The notes below the pieces were generated by a model that was not told the origin of the DNA, made no database searches, and was given only the letters and a program-made list of their open reading frames with translations. Of a stretch of 49,907 bases of DNA, positions 1 to 49,907 are shown piece after piece. The DNA lies in assembly GCA_963766885.1 (NCBI GenBank), contig CAVYBO010000002.1:241141-291047 (forward strand). Reading direction: 5' to 3'. Origin of the DNA: an uncultured bacterium (GTDB taxonomy: Bacteria > Patescibacteriota > Minisyncoccia > Phycocordibacterales > CAIRYW01). The first letter of the stretch is position 1. Every line of letters begins with the position of its first letter. Made by a program: the position numbers and the translations under genes.

Positions 1-25
1 TCAGGCAAGAAGAGAGTTAAGATAA

Positions 26-547
26 ATGGCTAAGAAACAGTTTGAATCAGTATTTCTACAAGCTCTTGAAGAATTTGGAACAATTACAGCAGCTTGCAAG
101 AAATCAGGAATATCCAGAGCGACAATCGACCGATGGAAGAAAAGTTATTTCGGCTTCAGTGACCTGATGGATGGGGCCATGCAGAGAGGTGTGGCAAAAC
201 GCAGTGATGCTGTTGAATCGGCGCTTGTCAAAAATGCTATGAACGGAAACGTAGTCGCTCAAAAATATTTCCTTCAATACAATCATCAGAAATATAAAAG
301 GATTCCTGATTATATTGCTGAAAGTAAATTTGGTTTTTGGATAGATAAAGAAGAGCTTTATCATAGGTGGGCAAAAGTTATGACTGAAAAAGCAGAGAAA
401 GCTAAAGACAAAGAGAAAACTATAGAGGAATTGGAAGCTGAACTCCATAAAAGAAAACTCATGGAGAAAATAAAAGACATTTTGGGTGAGAATGGATCAC
501 AGTCAGAAAATTTAGAGGGAGATGAAAAGGAAGATATTTCTAGCTAA
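26..547 (+). CDS. Phage-type helix-turn-helix protein (terminase small-subunit-like / homeodomain-like)
   Basis: HTH-like segment FGTITAACKKSGISRATIDRWKK near the N-terminus, followed by a highly charged K/E-rich tail. Resemblance to phage TerS-type HTH proteins was judged by eye only. Confidence 0.4.
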   Translation: MAKKQFESVFLQALEEFGTITAACKKSGISRATIDRWKKSYFGFSDLMDGAMQRGVAKRSDAVESALVKNAMNGNVVAQKYFLQYNHQKYKRIPDYIAESKFGFWIDKEELYHRWAKVMTEKAEKAKDKEKTIEELEAELHKRKLMEKIKDILGENGSQSENLEGDEKEDISS

Positions 548-562
548 TTTTTACTTTGACCT

Positions 563-1114
563 TTAAACTACCGAAGCGCTCTTGAGACGATTACATCTGC
601 CACAAAGTATTTGTAAATTTTCTGGTGTATTTGCACCACCCAGAGAAACAGGAATGATGTGATCATACTGAAGTTCAACACGAGAACCACATTTTTGACA
701 CTTACGATCATCTCTCTCCCAAACCAAAAGTCTTACGTCATCAGGAATACCACTCCGCTGTACTTTTTCTGGTTGGGTTACTAAAGTGGCTATTGTCCTT
801 GCATTGTTAATGCGCTGTTTTTTTAATTTATCGCGAGTAATTAATAAAGCTGCAACTTCATTCGCTTTTAAGTTATCTGTGTCTTTATAGAAATTATTTC
901 TGAAAAACCAATAAGATTCACCTTGGCATTTAAAACCAAACGGTAGAACATCAGACTTCTGTATGCAGTTATTTATATACTTAATGCGATCTTCTCCTAT
1001 TATGTACCCAACATTGAATGTTGATTTACCTATGTATAATTTTATATATACAGCTGGAGTTTTTGATTCGAGAGACACAAACGACCACCATGCATTGTTA
1101 ATTTTCTGTAACAT
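563..1114 (-). CDS. HNH endonuclease with an unrecognised ~110-aa N-terminal domain
   Basis: C-terminal motif CQKCGSRVELQYDHIIPVSLGGANTPENLQILCGRCNRLK, with two CxxC pairs plus H..N..H. Starts 4 nt after the stop of the upstream ORF. Confidence 0.8.
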   Translation of the reverse strand: MLQKINNAWWSFVSLESKTPAVYIKLYIGKSTFNVGYIIGEDRIKYINNCIQKSDVLPFGFKCQGESYWFFRNNFYKDTDNLKANEVAALLITRDKLKKQRINNARTIATLVTQPEKVQRSGIPDDVRLLVWERDDRKCQKCGSRVELQYDHIIPVSLGGANTPENLQILCGRCNRLKSASVV

Positions 1115-1118
1115 ATAT

Positions 1119-1565
1119 TTATATTCCCAGAAGTTGTTTTTTCTTTGTACTAAATTCTTCTTCTGTAATTACCCCTTTTTCTTTAAGTAAAGCCAGTTTT
1201 TCAAGATCATCAAGTCCGCTTGTTTTTTTGTTGTGATTACCAATCCGTTCTTCTATAAGTTGTTTTGCTTCTTCAAATAATTTATTTTTACCTGCAGAAA
1301 AAGTAATACTGTTACTGTCTATTGCTGACTCAAGTAAACCACCAGTAATTGAGGCACTTCCTTGAAGAGTAATTCTTATGTACCCAACAGTTATACCTCC
1401 TCTTTTAAGTTCAACCGCTATAATTCCTGAATACGGAATTGTTTTATCACCACGAAGACGAAAGCCTCCGAATAAAATATCTCTGAACCTTTTCTTACTT
1501 ATAGTGACCCCAGTGTCAGTGATTGTAAGAATACCGTCCCTACCTTTAAATTCTTTTTGAGCCAT
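1119..1565 (-). CDS. PH-like (DUF4429/YokE-like) plus SHOCT domain protein
   Basis: C-terminal SHOCT-like motif LEKLALLKEKGVITEEEFSTKKKQLLG. Beta-rich N-terminal part (GILTITDTGVTISKK...GYIRITLQG) is typical of bacterial PH-like domains. Forms an operon with the HNH gene. Confidence 0.6.
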   Translation of the reverse strand: MAQKEFKGRDGILTITDTGVTISKKRFRDILFGGFRLRGDKTIPYSGIIAVELKRGGITVGYIRITLQGSASITGGLLESAIDSNSITFSAGKNKLFEEAKQLIEERIGNHNKKTSGLDDLEKLALLKEKGVITEEEFSTKKKQLLGI

Positions 1566-1760
1566 GATATTTTAAAATAATTTGTAAATGTACGGAGGTA
1601 TTACAACAAAAAACCCTCCGCAAGGGTGAGAGCTTACGCTCTCCACATCCGTTTCCAGATATGGCCAGTGACGACATCCCCTATACGAAGGGTTTTTTAG
1701 TCGTCACTGGACTCTTTTCACCATGCCCAGCGACTCGCTGGGTTTAGGCTACTTTCTTTA
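1566..1760 (-). promoter_or_regulatory. GC-enriched structured leader or small ncRNA upstream of the PH-SHOCT/HNH operon
   Basis: Four hairpins in about 150 nt: cggagg/cctccg at 1593-1620; gagagc-ttac-gctctc at about 1629-1644 (GUAA tetraloop on the minus strand); perfect 11-bp stem ccagtgacgac/gtcgtcactgg at 1665-1710; cccagcg-act-cgctggg at 1726-1742. A U6 run follows a short alternative stem on the minus strand. Confidence 0.4.
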
Positions 1761-1862
1761 TTCAGTTGTCTTAATATAATACCAAATATTATGGCATTAG
1801 GGATACCCTAGCTTAGGTTAGGATTGTTGCGAAGTCTAAGTTACCAACAGTCTGTTATTATT

Positions 1863-2519
1863 ATGTTTATGGAATACCGTAAAAATATTTGGTTCTCACC
1901 GAGAAAAATCCTTGCCCGATATGAGGAAAAAAAGAAAGAATTAGGAAGTAAAATTGAATCTTCAAAATTTAAGATACTGAACGAAGCAAAATCAGTCGCT
2001 ATAATGCTTTTAGGCATTCAAAAAATACAAAGCAGGGAGTATTGGCTCCAACTCGTTGATCCAAAAGAACAAACGCCCGATATTAGAACTGCAACTCATT
2101 TAAAAGAGCTAAGCAATTTCCCCCTTACATATCAAGATGTAGAAGTTGTCACTTTAGAGAAGCATTCAAACGAAGACATTGAGAGTTTTTTAAAGAGAAC
2201 CAAACTTTCCGAATCAAAATCATACCAAGAAGACACAATTATTTTGTGTGTAGTCAATAAAAACATACAAACAAAATCATGGAAAGAAATTAGCAAATCA
2301 CTTGGGCAAATTAAAAACAATGTTGTTGTATATATTTTAGGTAGAACAGATCCTATTGATCCAAAGTACCAAATTGCTTGCGTGTACCCCTCATTCACAC
2401 ATGCAATAAAGTTTGATGTTCAAGAGGAAGTTCTCAAACCGGCTAGAGATACTATGCAATTCAAAAGATCAACAAAAAGATCAGAGCAAAAATCTACTGA
2501 AAATTTTGAGCCTTTTTAG
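1863..2519 (+). CDS. Hypothetical protein (219 aa from the first ATG; ORF opens at 1824 with TTG)
   Basis: Uninterrupted ORF immediately upstream of and co-oriented with the serine recombinase. No motif recognised. Confidence 0.4.
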   Translation: MFMEYRKNIWFSPRKILARYEEKKKELGSKIESSKFKILNEAKSVAIMLLGIQKIQSREYWLQLVDPKEQTPDIRTATHLKELSNFPLTYQDVEVVTLEKHSNEDIESFLKRTKLSESKSYQEDTIILCVVNKNIQTKSWKEISKSLGQIKNNVVVYILGRTDPIDPKYQIACVYPSFTHAIKFDVQEEVLKPARDTMQFKRSTKRSEQKSTENFEPF

Positions 2520-2594
2520 GGTTTAAAGTTACCAACACTTTGCCAACTTGAAGGACTCTAGACTTCCAAACAAGTCTGCGTCATTACTTAGTGT

Positions 2595-3926
2595 ATGAAG
2601 ACAATAGAAAAACCGACAGGAACAGTAATAAAAGAAGTAGTTCCAGTAAAAGTGAAATATGTGCTTTATGCGAGAAAAAGCACTGAGGATTCTGAACGGC
2701 AAATCTTGAGCATTGATAGCCAAATCAAAGAGATGTTGCAACTTGCAGATCGTGACGGCCTTGAAGTTGTAGCAATGAAGAAAGAGTCTCATTCAGCAAA
2801 AGAAACAGGGCAAAGGCCAATATTCAATGAAATTGTTGAAGAAATACGCGAGGGCAAGTACAACGGTATTCTGGCCTGGGCCACTGACCGCATCTCTCGC
2901 AACGCAGGAGATTTAGGTAAAGTTGTAGATTTAATGGACGCAGGAATTCTTCAAGAAATACGAACTTACGGGCAAAGATTTACTAACAATCCAAATGAAA
3001 AGTTTTTATTAATGATTCTTGGTTCTCAAGCAAAATTAGAAAACGATAACAGAGGAATCAACGTTAAACGTGGACTGCGAACAAGAGTAGAGATGGGACT
3101 TTGGCCCGGCATTGCACCGGTTGGATACCAGAACCAGAAACACATGGATAAAAAATGTCAGGTCATTATTGATCCTGACAGAGCACCTATTGTAAAAAAG
3201 ATTTTTGAAAAAATGGCATACGAAAAATGGTCTGGTAGAAAAATATATAATTGGCTCAAGTTTGAATTGAACTTCAAGACTCTGGGAAATCACAATATTG
3301 CTTTAGGGAACCTCTATCGCCTACTGCAAAATTCTTTTTACTACGGCATTTTTGAATATCCTAGAGAATCTGGAAATTGGTATCAAGGCAAGCACGAGCC
3401 GATAATCGATAGAGCTCTCTTTGACAAAGTTCAGGAGCAATTGAAGCGTGACAAGATAGTACGTGAAAATCGAGAATTTGCATTCACAAAGTTATTCAGC
3501 TGTGGCCTCTGTCAATCCGGAATATCGGCAATGGAAAAATACAAACAACTAAAAGATGGAACTTCTGCTAAGTATGTGTACTACTGTTGTTCCAAGGCAA
3601 AAGACAGGAATTGCAAAAATATGTACATCCGCGAAGAAGATTTAATTGAAGAACTTTTCAAAATCATAGACATAGTAGACATCAACGAGTTAGGTATGCG
3701 AATGAAGCTTGAAGAAGAAATCAAGCGATTCAATCGACTTCAGAGACTTGCGGCCAAAGATAAACCGAAGATGCAGATCGACGAGAATGATATTGCTACA
3801 CGCGAATACGCCAAATATGTGCTGCGAGAAGGCACCCCGCTTGAGAAGCGCGAACTGATGGGACATTTGAGAAGTAGACTGGTGCTATTGGATAAAAAAA
3901 TTACCCTATTAAAAGATCAGAATTAA
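2595..3926 (+). CDS. Large serine recombinase (phage-integrase type)
   Basis: N-terminal resolvase catalytic motif YARKSTEDSERQILSIDSQ. Central recombinase domain, Cys-rich zinc ribbon (CGLCQS...YYCCSKAKDRNC) and a coiled-coil C-terminus. 443 aa. Confidence 0.9.
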   Translation: MKTIEKPTGTVIKEVVPVKVKYVLYARKSTEDSERQILSIDSQIKEMLQLADRDGLEVVAMKKESHSAKETGQRPIFNEIVEEIREGKYNGILAWATDRISRNAGDLGKVVDLMDAGILQEIRTYGQRFTNNPNEKFLLMILGSQAKLENDNRGINVKRGLRTRVEMGLWPGIAPVGYQNQKHMDKKCQVIIDPDRAPIVKKIFEKMAYEKWSGRKIYNWLKFELNFKTLGNHNIALGNLYRLLQNSFYYGIFEYPRESGNWYQGKHEPIIDRALFDKVQEQLKRDKIVRENREFAFTKLFSCGLCQSGISAMEKYKQLKDGTSAKYVYYCCSKAKDRNCKNMYIREEDLIEELFKIIDIVDINELGMRMKLEEEIKRFNRLQRLAAKDKPKMQIDENDIATREYAKYVLREGTPLEKRELMGHLRSRLVLLDKKITLLKDQN

Positions 3927-6900
3927 ATGTTTCTGAAATTTTAATAGGCGCATCTACATTATCATCAAGAACCTTGTAAACTTTTGGTACATATTCTTTG
4001 TATGAGGCTTCCTCGCTTCCAACAAAAACAATTTTATCCTGATCTTCAAGTTTAAAATTTTTAAATGTCTCTCTGTGTTTTTTCCAAAATGCGGCTAGTT
4101 TTTCTTTGTCTAAAACCTTGGTGAATTCTCTTATATTTGGTACATATTTCATTCCGTCTTCTCGAGCTGATGCAATTGCATTGGCAAAATTCCTAAAAAG
4201 ATAATCTACAAAATATTCTGCATTTTTTCTTTCTTTTGGATTAAAACAAAATTCGAAAAGATAATCGTTGATAATACCTTTAATTGAATGCTTATCTTCC
4301 TTTCCAGCCGGATCATAATAGCCACATCCAACACCAAGATTTATCTCGTCATTAGCAAGTTGGTAAACAATCAAACTTCCAATGCGAGTTTTCATCTCGG
4401 TGACTTTTTTTTCGACATCAGATTTCTGTACGACACCCTCTGCGATTTTCTCTTCCAAATATTGATTGTACTTTCCAGTAAAGTTAGATACTTGGAGAGC
4501 TGCGATTTCATCAAAGATATTTTTCTTTGTATCAATATAGAGTTTCTTAAATATCACAAACACCCTCTGTGAAATTTCTCTCATTTCTTCTCGCACAATG
4601 TCTTGTGAATTTCCCTGTGTTGGTGCTTTTTCATCTGCATGTTTAGCGATTGCCCTTGATAGGTCGAAGATATCTCCGCCACGATCAGCACTACAAGATA
4701 ACCGGAATATCATTAAATCGTGTAGTCCCAAAACCCCTCTATCTGCGCTAGAAAGTATATCCAAAACACTATCGCCAGCATGTCGCCCTTCTCCAAAAAC
4801 CCATTCCGCTATCTCTTTAATATTCTCTTCAGTATTATGAGAATGCCCTCCTAGAGAATCAGCCCACCCAGCATCATTTAATAATCTCGTTAAGAAATAA
4901 TCTAAATTATGCCGCAAACCAAGGCCAATATCTTGAAACTCAAGCAAAGAATATTCAGTAATACTCTTTAAAAGATACTTAATAATTGCAGTGGCTGGCG
5001 CCGATTTAAGTCCACGGGCATTGTTTACTAAAATTCGCCAGAGTCTTTCTCTGGACCCTTCGCCAAAGTTGTAATCAAATTTTGGATCTAAAAAGGCTGA
5101 GTCGACCGTGATTGATTCTCCGACGATCTTGTCTCTCCAGTTCACATAGAAACGATGTTGACCAATCTCTACTGGTTTCGATAGATTCACTATCAAATCT
5201 AGATATGTCTCAAGATTTCTACCATTAGTCCATCCACCGTTAAAGCAAGCTAACGAAGTGCGCACATCTTCTGGAACATTGTCAATTTCTGCGTAACTAT
5301 TATTTTCAGGAAAACTGTCCCGAGAATTTTTTAATCTGACATCAACATTAAATACTTGATCCAAAAGAAAGCGTTGGTGGCTATCTTCTGGAAATTTTTT
5401 TATATAGTCTTGATAGTAAGTTGAATTTTTATATGCCGTTTCCCTCGCCCCCTGTTGTTTTTTGGGATATCCGTCATCATAAGGTACAACTAGAGAAAAG
5501 AAACCTCGGCCGCCTTTTGTTTCCGTATCGTAAATCTTCCTAAAAATACTTGGGTAATGAATATAGATAAGCAACAGGTTAACTAAATCTCTTTTATCAA
5601 AATCTGTATTTTGGAAATCTGTATTTTGAAGATCAAACATTACAACTGTATTAATCAATCTTTTAATTTTTCTTACATCCCCAATAAATGGCAGATATTT
5701 ATGGTATGCGGATGATTCATAAATATCCAACAAGCCACCAATAGCCTGTCGCATTGGCAGTGGGTCAACAAGACTACTAGTAAGCACTTTTTCTAGATTA
5801 TCTGACACATATTTCGCAAGATCTTTTCTATCCAAGTAAAGACTAATTTTAATGTTCACAAATTTCTCTAAAAACTCACTGATTTTTTCTGAGTCGTGGT
5901 TTTCAGCTTCTAGCACGCCAATATTTTCTGTGTCGTAGCAAATAACATATGATATGTTCGGAAATGCAAAACTTTTTCTGATTACAAATAATATATCTTT
6001 GATTTCAGCGAAGCTGATTCTATCAAGATCATCAATAACGACAATTACTTTTTTAGGAAATCTTTTTAGAATTGCACTTAGATCATCACATGCCTCGTCA
6101 GCTGTATAATTGACCGTAAAATTTGGTAAATTGATGCCAAATAATGAAAAGCGCTTTACCTCTCTTAAAAGACGAGCATACCTAGAAATTAGGGGTCTTA
6201 TCTCCGGAATGAAGGCGTCCTTTTGAATAGCGTGAACTAGCCCGTCAATAAATACATCCAGAAGACTTGGTGTGCCTAAATATCGTAATGGACTAAACTT
6301 GTAAACCACTGTTTCATTTGGATGATTTTCTTTCCAATAGTCCCTACAAAAGTTAATAAAAGTCGATTTACCGATTCCCCAAGGTGCATCGATTCCAAAT
6401 ACAAAACTCTCGGGTGATCCACCATTGAAAACCTGTTCGGAAAATCTGTTAGCTTTTTCTGCAAAATTCAATAGATCATTTTCCCTGCCTTCTAGTTCAG
6501 CATCGACAACAAAAAAAGAATCTCTTTCTTTGTCCTTCCAAAGTAACTGTCTATACATAACTAGAATTCCTAAAATGAAAGGCCCAGAAATAATCGTTAA
6601 GATTTGTTTGATATCTAAAAATGAAACAATATTTGAATCCGAAGCAGACAAAAAACCTCCCCACGCAAGACTAAGCCAGATTCCAAAACAAAATGAAACC
6701 AGAACATCTACGCGCCAGCTTTTGACTATCTTTTTTAAGTCAGAAAAGAAACCTCGTGCTAGTAAATAAATTATTAGAAATAAAATGGCAGCAAAACAGA
6801 ATGCTACTGCCTGGTATTCATAGTTACCAACGTAAATCCATTTATTTATTTTGCCAGAAACTGTTGATGAAAAACGCCAAATTTCTGCACTCAAGACGCC

Positions 6901-7008
6901 GATAAATGTTATTTTAATTAGTACCACTAGATTAGCCGTTATAATCTGAAAATCAGATAGTAATTCTTTGGATCTAGTAATATGTTTTTTTATTGAATAA
7001 AAGTCCAT
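3901..7008 (-). CDS. KAP-family P-loop NTPase, membrane-anchored, 1035 aa
   Basis: Walker A in KAP-typical context FGIDAPWGIGKSTFINF and Walker B KKVIVVIDDLDR. About four hydrophobic helices in the first ~160 aa. The 3' end overlaps the convergent recombinase gene by 26 nt. Confidence 0.8.
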   Translation of the reverse strand: MDFYSIKKHITRSKELLSDFQIITANLVVLIKITFIGVLSAEIWRFSSTVSGKINKWIYVGNYEYQAVAFCFAAILFLIIYLLARGFFSDLKKIVKSWRVDVLVSFCFGIWLSLAWGGFLSASDSNIVSFLDIKQILTIISGPFILGILVMYRQLLWKDKERDSFFVVDAELEGRENDLLNFAEKANRFSEQVFNGGSPESFVFGIDAPWGIGKSTFINFCRDYWKENHPNETVVYKFSPLRYLGTPSLLDVFIDGLVHAIQKDAFIPEIRPLISRYARLLREVKRFSLFGINLPNFTVNYTADEACDDLSAILKRFPKKVIVVIDDLDRISFAEIKDILFVIRKSFAFPNISYVICYDTENIGVLEAENHDSEKISEFLEKFVNIKISLYLDRKDLAKYVSDNLEKVLTSSLVDPLPMRQAIGGLLDIYESSAYHKYLPFIGDVRKIKRLINTVVMFDLQNTDFQNTDFDKRDLVNLLLIYIHYPSIFRKIYDTETKGGRGFFSLVVPYDDGYPKKQQGARETAYKNSTYYQDYIKKFPEDSHQRFLLDQVFNVDVRLKNSRDSFPENNSYAEIDNVPEDVRTSLACFNGGWTNGRNLETYLDLIVNLSKPVEIGQHRFYVNWRDKIVGESITVDSAFLDPKFDYNFGEGSRERLWRILVNNARGLKSAPATAIIKYLLKSITEYSLLEFQDIGLGLRHNLDYFLTRLLNDAGWADSLGGHSHNTEENIKEIAEWVFGEGRHAGDSVLDILSSADRGVLGLHDLMIFRLSCSADRGGDIFDLSRAIAKHADEKAPTQGNSQDIVREEMREISQRVFVIFKKLYIDTKKNIFDEIAALQVSNFTGKYNQYLEEKIAEGVVQKSDVEKKVTEMKTRIGSLIVYQLANDEINLGVGCGYYDPAGKEDKHSIKGIINDYLFEFCFNPKERKNAEYFVDYLFRNFANAIASAREDGMKYVPNIREFTKVLDKEKLAAFWKKHRETFKNFKLEDQDKIVFVGSEEASYKEYVPKVYKVLDDNVDAPIKISETFNSDLLIG

Positions 7009-7064
7009 TGAACCTCAACAATAGCAAAAATTTACACCTCTTTAAAGACTACCTCTAATGTATT

Positions 7065-7103
7065 CGACCCCTATGGGTCGCCCCAGACCCTTAGGGGTCT
7101 GGG
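7065..7103. other. Two adjacent GC-rich hairpins between the KAP gene and the tRNA-Ser 3' end
   Basis: cgaccc-ctat-gggtcg (7065-7080) is directly followed by cccagaccc-ttag-gggtctggg (7082-7103). No U-tract on either strand. Confidence 0.5.
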
Positions 7104-7128
7104 TCACAAAACTACCAGATTTATAGGG

Positions 7129-7215
7129 CGGAGGGTAGGAGATTTGAACTCCTGATGGGATTTCTCCCATACTGCCTTTCCAAGGCAGCGCACTAGACCG
7201 CTATGCGAACCCTCC
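7129..7215 (-). tRNA. tRNA-Ser (anticodon GGA), class II with long variable arm
   Basis: Minus-strand cloverleaf. Acceptor GGAGGGT/ACCCTCC; anticodon stem CTGCC/GGCAG with loop TTGGAAA; variable arm ATGGGA-GAAA-TCCCAT; T arm AGGAG-TTCAAAT-CTCCT; discriminator G. CCA is not encoded. Confidence 0.88.
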
Positions 7216-7235
7216 TTATTTAATTTGTATTTCAA

Positions 7236-7260
7236 CACTAGACCGCTGGGCAAACCTTCC
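7236..7260 (-). pseudogene. Degenerate fragment of a class-II tRNA 5' part (acceptor plus D arm)
   Basis: Minus-strand GGAAGGTTTGCCCAGCGGTCTAGTG matches GGAGGGTTCGCATAGCGGTCTAGTG of the intact tRNA-Ser at 21 of 25 positions. It sits 20 nt upstream of that tRNA and has no anticodon or T arm. Confidence 0.6.
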
Positions 7261-7302
7261 AAACGAGTATTAGATTACCACAACAAAAATAATTTTCTCA
7301 AA

Positions 7303-8202
7303 TTAATTATTCTGCAGCGCTGCAATCCTTTCTTCAATCGGTGGATGAGTTAAAAATAGTTTTGCCATCCAGCTGATTTTTTTGTTGTTTGGCCCAAACG
7401 GATTTGAAATATAGAGATGAGCTGTGGCAGTGTTTGGATGAAGCATCGGCGCGTCATAACTTTCTATTTTTTGGAGCGCTGAAATCAAGCCCTCAGGATA
7501 CCGAGTCAGAAGAGCGCCGGAAGCGTCCGCCAAAAGCTCTCTTTTTCGAGAAATTGCAAGCTGGATTAACGTTGCAACAATCGGCGTAAGAATTGCAAAA
7601 ATAATTCCTATCACGGCCAAAATTAATCCCCCTTCACCCTCATTGTTGTTTCTTCTACCGCCTCCAAGCCACATGCTGCGGATGAAAATATTTGAAAGAA
7701 GAGACACAAAACCAACAAGCACCACAACCATTGTCGAAATCAAAATGTCCCTGTTGCCAATGTGAGAAAGCTCGTGGGCAATTACACCTTCAAGCTCGCT
7801 TCTGTTCATCATTCCAAGCAAGCCCGAAGTGACTGCCACGCTTGCGTGAGTTTTGTTGCGGCCCGTGGCAAATGCGTTTGGCGAAGGATCTGCAATAATA
7901 TAAAGCTTTGGCATCGGAAGACCAGCAGTGATGGAAAGATTTTCTACAACGTTGTAGAGATCGGTATATTCCTCTCTGCTTGCAGGCACGGCTTTGGAAA
8001 CTTTGAGCGCGATTTTATCCGAAAACCAATAACTAAAAACATTCATTACAATACTAAAAATTATTGCTATGTAGAGAATCGCCGGACTGTCGTAGTAGTA
8101 GCTGAAAAATCCTCCGAGTGCCACTACCACAGCCAAGAAAAATCCCATCAGGACCCAAGTCTTTGCAACGTTTTCAGTTTGATGTGTGTAAAGTGTAGCC
8201 AT
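7303..8202 (-). CDS. htpX: Zinc metalloprotease HtpX (peptidase M48)
   Basis: HELSHIGNRD zinc motif, four TM segments and a conserved C-terminal THPPIEERI. Confidence 0.92.
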   Translation of the reverse strand: MATLYTHQTENVAKTWVLMGFFLAVVVALGGFFSYYYDSPAILYIAIIFSIVMNVFSYWFSDKIALKVSKAVPASREEYTDLYNVVENLSITAGLPMPKLYIIADPSPNAFATGRNKTHASVAVTSGLLGMMNRSELEGVIAHELSHIGNRDILISTMVVVLVGFVSLLSNIFIRSMWLGGGRRNNNEGEGGLILAVIGIIFAILTPIVATLIQLAISRKRELLADASGALLTRYPEGLISALQKIESYDAPMLHPNTATAHLYISNPFGPNNKKISWMAKLFLTHPPIEERIAALQNN

Positions 8203-8215
8203 TTTTATTTTTTAT

Positions 8216-8695
8216 TTATTTCCGATTTTTTAAAATATTATCAACCATTTCAATTTCATGCCAGATACCATCAATCATTTTGTAATTCTTTGCTTCCTTC
8301 AGAGTCACCCAAGCTGTTTCAACTGATTCTTCTGTGTGTACAATTTCGCCTGTGGCAAACGGAGCAAAATAAGTTAATACAATCACAGGAATTCCATCTG
8401 GACGGATAAAAGCAACATCAAGCAAATATTCTGGCTTGCCTATTTCAATTCCAACTTCTTCCCGAACTTCCCTGCGCAAGCCTTCTTCAATTACGTTATA
8501 CCATTGCTTGTGGTTAGGAGTCGTCGGGGGCAAGTGATCGTAATCATCCATACTCAAACCTCCGCCAGGAACATGCCAAAGTCCGGGAAAAACAGGAAGT
8601 TTGTCGCTTCTTTTGGCAAGCAGATATTTTCTTTCAAAATTATAAATAATTACACTTGGAACAACCCTATGAAGTTCTCTTGGAGAAACTGCCAT
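8216..8695 (-). CDS. Nudix hydrolase
   Basis: Nudix box elements GGGL...EEGLRREVREEVGIEI. 159 aa. Confidence 0.8.
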   Translation of the reverse strand: MAVSPRELHRVVPSVIIYNFERKYLLAKRSDKLPVFPGLWHVPGGGLSMDDYDHLPPTTPNHKQWYNVIEEGLRREVREEVGIEIGKPEYLLDVAFIRPDGIPVIVLTYFAPFATGEIVHTEESVETAWVTLKEAKNYKMIDGIWHEIEMVDNILKNRK

Positions 8696-8698
8696 AGT

Positions 8699-9256
8699 TT
8701 AGAATTTAACTTCAACAGGATTTTCGGCTGGACTCCCTTCCGGCAAATCAAATAGATCCATTTTTTTGAAGCCAAAAGAATTAGCAATTAAATTTGCCGG
8801 AAAAGATTCCACAGAAATATTCAAGTCCCGGACATTGGCGTTGTAAAACCTTCGTGCTGATTGGATTTTGTTCTCTGTGTCAGAAAGTTCACTCTGCAAT
8901 TGAAGAAAGTTCTGGTTGGCTTTCAAATCTGGGTAAGCTTCGGCAATTGCAAATACGGACTTTAGCGCTCCAGCAAGATTGTTTTCTGCCGCTGCTTTGT
9001 CTGCCAAACTTCCTGCTCCCATTGCTGCAGAACGCGCAGTTGAAACTTTTTCAAAAGCTGTTGATTCGTGCGCGGCATAGCCTTTGACGGTATTTACAAG
9101 ATTTGGAATCAAGTCGTAGCGTCTTTTGAGCTGTACTTCAATGTCAGCCCAAGCTTCTTTGGCGCGGTTGGTCAAAGTGACAAAATGATTAAAAATTCCG
9201 ACAAGCCAAAGGATAAGAATAACTACAATTACAGCAAGAATAATGATTAGTGTCAT
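8699..9256 (-). CDS. lemA: LemA family protein
   Basis: N-terminal TM helix followed by the typical LemA sequence WADIEVQLKRRYDLIPNLV...ARRFYNANVRDLN. Confidence 0.9.
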   Translation of the reverse strand: MTLIIILAVIVVILILWLVGIFNHFVTLTNRAKEAWADIEVQLKRRYDLIPNLVNTVKGYAAHESTAFEKVSTARSAAMGAGSLADKAAAENNLAGALKSVFAIAEAYPDLKANQNFLQLQSELSDTENKIQSARRFYNANVRDLNISVESFPANLIANSFGFKKMDLFDLPEGSPAENPVEVKF

Positions 9257-9348
9257 ATTTTATTTTGATTAGTTGTTAACACTAATATTATACCATAAAT
9301 TTACAAGAAATGGTGCTTAAATCATCAGCTTTTGAAAAAGCGGAAAAT

Positions 9349-12300
9349 TTAATTCCCTGTAGATGTTGCTGTTGAATCTGAGGAACTGCCGCTTGAAGAA
9401 TTATCAGCTGAAGAATCAGAAGATGATGATCCTGGATTGTCAGATGAAATATTTGCTGAAGCAGTAGTAGAGCTTGATGTATCGGATGATGAAGAAGTGT
9501 CAGTCGATGTAGTAGTTGAAGAGGTTGGGTTATCTCCTGCTGTATCGCTTGTTGATGTTGCGGTAGAAGAAGCGTCTGAATCATTTGAACCAGAACCCGA
9601 TGAAGAGCCTCCTCCTGAATTTGATGAGTTGTTTGACGAGTCGCTTGAATCATCCGCACAATCGCCCGGTTCGGTTTGTTGTACGCCGTTTTTAAAGTAC
9701 ACACAAATTGGCTGGCCAGTTGCCCTGTCATAAATCACAAATCCTGTTTGGTGAACGTCACTCGAATTTTTGATTACTAAATTGCTTACTGTTAGTTTTT
9801 CAATAATAACTTCTGCAAAGTTAACAACATTGTCTACAATTGTTGCCCCAAAACTTTGTAGCGAAGAAATAAGCGAATCACTTGAAGTATCGTCTGTTGA
9901 AGTTGAAACTCCCGCCAGTTGATTGAGTTCAAGCTCTAGGTTGGAAACTGCGGCAGAAGTTGAAGCCTGTTCTTGCGACAGAGCCTGCACTCCGACAAGA
10001 GCGATATTTCCTAATTCAAAATCAGGGATAGTAGTGGTAGAGCCTCCCAAACCTCCAAAGGCGGCGTAAAAGTCTTGGGCAACAGGACCAATGTATGGTA
10101 TCCCCGGAGCAGCTATGTAGTTCCACTCTGTAATAGGCAGATTATTGATTGAGGTAAGGATAGACTGATTATTTATGGATGTGAAATTATCCTTTAGATT
10201 TCTGTCTGAAACAACTCCTTCCACACCCGTAGGGGAAATGCAGGCTCCGTCTGAGAAGTTAACACTTCCGTCTCCATTCACTCTCATGTACGCGGTGCAA
10301 TACCCAACCATCGTTGAACTTGCTGTTGAGTTAGAAAGGCAATCTCCAAAAGCGGAAGCGTAACAAGCCGATGAGGTGTTCTTGTATCCAAAAGCTGAAG
10401 AATATCTTGCGGAAGCGGTGTTGTCCGCACCCACTGCATTTGAGTAGTGGTAGCCCGAAGCGGTGTTACAGAATCCTGCTGCAAGCGTATAAAATCCAGA
10501 AGCAGTATTGCAAAAACCGAATGAGCTTGCTATATATCCAGGATCACTGTTGTGATAACCGACGGCTGTATCGTAATTTCTGCCCTGCGTCATTGTATTG
10601 CAGTTTCCTATGAGAGTTGCCATGTATCCTGATACGGTATTGGAGTTTCCTATCGCTATCGCATCTCCTCCGTAGCAAGCGGTGTTGTTTGACCCGACAG
10701 TGAGATCATTTGCTGCGGTAGAGCAATTGCAAAGGCCGAAAGCAGAGGCGCAATTTGCACTTATAATATTGGAAACACCAAAAGCTGAAGCTTTGGAAAC
10801 TGCACATATGAGATTGTATGCTCCAGAGGCAGTTGAAGCATTGGAACTGGTACACACCACATTTTGGTATCCAAAAGTAAAATCACGAAGTCCCGCCGAT
10901 GTACTCTGGAAGCCAAAGGCAGATGAATAATTTCCGGAAGCAGTGTTATTGTAGCCTAAAGTGCTGGAATCGGTACCGCAAGCTGTGTTATTGATACCAA
11001 AAGCTGATGAATAATTTCCGGAAGCAGTGTTGCCTTGTCCAATATTTATTCCACCGCTTGAATTGCATGCAAAAATATTCCCGCAGACAGAGAGGGCTTG
11101 GGACGGGTTGTCGGTGCCGATGCCGACCTTGCCGTCTCCTCGAATAAGCATCAAGTCAGTCTGGCTTCCGGGAGTTCCGGCGGAAAAAATATCTCCGTGA
11201 GCAGTGTCGGCTGTGTCTACGTTATATCTGATGTATCCCTTTGTTGATCCAACGCTGTCAAAACCTATTTTATAAGAAGTATTGCCGGAATAGAATGAGA
11301 CTCCGGGAGAAGTGGAGCTGAAAGTTCCGGAAGTGCCTACATTGATAAATCGGGTTGGGCTAAAATCTCCGGATGTATTGAATGTTCCGAGTATAGATCC
11401 ACCGCCCTCGTCCGCATTATTAATGATTCGGAGCAATCCGCTGCAGGCGTCTATGCCAAAATTCTGATTATTGCCGTATGCAAACTTCATGTGCGGAGAA
11501 TTTACGGTGCCGTTGTCAAATAAAATACTTCCCTTGCCCGAAGCGGCAGTAGTGTATGTCCAGCCTCCGCCTCCGACTATTATCTGACCATTGCCTTTGG
11601 AATTTATCGGCAAGTCGGCATTGGCTGTGGAAGCCAAGGTGCAAATTCCTTGCGTACCTATATTGCCATAGACATCTAAAGGATCAATAGGTGTGGTGGT
11701 TCCAATTCCCAATCTGTTATGCGCATTGTCCCAAAAAAGTTGAGAATTGTTTTGTGAAAGCAATCCGGAAGCGCCAGCAAATGGAATCGAGCCTTGTGTC
11801 AAAAATGAAAATGTTGGAGCGTTTGTGACCGTAAGATTTCCCAATGTTCCTAATGAGGTTAATGATGAAGAAAGGATATTTGATGCAAGGGTTGTGCCGG
11901 TGAGAGTTCCTGCTGGAGCCACTACTGCAGATGTTCCTGCAGCTGTGATTAGACCTTTGCCGTTTACAGTGAAAGTCGGTATAGTTGTCGATGAACCAAA
12001 GCTTCCTGTGTTTGAGTTGACGGTTGCAAGAGTTGTTCCGATTGATGTTGTTCCACTTCCTGAAATATCTCCTGAAAGAGTAATGTTTTGGTTGTCTGTG
12101 AGATAGGTGTTGCTGTCCACACTGCCGTCTGCTTTGAGAAATTGGGAAGATGTGCCGCCTGATGTGGTAAAGGAGTTTGCTATCAAATTTCCACTCGCGT
12201 CTATTGTTGCGTTTCCGTTTGCAAATGAAGCAGAGCCATCGTTATTTATCCACGCTTCACTTCCGTTAGTATTTCCCAGAGTGATGCTTCCATTTTTAAA

Positions 12301-14022
12301 AGAGCCTGAACCCACTGATTGAATAGTGGAATAGCCGTCCCAAGCCTGCCTGGGATTAGGTACCGTCAAACCATCATCGGCTAAAAATATTGTTGGGGTC
12401 AGCACGCCCATTGGAATAATGCTGACTCCCGGCTGATGTGTAATGATTGTCGGATAACAAGTTCCTATGTATCCGGCAGTAACAAATTGAAAACCATTGC
12501 TGCCGTCTGCCGCTTCAAAAGAAGCTAGCGCCTGATTGCTTGGACCTCCCGAGCCAGTAACAACCAGACCATTCGGGTCTGCTCCCACACCGCCCGGAGG
12601 AGTTAATCCTAAAGTGGTTTGACCCGCAAAAGCGGCATTTCCACAGGCATCTATTGTTGCATTTCCGTTTGCAAATGAAGCCGAGCCATCTGCATTTATG
12701 TACGCATTATTGAGATCAAGAAGATGTGTTGGATTTGTGGTTCCGATACCCACATTTCCAGTTGTATTGTTGTAAATATCATTGCCTGACTGTGTCCATG
12801 GAGAGTTCAGAGTATTTCCGCACCAGCTCAATCCTGTACCTGCAGTAATTTGCGTTGAAGGATTTTCATAAAAGTTTTCCCAGTTTGTCGTTGAGGCCGT
12901 CAGCGGAATATTGTATCCAGCTGCAGTTGAAAAAATTCCCGTGGTGTTATCGTAAGCAATCGGACCGGAAGTAGAAAATACCCCTCTTGTTGTAGATGTG
13001 GAGAAAGCTGCAGCTGCAAGACCAGTAAGATGAGATGCGTCTCCATAAAAAGCAGGGGCGCAGATATTTCCAGCAAAAGTAGAAGTACCTGTGCCAGAAG
13101 CGGTGATATCTCCAGAAAAATCTCCGTTTTGGAGAGTGGAAATATCATTTGAGTTTTGTGTAATTGAATCAGTAACTCCTGAAATGTTAGGTCCTGCTCC
13201 TCCGCCTCCTCCAAAAACATTTGTGTAGTTATTAACTACGGGCTGTATGCTTGCAATTTGATTTTTAAGAGAATTATATAGAGCAAGCAGGGTTTGATAG
13301 CCTGAATGGTTTGACGATGAAGAATTTGGTTGTGTTTGTTGGACAGAAACATTTGATACAGCTGTTTCAAGCTGGCTCTGCGATTCAGATTGCGGGGAAT
13401 TATTATTGGTTGGATTTCTGCGAGTAACAACTGGAGCAGCAGTTTCTGGAATATTTGGAGCATAAAAAACATTGTAGATTGCATTTGTCAGCGGATCTGT
13501 TATCGGTTTAAGAGCACTGTTGAACGCATCGCCAACATTTGCAGTAGACGGCACTGATGAAATTACGCTCGGTGTTTGATCAATTATTTGATTTCCAGTA
13601 TTTTTATAAACTTTTGCTGTTCTGCCAACTTCATTTATCACACCATTACCTAAATTTGAATACATCCCAACCGCCTGTGAAAGAAGAGGCTTATAAAACG
13701 AAGCAATGCCTGATACCAAGCCAGAGTTGGAAGTTGTATTGATATCCTGAGCGTAAGCTCTGTCAGAGAAGGTTAGAAGACCTATCAATTGTCCAGTGGT
13801 TAGAGGAGATTCTTTGCTGGTTGGAGTTAGAGAGTTTTTGTCTCCTTCTTTGGCAGGAACTAGTGGGAAATCTGTCAGTAATGCTATGTTTTGGTCCTTT
13901 CTTTCAAACAAATAGTAGAGATATTCCTTGGAGAGTGGGATAGCTACACCTTTGATGACAAGAGAGATGATTATTGCACCAAAAGAGAGCTTCAGAATCT
14001 TAGATTTAAGGATTTTGATCAT
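9349..14022 (-). CDS. Giant N-terminally anchored surface protein: adhesin-like repeats, S74-type intramolecular chaperone domain and Ser/Thr-rich tail
   Basis: ORF 9349..14031, with the first ATG at 14022. TM helix FGAIIISLVIKGVAI. YadA-head-like repeats NTASGNYSSAFG. The motif VSDRNLKDNF...IGPVAQDFYAAF is typical of tail-fibre/endosialidase chaperone (peptidase S74) domains. The last ~100 aa are almost pure S/T/D/N. Confidence 0.8.
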   Translation of the reverse strand: MIKILKSKILKLSFGAIIISLVIKGVAIPLSKEYLYYLFERKDQNIALLTDFPLVPAKEGDKNSLTPTSKESPLTTGQLIGLLTFSDRAYAQDINTTSNSGLVSGIASFYKPLLSQAVGMYSNLGNGVINEVGRTAKVYKNTGNQIIDQTPSVISSVPSTANVGDAFNSALKPITDPLTNAIYNVFYAPNIPETAAPVVTRRNPTNNNSPQSESQSQLETAVSNVSVQQTQPNSSSSNHSGYQTLLALYNSLKNQIASIQPVVNNYTNVFGGGGGAGPNISGVTDSITQNSNDISTLQNGDFSGDITASGTGTSTFAGNICAPAFYGDASHLTGLAAAAFSTSTTRGVFSTSGPIAYDNTTGIFSTAAGYNIPLTASTTNWENFYENPSTQITAGTGLSWCGNTLNSPWTQSGNDIYNNTTGNVGIGTTNPTHLLDLNNAYINADGSASFANGNATIDACGNAAFAGQTTLGLTPPGGVGADPNGLVVTGSGGPSNQALASFEAADGSNGFQFVTAGYIGTCYPTIITHQPGVSIIPMGVLTPTIFLADDGLTVPNPRQAWDGYSTIQSVGSGSFKNGSITLGNTNGSEAWINNDGSASFANGNATIDASGNLIANSFTTSGGTSSQFLKADGSVDSNTYLTDNQNITLSGDISGSGTTSIGTTLATVNSNTGSFGSSTTIPTFTVNGKGLITAAGTSAVVAPAGTLTGTTLASNILSSSLTSLGTLGNLTVTNAPTFSFLTQGSIPFAGASGLLSQNNSQLFWDNAHNRLGIGTTTPIDPLDVYGNIGTQGICTLASTANADLPINSKGNGQIIVGGGGWTYTTAASGKGSILFDNGTVNSPHMKFAYGNNQNFGIDACSGLLRIINNADEGGGSILGTFNTSGDFSPTRFINVGTSGTFSSTSPGVSFYSGNTSYKIGFDSVGSTKGYIRYNVDTADTAHGDIFSAGTPGSQTDLMLIRGDGKVGIGTDNPSQALSVCGNIFACNSSGGINIGQGNTASGNYSSAFGINNTACGTDSSTLGYNNTASGNYSSAFGFQSTSAGLRDFTFGYQNVVCTSSNASTASGAYNLICAVSKASAFGVSNIISANCASAFGLCNCSTAANDLTVGSNNTACYGGDAIAIGNSNTVSGYMATLIGNCNTMTQGRNYDTAVGYHNSDPGYIASSFGFCNTASGFYTLAAGFCNTASGYHYSNAVGADNTASARYSSAFGYKNTSSACYASAFGDCLSNSTASSTMVGYCTAYMRVNGDGSVNFSDGACISPTGVEGVVSDRNLKDNFTSINNQSILTSINNLPITEWNYIAAPGIPYIGPVAQDFYAAFGGLGGSTTTIPDFELGNIALVGVQALSQEQASTSAAVSNLELELNQLAGVSTSTDDTSSDSLISSLQSFGATIVDNVVNFAEVIIEKLTVSNLVIKNSSDVHQTGFVIYDRATGQPICVYFKNGVQQTEPGDCADDSSDSSNNSSNSGGGSSSGSGSNDSDASSTATSTSDTAGDNPTSSTTTSTDTSSSSDTSSSTTASANISSDNPGSSSSDSSADNSSSGSSSDSTATSTGN
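10922..11031 (-). repeat. In-frame tandem-type repeat inside the giant surface gene
   Basis: Perfect 26-nt copy gatgaataatttccggaagcagtgtt at 10922-10947 and 11006-11031, offset 84 nt (28 codons), encoding NTASGNYSS units. A second ~41-nt repeat with 2 mismatches lies at about 12200-12240 and 12650-12690 (DGSASFANGNATIDA). Confidence 0.85.
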
Positions 14023-14028
14023 AATATA

Positions 14029-14052
14029 CAAAGGAATTATAGCATTCCTTTG
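14029..14052 (-). terminator. Hairpin downstream of groEL (possible terminator or attenuator before the giant gene)
   Basis: 9-bp stem caaaggaat/attcctttg with a 6-nt loop. Followed on the minus strand by U/A-rich sequence and then the ATG at 14022. Confidence 0.4.
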
Positions 14053-14093
14053 GGGTGTTTAAGAGGAAAATCTGTGGATAAACTTTTTGAACT

Positions 14094-16093
<2,000 letters not shown>

Positions 16094-16125
16094 AACTTAA
16101 TTCTAATAAATAATTGCGTCTGTGC

Positions 16126-16155
16126 ATTATAAGTAAAGACTGGGCTTGATTTCAA
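16126..16155 (-). promoter_or_regulatory. Sigma70-like promoter of groES-groEL
   Basis: Minus strand reads TTGAAA (16155-16150), 18-nt spacer, TATAAT (16131-16126). About 30 nt upstream of the groES start. Confidence 0.5.
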
Positions 16156-16252
16156 GTATAGGCCTGTGCTATGCTAACGAAGTCATTATTCTCCTTGATT
16201 GCCACTTTTAAGAGTAGCGCAATTAGCGAGGAGCTTAAACCCAAATAAAAAT

Positions 16253-16477
16253 ATGCAAAATTTAATTCCTTATGTTCAGATTGTATTATCAATAATACTA
16301 ATTACTCTGATCCTTCTTCAAAACAGCGACGCCAGCGCTGGGGGAGCTTTTGGCCAGTCTGACAACTGGAACGCAGGATTCCACACCAGAAGAGGAAGCG
16401 AGAAAACAATTTTTATCGCAACAATTGTCATTGCTGTAATTTTTGTAATCCTAGCCATAATGGCGCTTGTTCAATAA
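16253..16477 (+). CDS. secG: Preprotein translocase subunit SecG
   Basis: 74 aa from the ATG at 16253: MQNLIPYVQIVLSIILITLILLQNSDASAGGAFG, plus a second TM helix. Typical SecG architecture. Confidence 0.7.
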   Translation: MQNLIPYVQIVLSIILITLILLQNSDASAGGAFGQSDNWNAGFHTRRGSEKTIFIATIVIAVIFVILAIMALVQ

Positions 16478-16517
16478 TCAATTGAGCTAAATTAAAAATA
16501 AATCCTAACTAGAAAAA

Positions 16518-18257
16518 TTGAAAGAAAATATTGTCCGTTTTTTTATAAAATCGGCTGACAAAATACATTCAGCCTTCAAAAAAATGGGTCTTTTTGAAAA
16601 GACTGTCTTTGTGTTTTTGTCTGCGATCTGCATCATTGCGCTTGGCTTGGTTATGCAAAAAATAAGCGACAAGTTTTCTGTGAATGTTCCGGCAAATGGC
16701 GGCACGCTAGTAGAAGGAATCGTCGGCTATCCAAGATATATCAATCCGACTCTTTATGTAACTGACGCTGGGAAAGATTTGACCGGCTTGATTTACTCAG
16801 GACTCCTTAAGGCTAATCCCGGCGGCACATTATCTGGAGACTTGGCCAAAAGCTGGTACGTATCACCTGACGGCTTAACCTATACAGTGTACATAAAGGA
16901 TAATGCGTATTTTCAAGACGGTACCCCTGTCACCGCAAGTGATATTGAATTTACAATTGAAAAAATTTTGGATCCAGAACTAAAAAGCCCTGAGGAAGCA
17001 AACTGGGTAGGAGTTTCTGTAAAGCTTGTAAACAGCAAGGAAGTTCAATTTGTCCTTAAAAAACCATATACGCCTTTTATTCAAAACCTCACTATTGGCA
17101 TTCTTCCAATGCATATATGGAAAGATGTTGATTCCGAAGCCTTTCCATTCAGTAAATATAATTTCCAGCCGATTGGTTCTGGACCATACGAAATAAAGGA
17201 TATAAAGACCGATTCAAACGGTCTCCCGGTTTATTACAGGCTTGTGCCTTTTGATAAATACGTTTCAAGAAAACCCCTTATCTCAAATATTTATATAAAG
17301 TTTTATGATAATGAAACAGATTTGATCAAAGCATATCAAAATGGCGATATTACAAGCGCAGCGTCAATTAGCCCTGATGACGCAAAAATACTTTCTCAAA
17401 ACAACGCCAGAATCTTAACAACTCCCCTTCCCAGAGTTTTTGCTCTGTTTTTCAATCAAAACCAAAATGCTGTTTTGGCTGACAAAACCGTAAGACAGGC
17501 TCTTAACACTGCTATAGACAAGGAAGAAATTATTAAGGATGTTTTAAACGGCTATGGGGCTCCGATTGACGGCCCGCTTCCTTTCTTTGCGCCGAATGGA
17601 GAGCCTGATATAAGCGGAAAAGAAACTCCAGAGCAAGATATCAATGAAGCAAAAGCAATGCTTGAAAAAGAGGGTTGGATACTTGATTCAAACGGAGTTT
17701 ATGAATTAAAAAATAAAAAAACAACCACCCCCCTATCATTTACCATAACAACGTCAGATGTGCCGGAACTTCAGGAAGTGGCAACCAAACTTCAAGAAAC
17801 TTGGCAAAAAATGGGGGCAAAAGTTGATGTGCAAATTTATAAGCAATCAGACCTCGAAGAAAATGTCATTGCGCCAAGAAAATACGATGCGCTGCTTTTT
17901 GGAGAAGCAGTAGACCGCGGAGAAGATCTTTACGCTTTTTGGGATTCTTCCGAAAGAAACTACCCCGGCCTTAATGTTGCAATGTATGCAAATTCAGACG
18001 TGGATAAGCTTTTAGAGGAAGCCTTAACCGCACCGAAAGCAAACCAGGAGTCGCTTTATCAAGAAATTGATAGTGAAATTGAAGCTGACGTTCCAGCTGT
18101 GTTTATTTACTCGCCTGATTTTATTTACGTAGTGCCCCAAAATCTTCAGGGCATCGATCTTCAAGGTATAGCAGAACCGTCTGAGAGATTTCTTTCGATC
18201 GACAGTTGGTATCTTGAAACCGACAAAATCTGGAAAATATTTGCAAGCAAAAAATAA
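16518..18257 (+). CDS. ABC-transporter substrate-binding protein, family 5 (peptide/nickel type); orphan, with no permease nearby
   Basis: N-terminal anchor helix. Size and sequence pattern typical of SBP_bac_5 (e.g. YTVYIKDNAYFQDGTPVTASDIEFT). Confidence 0.8.
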   Translation: MKENIVRFFIKSADKIHSAFKKMGLFEKTVFVFLSAICIIALGLVMQKISDKFSVNVPANGGTLVEGIVGYPRYINPTLYVTDAGKDLTGLIYSGLLKANPGGTLSGDLAKSWYVSPDGLTYTVYIKDNAYFQDGTPVTASDIEFTIEKILDPELKSPEEANWVGVSVKLVNSKEVQFVLKKPYTPFIQNLTIGILPMHIWKDVDSEAFPFSKYNFQPIGSGPYEIKDIKTDSNGLPVYYRLVPFDKYVSRKPLISNIYIKFYDNETDLIKAYQNGDITSAASISPDDAKILSQNNARILTTPLPRVFALFFNQNQNAVLADKTVRQALNTAIDKEEIIKDVLNGYGAPIDGPLPFFAPNGEPDISGKETPEQDINEAKAMLEKEGWILDSNGVYELKNKKTTTPLSFTITTSDVPELQEVATKLQETWQKMGAKVDVQIYKQSDLEENVIAPRKYDALLFGEAVDRGEDLYAFWDSSERNYPGLNVAMYANSDVDKLLEEALTAPKANQESLYQEIDSEIEADVPAVFIYSPDFIYVVPQNLQGIDLQGIAEPSERFLSIDSWYLETDKIWKIFASKK

Positions 18258-18287
18258 TATATTATTAAAATTAAAAACTAATTAACA

Positions 18288-20297
18288 ATGGACAGAGACA
18301 AGAAAAAAAGAATACTCGGAACAAGAGTAATCCGAAAAGAGACAAGCGGTCAGGAAAATTTTCCTGCAAATAGCGGGCAAAATAATGACGGCCAAAAGAA
18401 GCAGAGATCGGCTCCGTTTTCTGCTGAATTTATACAACAGTCAACAAATAGAGAAAAGTCAAAGTCGATTAACAAACCGATACAAACACCTGAAAAGCAT
18501 TCCCCAATTATTCATGCAGTAAAAACAGCCAAAGAAAATCACTACAATCATAATCAGGGTGGCCATCATCAAAGAAATTCTGAAGAAAGAAAAGATCCGC
18601 ACCACAAACCCATTCCTCCCGCTGGAGAAAATATAAGAATTATTCCTTTGGGCGGAGTTGAAGAAGTTGGCCGAAATATGACAGCTATTGAGTACAAAGA
18701 CGACATCATCGTCATTGACGCCGGGCTTGCTTTTGCAGACGAAGACACTCCGGGAATTGACTACATTCTTCCAAACACCAAATATCTTGAGGAGAGAAAA
18801 GATAAAATACGCGCACTTATTGTAACTCACGGACATCTTGACCATATAGGAGGTATTCCTTACATCATGGGACGAATCGGCAATCCTCCGCTTTATACCA
18901 GAAACCTGACCGCTCTTATGATCAAAAAACGCCAGAGCGAATTCCCAACTAACCCAGAAATAAATTTCAAAATTATAGAAAAAGATGAAGAACTCACAAT
19001 TGGCAACCTGAAAGTTAAATTCTTTAGCGTCACCCACTCAATTCCTGACACAGCGGGAATCTGCATTCGAACTCCTTGGGGAAATATAATTACTCCTGGC
19101 GACTTCAAACTTGCACACGAAAATGAAATTCCAGAAGAGGATGAAGAAAAAACTTACACCGAGCTTTCTAAAGAAAAAACAATGCTTCTGATTTTGGAAT
19201 CTACCAACATTGAAAATCCTGGATTTTCAACTCCGGAAAAATACGTTCACCGCGACTTGGCAGATATTGTCAAAAATACAAAAGGCAGATTAATCATCGC
19301 CATGTTTTCCTCCCACATTTCAAGAATCGTCAAAGTTATTGAAGCAGTGGAACAGGCCAATAAAAAAATAGTCATCGAGGGCCGCAGTATGAAAAACAAT
19401 ATCGAAATATGCAAAGAAGCTGGAATATATGCTCCCAAAAAAGATACGATTATTCCCGCTTCTGAAATTCACAATTATCCTCCTGACAGAATAGTAATAC
19501 TTGCTACTGGCGGACAAGGAGAAGAATTTTCAGCTCTTTCCAGAATGACAGCCAAGAATTACAAAAATGTTCAATTAACCAAAAACGACACCGTTGTGCT
19601 TTCAGCTTCAATTATCCCAGGCAACGAAAAAGCTGTCCAAAAACTGAAAGACAATATTTCCCGCCACGGCATCAAAATCCTCCATTACAGAACTTCCGAA
19701 GTTTTTCTTCACTCAACAGGCCACGGCAACCGCGGAGAAATTGAATGGCTTCACAAGAAACTGAAGCCGAAATTCTTCATTCCAATCCACGGCAATCATT
19801 ATATGCTCCGCCTTCACGAAGAACTTGCCAGATCTTTGGGGATGCCCGAAGAAAACATAGCTGTGCCAGACAACGGTAGCATTATAGAAATTGAAAATGG
19901 TGAAAAGCTTGTTGTTCGAAAAGAAAAAGCTCCGTCGGGACCAGTAATGGTGGATGGATTTGCAATTGGCGATACTCAAGAAGTTGTCTTACGCGACCGC
20001 CAACTTCTTTCGGAAGACGGAATGTTTGTGATTATTGCAAGCGTCAATTCTCAAACTGGAAAACTGAAAAAATCTCCGGATATAATTTCCAGAGGATTTG
20101 TGTATCTACGAGAAAACCAGGAACTCCTGCGTCAAGCGCGCCACATCATCAAAAAAACCATTGAGGACAACACTGCCGGAATGCATCCTATCAACTTTGA
20201 TTTCATCAAAGACGTCTTAACTGACAACGTCAGCCGATTTCTATTCCAAAAAACCAACAAGCGCCCGATCGTCATTCCTGTGATTTTAGGAGTGTAA
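18288..20297 (+). CDS. rnj: Ribonuclease J with a ~110-aa low-complexity N-terminal extension
   Basis: Metallo-beta-lactamase/beta-CASP core IRIIPLGGVEEVGRNMT and THGHLDHIGG. The first ~110 aa are rich in K/Q/H/N. Confidence 0.9.
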   Translation: MDRDKKKRILGTRVIRKETSGQENFPANSGQNNDGQKKQRSAPFSAEFIQQSTNREKSKSINKPIQTPEKHSPIIHAVKTAKENHYNHNQGGHHQRNSEERKDPHHKPIPPAGENIRIIPLGGVEEVGRNMTAIEYKDDIIVIDAGLAFADEDTPGIDYILPNTKYLEERKDKIRALIVTHGHLDHIGGIPYIMGRIGNPPLYTRNLTALMIKKRQSEFPTNPEINFKIIEKDEELTIGNLKVKFFSVTHSIPDTAGICIRTPWGNIITPGDFKLAHENEIPEEDEEKTYTELSKEKTMLLILESTNIENPGFSTPEKYVHRDLADIVKNTKGRLIIAMFSSHISRIVKVIEAVEQANKKIVIEGRSMKNNIEICKEAGIYAPKKDTIIPASEIHNYPPDRIVILATGGQGEEFSALSRMTAKNYKNVQLTKNDTVVLSASIIPGNEKAVQKLKDNISRHGIKILHYRTSEVFLHSTGHGNRGEIEWLHKKLKPKFFIPIHGNHYMLRLHEELARSLGMPEENIAVPDNGSIIEIENGEKLVVRKEKAPSGPVMVDGFAIGDTQEVVLRDRQLLSEDGMFVIIASVNSQTGKLKKSPDIISRGFVYLRENQELLRQARHIIKKTIEDNTAGMHPINFDFIKDVLTDNVSRFLFQKTNKRPIVIPVILGV

Positions 20298-20323
20298 CCT
20301 TCTCAATCTTAACCAAACAAAAA

Positions 20324-20346
20324 ACACCTCAAACGAGGTGTTTTTT
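20324..20346. terminator. Bidirectional intrinsic terminator between rnj and the convergent gene
   Basis: Stem acacctc/gaggtgt with loop aaac, flanked by an A-run upstream and a T-run downstream. Confidence 0.7.
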
Positions 20347-20367
20347 GTTTAAAAAATTTTATTTATT

Positions 20368-20718
20368 TTACAAATTATGCTTCTTGGCGATGATTGTCCA
20401 GTGTTTTTTGATATCTTTGGACAAAGCCTCTATTTCTTTTGTGCTTAGCTTCATTTTCTTGTGATATTTTTTCATCACTCCGTCAACAATCTTCATGTAC
20501 TTTTCTTTATCTATATGCTTCAGGTTCTCAATCTGTTCAAGCACTTCGCCTTTGGCCTTAAGCGCAAAGCCTTTGATCTGTTTCTTGGCGTGCTTTCCTT
20601 CATCTGTTCCATAAATAAACAGCGCTCCGGCAACTGCCGCCACAGCAGCGGCAGCGATACCGGCTTTTAGTGCTCCGTGACCATTTTCTACTTTTTTGTG
20701 ATTATGATTGTTATTCAT
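20368..20718 (-). CDS. YtxH-like membrane-associated stress protein
   Basis: Ala-rich TM helix AGIAAAAVAAVAGALFIY followed by a K/E-rich helical region. Confidence 0.45.
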   Translation of the reverse strand: MNNNHNHKKVENGHGALKAGIAAAAVAAVAGALFIYGTDEGKHAKKQIKGFALKAKGEVLEQIENLKHIDKEKYMKIVDGVMKKYHKKMKLSTKEIEALSKDIKKHWTIIAKKHNL

Positions 20719-20998
20719 CTTGGTTCCTTTTTTTATTTTTATATCTTCTAATAATTCTTTCCGGAATCAAGGAGAGTAGAGCCGACATTTTGCCCGCCTT
20801 TGATTTTATTTCCCGCCTCATCACTCGCGCATCATCAATAATTTCACTTCCCTCTTCTTTGATTTTTTTGGAAAGGGCGGTGACGTTCTTCATGATAATT
20901 ATCAAGTACATTAAAATCACAGCAAAAAGAATTGTCAGAAAAACTACCGCAATGGAAGTGATGACAAAAAATATATCTGATTTAAGCAATGAGTCCAT
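20711..20998 (-). CDS. Small membrane protein (DUF948-like)
   Basis: N-terminal TM helix followed by a coiled, charged region. Overlaps the downstream YtxH-like gene by 8 nt. Confidence 0.4.
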   Translation of the reverse strand: MDSLLKSDIFFVITSIAVVFLTILFAVILMYLIIIMKNVTALSKKIKEEGSEIIDDARVMRREIKSKAGKMSALLSLIPERIIRRYKNKKRNQDE

Positions 20999-21029
20999 GA
21001 GATTATTATATATCAGATTTCAATTTTAA

Positions 21030-21416
21030 TTAACTTATGGGAGAAACTTCCAAATTTTCCGGAGAAACGGCGTATCCAATCACTACCAGGATAACTCCTA
21101 ATACAAGATCAAGAAAATTATCTGCGCTGTTAAGAGTTGTCAGGCCAAACAACACTCCCCCAGTAGGCACAAAAATAAAACCCAGTATAGTAAGAATCAG
21201 AGAAATAATGCCGACAACCTTTAAGGAAGTTGCGGATGCATCTGGCTTAAGCAGACCAACCGCTAGGAGAATTAAGCCGACGATAATAGTGAACAAATTT
21301 CCTGGCAAGTCAGAGACAAAGAAAGAGTTCAATCCAATAATCGGGTTCGGCACGAACCCCAAAATTCCTACGACTACAAATACGATTCCCGATATTATTG
21401 CCCATTTTTTAGCCAT
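21030..21416 (-). CDS. DUF4383-like integral membrane protein
   Basis: Four hydrophobic helices with N-terminal AIISGIVFVVVGILGFVPNPI. Confidence 0.5.
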   Translation of the reverse strand: MAKKWAIISGIVFVVVGILGFVPNPIIGLNSFFVSDLPGNLFTIIVGLILLAVGLLKPDASATSLKVVGIISLILTILGFIFVPTGGVLFGLTTLNSADNFLDLVLGVILVVIGYAVSPENLEVSPIS

Positions 21417-21480
21417 ATTTTTATATTTTATCTAATAATAAGAAACGTTTATGACATTATATCATTACGAATAAAATGCA

Positions 21481-22455
21481 TCAGGAGATCTCTTTTTTGA
21501 ACCCCTCAACCATTTTTACCTCATTTGGTTCAGCGCCGTTCGCAAGTGCAGTATAAAAGGCCGCCCAATCAGCAATCAAAAGTGCTGAAAATACTTTTTG
21601 AAGATCGCTTTGCCCTTCCAAAGCCAATTCCAAACATTCAAGACCTTTGTCTTGATAAATTTTCTTTGCAACTTGCATTCTTCTTGCAATTTTTGGATTA
21701 TCCTTGCTGTCAAAAATAAAAATCGGTACAAATTTGCTGGCAAAAGCTTTTGTCTTGTTGTTTAGATCAAATCCAGTTAGTTCGTTGTGATTCATTTCAG
21801 GGAAAACATTATAAAATGCTGGAATTTTTCCCGTTTCGTTGAATTTTATTTTCCAGTTGTAGGCAATAGAAAGATTTTTGGTTGATGTATAAATTATCGG
21901 CGTTTTTCCAGAAATCTTTTCTGTAAGTTCTTTGCCTTTTTGTTCAAAATTTTCTGGATTTAATTTTCCCTTGATATTTTCAATTTCTTTAATAATTTTT
22001 TTATCATCAAGCAAGTAAGCCAAAGCTACAAAAGAAAATCCGAGTGCGGATCGCGGCTGGATTCCAGTGTTTGGCATTTCAATAAACGGCAAGTTTTTTT
22101 CTCTGGCGATTTCCAAAAGCTTTCCTCCCGTTGTCAGCACCACAACATTCAAATTTTTCTGAAGCGTTTCCTCAAGGGCACTTATTGTTTCTTCAGTATT
22201 TCCAGAATATGAGCTGGCGATTATCAAAGAATCTTGAAAAAACTCAAAGCTTCTTTTTGGCAAACCGTAGTCGCTATGGGTATAAAGTTCAAACTCCGAA
22301 TCAACTGTATTAAAAATTCCTGCCGCTAAATGCGATCCACCCATTCCGCACAACACTACCCTTCTGAAGGGTTTTAAATTTCCTTTGTTTTTGATTTCTG
22401 GAACATAATCAAACTGCTTTCCAAAATCTCTTATCGCTTTTTCCATCTCGTTCAT
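21481..22455 (-). CDS. Bifunctional phosphoglucose/phosphomannose isomerase (SIS domain, archaeal-type PGI/PMI)
   Basis: SIS motifs VLCGMGGSHLAAG and SYSGNTEETI. 324 aa. Confidence 0.75.
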   Translation of the reverse strand: MNEMEKAIRDFGKQFDYVPEIKNKGNLKPFRRVVLCGMGGSHLAAGIFNTVDSEFELYTHSDYGLPKRSFEFFQDSLIIASSYSGNTEETISALEETLQKNLNVVVLTTGGKLLEIAREKNLPFIEMPNTGIQPRSALGFSFVALAYLLDDKKIIKEIENIKGKLNPENFEQKGKELTEKISGKTPIIYTSTKNLSIAYNWKIKFNETGKIPAFYNVFPEMNHNELTGFDLNNKTKAFASKFVPIFIFDSKDNPKIARRMQVAKKIYQDKGLECLELALEGQSDLQKVFSALLIADWAAFYTALANGAEPNEVKMVEGFKKEIS

Positions 22456-22466
22456 AAAATAAATTA

Positions 22467-23096
22467 TTAGCTTAATAATAAGGCTCTTACGGGTGCCGCT
22501 TCAACTCCCAAAATCTTGAGCGGCGCGCAAATCAAAAAATATTCTCCCTCGGAAACACCTTTGAGATTTATAGATTCAATAATCGGAATATTCTTAGAGA
22601 GCAGCGCCGTATGCGGTCGATTGTCTTTGCTACCTCTTTGCTTGATAGACATTGCATCAATTCCAAAACAACTTATCTCTAAATCTGCCAAATATTCCGC
22701 AGCATCGCCATCTAAGTATACGTAATCCGGATAAAATTGCTCCAATCCTCTTGCTGAATTTTTGGTCTTAACCAAAATTCTCTCACCTGCTTTTACATTT
22801 TTGTTTTTTAAATCATCTGTTTTGATTGAGTCAGAAATATCAGAAAAATCCAAAACTCTGCAGATACCGACGGTTTTGGAAAGTGGAATTTCTTGCATAA
22901 GCGCGCCGTCCTCAAGGCAATGTGCCGGCGCGTCCATATGCGTTCCAGAGTGCATTCCAAGTGTTATTCTTGAAAGCATCTTGCCATCTTTTACCACGTT
23001 ATTAACCTTCTCAATTTCTACCCCAGGGTCACCCGGATAAACCGCTCTCCCCGCAAAAAGCGGTATTGATATGTCCGTGATCTTTTTGTAATCCAT
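22467..23096 (-). CDS. Cyclase-family protein (arylformamidase / kynurenine formamidase-like)
   Basis: Signature HSGTHMDAPAH. 209 aa. Confidence 0.75.
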   Translation of the reverse strand: MDYKKITDISIPLFAGRAVYPGDPGVEIEKVNNVVKDGKMLSRITLGMHSGTHMDAPAHCLEDGALMQEIPLSKTVGICRVLDFSDISDSIKTDDLKNKNVKAGERILVKTKNSARGLEQFYPDYVYLDGDAAEYLADLEISCFGIDAMSIKQRGSKDNRPHTALLSKNIPIIESINLKGVSEGEYFLICAPLKILGVEAAPVRALLLS

Positions 23097-23129
23097 ATTT
23101 TAATTTTAACACAATGTAACAATTTTCTT

Positions 23130-23157
23130 TTGACAAAAGTTACATTAAAAGTAGACT
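23130..23157 (+). promoter_or_regulatory. Sigma70-like promoter giving a near-leaderless transcript for ORF 23165; embedded in an 8-bp inverted repeat
   Basis: TTGACA (23130-23135), 16-nt spacer, TAGACT (23152-23157), with the ATG at 23165. The inverted repeat aatgtaac (23113-23120) / gttacatt (23139-23146) brackets the -35 box. Confidence 0.45.
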
Positions 23158-23164
23158 GTTATTT

Positions 23165-23626
23165 ATGTTGAACCTTGAACTGCCAATTGGCCTACCGATT
23201 CTCACGAAATCTGACTTCATGCATACGCAACAAGAAGGACAGCTCATCGTTGTCGAACACGCCCTTCATCCCCCTCGTCTCTTTGTTGACTTTGAGACCT
23301 TTGGTCCGAGTGACTTTCCGTCACTTCTGGATCTGCGGGAACATTTACTCGGAGAGAAGAAGGAATTGGTTAACTACGGCCTAATTCGGGCCAGAGAAAC
23401 CTATTCCTCAACCCTTCACGAGAAGTGTGGAGCAGATGAGATCGTGACTCTGGGAACAATCATCCGGAACACCCACAACGGAGATCTGTTCTTTGGATAC
23501 CTCGGCTGGATCGACGAGAATCATCGGCCCGAAGGAGGTATGGAATCGATTCGTCGCTTTTACAGCGACTTGATCAACGCAAGATCAATGCCTGCCAGAC
23601 GTTTTTCTGTGGCGATCACTCTGTAA
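23165..23626 (+). CDS. Hypothetical protein, compositionally atypical (about 49% GC in the first 120 nt)
   Basis: 153-aa ORF with its own promoter and terminator. No recognisable motif. Confidence 0.5.
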   Translation: MLNLELPIGLPILTKSDFMHTQQEGQLIVVEHALHPPRLFVDFETFGPSDFPSLLDLREHLLGEKKELVNYGLIRARETYSSTLHEKCGADEIVTLGTIIRNTHNGDLFFGYLGWIDENHRPEGGMESIRRFYSDLINARSMPARRFSVAITL

Positions 23627-23631
23627 CAACC

Positions 23632-23658
23632 TGCCAGGAACTTTCCTGGCAATTTTTA
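23632..23658. terminator. Bidirectional intrinsic terminator between convergent genes
   Basis: Stem tgccagga/tcctggca with loop actt, followed by a T-run. Confidence 0.65.
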
Positions 23659-24564
23659 TTTCTCCTTCACTTCATGACCGCCAAACATTGTGCGCATTGT
23701 GGAAAGAATTTTTCCAGCAAAGCTTGGGTTACCTTTTGAAAGTTTGCGGAATTCCAATGAGTCTTCAATAACTTTTACAGATACACCAAGTTCTTTGGCA
23801 GTATTTACAGTCCACTCGCCTTCGCCGCTATGTGCAACCTCTCCGGAAATTCCGTCTAAATTTTCTCCAAATTTTTCAAAACCTTCTTCAAGCCAGCCAA
23901 CCAGTCTTGATTCAAGAACACTTCTATTTTGATACAAACTTGCAACTTTTTTTAGATTCAAATCAAAGTCTGAAACTTTCACCACCTCAAAACCTTCGGC
24001 AATCGCCTGCATCATTCCGTATTCAATGCCGTTGTGAACCATTTTCACAAAATGCCCTGCGCCATGCTTTCCAAAATATTCAAACGCCCAAGAATTCTCG
24101 CTGCGCGCTGCGGCTTTTTGGAAAATTTCCTTGCACTTTTCAAAAATCCGCTTTTCTCCGCCAACCATTATGCACGCCCCGTTTCGAGCGCCAGCAGGCC
24201 CTCCTGAAACACCGGCATCCAAAAATTCTATTCCCTTACTCTCAGCATCTTTGGCTCTCTGAATTGTATCCTTAAAATATGAATTTCCGCCTTCGATTAT
24301 TATGTCTCCTTTATTTAAATTTTTATAAAGTTCATCCAAAACTTCATCAACCCCTTGATGGCTGACCATAATCCAGACAATTTTTTTCTCTGGCAGCGCT
24401 TCAGACATTTCCTGAATTGAATTAAACACTTCAAGCCCGGCTTCTCTGGCTTTTTGCCTTCCATCAATGCTTCTGTTAAATCCCGCGATTTCAATTCCTT
24501 GCTCCTTAAGCCTGAGCGCCTGATTTAATCCCATTTTTCCAAATCCTATGTACCCAATTTTCAT
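23656..24564 (-). CDS. gnd: 6-phosphogluconate dehydrogenase, short (about 300 aa) form
   Basis: Rossmann N-terminus MKIGYIGFGKMGLNQALRL, plus GGNSYFKDT and HFVKMVHNGIEYG. Confidence 0.85.
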   Translation of the reverse strand: MKIGYIGFGKMGLNQALRLKEQGIEIAGFNRSIDGRQKAREAGLEVFNSIQEMSEALPEKKIVWIMVSHQGVDEVLDELYKNLNKGDIIIEGGNSYFKDTIQRAKDAESKGIEFLDAGVSGGPAGARNGACIMVGGEKRIFEKCKEIFQKAAARSENSWAFEYFGKHGAGHFVKMVHNGIEYGMMQAIAEGFEVVKVSDFDLNLKKVASLYQNRSVLESRLVGWLEEGFEKFGENLDGISGEVAHSGEGEWTVNTAKELGVSVKVIEDSLEFRKLSKGNPSFAGKILSTMRTMFGGHEVKEK

Positions 24565-24585
24565 ATTTTTTATTTTAATTATTTG

Positions 24586-25965
24586 CTATTGAGAAATTTC
24601 TGAAGGATTAATACCTTTTTCATAAATTTGAAGATGTTCTTTTTTCATATGCCCTTCAATTGAATCCACAATTCTCCAGGCTTCCTTGGTTTCACCTGTT
24701 GATACAAAAAGAGTTTGATCTCCCTTAAGGCCGTCTGATAGTAATTTTTCATAGGGATAAATAAAAGGTGAGATTCCGCCTTCTTTGTAAGAGAAAGTCA
24801 AAAACTGCTTTTCCAAAGCCAAGGATTCAAAACCCGGCTTCTTGGCAAAAAACTCTATCTCAATTTTCTCTGAAGGTTGGATCTGGAAAATAAGCTTGTT
24901 TGGAGCGCCAATAAAAAGTTCGTCTCCGGATTTTTCAGCATAGGTGATTTCAATGAACGCATCTGTTTTCGAAAATGCTTTACCGTGTTCAATTTCAAAA
25001 CTCACCCCTCTCCATCTTTCGTTTTCAATTGTAAGTTCTGCCTTGAAATAAGTTTCTGTTTCTGAATTTTCTCCAACACCACCCTCCGCTTTGTATCCTT
25101 TGTACTGTCCTCTGACTACGTGCCCTTTGGATTTAACCGATGCTAGGATTTTTTCTCTTTCCTTGCGTATGGCGTTGCCAGAAAGACTTGCTGGCATATC
25201 CATGGCAACCAAAGAAAGCAGAGATAGCAAATGGTTTTGGCCCACGTCTTTGAGCGCGCCAATCTTGTCATAAAAAGCTCCGCGCTCTGTTACTCTGTGT
25301 TCTTCAAAAATTTTGATAGCAACAGATTTGATGTGCTTTTTACTCCAAAGAGCCTCAAACAAAGAATTAGCAAACCTAAAAAACAAAATATTCTGCATTG
25401 TCTCCTTAGCCAAGTAGTGATCAACCCTGAATATCTGGTCCTCAGAAAATAATTTTCCCAAAAGGTTGTCCAGAGATTCAGCTTTTTCTGCATTCTCTCC
25501 AAAAGGCTTCTCGACAAAAATTTTTATCCACCCATCATCTTTGCCAAACTGCGGCGCGCAGGGCACTGTCAGTCCCGAACGAGCAATCATCCTAAAGAGC
25601 TCTTCATAAAGCTCTGGAAACACGGCCAGATAAAAAAGTTTATTCGAACACTTGTTTATTTTCTCATCACGGGCAACGAATATTTTGCCGATTTCATTAA
25701 AAGTTTCCTGGTCTTTGATATCACCAGAAAGATAAAATATTTTAGAGAAAAATTTTTCTTCTCTTTCTGTAAGGGAATCCTTATTTAAAATTTCTTTTAT
25801 TTTTTGTCTGAATTCTTGATCGGACAACGGCTTTCGGGAAATTCCTATGATTTCCGTGTCTTCGGGCAGAATTTTTCTATCGTAAATATCAAAAAAAACC
25901 TTGGCTAGTTTTTTCCTAAACAAGTCTCCTGTGGCTCCAAAAATCACTACTGTAAGCGGATTCAT
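24586..25965 (-). CDS. zwf: Glucose-6-phosphate 1-dehydrogenase
   Basis: VIFGATGDLFRKKL and the active-site block RVDHYLAKE. Confidence 0.9.
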   Translation of the reverse strand: MNPLTVVIFGATGDLFRKKLAKVFFDIYDRKILPEDTEIIGISRKPLSDQEFRQKIKEILNKDSLTEREEKFFSKIFYLSGDIKDQETFNEIGKIFVARDEKINKCSNKLFYLAVFPELYEELFRMIARSGLTVPCAPQFGKDDGWIKIFVEKPFGENAEKAESLDNLLGKLFSEDQIFRVDHYLAKETMQNILFFRFANSLFEALWSKKHIKSVAIKIFEEHRVTERGAFYDKIGALKDVGQNHLLSLLSLVAMDMPASLSGNAIRKEREKILASVKSKGHVVRGQYKGYKAEGGVGENSETETYFKAELTIENERWRGVSFEIEHGKAFSKTDAFIEITYAEKSGDELFIGAPNKLIFQIQPSEKIEIEFFAKKPGFESLALEKQFLTFSYKEGGISPFIYPYEKLLSDGLKGDQTLFVSTGETKEAWRIVDSIEGHMKKEHLQIYEKGINPSEISQ

Positions 25966-26006
25966 ACAAGAATTATACGGGATTTACAGAAAAAAGGTTA
26001 CTCGTG

Positions 26007-27521
26007 CTAAGGAGTCTTTTTATTCACTGCTATCTTGGCATCTATGGCTTTCCTAAAAAGTTCCTCGTATTTTTTGGCAGAATGTTCCCAAGAAAAATCT
26101 TTTTTCATTCCGTTAATTTGAAGCTTTTTCCAAATATTTTTGTTTTGAAAGTCTTCGTATGCCCTAACCACAGCAATGGTCATTGCAAAGGAGTCAAATT
26201 TTTCAAACAAGAACCCATTGCTCTTTTCGTTCTCTGGAGAATAATCATAAACGGTATCCGAAAGGCCGCCGGTTTTTCTGGCAATAGGCACTGCCCCAAA
26301 ATGCATTGCTTCCATTTGCGTAAGGCCGGAGGGCTCAAACTTCGAAGGAACCAAAACAGCATCCGCTCCGGAAAAAATAGTATGCGGCAAGATTGGGTCA
26401 AATTTCAAATGGACTGAAACCTGTTTTGGAAATTCTTTCTGAAGCTCTTGAAGAAAAATCATATACTCGCGGCTTCCCTCACCCACAACAATAAGCTGCA
26501 TATTCAGCTCACGAAGAAGCGAAGCCATCGACTCCTGAAGCAAACTAAATCCCTTTTGCGAGCTGAGGCGCGCCGCTATTCCTATAACAAACGCCTCTTT
26601 ATTAATCGGCAGACCAAAGCGATCCTGAAGAAAAGCCTTGTTTTTTACTCTATTCTCCTGATTATCCAAAGAATAGTGATTTTCTACAAGATTGCTTCCT
26701 TCCGAATCCCACAATTCATAATCAATTCCGTTTAAAATTCCGGAAACAACGGCCCGGCGCTCTTTGAGCAGGTCCTGAAGTCCTTCTCCGTATTCTTCAG
26801 TCATGATTTCTCTGGCATAGCTTGGAGAAACAGTGTTTATATAATCTGAATAAATTATTCCTCTTCTCATGCCGTTAAGCTTTAGGAGACGCGGGTCTTC
26901 AAAAGCCGGTACTGCTGAATGGCCATCGTCAAAATCGAGCTCTTGGGTAAAGCGATGGTCAAAATTTCCTTGATAAGAAAGATTATGGATGGAAAAAACC
27001 GTGGCAGTTCTTGAAAACTTGAGCTGATTTTTATATACGGTTTTTAAATAGTTTGGCAAAAAGCCCATCTGCCAATCCGAACATACGATGACATCGGGAA
27101 TCCAATCTGAGAATCTCAAAAACTCAAGCGTACCGCGGCACAGAAGCGCCCACCTGACGCTGTCGTCAGCATAGCCGTATATATTTGCGCGCTTTTCATA
27201 ATATTCCTGATTTTCCAAAAAATAAGTAATGGGAATTTCCTCGTTTTCTTTGTCTTCGTATTTTTTGACATTGCAAATCAAAAACGCCGCTCCGCTAGCA
27301 TTATCGGTTGGAACCTCAAGCGAAGAATGTTCAAGAGTTAACTGGTATCCCTTGTCTTCAATGCCGAGATATTTAGGAATCATCACGCGAGCATCATGGC
27401 CGATTTTATTTAGAGCCTTGGGCAATGCTTGCATCACAGGACCTAAACCCCCAACCCCGGCAAAAGGCTTGAGTTCGGTTGTCACAAATAGTATTTTGAG
27501 GCTAGATTTCTTATTAAACAT
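26007..27521 (-). CDS. glgA: Glycogen/starch synthase (GT5-type GlgA)
   Basis: N-terminal KPFAGVGGLGPV motif (KxGGL-like) and a C-terminal GT1 domain containing PSKFEPSGLTQMEAM. Confidence 0.85.
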   Translation of the reverse strand: MFNKKSSLKILFVTTELKPFAGVGGLGPVMQALPKALNKIGHDARVMIPKYLGIEDKGYQLTLEHSSLEVPTDNASGAAFLICNVKKYEDKENEEIPITYFLENQEYYEKRANIYGYADDSVRWALLCRGTLEFLRFSDWIPDVIVCSDWQMGFLPNYLKTVYKNQLKFSRTATVFSIHNLSYQGNFDHRFTQELDFDDGHSAVPAFEDPRLLKLNGMRRGIIYSDYINTVSPSYAREIMTEEYGEGLQDLLKERRAVVSGILNGIDYELWDSEGSNLVENHYSLDNQENRVKNKAFLQDRFGLPINKEAFVIGIAARLSSQKGFSLLQESMASLLRELNMQLIVVGEGSREYMIFLQELQKEFPKQVSVHLKFDPILPHTIFSGADAVLVPSKFEPSGLTQMEAMHFGAVPIARKTGGLSDTVYDYSPENEKSNGFLFEKFDSFAMTIAVVRAYEDFQNKNIWKKLQINGMKKDFSWEHSAKKYEELFRKAIDAKIAVNKKTP

Positions 27522-27536
27522 CGCTATATTATACTC

Positions 27537-29210
27537 TTATTTATCCTTTTTCGTATCAGGAAAATAAAGTTTTGAAACATAATCATCAAGCATTCGTTTG
27601 GCTGAAAAGTTTTTTTCAACTTCGGTAATGGCAGTTCTCATTTTTTCAATCCAGCCCAGAGGCAAACCTTTTGGCCGATCAAAGTAAAGCGGGATAATTT
27701 CTTCTTCCAAAACTCTGTAAATTTCAGACTCTATATATTCTTCAAATAAAACCCAACCGATATTTCGGTGCTTTGCCTCATATACCCAGCCGCCATTGGT
27801 TGTCAGATTGAGCACGCCGTTGATTGCCGCTTTCATGCCGCTTGTACCGCAAGCTTCGCGCTCCGGTACCGGAGTGTTAAGCCAAATATCTGCACCTTTT
27901 GAAAGAACAGCCGCCAAAGACATTGAGTAGTGGGGCAAATATATGACTTTTTCTCTGAATGACTGGTTTTGAAAAAAAATATTCAAAGAAGAAAGCAAGG
28001 AAACCGCATTTTGGTCTGAAACATTGGCGTCTCCGGAAATAATAATCTGAACAGGCATTGTGGAATTTGAAAGAATCTTAAAAAGCCTTTCTGGATCATT
28101 GAAGACAAGCTCCGGTCTTTTGTAAGGTGTCAGCCTCTTTGCCCAAACAATTGTCAAAGCGTTTGGAAAAATTTCTTCTCCAGTCATTCTTTTTATCATC
28201 TCGGCGAGATCTTCTTTGTGCTTGATATGTTTTTTCCACAACACTTCCGGATTAAGCAGTGCTGCGTCCTTGAGTATGTCTGCCTGCCACCTGTCAGTAG
28301 ACACTCCGTTTGTGATTGGAATAAGGGCGCTGTGAGGATGAAGTTTTTTTTCTTCAGAGGCGTGCATCTTGCTTACCGCATTTGCCCTGACCGCATTTCT
28401 AACCAAAAATCTTGTAGTAGAAAAAATATTAGCGTCTGCCTCCATTGTGCCTTTGGAAAAAAAATCTTCAAATAACACCTTCATTTCCTTCAGATATGTT
28501 CCAAGAAAATTCGTGGCATCAGATTTACTCAAAAAAAGTCCCGCATCTGGAAGCGGTGTGTGCTTGGTGGCAACCACAAACTGCTTATAAGCATCAAGGG
28601 CATTACCGAATCCGCCGAGCCTTTCTGTATTTTCAGAAGCCAGAGCAACCAAGGCAAAAGCGGTATGGCCTTCGTTCAAATGATAAATTGAAGGGTGTAT
28701 ATCAAGCGCTTTGAGCAAACGAATGCCGCCGACTCCCAAAAGAATTTCTTCGGTTAATTTTTTCTCAAACTCTGGAGGATATAAGCTTGAGATCATGGAC
28801 TTTTTGTTTTCGTCATTGTCGTCAATAGCAAAGTCCAAAAGAAAAACCCTGGCAGTTCCCTTTTTAAACTGCCAAATTCTGGCAAAAAAATTTCCCTCCT
28901 TCATCGGCACAGAAATTTTTATTTCCTTTCCGGCTTCACCCTTGACCAAACTAAATCCAGCAAACAATGGATCTACAATTACGGTAAGCGGCGCGTTTGT
29001 TACTTTGAATCCCTCTGAATACAAGATTCCTATGGCAACAAAAGGTAGTCCTGATTCCGAAGCTTGTTCCAAAAAATCTCCTGCAAGCACTCCAAGCCCT
29101 CCGGCATAAATCGGCAGGTTGTCGGAAATGCCGTATTCAGTTGTAAAGTAAACAACAGGCCTTTCTTCCAGATTTTTGAATTCGTAAGTATCTGTTTCTA
29201 TCTTATACAT
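27537..29210 (-). CDS. glgP: Alpha-glucan phosphorylase (GT35, short form)
   Basis: GGLGVLAGD near the N-terminus and the PLP-lysine block EACGTSGMKAAINGV. Confidence 0.85.
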   Translation of the reverse strand: MYKIETDTYEFKNLEERPVVYFTTEYGISDNLPIYAGGLGVLAGDFLEQASESGLPFVAIGILYSEGFKVTNAPLTVIVDPLFAGFSLVKGEAGKEIKISVPMKEGNFFARIWQFKKGTARVFLLDFAIDDNDENKKSMISSLYPPEFEKKLTEEILLGVGGIRLLKALDIHPSIYHLNEGHTAFALVALASENTERLGGFGNALDAYKQFVVATKHTPLPDAGLFLSKSDATNFLGTYLKEMKVLFEDFFSKGTMEADANIFSTTRFLVRNAVRANAVSKMHASEEKKLHPHSALIPITNGVSTDRWQADILKDAALLNPEVLWKKHIKHKEDLAEMIKRMTGEEIFPNALTIVWAKRLTPYKRPELVFNDPERLFKILSNSTMPVQIIISGDANVSDQNAVSLLSSLNIFFQNQSFREKVIYLPHYSMSLAAVLSKGADIWLNTPVPEREACGTSGMKAAINGVLNLTTNGGWVYEAKHRNIGWVLFEEYIESEIYRVLEEEIIPLYFDRPKGLPLGWIEKMRTAITEVEKNFSAKRMLDDYVSKLYFPDTKKDK

Positions 29211-29212
29211 TT

Positions 29213-29962
29213 TTATTGCAAAATATTTCTTATCACCTCCTTTGTTTCTTCTGGCCCAGAAACTTTTATCCCGTCAACAACCTGAGCGGCAGCGTAGTCA
29301 TTTCCTCCTGGGAAAATAGCATCACCCAAAAAAAGTACCTCTTCTTTTTGAGCTTTGAAATATTCCATGACTTTTTTTATGGCGTATCCTTTGTCCACTC
29401 CTTTTGGAGTAATATCAATTGACGTAGTACCGCCGATTTTAACTTCATAGTCCGGTAATTTTTCCTGCAGTAATTTTCTTATAGGCTCTCGTTTAATTTT
29501 ATCTGGATCCCATGCTAATTTTTCTTCCAAAGGAGCATCTCCTGAAATCATTTTTAATGTCAGCTGGCCACTCTTGTCATCAATAGCGCCCTTTTTTTCT
29601 TCAAAACCCTTAAAAACATCCAGTTTTTTTAGAGTTTCAATTATAACTTCTCTTATCTTCTTTTTTTCCGCTTCAGAAAGCTTATCCTCATAAATTGATT
29701 TCCATGAATTTTCAAACATATAAAAAGATGTTCCGTTACCAGACAAAATTACAAGATTTTTGAGGTTTGCATCCTTTGATAAAGTATCCAAAATTTGGAG
29801 TTTAAAACTTTTAAATGCTGCGCCGGAAATCACAGCCACTTTATGCTCTTTTAGCAAATCAGAAAAAACTTTAGCCATCTCAAAATCCATAGGAGTTAAG
29901 CTCTCTGTAACAGTACCGTCCATGTCAAAAGCAACAATCTTTCTATCTTTATAATTCAGCAT
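29213..29962 (-). CDS. HAD-IIB hydrolase, phosphomannomutase-like
   Basis: DxDGT motif VAFDMDGTVT, plus SIDITPKGVDKGYA and a terminal GDAIFPGGNDY. Confidence 0.65.
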   Translation of the reverse strand: MLNYKDRKIVAFDMDGTVTESLTPMDFEMAKVFSDLLKEHKVAVISGAAFKSFKLQILDTLSKDANLKNLVILSGNGTSFYMFENSWKSIYEDKLSEAEKKKIREVIIETLKKLDVFKGFEEKKGAIDDKSGQLTLKMISGDAPLEEKLAWDPDKIKREPIRKLLQEKLPDYEVKIGGTTSIDITPKGVDKGYAIKKVMEYFKAQKEEVLFLGDAIFPGGNDYAAAQVVDGIKVSGPEETKEVIRNILQ

Positions 29963-29964
29963 AA

Positions 29965-30747
29965 TTACAAGTTTGAAAGCGGTAAATAAATTCTCGGCGC
30001 TCCATATGGTCTTGAGCCGAGCTGATATTCCTTGAACTGCAAAACCAGATTGTCATTTGAAATCATAAAAACATTGAAATTGTCGGTGCTCGGCGCAAGT
30101 CCGGTATTGTTATCCAAAAAACTGACGTCTGCATTTCCTTGCGCTGAATAATAATTTTTAAGCGCAGATGTTGAATCCTCTGATATTGCGTTCAGATAAT
30201 TTGGATCAGTGAAGAAGCTGTTAAGATTCTTGGAACTTCCATTAGAAATACTAAAAGTCTCTGATTCATAATCAGTAAAAGGATGCGCCAAAAGCCCTCC
30301 GTCAACTTCAGTTGAATACAAAATGCTTACTGTGTTGAATTTTGTGGACGTCGTCGCTTCGGCCAAGATTGTGATGTTTAGCATTGGCGGCGAAAACGGC
30401 AACGTGCTTGTTCCTGTCGAAGTGGCAATTGCCGTATCCTGATATTCTATGGATTGAATTTTTGATTGGATCTGAGAATCAATTCCTGCAGTGACGTTAT
30501 TAAAGGAAGTGTCCAAAACAGGATAAGTCGCGCTGAATTGCCAAAGACCTTTTGTATCTTTGTCCGAAATAGTTTTCCAAGAAACGCTTGGAGTAGCCGA
30601 TTGCTGCTCGGATGAAGTTTTATTTGTCGGAGCGCTGGCCCCTTGGTTGAACATTCCAAAAATATCCGCCAGATAATGCGGATTTATTGCAAATATGACT
30701 ATAACAAACAAAAGAATTGCTAAAAGATACGGAAGGATTTTTTTCAT
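29965..30747 (-). CDS. Membrane-anchored secreted protein, DUF4163/DUF3298 (RsiV-like) architecture
   Basis: N-terminal anchor helix. S/T-rich body and C-terminal pattern LVLQFKEYQLGSRPYGAPRIYLP. Confidence 0.5.
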   Translation of the reverse strand: MKKILPYLLAILLFVIVIFAINPHYLADIFGMFNQGASAPTNKTSSEQQSATPSVSWKTISDKDTKGLWQFSATYPVLDTSFNNVTAGIDSQIQSKIQSIEYQDTAIATSTGTSTLPFSPPMLNITILAEATTSTKFNTVSILYSTEVDGGLLAHPFTDYESETFSISNGSSKNLNSFFTDPNYLNAISEDSTSALKNYYSAQGNADVSFLDNNTGLAPSTDNFNVFMISNDNLVLQFKEYQLGSRPYGAPRIYLPLSNL

Positions 30748-30778
30748 AAAAATATTATAACATGCTAATCTTTATTCC

Positions 30779-31423
30779 ATGGATAACCTAAAAAAAGAAT
30801 TAATTTCGGCTAATTTGGATCTTGATGATAAAAAAATCGTCCTTCTTTCTAAATTTAAAGATTTGGTTCTTGAAAAAAACAAAGTCCTGAATCTAACGGC
30901 AATAACAGATGAAAAGAGTTTTATCTTAAAACATATTATTGATTCCTTATCCGTCCTCCAAGCCATCCACAAAGATGCAAAAAATTTGATAGATATAGGC
31001 ACGGGGGCAGGATTTCCTGGAATTCCACTCAAAATTGCAAGACCAGAAATAAATGTTACATTGCTTGATTCATCCAAAAAGAAAATATCTTTTTTGAACG
31101 AAGCCATAGGCGCGCTTTGTCTCAAAAATATTTCCTCCGTGGCCGAGCGCGCCGAAGCACTTAACAAAGACAGGAAATTTTATGGAAAGTTTGATGTCGC
31201 TGTTGCCAGAGCGGTAGCATTTCTTCCAGTGCTTTGCGAATACTGTCTGCCATTCGTAAAAGTCGGCGGAATATTCATTGCCCAAAAATCCAAAAATGAT
31301 GATGAAATAAAAGCTTCGGAAGAAGCAATCCAACAATTCGGCGGAAAAATAAAAGAAATCATTCCCATAAAAATTTCGGATCTTTCAGAAAGATGTCTTG
31401 TAGTGATTGAAAAAATTTCTTAA
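30779..31423 (+). CDS. rsmG: 16S rRNA (guanine527-N7)-methyltransferase RsmG
   Basis: SAM motif LIDIGTGAGFPGIPLKI. 214 aa. Confidence 0.88.
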   Translation: MDNLKKELISANLDLDDKKIVLLSKFKDLVLEKNKVLNLTAITDEKSFILKHIIDSLSVLQAIHKDAKNLIDIGTGAGFPGIPLKIARPEINVTLLDSSKKKISFLNEAIGALCLKNISSVAERAEALNKDRKFYGKFDVAVARAVAFLPVLCEYCLPFVKVGGIFIAQKSKNDDEIKASEEAIQQFGGKIKEIIPIKISDLSERCLVVIEKIS

Positions 31424-31427
31424 CTAT

Positions 31428-33116
31428 TTACGCTTCTCTTTTTTCTAATCTGGAAAGATGCAAGTTTCTTTCTTTCTCAAAACCGTCCGTATCAAAATAG
31501 TATTTTTCTATCATTTTTGAAGCCTGATGAGCGCCAAGATAGTGCGGCATGACAACGTAAGTGGCTCCCGCAAGATACAATTTCTTGGCTTCTTCAATAT
31601 TGTTGCTGATTAAAATTACTATGCCTGATAAATTCTCTTCTCTGTACTTTCGGATGATCAGGTGATTGGTCTTGAAATCAGGAATTGTAGAAACAATAAG
31701 CCGAACATTTTGAAAATTAAGCTCTCTTAGAAACTCCACATCGTCCGCATCCCCAAATTTAAATGGTATATTTTTTTCTTGAAGTCTTTTTACGGCAGCA
31801 GGATTAAAGTCCACCGCCACAAAATTGGCCCCTATGTGCTTGGCCGAAAGGGCAAAATCCTCTCCCACCCGATGAAACCCAAAAATAATCATCTCGTAAT
31901 CGCCGTGGTGCCCTACCCGCTCCCTTTTGGCGCCTTTTCTGATTTCAAAAAGCAAAACTAAATTTTTAATATTATGATAAATTTCATCAGAATAAAAAAT
32001 AAGGTACGAGGAAACGGCGATTGTAAAGATGCCAACCAAAGTGATGATTTGAACCAAACTATTATTAACTCGTCCCATTGACGCGCCAAGAGCAATCAAA
32101 ATCAAAGAAAATTCGCCTATCTGTGTTGCCGTCATAGCCACCATAAATCCTGTACGGCTTCTGAAGCCGAGCAAATTCATTGTTACAAAAACAATTACTG
32201 GATTTACAATCAAAACAAAAAATGAAATAACAGAAGCAGAATAGAATACCGTTTCAAAGTTTCCATCTATGGCAATTTTGGAACCAAGGAGCACAAAGAA
32301 AAGCACCAAGAAAAAATCTCGCAGCGGCTTGAGCCTGGAAACAATTTCTTCAGAAAACGGAGAAACCGCAAACGCCGCGCCGGCAAGTAAAGCTCCGATA
32401 TCCATTGAAAGTCCAAGCAAATAAAATACTGAAGAGAGTCCGAGTCCCCAGGCAATTGAAAAAAGAAACAAAAGCTCAGGAGAAGTTGCAAAAAAACTAG
32501 AGAGTTTCGGCAGAAAATACTTGCTTATGAGGAAAAGACACAAAAACACTATAGCACCTTTTAAAATCAATCCGAGAATAATATTACCGGCGTCGAATGA
32601 TGAAAAATCTTTTATATTGAGGGACGCTATAATCAAAAGCAGACCAGCAACCAGGTCTTCAACCAGAAGCATCCCAACCACGATTTTGCCATACAGCTTG
32701 TCTAAGCTTTTTTTATCGGAAAGAATTTTTAAAACAATAATCGTGCTGGAAAACGCAAGTGCCGCTCCGCCATAAGCGGCAGAAACAGCGTCAAAGCCAA
32801 AAAGCCTTATGATAAAAAACCCAATAACTGAAGTAAAAACCGCCTGAGTAATTGCGACTAGCGCGGAAGTCTCGCCCACTTCTTTGATAATTTCAGGATT
32901 GAGATTTATTCCTACAATAAACAACAGGATTGCAATGCCGATATTTGAAAAAAGCTGCAGCTCTGAAGTGGAATGCAAGATATTAAGCGCATACGGGCCG
33001 GCAATTATGCCAGTGATTATGTAGCCGATAATGAGCGGCTGACGTAAAAGCTTCATCAGCCCCGCAAAAAATATTGCCAAGATTATAATAAAGCTAAGTT
33101 CAATAAATACATCCAT
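31428..33116 (-). CDS. Kef-type cation:proton antiporter with a C-terminal RCK/TrkA-N domain
   Basis: About 12 TM helices (Na+/H+ exchanger family), followed by MIIFGFHRVGEDFA, a Rossmann-like RCK domain. Confidence 0.85.
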   Translation of the reverse strand: MDVFIELSFIIILAIFFAGLMKLLRQPLIIGYIITGIIAGPYALNILHSTSELQLFSNIGIAILLFIVGINLNPEIIKEVGETSALVAITQAVFTSVIGFFIIRLFGFDAVSAAYGGAALAFSSTIIVLKILSDKKSLDKLYGKIVVGMLLVEDLVAGLLLIIASLNIKDFSSFDAGNIILGLILKGAIVFLCLFLISKYFLPKLSSFFATSPELLFLFSIAWGLGLSSVFYLLGLSMDIGALLAGAAFAVSPFSEEIVSRLKPLRDFFLVLFFVLLGSKIAIDGNFETVFYSASVISFFVLIVNPVIVFVTMNLLGFRSRTGFMVAMTATQIGEFSLILIALGASMGRVNNSLVQIITLVGIFTIAVSSYLIFYSDEIYHNIKNLVLLFEIRKGAKRERVGHHGDYEMIIFGFHRVGEDFALSAKHIGANFVAVDFNPAAVKRLQEKNIPFKFGDADDVEFLRELNFQNVRLIVSTIPDFKTNHLIIRKYREENLSGIVILISNNIEEAKKLYLAGATYVVMPHYLGAHQASKMIEKYYFDTDGFEKERNLHLSRLEKREA

Positions 33117-33164
33117 TAAGAAAAATTATAACACAGCGTGTTTATTTTTTTCTACACAAACAAT

Positions 33165-33539
33165 CTACACAAACAAATATGCAAGAGCGGCGGCGAGGAT
33201 GGCGATGTTTTTCATGAAGTTCACTCTGTCGGACATGCGCGCCATTGGATCCTGAATCGTCCAAAAGTTGTGCATAGTGAAGGTAACCGGGACAAGAAAA
33301 AGTATTATAAGAATAACTCCGATGTCCTTCAGAGAAACTGGCAGAACCGAAGCAAACATTATAAATAGGCCGCCGATAATTATCATGGCGCCGCTGAGTG
33401 CCACCGCTAGCTTTGGAGAAGGCACATGCTTTGAGGCCGAATAGCCCGCCATCATATTAAGGTGTGTAAAATGATTAATACCGCCCATTACAAAGTATCC
33501 GCCAAAAATTACCTCGCTTAAAATTAATATATATTGCAT
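33165..33539 (-). CDS. DoxX-family membrane protein
   Basis: 124 aa with four hydrophobic helices and N-terminal GGYFVMGGINHF. Confidence 0.65.
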   Translation of the reverse strand: MQYILILSEVIFGGYFVMGGINHFTHLNMMAGYSASKHVPSPKLAVALSGAMIIIGGLFIMFASVLPVSLKDIGVILIILFLVPVTFTMHNFWTIQDPMARMSDRVNFMKNIAILAAALAYLFV

Positions 33540-33587
33540 AATATTTGAATTAATTCTGATAAGAAGTTAACCTTAATATTATACTCC

Positions 33588-33767
33588 TTAATTTATCCTT
33601 TCTCCAAGCTTGTACGCAGCCCAAATTCCAAGCACAGCAAAAACGGAACTCCAAAATAATGAGGAAATAGAAAAAATAGAACTGTCACCACCCCAAAGAT
33701 ACGGGACAAAGCTGCCGACAGTTGAGCCGACAGCCATTCCCATCCAAACTAAACTCTTGGTGCTCAT
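33588..33767 (-). CDS. Small two-helix membrane protein (59 aa; below the cutoff of the supplied ORF track)
   Basis: Hand translation gives MSTKSLVWMGMAVGSTVGSFVPYLWGGDSSIFSISSLFWSSVFAVLGIWAAYKLGERIN. The ATG is 5 nt after the stop of the upstream SHOCT gene. The ORF fills an otherwise empty gap. Confidence 0.4.
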   Translation of the reverse strand: MSTKSLVWMGMAVGSTVGSFVPYLWGGDSSIFSISSLFWSSVFAVLGIWAAYKLGERIN

Positions 33768-33771
33768 TCGC

Positions 33772-34041
33772 TTATACCTCTAGATCCTTCTTTTTTTCTT
33801 CAAATTCTTTCTTGTCTATTTCGCCTTTAGCATATCTTTCTTTTAGAATCTGAAGCGCTGAATCGCGGTGAAAATCGTGCATTCCGTGCCAACGGCCGTG
33901 CCTTCCTCTGCCAACGAGAGCCCTGACAATTACAATAACCAGAGAAATAACAAGCGCCCAAAATATAATAGTTAACAGAAGCCCAAGTAATCCAAGGCCT
34001 AATCCACTGACTCCTCCTCCATAATAATAGTGTCCCATCAT
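33772..34041 (-). CDS. SHOCT-domain membrane protein
   Basis: Gly-rich N-terminus plus a TM helix, then a SHOCT motif LQILKERYAKGEIDKKEFEEKKKDL. Confidence 0.7.
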   Translation of the reverse strand: MMGHYYYGGGVSGLGLGLLGLLLTIIFWALVISLVIVIVRALVGRGRHGRWHGMHDFHRDSALQILKERYAKGEIDKKEFEEKKKDLEV

Positions 34042-34111
34042 AGTATTTTTATTATTATCTTATAAATTGTATTCTCAGTTAATTATACTAAATTATCGGC
34101 AAAATTGGTGC

Positions 34112-34966
34112 TTAGCTGTTATAAACCAGCAATTTTTCTTTTACTAGGTTTTTGACAGCTTCTACTGCTGGTTCGGCATATTTATAGGCCGCAACTTCTT
34201 CAGTTGTATCGATGCTTTTTTTCAAAGCATTTTTATATGCCACCCTGATTTCGGTATTAATGTGTACAATTGCAACACCGTTCAAAATTGCATTGTGAAC
34301 ATCCTCGGCGTTGTTTCCAGAGGCGCCGTGAAGTACAAGTGGAATGCCTGTGATTTCGCTTATCTCTTTTACCCTTTCAATATTAAGCCTGGGATCCGGC
34401 ATATCTTTGAGCATGCCGTGGATATTGCCAACAGCCGGCGCAAACAGGTTGATTCCTGTTTCTTTGACAAACCTTACTGCATCCTCCGCGGTCGTAAGCA
34501 TTTTATCTCCCACTGCCGCACCTTCTGGAATTGAATCCAAAAGTTTAGAAGACTGTCCGATGTAGCCAAGTTCTCCTTCAAGCAAAACCTCCGGCCTATT
34601 TGATTTCACATATTCAACACACTGTTTGGTTATTTTTATATTCTCATCAAGAGAAAGCTTGGCTCCGTCATAGATAACGGAATCGAAACCAGCGTCAATC
34701 GCTTCTTTGACTCTTTCAAAAGAATAGGTGTGATCCGCGTTTAGGAAAATCTGCATTCCTTGATCTTTGTAGCTTCTAACCAGCGCCACAGATTGCTTAA
34801 CACCAATAAAATCCCGCTCACCCTCAGAAACTCCGATAATTACAGGCAATTTCAATTCCATAGCAGCTTCCACGATTCCCTTAAGCGTTTCAAGGTTGGA
34901 AATATTAAAGTGCCCAATTGCTTTTTTCTCAGATTTTGCTTTTTGTATAAGTTCAATTAATTTCAT
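34112..34966 (-). CDS. fba: Class II fructose-bisphosphate aldolase
   Basis: KAIGHFNISNLE, LNADHT and VLHGASG motifs. 284 aa. Confidence 0.9.
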   Translation of the reverse strand: MKLIELIQKAKSEKKAIGHFNISNLETLKGIVEAAMELKLPVIIGVSEGERDFIGVKQSVALVRSYKDQGMQIFLNADHTYSFERVKEAIDAGFDSVIYDGAKLSLDENIKITKQCVEYVKSNRPEVLLEGELGYIGQSSKLLDSIPEGAAVGDKMLTTAEDAVRFVKETGINLFAPAVGNIHGMLKDMPDPRLNIERVKEISEITGIPLVLHGASGNNAEDVHNAILNGVAIVHINTEIRVAYKNALKKSIDTTEEVAAYKYAEPAVEAVKNLVKEKLLVYNS

Positions 34967-35031
34967 ACTTAAATTCTAGCATAAATACCCTCTTGATAAA
35001 TAGAAAAGAAAGAGTAACATCTAAATAAATT

Positions 35032-35241
35032 ATGCGATTGTTCTCTAAAAAGCCTACTCCGGAACATTGGGACGAGACTGAAAAGGATATGCCTACACCA
35101 GTATATTTTATCCTACTGGCCTTAATGGGGCTGTTCTTTTCTTTCATCAACTTAATCGACAAAATCAAGACCGTAGTCATAAACTTTCGGCAAAGTGGCC
35201 GGAAGCTCAAGAAACACGCCCTGTGGGGTGGTGAACGCTAA
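35032..35241 (+). CDS. Possible small membrane protein (69 aa)
   Basis: ORF with one hydrophobic helix (VYFILLALMGLFFSFINLI). Its stop codon lies inside an intrinsic terminator hairpin. Confidence 0.3.
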   Translation: MRLFSKKPTPEHWDETEKDMPTPVYFILLALMGLFFSFINLIDKIKTVVINFRQSGRKLKKHALWGGER

Positions 35242-35267
35242 GCGAAATACGCTTAGCAATTTTTTTA
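35237..35267 (+). terminator. Intrinsic terminator
   Basis: Stem gctaagcg/cgcttagc with loop aaata, followed by aattttttt. Confidence 0.6.
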
Positions 35268-35293
35268 TTCTAAAAATAATATATAATAGTTGA

Positions 35294-36310
35294 ATGTTTA
35301 ATTTCAAAAAATACGATCTGGTTGCAATCGGCGACACTGTTACTGATGCTTTTATCCGCCTAATCGAAGCACACCTAAATTGCAAAATAAATAACGAAGC
35401 CTGCGAAATATGCATGAAATTCGGAGACAAGATTCCATACGAACTTGTGGAGATCTGTCCTGCTGTCGGCAATTCCGCAAATGCGGCTGTTTCCGCATCT
35501 CGCCTTGGACTAAGTGCTGCAATAGTCACTAATCTTGGAGAAGATCAAAATGGAACGGATGCACTTAGACAATTCAAAAAAGAAAACGTTGCCACAAAAT
35601 TCATCAAGACCAACAGAGGGATGAAAACAAATTATCATTACGTGCTTTGGTTTGAATCGGATAGGACAATCCTCATCAAACACGAAAAGTTTCCGTATGC
35701 TCTTTCCAAAATCAAAGCCAAATATATTTATTTGAGTTCTTTGGGTGAGCACTCTCTGTCGTTCCATAGCGACATTGCCAAATACCTGGAGCAAAACCCA
35801 GATGTAAAATTGGTTTTTCAACCGGGCACTTTCCAGATCAGATTCGGCAAGGAAGCGCTTACTGGAATTTACAAAAGAACAGAAATATTTTTTTGCAATG
35901 TCGAGGAAGCGGAAATTATTTTAGGCGTCGCTCCTCAAGAAAACAATGCATGGACCATCAAAGAATTAACCAGAAAAATCGGCGGCCTGGGGCCAAAAAT
36001 AGTCGTCCTTACAGACGGCCCCAAAGGCGCTTACGCTTATCAAAAAGAAACCGACACGCTTTATTTTATGCCTCCGTATCCCGACCCAAAGCTTCCATAT
36101 GAGCGCACCGGCGCTGGAGACGCTTTTGCCTCAACTTTCACCTGCGCAATAATCCAAGGCAAAAAAATCGAAGAAGCACTTATGTGGGCGCCGATTAATT
36201 CAATGAGTGTGGTCCAGCAAATCGGCGCACAAAAAGGCCTGCTCACTTTGCCACAACTATCCGAGTATTTGCGCAAATCTCCCCCCGACTACAAACCGAG
36301 GGTTGTATAG
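35294..36310 (+). CDS. PfkB-family carbohydrate kinase
   Basis: N-terminal DLVAIGDTVTD and C-terminal ATP-binding motif TGAGDAFASTF. Confidence 0.8.
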   Translation: MFNFKKYDLVAIGDTVTDAFIRLIEAHLNCKINNEACEICMKFGDKIPYELVEICPAVGNSANAAVSASRLGLSAAIVTNLGEDQNGTDALRQFKKENVATKFIKTNRGMKTNYHYVLWFESDRTILIKHEKFPYALSKIKAKYIYLSSLGEHSLSFHSDIAKYLEQNPDVKLVFQPGTFQIRFGKEALTGIYKRTEIFFCNVEEAEIILGVAPQENNAWTIKELTRKIGGLGPKIVVLTDGPKGAYAYQKETDTLYFMPPYPDPKLPYERTGAGDAFASTFTCAIIQGKKIEEALMWAPINSMSVVQQIGAQKGLLTLPQLSEYLRKSPPDYKPRVV

Positions 36311-36312
36311 TT

Positions 36313-36990
36313 TTACAAACTCTCCTGGCTTACATAATCAGCCTGAACTACATAACGGTCTTCTTTGGTTGAGCCGAGGAGATCGCAGGTTGAAATAGTG
36401 AGCATGTTTTGGGGCGCGGACAAATTTACTTCTTCTTTGTCAGCTTCAACCATTTGCTCAGTACGCACTTTGTAAATATATTTTGTGCTTGTTGAATAAA
36501 CATCAATCTCATCGCCGGCTTGCAAAGTATTGATATTGTTAAAAGTTCTGTATGCAGGATTGTGCACCACAGCCAATGTGCTGCTGTGTCCAAAAAGAAA
36601 CAAATTGCCAACTCCCAAATATCCGGAGCCCGGATATCGCACCGCGCCCTCTGTCAGATATTGATCAAGAATAGAATTATCCGTAGTGTTTGGATCAGAA
36701 ACGCTTATATCAACACCCGCATTTGGAATTACTATTTTTACTGGCAGAGGGCCGACTTTAGCAGGAGTATTGGTGTTAGTACTTAAGGGACTTTGCGTCT
36801 GAGAGTAAGTGTTATCCGTACCGGTATAAAGACCAAGCTTTACATAGTCCGCCGGAGCATTGCCTGATGAAATTTGATCAGGAACAAGACCCAAGCCGTA
36901 TAAAGCCAGAAAACTAGCAAGAAAGACTAAAGCAAAAATACATAGGAAATTAAAGTATTTTTTACTGGCTTTGCTTTGAAAATTTATCAT
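36313..36990 (-). CDS. Sortase-family transpeptidase
   Basis: Start taken at MINFQSK (36990), just before the TM anchor. Catalytic His context LFLFGHS and Cys motif LTISTCD. Confidence 0.8.
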   Translation of the reverse strand: MINFQSKASKKYFNFLCIFALVFLASFLALYGLGLVPDQISSGNAPADYVKLGLYTGTDNTYSQTQSPLSTNTNTPAKVGPLPVKIVIPNAGVDISVSDPNTTDNSILDQYLTEGAVRYPGSGYLGVGNLFLFGHSSTLAVVHNPAYRTFNNINTLQAGDEIDVYSTSTKYIYKVRTEQMVEADKEEVNLSAPQNMLTISTCDLLGSTKEDRYVVQADYVSQESL

Positions 36991-37119
36991 ATATTGCAAT
37001 ATTATAAAACAAAAATCCAATAATACCAAATCTATATTGACAAATACAATAAATAGTAATATAATTGTGAACAACTGCCGCTCTTGTCTGGGCAGAAAAG
37101 TTTCTATATAGTTAATCAA

Positions 37120-38346
37120 ATGACAGAAGATAAAAACAACATTCCCTATAATTTACCCACTGAGGATGAAGAAATCGTCATCCACGGCGATTCTACTGTG
37201 CCTGAGACAGACGTGTATTCTACTCATACGCAATCGTCTACCGCTACAGAACAGCACTCAACGCACTCTACTGATGAATCAGGAGGAAATGGCAAAGTTT
37301 TGAGGTACGCGCTTTTGGCGGGCTTTGTTATTATTCTTTTTATTATAAGTTTCGGCATAGTATCTTTTGTGCCTTCAATTATCTCCTCCGCTTCTTCTAC
37401 AGCTTCAGCATATCTTTTTGGAAGTCTTTTTTCATCAAAACCAAGTATCACAATTTCCTTCGATCAAGGCGAAGTTGGAACTGGACAGCCAGTGACCCTC
37501 TCTTGGGACACAAGCGCGGCAAGCTCAACTGGGCAGTTCACTTTGAGTTTCCCATGCACCACCGGGTTGACTGTTGCTGTTGCCGAATCAGGACAGTCAA
37601 TTGTTTGCGGTACATATTTTGCGATTGGAAATAGCGCCGGATCAATCAAAATCATTCCTACTTCAACAAACTCTGGACAAACCACACTTCCATTTAGCAT
37701 CAACTTTTTTCAAAACGGCTCGTCACAGCCAAAAATAACAAATTCTTCATCAATTATTGTTGACGGGCCAGGCATAACCCCTCCATCATCAGCAACAAGC
37801 ACTCAAACTAACAGCACTGATCAAAATAATACTTCTTCAACAGGATCTGGCACATACAGCTTTAGTAATTCAAATTCAACCAACACTTCTACAAGTTCCT
37901 CAAGCCCCCAGACAACCACTCCAAACGCTCCCGCAGCCGGCAAAAGTGATTTAGCAATCAGACTGGTAAGCGCAGGATACATGAGTCCAAACGGACAAGT
38001 TATAACCAATTCCGCTATTCCTGAAGGTTCAAGAGTAGTGCTTCAATTTGAAGTTTCAAACGTTGGCAGCGCGGCTTCAGGAAGCTGGTATCTAACTGGC
38101 ACCCTACCAACAACTGAAGCCGATGAAAGAAGCATAACCTCTCCGGCCGAACCAAATCTTAGGCCTGGAATTTCCTATCTGATGACTCTGGCCTTTGACG
38201 CTTTTGACCCAACACAAACAGAAACAGCACTGACAGTTAACTCATCAACCGACTCAAACCTATCAAACAACACTATGGTTTTAAGAATCGCTGAGAGCGG
38301 AACGAATTACAATTACTATAACAGTGGGACTTACAGCAGTTATTAA
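37120..38346 (+). CDS. N-terminally anchored S/T-rich surface protein with a CARDB-like C-terminal domain
   Basis: Start taken at MTEDKNN (37120). TM helix LLAGFVIILFIISFGIVSF. The block DLAIRLVSAGY...GSRVVLQFEVSNVGSAASGSWYL resembles CARDB. No C-terminal LPXTG sorting signal. Confidence 0.55.
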   Translation: MTEDKNNIPYNLPTEDEEIVIHGDSTVPETDVYSTHTQSSTATEQHSTHSTDESGGNGKVLRYALLAGFVIILFIISFGIVSFVPSIISSASSTASAYLFGSLFSSKPSITISFDQGEVGTGQPVTLSWDTSAASSTGQFTLSFPCTTGLTVAVAESGQSIVCGTYFAIGNSAGSIKIIPTSTNSGQTTLPFSINFFQNGSSQPKITNSSSIIVDGPGITPPSSATSTQTNSTDQNNTSSTGSGTYSFSNSNSTNTSTSSSSPQTTTPNAPAAGKSDLAIRLVSAGYMSPNGQVITNSAIPEGSRVVLQFEVSNVGSAASGSWYLTGTLPTTEADERSITSPAEPNLRPGISYLMTLAFDAFDPTQTETALTVNSSTDSNLSNNTMVLRIAESGTNYNYYNSGTYSSY

Positions 38347-38357
38347 GAATCTTTAAT

Positions 38358-40433
38358 TTATATATCAATCCTTGCCAGTTTAGCGTTGGATTGAATGAAA
38401 GCTTTTCTGGATGGCACGTCATTGCCCATCAGAATTTCTACAATTTTGTCGGCTTCAACAATATCTTCGATTGTCACTCTTTTTAGAACTCTGTTATTTT
38501 TATCCATCGTTGTTTCGGCAAGTTCTTCGGCATTCATTTCTCCTAAACCTTTGTAACGTTGAATGGAAACTTTCTTTTGTTTTTTGCCATCATCCTTTGA
38601 TTCTTGCTCTGCAGTATTTTCACCTTCAACATTTCCCTCTTCCGGATTTTCCTCTCCTTCAGTTACAGAAAGCTTGTTTGATTTTAGGAAATTTTCTTTC
38701 TCTTCTTCAGAATAAAAATAATGCACTTCTTTTCCTAGTTTCAATTTATAAAGCGGCGGCTGGGCCACGTAAATAAATCCAGCTTCTATCAAAGGCCTAA
38801 AGTGCCTGTAAAAAAGTGTTAGAAGCAAAGTTCTGATGTGCGCTCCGTCCACGTCGGCATCTGTAGCAATGATTATTTTGTGATAGCGAAGTTTGGAAAT
38901 ATTAAACACATCACCGATTGCAGTACCTAAAGCGACAACAAGATTTGAAATTTGCTCTGAGGCAAGCATCTTGTCCAAACGAGCTCTTTCGATGTTTAGA
39001 ATCTTTCCTCGGAGAGGCAGGATCGCTTGGGTACGTCTATCGCGACCAGTTTTGGCAGTACCTCCGGCAGAATCTCCTTCTACGATAAAAAGTTCTGATT
39101 CGGATGCGTCCTTGCTTTGGCAGTCTGCAAGCTTGCCTGGCAGTGTCATTCCTTCAAGCGCGCCTTTTCTGAGAATTGAATCCTTGGCAGCTTTGGCAGC
39201 CTTTCTGGCCTTCATAGCAAGAATTACTTTGTTTATGATTAACTTTGCGTCATCAGGATTCTCTTCAAGAAAATTAGAAAATGCATCTCCAAGAACTCCA
39301 GCGACAGCGCCTTGTGCTTCCATACTTCCAAGTTTGGATTTGGTTTGGCCTTCAAATTGAATTTCTGGAAGCTTCACAGAAACCACAGCTGTGATTCCTT
39401 CCAAAACATCGTCGCCAATAAAAGTATCGTCTCCGTCTTTGGTATATCCATTCTTTTTGGCGTAAGTGTTGATTGTCCTTGTCATCGCGGTTTTGAAACC
39501 AGTGATGTGCGTGCCACCTTCTGGGTTGTAAATATTATTCGCAAAGCCGAATATTTTTTGAGAAATATCATCAATATATTGAAGCGAGACTTCAACCACG
39601 GTTTTGCCTTCTTCTTTTTCTACATAAAAAACATTTTTGTGAACAGGCTTTGAAAGCGTGTTATAAAACTTTACTAAAGAAATAAGTCCTCCTTCAAAAT
39701 AAAAACTGACTGATGGAATATCAAGCCCTTCGTCTTTGATGAAAAAATTATCTTCAAGATTTATTTTTCCAGTATATTCTCTGGCATCAACAATGTTTAT
39801 CAAAAGATTTTTTACCAAATAGGCCTGCTGGCGAAGATGGGAAACAATTTTAGCCCAGTCAAAAACAATTCCTTCTTTGAAAATTTCTGCGTCAGGCTTG
39901 AAAGTTGTGATTGTGCCGTGAGCTTTTGAAGTTCCAGTTTTTTTGACTTTGTATAGAGGCTTGCCGATTTTGTATTCCTGAACATATTTTGCTCCATCAC
40001 GGTGAACTTCAACTTTTGTGTTTACAGACAAAGCGTTTACCACAGACGCGCCCACTCCGTGAAGTCCTCCAGAAAATTTGTAGGCGTTGTTATCAAACTT
40101 TCCTCCGGCGTGCAAGACAGTCATGATTGTTTCGAGCGCAGAAACTTTGGTTTTGGAATGCATATCCACAGGAATTCCCGCTCCATCATCCGATATGCGA
40201 ACAAATCCGTCTGGCAAAAGCACCACTTCAATTCTGGAACATCTACCGGCCATTGCTTCGTCTCTGGAGTTGTCAAAAATTTCCCAGATCAAATGATGAA
40301 GTCCATCTGGACCAGTTGTGCCAATATACATTCCAGGACGCCTTCGGACGGCCTCTAGGCCCTCCAAAACGGTAATCTGGTCAGCACCGTATTGCTGCTT
40401 TTTTTCCTTGTTTTTTTCTGCTTCTTTTGCCAT
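38358..40433 (-). CDS. gyrB: DNA gyrase subunit B
   Basis: YGADQITVLEGLEAVRRRPGMYIG, the GHKL ATPase domain, Toprim EGDSAGG and a C-terminal tail. 691 aa. Confidence 0.98.
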   Translation of the reverse strand: MAKEAEKNKEKKQQYGADQITVLEGLEAVRRRPGMYIGTTGPDGLHHLIWEIFDNSRDEAMAGRCSRIEVVLLPDGFVRISDDGAGIPVDMHSKTKVSALETIMTVLHAGGKFDNNAYKFSGGLHGVGASVVNALSVNTKVEVHRDGAKYVQEYKIGKPLYKVKKTGTSKAHGTITTFKPDAEIFKEGIVFDWAKIVSHLRQQAYLVKNLLINIVDAREYTGKINLEDNFFIKDEGLDIPSVSFYFEGGLISLVKFYNTLSKPVHKNVFYVEKEEGKTVVEVSLQYIDDISQKIFGFANNIYNPEGGTHITGFKTAMTRTINTYAKKNGYTKDGDDTFIGDDVLEGITAVVSVKLPEIQFEGQTKSKLGSMEAQGAVAGVLGDAFSNFLEENPDDAKLIINKVILAMKARKAAKAAKDSILRKGALEGMTLPGKLADCQSKDASESELFIVEGDSAGGTAKTGRDRRTQAILPLRGKILNIERARLDKMLASEQISNLVVALGTAIGDVFNISKLRYHKIIIATDADVDGAHIRTLLLTLFYRHFRPLIEAGFIYVAQPPLYKLKLGKEVHYFYSEEEKENFLKSNKLSVTEGEENPEEGNVEGENTAEQESKDDGKKQKKVSIQRYKGLGEMNAEELAETTMDKNNRVLKRVTIEDIVEADKIVEILMGNDVPSRKAFIQSNAKLARIDI

Positions 40434-40533
40434 GTTTTATCAATAAAATAAAAGCCTGTTTAGAGCTTATTTGTCCATAAATTATAGCATTTTTCTACCT
40501 GACCTACCAGCCCAAAATGATTATAAATTAATC

Positions 40534-40575
40534 AAAAACAGAAGACCCTCCGATGCCAGAGCAACGGAGGGTCTT
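40534..40575 (-). terminator. Intrinsic terminator at the 3' end of the ncRNA
   Basis: Perfect 11-bp stem aagaccctccg/cggagggtctt with a 12-nt loop, followed on the minus strand by CUGUUUUU. Confidence 0.7.
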
Positions 40576-41021
40576 AAGATTAACGGAGCATAGCGTGCGG
40601 TTTAGCCTTACGCATTCTTTTGCCGCTTTCGCGACTTATTTATCATGTTGATCATAGATCATCTACCAGGTATTACCACGGCAAACTCCCACTCGACGCG
40701 GGCAACAGGCGAATCACGCAGTTATGTTTGCTTGCGCAAACCAGGAAACCTCTAGGAGAGATTGAAGAATGGGGCCTATCCCCACAAATCACAACTTTCG
40801 TTGCATCTCTTCCTACGTTGAGGTCCTACAACCCCACTTTAATCCTCTAAGATTACATCGTCTCTAAACGAGATCTCTTTCGAGGACATAGACATTTCTG
40901 TCGGTGTGGTTTGGGCTGTTGCTTACAACTTTTCAACGAATAAATTCGTATCGACCAGCTTTTTATAGCCAATCTACAGTCGCGAACAATCGCTTTTGCT
41001 TTATTCCATGGAACTATGCTG
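40534..41021 (-). ncRNA. Large (~0.49 kb) highly structured ncRNA of uncertain family (weak RNase P RNA-like motifs; not assignable by eye)
   Basis: No minus-strand ORF of 60 aa or more across a 640-nt gap. GC is about 45-55% against about 37% in the flanks. Five hairpins carry GNRA loops only when read on the minus strand (plus-strand coordinates 40891-40902, 40875-40884, 40792-40803, 40726-40741, 40622-40635). A long bulged helix pairs 40748-40762 with 40805-40824. Promoter lies at 41028-41055 and the terminator at 40534-40575. Confidence 0.6.
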
Positions 41022-41027
41022 TACTAA

Positions 41028-41055
41028 ATCTTATACCCAACGGACAGCTTGTCAA
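41028..41055 (-). promoter_or_regulatory. Sigma70-like promoter of the large ncRNA
   Basis: Minus strand reads TTGACA (41055-41050), 16-nt spacer, TAAGAT (41033-41028). Located about 20 nt after the pheT stop codon. Confidence 0.5.
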
Positions 41056-41077
41056 ATAGAGTTATGCACCTCAAATT

Positions 41078-43027
41078 CTACCTTACTTTCCAGCCTTCTT
41101 TTGAATTCAAAGCTTCGGTCATTTTGTCCATAATTTCGTTGATTTCTTTGTCTTCAAGAGTTTTTTCAAACGATTGGAAAACAAGCCTGTACGCATAAGA
41201 AGTTTTACCCTCTTTAGAAAACACATCAAACAAATCTTCGCGAATAAGCAAATCACCGCCGTGTTGTTTGATTATTTCAAGTATCTCAGTTTCTTTGTTT
41301 TCACCTGGCACAAAAACAGCAATGTCGCGCACAATAAATGGATAAATAGAAAAAGGCTTAAATTTTGATTCTATTTTTGGAACTTCAAGTGATACGTCTG
41401 AAACATCAGGAAGCAAAGAAACCAAGTAGGTCAAATCAAGTTCTAGAATTCCATCTTTATTATTTATGATTCCAATCTGTTTGGAGCCATGCATAATTAA
41501 TCCGCCAGTATCATCGATTGTACAAACTATATTTAAATTTACACCAAGTTTTTCAAACATTTTGTCACGAACAATTTTGATTTCATCATTTGATTTTTCA
41601 CCTTTGAAGCTCTTGGTTTGAGCAATACCTACGCAAAGCGAAGTATACTCTCCGCTTTTTGGAAAAACTTTACCGATTTCAAAAACTTTTATTCTATCCA
41701 AACCAAGAAGTGGTGCGTTATGCAGATTCATCTTCAGAACCTTTTCGATATTTTCGGAAAGATTTGTGCGAAGAAAGTTTTTATCTGTTGCTATAGACTT
41801 TTCAATTTCCAAATCGCCTTTGTTGGTTAGAGCATACGTTGAAACTTCAGAAAAATTATCTTGGGCAAAAATATCTTTTATTTTTTCAATCCAATAAAAA
41901 CTTTTATTAATTAATGGAGAATTTTTTACCGGCATAAGTAATGTAGCTGGAATTTTGTCATAGCCATATATTCTGCCAACTTCTTCAACAATATCTTCTG
42001 GAATAGTAAGATCTAGTCTTTGTTGAGGAATGCCAAGCAAAAGTTCATCACCATTTTCTTCAACTTTAATTTCTAATCTTTCTAAAATAGAAATTATCTC
42101 TGCTTTTTCAATATTTACTCCAAGAACTTTTTGGATAAATTCTGCTGTAGTAGTAATTTTTACTTGTTCTTGTTTGTGCGGATAAACATCTACAACTTTT
42201 CCAATTTTGACCTCAGAATGATTTGATGCAATAAGCTCGGTCAATTCATTCATTCCATCAATTGCTAATGTTTGCGAAATATTATTTTCAAATCGTTTTG
42301 AAGAATCGTTTTTGATGCCAACTTTTGTGGAAGTCTTTCTGACAGAAACCGGATCAAAATTTGCAGCTTCAAGAATCAAATTTTTTGTATCTTTGGTCAC
42401 CTCTGCGCGCTTGCCCCCTTTGATTCCAGCAATTGCAAGCGCGCCAATGTCATCTGCAATAACAAGCATATTTGAATCAAGCTTAATTTCTCTGTTGTCC
42501 AAAGTGGTTATCGTCTCACCCTCTTTTGCAAGACGAACAACAATTGCTCCTTTGACTTTATCAGCATCAAAAGCATGTATCGGCTCGCCCATATCAAGCA
42601 TTACATAATTGGCAATATCAACCACGCTGTTGATGGATCTTTGCCCCAGAGCTTCTAATTTTTCCTTAATCCAATCCGGAGAATTGCCAATTGAAATATT
42701 TTCTACTCTCCTGCCGATGTATCTTCTGCATAAATTTGAATTGATATTGATTTCAAGAGATTTGGTTTCGGATATTTCAAACTTAGTCTCTGTTTTATCT
42801 TTTTTCTGTAATTTCAAAATAGCTGAAAGTTCGTAAGCAATCCCTTTGTGCGAAAGAGCATAACAAGAACGGTCAGGAAGAATCTTGATATCAAAAATGG
42901 TATCGTTTTCTTTTTGATTCATCTCTTCAATCTCGAACACGCCAAAAGTAAGAGCATCACTCACCTTTTCTGGCGAAGGTAGCGCACTTATGAAATATTT
43001 TTTAAGCCAATCGTAGGAAATTAACAT
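41078..43027 (-). CDS. pheT: Phenylalanine--tRNA ligase beta subunit, shortened (649 aa)
   Basis: N-terminus MLISYDWLKKYF, the B3/4 and B5 regions and a C-terminal FDX-ACB-like domain. The OB-fold tRNA-binding insert usually found near the N-terminus appears to be absent. Confidence 0.9.
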   Translation of the reverse strand: MLISYDWLKKYFISALPSPEKVSDALTFGVFEIEEMNQKENDTIFDIKILPDRSCYALSHKGIAYELSAILKLQKKDKTETKFEISETKSLEININSNLCRRYIGRRVENISIGNSPDWIKEKLEALGQRSINSVVDIANYVMLDMGEPIHAFDADKVKGAIVVRLAKEGETITTLDNREIKLDSNMLVIADDIGALAIAGIKGGKRAEVTKDTKNLILEAANFDPVSVRKTSTKVGIKNDSSKRFENNISQTLAIDGMNELTELIASNHSEVKIGKVVDVYPHKQEQVKITTTAEFIQKVLGVNIEKAEIISILERLEIKVEENGDELLLGIPQQRLDLTIPEDIVEEVGRIYGYDKIPATLLMPVKNSPLINKSFYWIEKIKDIFAQDNFSEVSTYALTNKGDLEIEKSIATDKNFLRTNLSENIEKVLKMNLHNAPLLGLDRIKVFEIGKVFPKSGEYTSLCVGIAQTKSFKGEKSNDEIKIVRDKMFEKLGVNLNIVCTIDDTGGLIMHGSKQIGIINNKDGILELDLTYLVSLLPDVSDVSLEVPKIESKFKPFSIYPFIVRDIAVFVPGENKETEILEIIKQHGGDLLIREDLFDVFSKEGKTSYAYRLVFQSFEKTLEDKEINEIMDKMTEALNSKEGWKVR

Positions 43028-43030
43028 AAA

Positions 43031-43771
43031 TTAAAATTGGTTGATGAGTCTAAGGTCACCCGAATAAAGAAGGCGGACATCGTCGATACCATATTTGAGC
43101 ATAAGCAACCGGTCAAGTCCGAAAGCAAAGGCAAAACCTTTCCATTCTTTCGAATCAACTCCAACATATTTGAAAACATTAGGATGCACCATCCCCGCTC
43201 CCGCCACTTCAAGCCATTTATTCCTCCATTTCATGTCGACTTCAAGGGCTGGTTCAACGAATGGGAAATAGCTCGGCCGAAACCTGATGACAACATTGTC
43301 TCCAAAATATTTCTTGAAAAAATTCTCCAAAGTAAATTTCAAATGCGCCAAGGATACGTTCCTATCTACACATAAAGCTTCAAGCTGATGAAACTGCGCC
43401 TCATGCGTCGCATCGGTCGCTTCGTTTCTAAAAACCTTTCCGGCGGGTACAACAATCCTGAAAGGCGGCTTATGACTTTCCATATATCTGATTTGAACCG
43501 CGGAAGTCTGTGTGCGAAGAAGCTTTTTTTCTTCACCTGCTTTTCCTTTAATCCAAAATGTGTCTTGCATATCCCGCGCAGGATGATCTTTTGGAACATT
43601 CAAGGCGTCAAAATTGTAGTATTCGGTTTCAATTTCCGGTCCGTCCGCAATTTCAAATCCCATTTCACTGAAAATTGCCGCTATTTCACGAATAAGAATA
43701 GTTATTGGGTGCAAATGACCTAAGTTTTTGACTGCTTGTTCGTCTTTCATGAATGTGATTATATCAGGCAA
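43031..43771 (-). CDS. pheS: Phenylalanine--tRNA ligase alpha subunit, catalytic core only (246 aa)
   Basis: HPITILIREI...FDALNVPKDHPARDMQDTFWI and class II motifs. An in-frame stop about 15 codons upstream of the start excludes a long N-terminal arm. Confidence 0.9.
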   Translation of the reverse strand: MPDIITFMKDEQAVKNLGHLHPITILIREIAAIFSEMGFEIADGPEIETEYYNFDALNVPKDHPARDMQDTFWIKGKAGEEKKLLRTQTSAVQIRYMESHKPPFRIVVPAGKVFRNEATDATHEAQFHQLEALCVDRNVSLAHLKFTLENFFKKYFGDNVVIRFRPSYFPFVEPALEVDMKWRNKWLEVAGAGMVHPNVFKYVGVDSKEWKGFAFAFGLDRLLMLKYGIDDVRLLYSGDLRLINQF

Positions 43772-43827
43772 ACTCCCTTCACAAAAGCTAAAAATTGTGT
43801 AGAATTATAGGAAAATCAACAAAATAA

Positions 43828-45060
43828 ATGGATTCTATATTTGCATCAATAAATTACATCTTGATATTCGGCTCGCTTTATTTTGAGGTGTTTTTACTGA
43901 TGTCATTTTTTGAAGGGTCTGATGAAAAAACTCCAACCAGTGATTTTTTACCGATGGTGGACATAATCGTGCCAATTTATAATGAAGAAAAAACAGTTTC
44001 AAAGACATTGAACTCTCTACTTGCTCTGAACTATCCAAAAGAGCGCTACGGAATAATCGTTGTGAATGATGGCTCAACTGATCACAGCTTGGAAGTTGTT
44101 GCAAAATATTCCGAAAGATATCTAGCAGAAAAAAACATTACAGTTTTTTCAAAACCAAACGGCGGCAAGCACACGGCACTCAACCTCGGCATCCAAAATT
44201 CAAAAGCGGAATTTGTCGGTTGTCTTGATGCAGATTCTTTTGTCGATTCAAATGCCCTAAAAATGATTACTCAAAGATTTTCTGACTCGGAGATAATGGC
44301 CGTCACTCCGTCTGTTCACATTGCAAGCACAGACACATTCATGAGAAAAACTCAGAAGGCAGAATATCAGTTTGGAAACTTCAGCAGAAAAGTTCTTGAA
44401 AAAATCGGGGCGATACACATCGCTCCCGGACCATTTTCTTTTTATAGAAAGTCAGTTTTTGAAAAAATTGGAATGTACAGAAAAGCTCACAACACCGAAG
44501 ATATGGAAATGGCGATGCGGATCCAAAAGCACCATATGAAAATTGCCAACGAGCCAAAAGCGATTGTTTACACTACAGGACCGGCAAGTGTCCGAAAACT
44601 ATACAAACAAAGGGTACGCTGGGTAGGCGGATTTATGAGTAATCTGATTGACTACCGCGAGATGGTTTTCAATAAAAATTATGGCGATTTGGGAATGCTT
44701 ATTTTGCCTTTTGCCTTTCTTGGAATTATGGTTGAGATGTTTCTGTTTGCTAAAATGCTTTTCAGCATTGGAAGTAACGCTTGGCTGACGTATCAGAAAA
44801 TTTATTTTGGAGGATTTTTTATCCGCGGCTTTTCTTTTGACTGGTTTTATATAAATACAAGCGCAGCTACAATTCTTGGCATCGCCCTGACTCTTACCAC
44901 AATATTTACAGTCTGGCTTGGAAATAAAATTTCAACCGGCAAATGGAAAATTTCTTACGAAGTTCTTTACTTCCTTACTGTATATATTTTTATTTCCCCT
45001 TTCTGGATTTCAAAAGCAATTTACAACACTATCACTTCCACAGACTCGGCTTGGAGATAA
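43828..45060 (+). CDS. Processive family-2 glycosyltransferase (membrane-embedded polysaccharide synthase type)
   Basis: VNDGSTDHS, the DAD motif CLDADSF, the QxxRW motif QRVRW, and N- and C-terminal TM helices. Confidence 0.85.
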   Translation: MDSIFASINYILIFGSLYFEVFLLMSFFEGSDEKTPTSDFLPMVDIIVPIYNEEKTVSKTLNSLLALNYPKERYGIIVVNDGSTDHSLEVVAKYSERYLAEKNITVFSKPNGGKHTALNLGIQNSKAEFVGCLDADSFVDSNALKMITQRFSDSEIMAVTPSVHIASTDTFMRKTQKAEYQFGNFSRKVLEKIGAIHIAPGPFSFYRKSVFEKIGMYRKAHNTEDMEMAMRIQKHHMKIANEPKAIVYTTGPASVRKLYKQRVRWVGGFMSNLIDYREMVFNKNYGDLGMLILPFAFLGIMVEMFLFAKMLFSIGSNAWLTYQKIYFGGFFIRGFSFDWFYINTSAATILGIALTLTTIFTVWLGNKISTGKWKISYEVLYFLTVYIFISPFWISKAIYNTITSTDSAWR

Positions 45061-45063
45061 AAC

Positions 45064-45774
45064 ATGAGAAAGCTTGACTGGAAAAAATATTTATTGGTTT
45101 TTTTGATTACAGCTTCTATTTTTGGCACAGCTCTGTACATCAGCAACCAGATAAATAACAAGCGTATTGAAGAAATACAATCAATCCAAGACGCGGTATC
45201 AACCGATATTATGTCTTCAGAAACGCAATTTTCTCTGCTCTCAGAGCTTTCTTGCAAAGAAGTGGGCGGTTCCCTGCTTTCTTCCCAAATCGACAGCCTC
45301 GGCCAAAAAATAGATTACAGCGAAAGCACAATCGGTTCAGACCAAAGCCAGATCATTCAGTTAAAAGAGGAGTACGCCCTATTGGAAATCAAAGATTATC
45401 TTTTGATGCGCCAAGTATCGGAGAAATGCGGCAAGCAATTTATGTTTGCCCTATACTTCTATGACCAAAGCAGCAAATGTCCAGACTGCGACAAAGAGTC
45501 CTACGCTCTAACTTATCTTCGGGAAAAATATCCGGACCTTAGAGTTTATTCCTTTGACTACAGCCTCAATCTTTCTGCGGTGCAAACTATGATTCAAATA
45601 TTCAAAGTTGGAAACCAACTGCCGGCAACTGTTATTGGAGACAGTGTTGTAAACGGCTTTAACGACAAAGACGCCCTGGAAAAAACACTTATCGAAGAAT
45701 ACCCAGCAGAGACAAAAGCCGATATGGCGTCAAGTACACAAGCTACTTCCACAGCGACAACTACAAGCAGTTAA
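45064..45774 (+). CDS. Membrane-anchored protein with a CxxC (CPDC) thioredoxin-like region and an S/T-rich tail
   Basis: TM helix YLLVFLITASIFGTALYI and SSKCPDCDKESYALTYL. Starts 4 nt after the GT2 stop codon. Confidence 0.4.
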   Translation: MRKLDWKKYLLVFLITASIFGTALYISNQINNKRIEEIQSIQDAVSTDIMSSETQFSLLSELSCKEVGGSLLSSQIDSLGQKIDYSESTIGSDQSQIIQLKEEYALLEIKDYLLMRQVSEKCGKQFMFALYFYDQSSKCPDCDKESYALTYLREKYPDLRVYSFDYSLNLSAVQTMIQIFKVGNQLPATVIGDSVVNGFNDKDALEKTLIEEYPAETKADMASSTQATSTATTTSS

Positions 45775-46631
45775 TACTCTCTAAGAAAACTCCAAAACTG
45801 AAGCCAAGTTTTGTTTACAGCTTCTGGAAAAAGAATGCTGATATTTTTATTATTCGCTTTTGCCCACATTGCAATTGCTTGAACAACACGATGATCTTTT
45901 GAAGAAATTTCTTCTCCTTTCTTTGCTTGTTCCAAAACTTTTTCCATTTCTTCAATCCTATTGCTTTCATGACCCTTTAAGCTAGGCCAAAGTTTTTCGC
46001 CTTTTTCTTTTGTAATAAAATCAAAAGTATATGCAAAACAATAGTCTTCAGCTTGTTCTGGTATAAATTCTACATTTTCTTTGTTTCTGATTTTTATATA
46101 AGCAAGAGCTTGGTTTAATATAGTTTCATCATATCTAGGCTCCCAAGATTTATTCTGATGTCTTTGAGTCTTCCAATAATCAACAGCTTCATAGGTTAAT
46201 TTTAGTTTATAGGGAGCATTCGGAAGCCTTTCTTTGTCTCCAAGTAAAACCTCTGCACTAGACCATTGAGAGGTATTGTTATCAAGTTTTAATAATTCTT
46301 CTTGGGACAAATTTATAATATTCGGATCATTTGTAATCGGACGATTTTTTAAAGTGGCGTGTATTACAAATTCCTTATTTAGATTTAGCTTCCAAGAAAC
46401 AAATTTTAAATACCTGTATAAAGTACCAGATTCTCCAACATCCAGTGGTGTATTTTTATTCCAATCTTTAGAAATTCTTTTCAGTGCATTTAAATCATCA
46501 CCAAGATTTTCTTGATTATCCAAAAATCTAGAAATATCATCGTATCCATTTATCAAATCTAAAATACCCATTCGTATAATCCACGATTTATCCAAGGGTA
46601 GAAAACCTTTTTTAATTAATTCTTCTTTCAC
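45771..46631 (-). CDS. Shortened EPSP-synthase/enolpyruvyl-transferase-like protein (286 aa)
   Basis: Three motifs resemble EPSP synthase blocks: VGESGTLYRYL (cf. LGNAGTAMRPL), KGHESNRIEEM (cf. KESDRI) and SKDHRVVQAIAM (cf. DHRxAM). About 140 aa shorter than canonical enzymes and very AT-rich. Confidence 0.45.
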   Translation of the reverse strand: MKEELIKKGFLPLDKSWIIRMGILDLINGYDDISRFLDNQENLGDDLNALKRISKDWNKNTPLDVGESGTLYRYLKFVSWKLNLNKEFVIHATLKNRPITNDPNIINLSQEELLKLDNNTSQWSSAEVLLGDKERLPNAPYKLKLTYEAVDYWKTQRHQNKSWEPRYDETILNQALAYIKIRNKENVEFIPEQAEDYCFAYTFDFITKEKGEKLWPSLKGHESNRIEEMEKVLEQAKKGEEISSKDHRVVQAIAMWAKANNKNISILFPEAVNKTWLQFWSFLREY

Positions 46632-46646
46632 AGAGATATTATAACT

Positions 46647-46722
46647 TGGAGCCGCCTCCCGGGCTTGAACCGGGGACCCACAGTTTACAAAACTGTTGCT
46701 CTACCAACTGAGCTAAGGCGGC
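46647..46722 (-). tRNA. tRNA-Thr (anticodon UGU), CCA encoded
   Basis: Minus-strand GCCGCCTTAGCTCAGTTGGTAGAGCAACAGTTTTGTAAACTGTGGGTCCCCGGTTCAAGCCCGGGAGGCGGCTCCA. All four arms are canonical. Confidence 0.92.
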
Positions 46723-46736
46723 TTATTTATCTATAC

Positions 46737-47132
46737 TTATTTTTTACTGTTCTTCTTTGTCGTGACCGTATCTGTACTTGCCGTGCTAATTGACTTCAAA
46801 AATCCTGAAGCAGGCTTGGTCTGTTCTGGAATATCTGTGCCCTTAGCCACCTCCACAATGTGTGCAATTTTTGGATAAACCATTTTCTTGATTTTTCTGG
46901 AAGTATCAACGGAAATAATAACAACAAAATGATAGAAGTTCCTAGCCACTTTGACTGGAAGCTCTCGAAAAAGAATTTTTGAAGCTATATAGAACTTTTC
47001 AAGAAACAAATCCCATGATACAGGAAAACTTATAAACGCGACTTCTCCGTTCTGAGACCCCAATCTATTTGCAATGAGAAAAACTGACCCGATTAAAGAA
47101 ATAAGAAAAATAATAATTGCTGAGAGGAACAT
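46737..47132 (-). CDS. Hypothetical membrane protein
   Basis: Start taken at MFLSAIII (47132), 1 nt after the tsf stop codon. One N-terminal TM helix and no recognised motif. Confidence 0.4.
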   Translation of the reverse strand: MFLSAIIIFLISLIGSVFLIANRLGSQNGEVAFISFPVSWDLFLEKFYIASKILFRELPVKVARNFYHFVVIISVDTSRKIKKMVYPKIAHIVEVAKGTDIPEQTKPASGFLKSISTASTDTVTTKKNSKK

Positions 47133-47133
47133 T

Positions 47134-47721
47134 TTAGTTTTTATTGATAGAAAATCTTGCAAACTTGCCTATTGCCGTCTTTTCGCCGAATTTCTGAGTT
47201 GCATTTTTAAGAAGCGTGCTAATTGTCAATGATGAATCTTTGATATATTCCTGCTCCATCAAAACTCTGTCTTTGAAATACGCTGCGATTTTACCGTCAA
47301 GAATTTGCTGCTTAAGATTTTCTGGCTTTCCTAGAACCTCTTTTTCAAATACTTCTGCAGCCTTTGTCTTGTCTTCTAAGGAAATATCATTAACCGAAAG
47401 ATACTGCGGGTTTGTGGCCGCAATCTGCATTGCGATGTCTTTGGCCAAAGTTTTGAATTCGTCGTTCTTTGCCACAAAGTCAGTTTCGCACCAAAGCTCA
47501 AGCATCACTCCAACTGTGCCTGTGTTGTGAATATAAGAAGCCACAACGCCAGCTCCCAAAGACCGGTCTGATTTTTTGTCTGCAACTTCTGCGCCTTTTT
47601 TTCGGAGAATAACTATCGCCTTTTCCATATCGCCCCCGGCTTCTTCAAGCGCTTTGCGGCACTGCATGATTGCAATACCTGTCTTATCTCTCAACTCCTT
47701 TACCTGGTCTGTAGTAATCAT
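47134..47721 (-). CDS. tsf: Elongation factor Ts (short form)
   Basis: UBA-like N-terminus VKELRDKTGIAIMQCRKALEEAGGDMEKAI. Lies downstream of rpsB. Confidence 0.92.
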   Translation of the reverse strand: MITTDQVKELRDKTGIAIMQCRKALEEAGGDMEKAIVILRKKGAEVADKKSDRSLGAGVVASYIHNTGTVGVMLELWCETDFVAKNDEFKTLAKDIAMQIAATNPQYLSVNDISLEDKTKAAEVFEKEVLGKPENLKQQILDGKIAAYFKDRVLMEQEYIKDSSLTISTLLKNATQKFGEKTAIGKFARFSINKN

Positions 47722-47754
47722 AATTTAATAAAGTACAAAAAATTTGTTTTTAAT

Positions 47755-48450
47755 CTAGCTGAGACTCGAATATGCATCCGTAACACGCTTGAGAATATAT
47801 TCAATACTTGATCGTGATGCATCGTTTCCAGGAATTGGAAAATCAATTCCCAAAAGGTTGCAGTCTGTCCCGGAAAGCGCGATAACAGGAACTTTAACCT
47901 TTTTTGCTTCTTTGACAGCAATTGCTTCCTTACGTGGATCAATTATAAAAATTGCATCAGGAATTCTTGCCATGTTTCTTACACCGCCGAAAAGTTCATT
48001 TAGGTTGTCCATTTCCCTGTCCAAAAGAAGTCTTTCCTTTTTGGTGTATTTTGTCAGCTCGCCTTTTTCTTTCTTTGATTCCAAGTCTGCGAGTTTTTCA
48101 CATCGCTTTTTCATTTCAGGAAAATTTGTAAACAATCCACCAATCCATCGTCCTGCGATAAACGGCATATTGATTCTTTCTGCTGCAGAGCGGACCAATG
48201 GCTTTGCTTCGTTTTTGCTTGATACAAAAAGAATATTTTTTTTGTTCTTGCCCAAATCTGTTACATAAGCCAAAGCCTTTTCCAAAAGCTCGCTTGTAAT
48301 TTCTAGATTAAAAATCTCCAAACTTCCCTTTTGACCGAAAATATAGTCTTTGTTTGATGGATGTCTTCTACTTTTGATCAGCCCAAAATGCACGCCAGCA
48401 TTGAACATTTCTTGGATTGTTTTTGGGATTTCTTTGTCTGTTTTTGTCAT
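47755..48450 (-). CDS. rpsB: 30S ribosomal protein S2
   Basis: MFNAGVHFGLIKSRRHP...FIIDPRKEAIAVKEAKKVKVPVIAL. Confidence 0.96.
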   Translation of the reverse strand: MTKTDKEIPKTIQEMFNAGVHFGLIKSRRHPSNKDYIFGQKGSLEIFNLEITSELLEKALAYVTDLGKNKKNILFVSSKNEAKPLVRSAAERINMPFIAGRWIGGLFTNFPEMKKRCEKLADLESKKEKGELTKYTKKERLLLDREMDNLNELFGGVRNMARIPDAIFIIDPRKEAIAVKEAKKVKVPVIALSGTDCNLLGIDFPIPGNDASRSSIEYILKRVTDAYSSLS

Positions 48451-48504
48451 AAAGTTGTGGGGATTATGCTATCAAAATTCACTATATTTTGCAAATATTT
48501 AATA

Positions 48505-48536
48505 TAAAAAATCACCCACTCCTTTGAAGTTGTGGG
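48505..48536 (-). terminator. Intrinsic terminator after the 75-aa ORF
   Basis: On the minus strand, CCCAC..GUGGG stem (48536-48515) followed by UGAUUUUUU. Confidence 0.5.
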
Positions 48537-48538
48537 CT

Positions 48539-48766
48539 CTATAGTCCAAGTACCAGTCTTTCTTTTCTCCCCCCCGCGGGGAAGAAAGTGACCCTACCGA
48601 TGTAGTTTGGTCTCCACACGGTGTAGGTATAGCCTAGGGCGCTTTCGCGCTTCCAGTTGCCGGGACCGAACTCATTGTTCAGTTGATGTTTGATTGATTG
48701 GTTTTGTAAGTACCAACCTAGTACCAACAACGAAATGGCACAGCAGAAAATAATGATCAGTTTCAT
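48539..48766 (-). CDS. Small secreted or membrane protein, compositionally atypical (GC-rich)
   Basis: 75 aa with a signal-like N-terminus MKLIIIFCCAISLLVLGWYL. Has its own promoter and terminator. Confidence 0.4.
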   Translation of the reverse strand: MKLIIIFCCAISLLVLGWYLQNQSIKHQLNNEFGPGNWKRESALGYTYTVWRPNYIGRVTFFPAGGRKERLVLGL

Positions 48767-48775
48767 ACTGTGTTG

Positions 48776-48804
48776 ATGATAGCACGGTATTCATGTCTGG
48801 TCAA
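48776..48804 (-). promoter_or_regulatory. Sigma70-like promoter giving a near-leaderless mRNA for the 75-aa ORF
   Basis: Minus strand reads TTGACC (48804-48799), 17-nt spacer, TATCAT (48781-48776). Only 9 nt separate the -10 box from the ATG at 48766. Confidence 0.45.
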
Positions 48805-48841
48805 GCATTTTACTCGCGTTATCTGGAACAAGTTTGCGCTA

Positions 48842-49807
48842 TCAATTCTTAGCAGCTTTCGCCAAGGCTTCGATAATTGGTCCGATAGCACCTGTCATTA
48901 TTATTGGCAGATTGTGCCAAGATTCCTTGATTCGATGGTCTGTGATTCTGTCTTGCAGATAATTGTACGTGCGGATCTTTTCGGAGCGGTCGCCTGTGCC
49001 AACTTGATCTTTTCTCTCCTTAGCAAATTTTTTGTTTTCTTCTTCCTCTTTAAGAGCTTCGAGCTTCGCCGCAATAATAGACATGGCCATTTCTTTGTTT
49101 TTTAGCTGACTTCTCTGCGAAGTGCTTCTGGCTTCAATTCCGCTTGGCTTGTGAACTATGCGAACAGCTGTTTCAACTTTGTTTACATTTTGTCCTCCCT
49201 TGCCGCCAGAACGAGAAAACTCAATCAAAAGATCTGTGTCTTTTATTTCAATATCGGTTTTTTTTCTGATTGGCAAAATCGCAACAGAAGCAGTAGAAGT
49301 ATGCACTCTGCCGTTTTTTTCTGTTGCTGGCACTCTTTGGACGCGATGAATTCCTGTTTCAAACCTAAGTTTTCTGTAAACATCCCTGCCCCTGATTTCA
49401 AAAGTGGCTTCTTTAAATCCGCCAAGAGAACTTTGAGACTCATCAATAGGCCGCCATTCAAATCCTTCAGCGTTGGCATAACCTTGATACATTTCAGAAA
49501 GTGATTGCGCAAAAAGCGACGCCTCGTCGCCGCCTGCTCCAGCACGCACTTCAAGCATAATCTCATTTGGAAATTCTTCTTCTTTTTCCTCTTCTTTCAA
49601 AATTATTTCCATCTGCGCAATCAAATCTTTTTTCTGATTTTCAATCGTTAGAAGTTCTTCTTCTGAAAGCTCTTTCATCCCAGGATCACTCTCAATAATA
49701 TTTTTAATTTCTTGCTCTTCTCTGATTAAGCGTTCAAAGTCGTCCGCCAAAAAGCGGGTTTTGTTGTTTTCTTTGTATTTTGGGTCTAGTTTTATTGTTG
49801 AATCCAT
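48842..49807 (-). CDS. prfA: Peptide chain release factor 1
   Basis: GGQ motif [20 protein letters not shown] and an RF1-type PxT tripeptide in [17 protein letters not shown]. Confidence 0.9.
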
Positions 49808-49813
49808 AAGAAA

Positions 49814-49835
49814 AAAGCCTTTGCAAAAAGGCTTT
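49814..49835 (-). terminator. Hairpin with U-run between the upstream partial gene and prfA
   Basis: Stem aaagccttt/aaaggcttt with a 4-nt loop, followed by a U-run on the minus strand. Confidence 0.5.
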
Positions 49836-49846
49836 AAAAGGAACAG

Positions 49847-49907
49847 TTACTTTGATTTCTTAGAAGCTGGTTTAGCAGCGCTTTTTGCTGCAGTTTTTGT
49901 CGCTCTA
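49847..49907 (-). CDS. 3' end of a truncated ORF with a Lys/Ala-rich tail (identity unknown)
   Basis: Hand translation of the minus strand gives ...RATKTAAKSAAKPASKKSK followed by a stop. Only about 20 codons lie in the window. Confidence 0.25.
   Translation of the reverse strand, partial: RATKTAAKSAAKPASKKSK

Follow-up and report, generated by a model that had tools for sequence, protein, structure and literature searches.

Here we describe a predicted structured RNA of several hundred nucleotides, bracketed by a promoter and an intrinsic terminator of its own, that lies between pheT and gyrB in an uncultured bacterium of the Patescibacteriota (Minisyncoccia; Phycocordibacterales; CAIRYW01). 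The window, by which we mean the whole stretch of DNA analysed, comprises 49,907 nucleotides (GenBank assembly GCA_963766885.1, contig CAVYBO010000002.1, positions 241,141 to 291,047). With a probability of roughly 55%, we consider the unit to be a genuine, lineage-specific, acquired and independent gene whose product, a compactly folded non-coding RNA, acts in trans and belongs to an undescribed family. Its nearest counterparts in kind may, by analogy, be the large ornate RNAs carried along with mobile DNA. Judging from its borders, the unit is a 563-bp insertion at the end of pheT, a feature that, together with the flanking repeat, was absent from the initial annotation.

The two flanking genes, both on the minus strand, were identified by homology as pheT (41078-43027; phenylalanine--tRNA ligase beta, with B3_4, B5 and FDX-ACB domains) and gyrB (38358-40433; DNA gyrase B), and they belong to a conserved synteny of S2, EF-Ts, glycosyltransferase, pheS, pheT ... 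gyrB, sortase, PfkB kinase and aldolase. The gap between them, initially put at about 640 nt and free of minus-strand open reading frames of at least 60 aa, measures 644 nt, with a longest minus-strand frame of 39 aa, and no protein homologues were found for the six frames of the RNA unit. The GC excess over the flanks claimed for it holds against the pheT side (0.45-0.47 in the unit, 0.34-0.36 in pheT), whereas the 5' part of gyrB, at 0.46-0.485, is just as GC-rich. A separate 573-nt minus-strand stretch of the window without a frame of at least 90 aa (33539-34112) is AT-rich and not a non-coding RNA; it apparently contains two short tandem frames with hydrophobic stretches.

Table 1. Features of the pheT-gyrB interval and of the mobile block at the start of the window (P, predicted pair probability).
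Feature	Position	Strand	Basis or remarks
sigma-70-type promoter	41028..41055	-	-35 TTGACA 41055-41050, 16-nt spacer, -10 TAAGAT 41033-41028
structured RNA core, 434 nt	40587..41020	-	closed by AGCAUAG 41020-41014 / CUAUGCU 40593-40587
5'-central domain	40828..40919	-	helix ACAGCCC/GGGUUGU; pair P 0.59-0.98, single-sequence prediction
CUC-GAAA-GAG hairpin	40884-40875	-	sequence
long bulged helix with terminal three-way junction	40743..40827	-	P 0.71-0.99
CAAC-GAAA-GUUG hairpin	40803-40792	-	sequence
3' hairpin series	40622..40741	-	sequence, GNRA count, pair probabilities
intrinsic terminator	40531..40575	-	15-nt arms 40575-40561 / 40556-40542, 4-nt loop, then CUGUUUUUG
direct-repeat copy 1 GGCTGGAAAGTAAGGTAGAA	41076..41095	-	in-frame pheT end (G W K V R stop) + AA; repeat D1
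direct-repeat copy 2 GGCTGGTAGGTCAGGTAGAA	40493..40512	-	G W stop V R stop; repeat D1, spacing 583
inserted segment, 563 bp	40513..41075	-	between repeat copies; promoter, RNA, terminator only
gyrB extended -10 TGCTATAAT	40481..40489	-	3' of terminator, outside insertion; conserved in L006, L007
HNH protein	563-1114	-	block 1-7156
SHOCT protein	1119-1565	-	block 1-7156
LOOT RNA (RF03000)	1628-1750	-	Rfam 15, 89.6 bits
large serine recombinase	2595-3926	+	block 1-7156
KAP NTPase	3901-7008	-	block 1-7156

In single-sequence prediction the core has a minimum free energy of -141.3 kcal/mol, its closing helix forms with P = 0.94, and it falls into four parts: a weakly predicted 5' region, a domain at 40919-40828, a bulged helix domain at 40827-40743, and a run of hairpins extending to 40622. 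The 5'-central domain encloses the GACA-GAAA-UGUC hairpin (40902-40891) and a GUCCUC/GAGGAU helix (40887-40882 / 40847-40842), which includes a string, GAGGAUUAAAGUGGGG, resembling conserved region I (CR-I) of RNase P RNA. The three-way junction that terminates the bulged helix carries two arms, GCAAC-GAAA-GUUGU (40804-40791) and GUGGGG-AUAGG-CCCCAU (40785-40769). In the 3' series stand GUUUGC-GCAA-GCAAAC (40741-40726), CCCGC/GUGGG (40702-40688), GUUUGCCG/UGGUAGAU with a GUAA-type cap (40686-40661) and GUCGC-GAAA-GCGGC (40635-40622), with an additional hairpin, GUG-GUAA-UAC, at 40679-40670. All five GNRA hairpins listed in the initial annotation were found where it had placed them, as were the GGGG-AUAGG-CCCC hairpin (40783-40771) and the bulged helix (40824-40805 / 40762-40748; P 0.89-0.99), and all of its hairpins are highly probable in the thermodynamic ensemble. 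The high-probability helices include at least 12 G.U pairs; on the other strand these would be C.A mismatches, which fixes the strand as minus. A 12-nt internal repeat of the RNA, UCYUAGAGGWUU (40841-40852 and 40746-40757; 10 of 12 positions matching), serves as 3' strand in each of two distinct helices, 95 nt apart, and may be an internal domain duplication.

The abundance of GNRA-capped hairpins was compared with chance. Eight such hairpins have a stem of at least 3 bp and five a stem of at least 4 bp, against means of 1.26 and 0.51 in dinucleotide shuffles, none of which (0/2000) reached the observed counts, an enrichment of 6-10 times; the minus strand of the whole window carries 1.37 and 0.53 per 500 nt. 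The z-score of the minimum free energy over 40530-41030 was -5.9 on the minus and -3.8 on the plus strand, with values of -4.2 and -2.8, respectively, for the core only, so that in the folding model the structure is strand-specific. Twenty other 434-nt windows used as a control gave a mean z of -0.07 and a minimum of -3.3. This sole outlier among the 20 (~13001-13434, minus strand) lies inside a 1560-aa open reading frame (9349-14031).

The promoter annotated just after the pheT stop is present and agrees with the consensus at 10 of 12 positions, TAAGAT being an imperfect -10. The terminator, likewise recovered about 100 nt before gyrB, has arms that are 93% complementary (inverted repeat I1) and are followed by a U-run. 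A simple scan of the region gave three promoter-like sites where 2.2 are expected and two terminator-like sites where 1.3 are expected, with no significant enrichment. Spacing to the promoter puts the inferred transcription start at ~41022-41020, where the closing helix begins, and this coincidence, together with the correct orientation of promoter and terminator, supports a transcription unit. If expressed, the RNA would start ~7 nt past TAAGAT, its first seven bases would pair with bases 428-434 to close a 434-nt multi-domain fold, and the strong terminator would end the transcript at ~486 nt; gyrB would then be transcribed from its own extended -10 promoter.

The insertion footprint consists of an imperfect direct repeat of the last pheT codons (Table 1). 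The two copies are identical at 17 of 20 positions; the first is the in-frame end of the gene, and the second is a displaced pseudo-end with the gyrB promoter directly after it. Copy 2 aligns with GGTTGGCAAGTTCGTTAGAAAAATGCTACAAT / GGTTGGCAAGTTCGTTAGAA at the pheT end of the closest relative (L006), and the sequence that follows it, AAAAATGCTATAAT, matches the pheT-gyrB junction of the same relative. When the pheT end was used as a query against the gap, none of 5000 shuffles gave a match as good as the observed 17/20; an unconstrained repeat search reached 17/20 in 5 of 300 shuffles, and the argument therefore rests on the position of the repeat. Without the 563 bp the site would read GGCTGG..AGGTAGAAAAATGC. 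A second short direct repeat, TTTGTCCATAAATT / TTTGTCCATAATTT (13/14; window 40470-40483 and 41123-41136), has one copy within pheT and one downstream of the gyrB -10, ahead of the ATG; its order is reversed relative to the 20-nt repeat, and it is therefore probably due to chance.

The unoccupied form of the site is seen in relatives, so that pheT-end direct repeats at both borders and an empty counterpart are both present. In L006 the gyrB ATG lies 25 nt past the pheT stop and in a second relative, L007, the gap is 103 nt, with no RNA at the junction of either; both are different species from the window genome and not strains of it, with pheT 63% and 55% identical. Overall, identity to the nearest homologue is 63% for pheT and 83-84% for gyrB, and the genome, of which a 596-kb contig carries the window, is Paceibacteria/Taylorbacteria-like; the nearest pheT relatives occur in sample ERR10755936. 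Both relatives carry a TGCTAYAAT element, and a AGAAAAATGCTAYAAT-like sequence after the stop constitutes the gyrB extended -10, whereas in the window the AGAAAAATGCTAYAAT-like sequence stands 3' of the RNA unit. In L006 (4640-4698; cf. window 40481-40512) the gyrB promoter overlaps the last pheT codons (TTGGCA, 18 nt, TACAAT), its -35 apparently lying within the pheT end. If so, neither pheT nor the promoter would survive an insertion at this point unless this stretch were duplicated. The RNA gene would not belong to the ancestral core: a 563-bp segment may have entered at the last pheT codons, possibly by site-specific or staggered-cut integration, with a duplication of ~20 bp that left the C-terminus of pheT unharmed, as well as the gyrB promoter, whose relatives' counterpart overlaps the end of pheT.

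The same junction is variable elsewhere. It is empty in L006 and L007, holds a small opposite-strand open reading frame in L009, L014 and L015, surface-protein genes in L012, and a 187-aa open reading frame in the Taylorbacteria relative L001. A GC-rich unit of ~230 nt at the L001 junction (5940-6195), with TTGACA-17-TATAAT on the opposite strand and a shared terminator, was considered as a possible relative and rejected: alignment scores were at shuffle level, there was no Rfam match, and the fold (z -0.65 and -0.71) was not significantly structured. Large non-coding gaps in L010 and L012 were likewise discarded as RNA loci, being scaffold N-runs and broken surface-protein genes. The two correspond to the same region (L010 632-3520, L012 14795-17683) in relatives with gyrB 83% identical, where pheT and gyrB are ~8 kb apart and repetitive glycine/asparagine-rich surface-type proteins, with N-runs, lie between them.

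No integrase, transposase or reverse transcriptase was found near the unit and no recombinase within ~6 kb on either side; elsewhere in the window there is the large serine recombinase listed in Table 1, and enzymes of this type are not known to leave 20-bp repeats. RNA-guided (bridge-RNA-like) targeting was considered and set aside, the matches between RNA and junction being only 7-9-mers, at chance level. The recombinase belongs to a mobile-element-like block (window 1-7156) beside tRNA-Ser (7127-7215). Over these 7156 bp the block is 99.99% identical to a contig (L016) of the same strain from another sample, ERR11630394; on one side that contig ends within tRNA-Ser, at window position 7156, and on the other it runs on past window position 1 into a ParB/N6-methylase gene. 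The block also encodes a LOOT RNA with its own terminator. Like the pheT-gyrB unit, LOOT is a small free-standing RNA gene that has a promoter-like site, a terminator and GNRA-capped hairpins, here in mobile DNA of the same genome; unlike it, LOOT is a 121-nt member of a curated family, with which the unit shares no sequence or model match.

Searches for homologues of the unit were broad. Comparison by blastn and nhmmer with 16 loci, including the pheT-downstream/gyrB-upstream regions of seven relatives, returned none; the intergenic comparison proposed in the initial annotation, which covered those seven, produced no homologue for R-scape covariation. Equally negative were the scans of viral contigs, with exact 17-mers and 22-mers or with degenerate multiple patterns of the RNA as a pseudo-protein, and the blastn comparisons with phages and plasmids. 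The pseudo-protein approach was also applied in two (JGI) metagenome scans, where 12 degenerate 24-nt windows gave 785 pattern matches, none of them confirmed. A six-frame pseudo-protein search for spurious open reading frames on homologous RNAs in a database of 5.8 billion proteins found none, and a phmmer search of 1.84 billion representatives for the 88-aa plus-strand open frame returned tandem-repeat artefacts only. A covariance model of the central domain (R1; 40743..40827) matched only itself in all the collected sequence. With no homologue found, the fold has no covariation support and stands as a single-sequence prediction. At present the unit thus looks, by sequence, new as a family and yet a singleton, an orphan.

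Comparison with known RNA families used the 4227 models of Rfam 15, applied to the window at gathering scores and, at E <= 10, to a 751-nt region (40400-41150) and a 438-nt core. The only gathering-score matches in the whole window were LOOT and two tRNAs, and no relevant family matched either segment at E <= 10, a ceiling that hides covariance-model matches below ~15-17 bits (rough estimate). This covers the models whose inspection had been recommended (RNase P, tmRNA, SRP, ROOL, GOLLD, OLE, HEARO and raiA) as well as 6S and group I/II introns. The earlier statements that the unit has no tmRNA-type end or tag and is not SRP-like are borne out: ARAGORN reports only tRNA-Ser and tRNA-Thr in the window, there is no Rfam tmRNA match, and the SRP models of Rfam 15 gave none at E <= 10. 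A likeness to SAM-II (SAM_alpha) around UAAAUAAGUCGCGAAAGCGGC (40607-40689, minus strand) reached 14.4 bits, the gathering score being 36 (E ~1), and was dismissed as noise. A literature search found no described large non-coding RNA of Patescibacteria. Among known ornate RNAs, the unit is like ROOL, GOLLD, OLE and raiA in being a stand-alone, several-hundred-nucleotide, multi-hairpin and non-coding RNA on probably acquired DNA. It differs in matching none of their models at E <= 10, in being shorter than ROOL, GOLLD and OLE, and in being known from one sequence where these families have hundreds to thousands of members. ROOL and GOLLD often occur in prophages or near tRNA genes.

A unit without relatives could also be a decaying relic rather than a working gene. 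We consider it unlikely, though deserving of serious attention, that the RNA once served the mobility or upkeep of a larger integrated element, or belonged to a self-splicing intron, and survives between att-like repeats as a structured remnant that has lost its function. CIME elements at fda are integrase-less and att-flanked, and e14 and phage 21 integrate at the 3' end of icd and bring a substitute gene end. The unit shares with such elements the imperfect direct repeat of the target gene's last codons, a proximal copy that keeps the open reading frame intact and a distal copy that forms a pseudo-end beside the original downstream flank. It departs from them in having only 563 bp, no protein gene, no integrase nearby, a repeat of only 20 bp and an empty site seen in other species only. 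Its repeats at a gene 3' end, a pattern recalling integrase-less att-flanked remnants, the failure of the searches to find a homologue, the variability of the junction among relatives, and the presence of other mobile DNA in the genome, including the large serine recombinase block, would all suit a relic. Against this, the 563 bp hold nothing but a promoter, a closed fold and a terminator, free of gene debris, the helices are intact with many G.U pairs and few mismatches, and no group I/II intron, HEARO or other mobile-element RNA model matched at E <= 10. Furthermore, pheT is complete without splicing and ends in GWKVR-stop as in its homologues, and the unit has its own promoter and terminator.

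More speculative still is the idea that the 563-bp segment is a protein-free mobile cassette, with a large folded RNA as its sole cargo, spreading into the pheT 3' end by means of an integrase acting in trans or the RNA's own activity, and that it is the first of a new ornate-RNA family in candidate-phyla bacteria; we regard this as a long shot.

The initial annotation had described the unit as either a divergent rnpB or a new class of large non-coding RNA. What stands of this is an unassigned, promoter-to-terminator structured RNA; rnpB is unsupported and the searches found no second member to make a class. That the unit is a highly divergent RNase P RNA, with CR-I, CR-IV and CR-V look-alikes as its catalytic core and large insertions in the 5' half, strikes us as highly improbable. 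Its ~430-nt size, its P1-like 5'/3' closing helix and its GNRA-capped peripheral hairpins do resemble bacterial type A RNase P RNA (RF00010), the look-alike strings occur in canonical order, and divergence is common among candidate-phyla RNase P RNAs: one study reports that Rfam thresholds missed 10 of 35 (PMC8172020). In the unit, however, neither the 751-nt nor the 438-nt segment matched an RNase P family of Rfam (RF00010 / RF00011) at E <= 10. The CR-I consensus is GAGGAAAGUCC, usually found ~60 nt from the 5' end of bacterial RNase P RNA. The sole look-alike (40847-40832, RNA position 174-189) has a UU interruption followed by GGGG and not CCGG, stands ~174 nt from the 5' end, ~110 nt too far, and is buried in local helices of the minimum-free-energy fold (P 0.59-0.96). 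All helices of at least 5 bp between RNA positions 1-340 and 395-428 were enumerated, and none involves positions 174-190; P4 cannot be built from this string to the 3' region, in agreement with the earlier remark that CR-I is interrupted and that no P4 pairing could be formed. The location on an insertion that is absent at the same junction of the closest relatives would also be odd for an essential single-copy gene. With no model match at E <= 10, no P4 and a CR-I-like string that is both buried and distant, RNase P is not supported, and GNRA-rich orphan RNAs should not be called "divergent RNase P" on short look-alike strings alone.

We find it scarcely credible that the unit acts in cis, either as a long structured 3' untranslated region of pheT or as a transcription-attenuating leader of gyrB. 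It does lie between both genes on their strand, with a terminator ~100 nt before gyrB, but a near-consensus -35 and a -10 of its own follow the pheT stop, it matches no family of riboswitches or leaders (SAM-II, at the score given above, was the best), and relatives express pheT and gyrB without the RNA. The extended -10 of gyrB lies downstream of the terminator and is kept in L006 and L007, which have no RNA there, and this speaks against a gyrB leader. Nor do we give any appreciable weight to the view that acquired or decayed DNA encodes no functional RNA here and that the fold statistics are a by-product of composition: a singleton without conservation evidence and one background window at z = -3.3 speak for it, but the GNRA enrichment over the 2000 shuffles, the strand asymmetry, and the fact that the predicted start coincides with the closing helix and the end of the fold with the terminator speak against it.

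Returning to the reading we prefer, an independent gene for a trans-acting RNA, the behaviour of GNRA loops in other large RNAs suggests that docking of the GNRA-capped hairpins into helical receptors most likely produces a defined tertiary, possibly multimeric, architecture. The product would then be a folded RNA particle serving as a scaffold, a partner of proteins or a ribozyme, and probably not a base-pairing regulator. By cryo-EM, ROOL and GOLLD reportedly form RNA-only assemblies (PMC12286853).

If expressed and folded as predicted, the unit would represent a new large structured RNA family in a lineage with an RNA biology that has hardly been studied, and it would be a good target for cryo-EM, as ROOL, GOLLD and raiA have been. 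Patescibacteria (candidate-phyla) genomes are tiny and tightly packed, and the expenditure of 0.6 kb on a folded non-coding RNA in such a genome suggests usefulness. Furthermore, the insertion footprint leads to a testable idea, namely that RNAs of this kind may move as minimal, protein-free cassettes.
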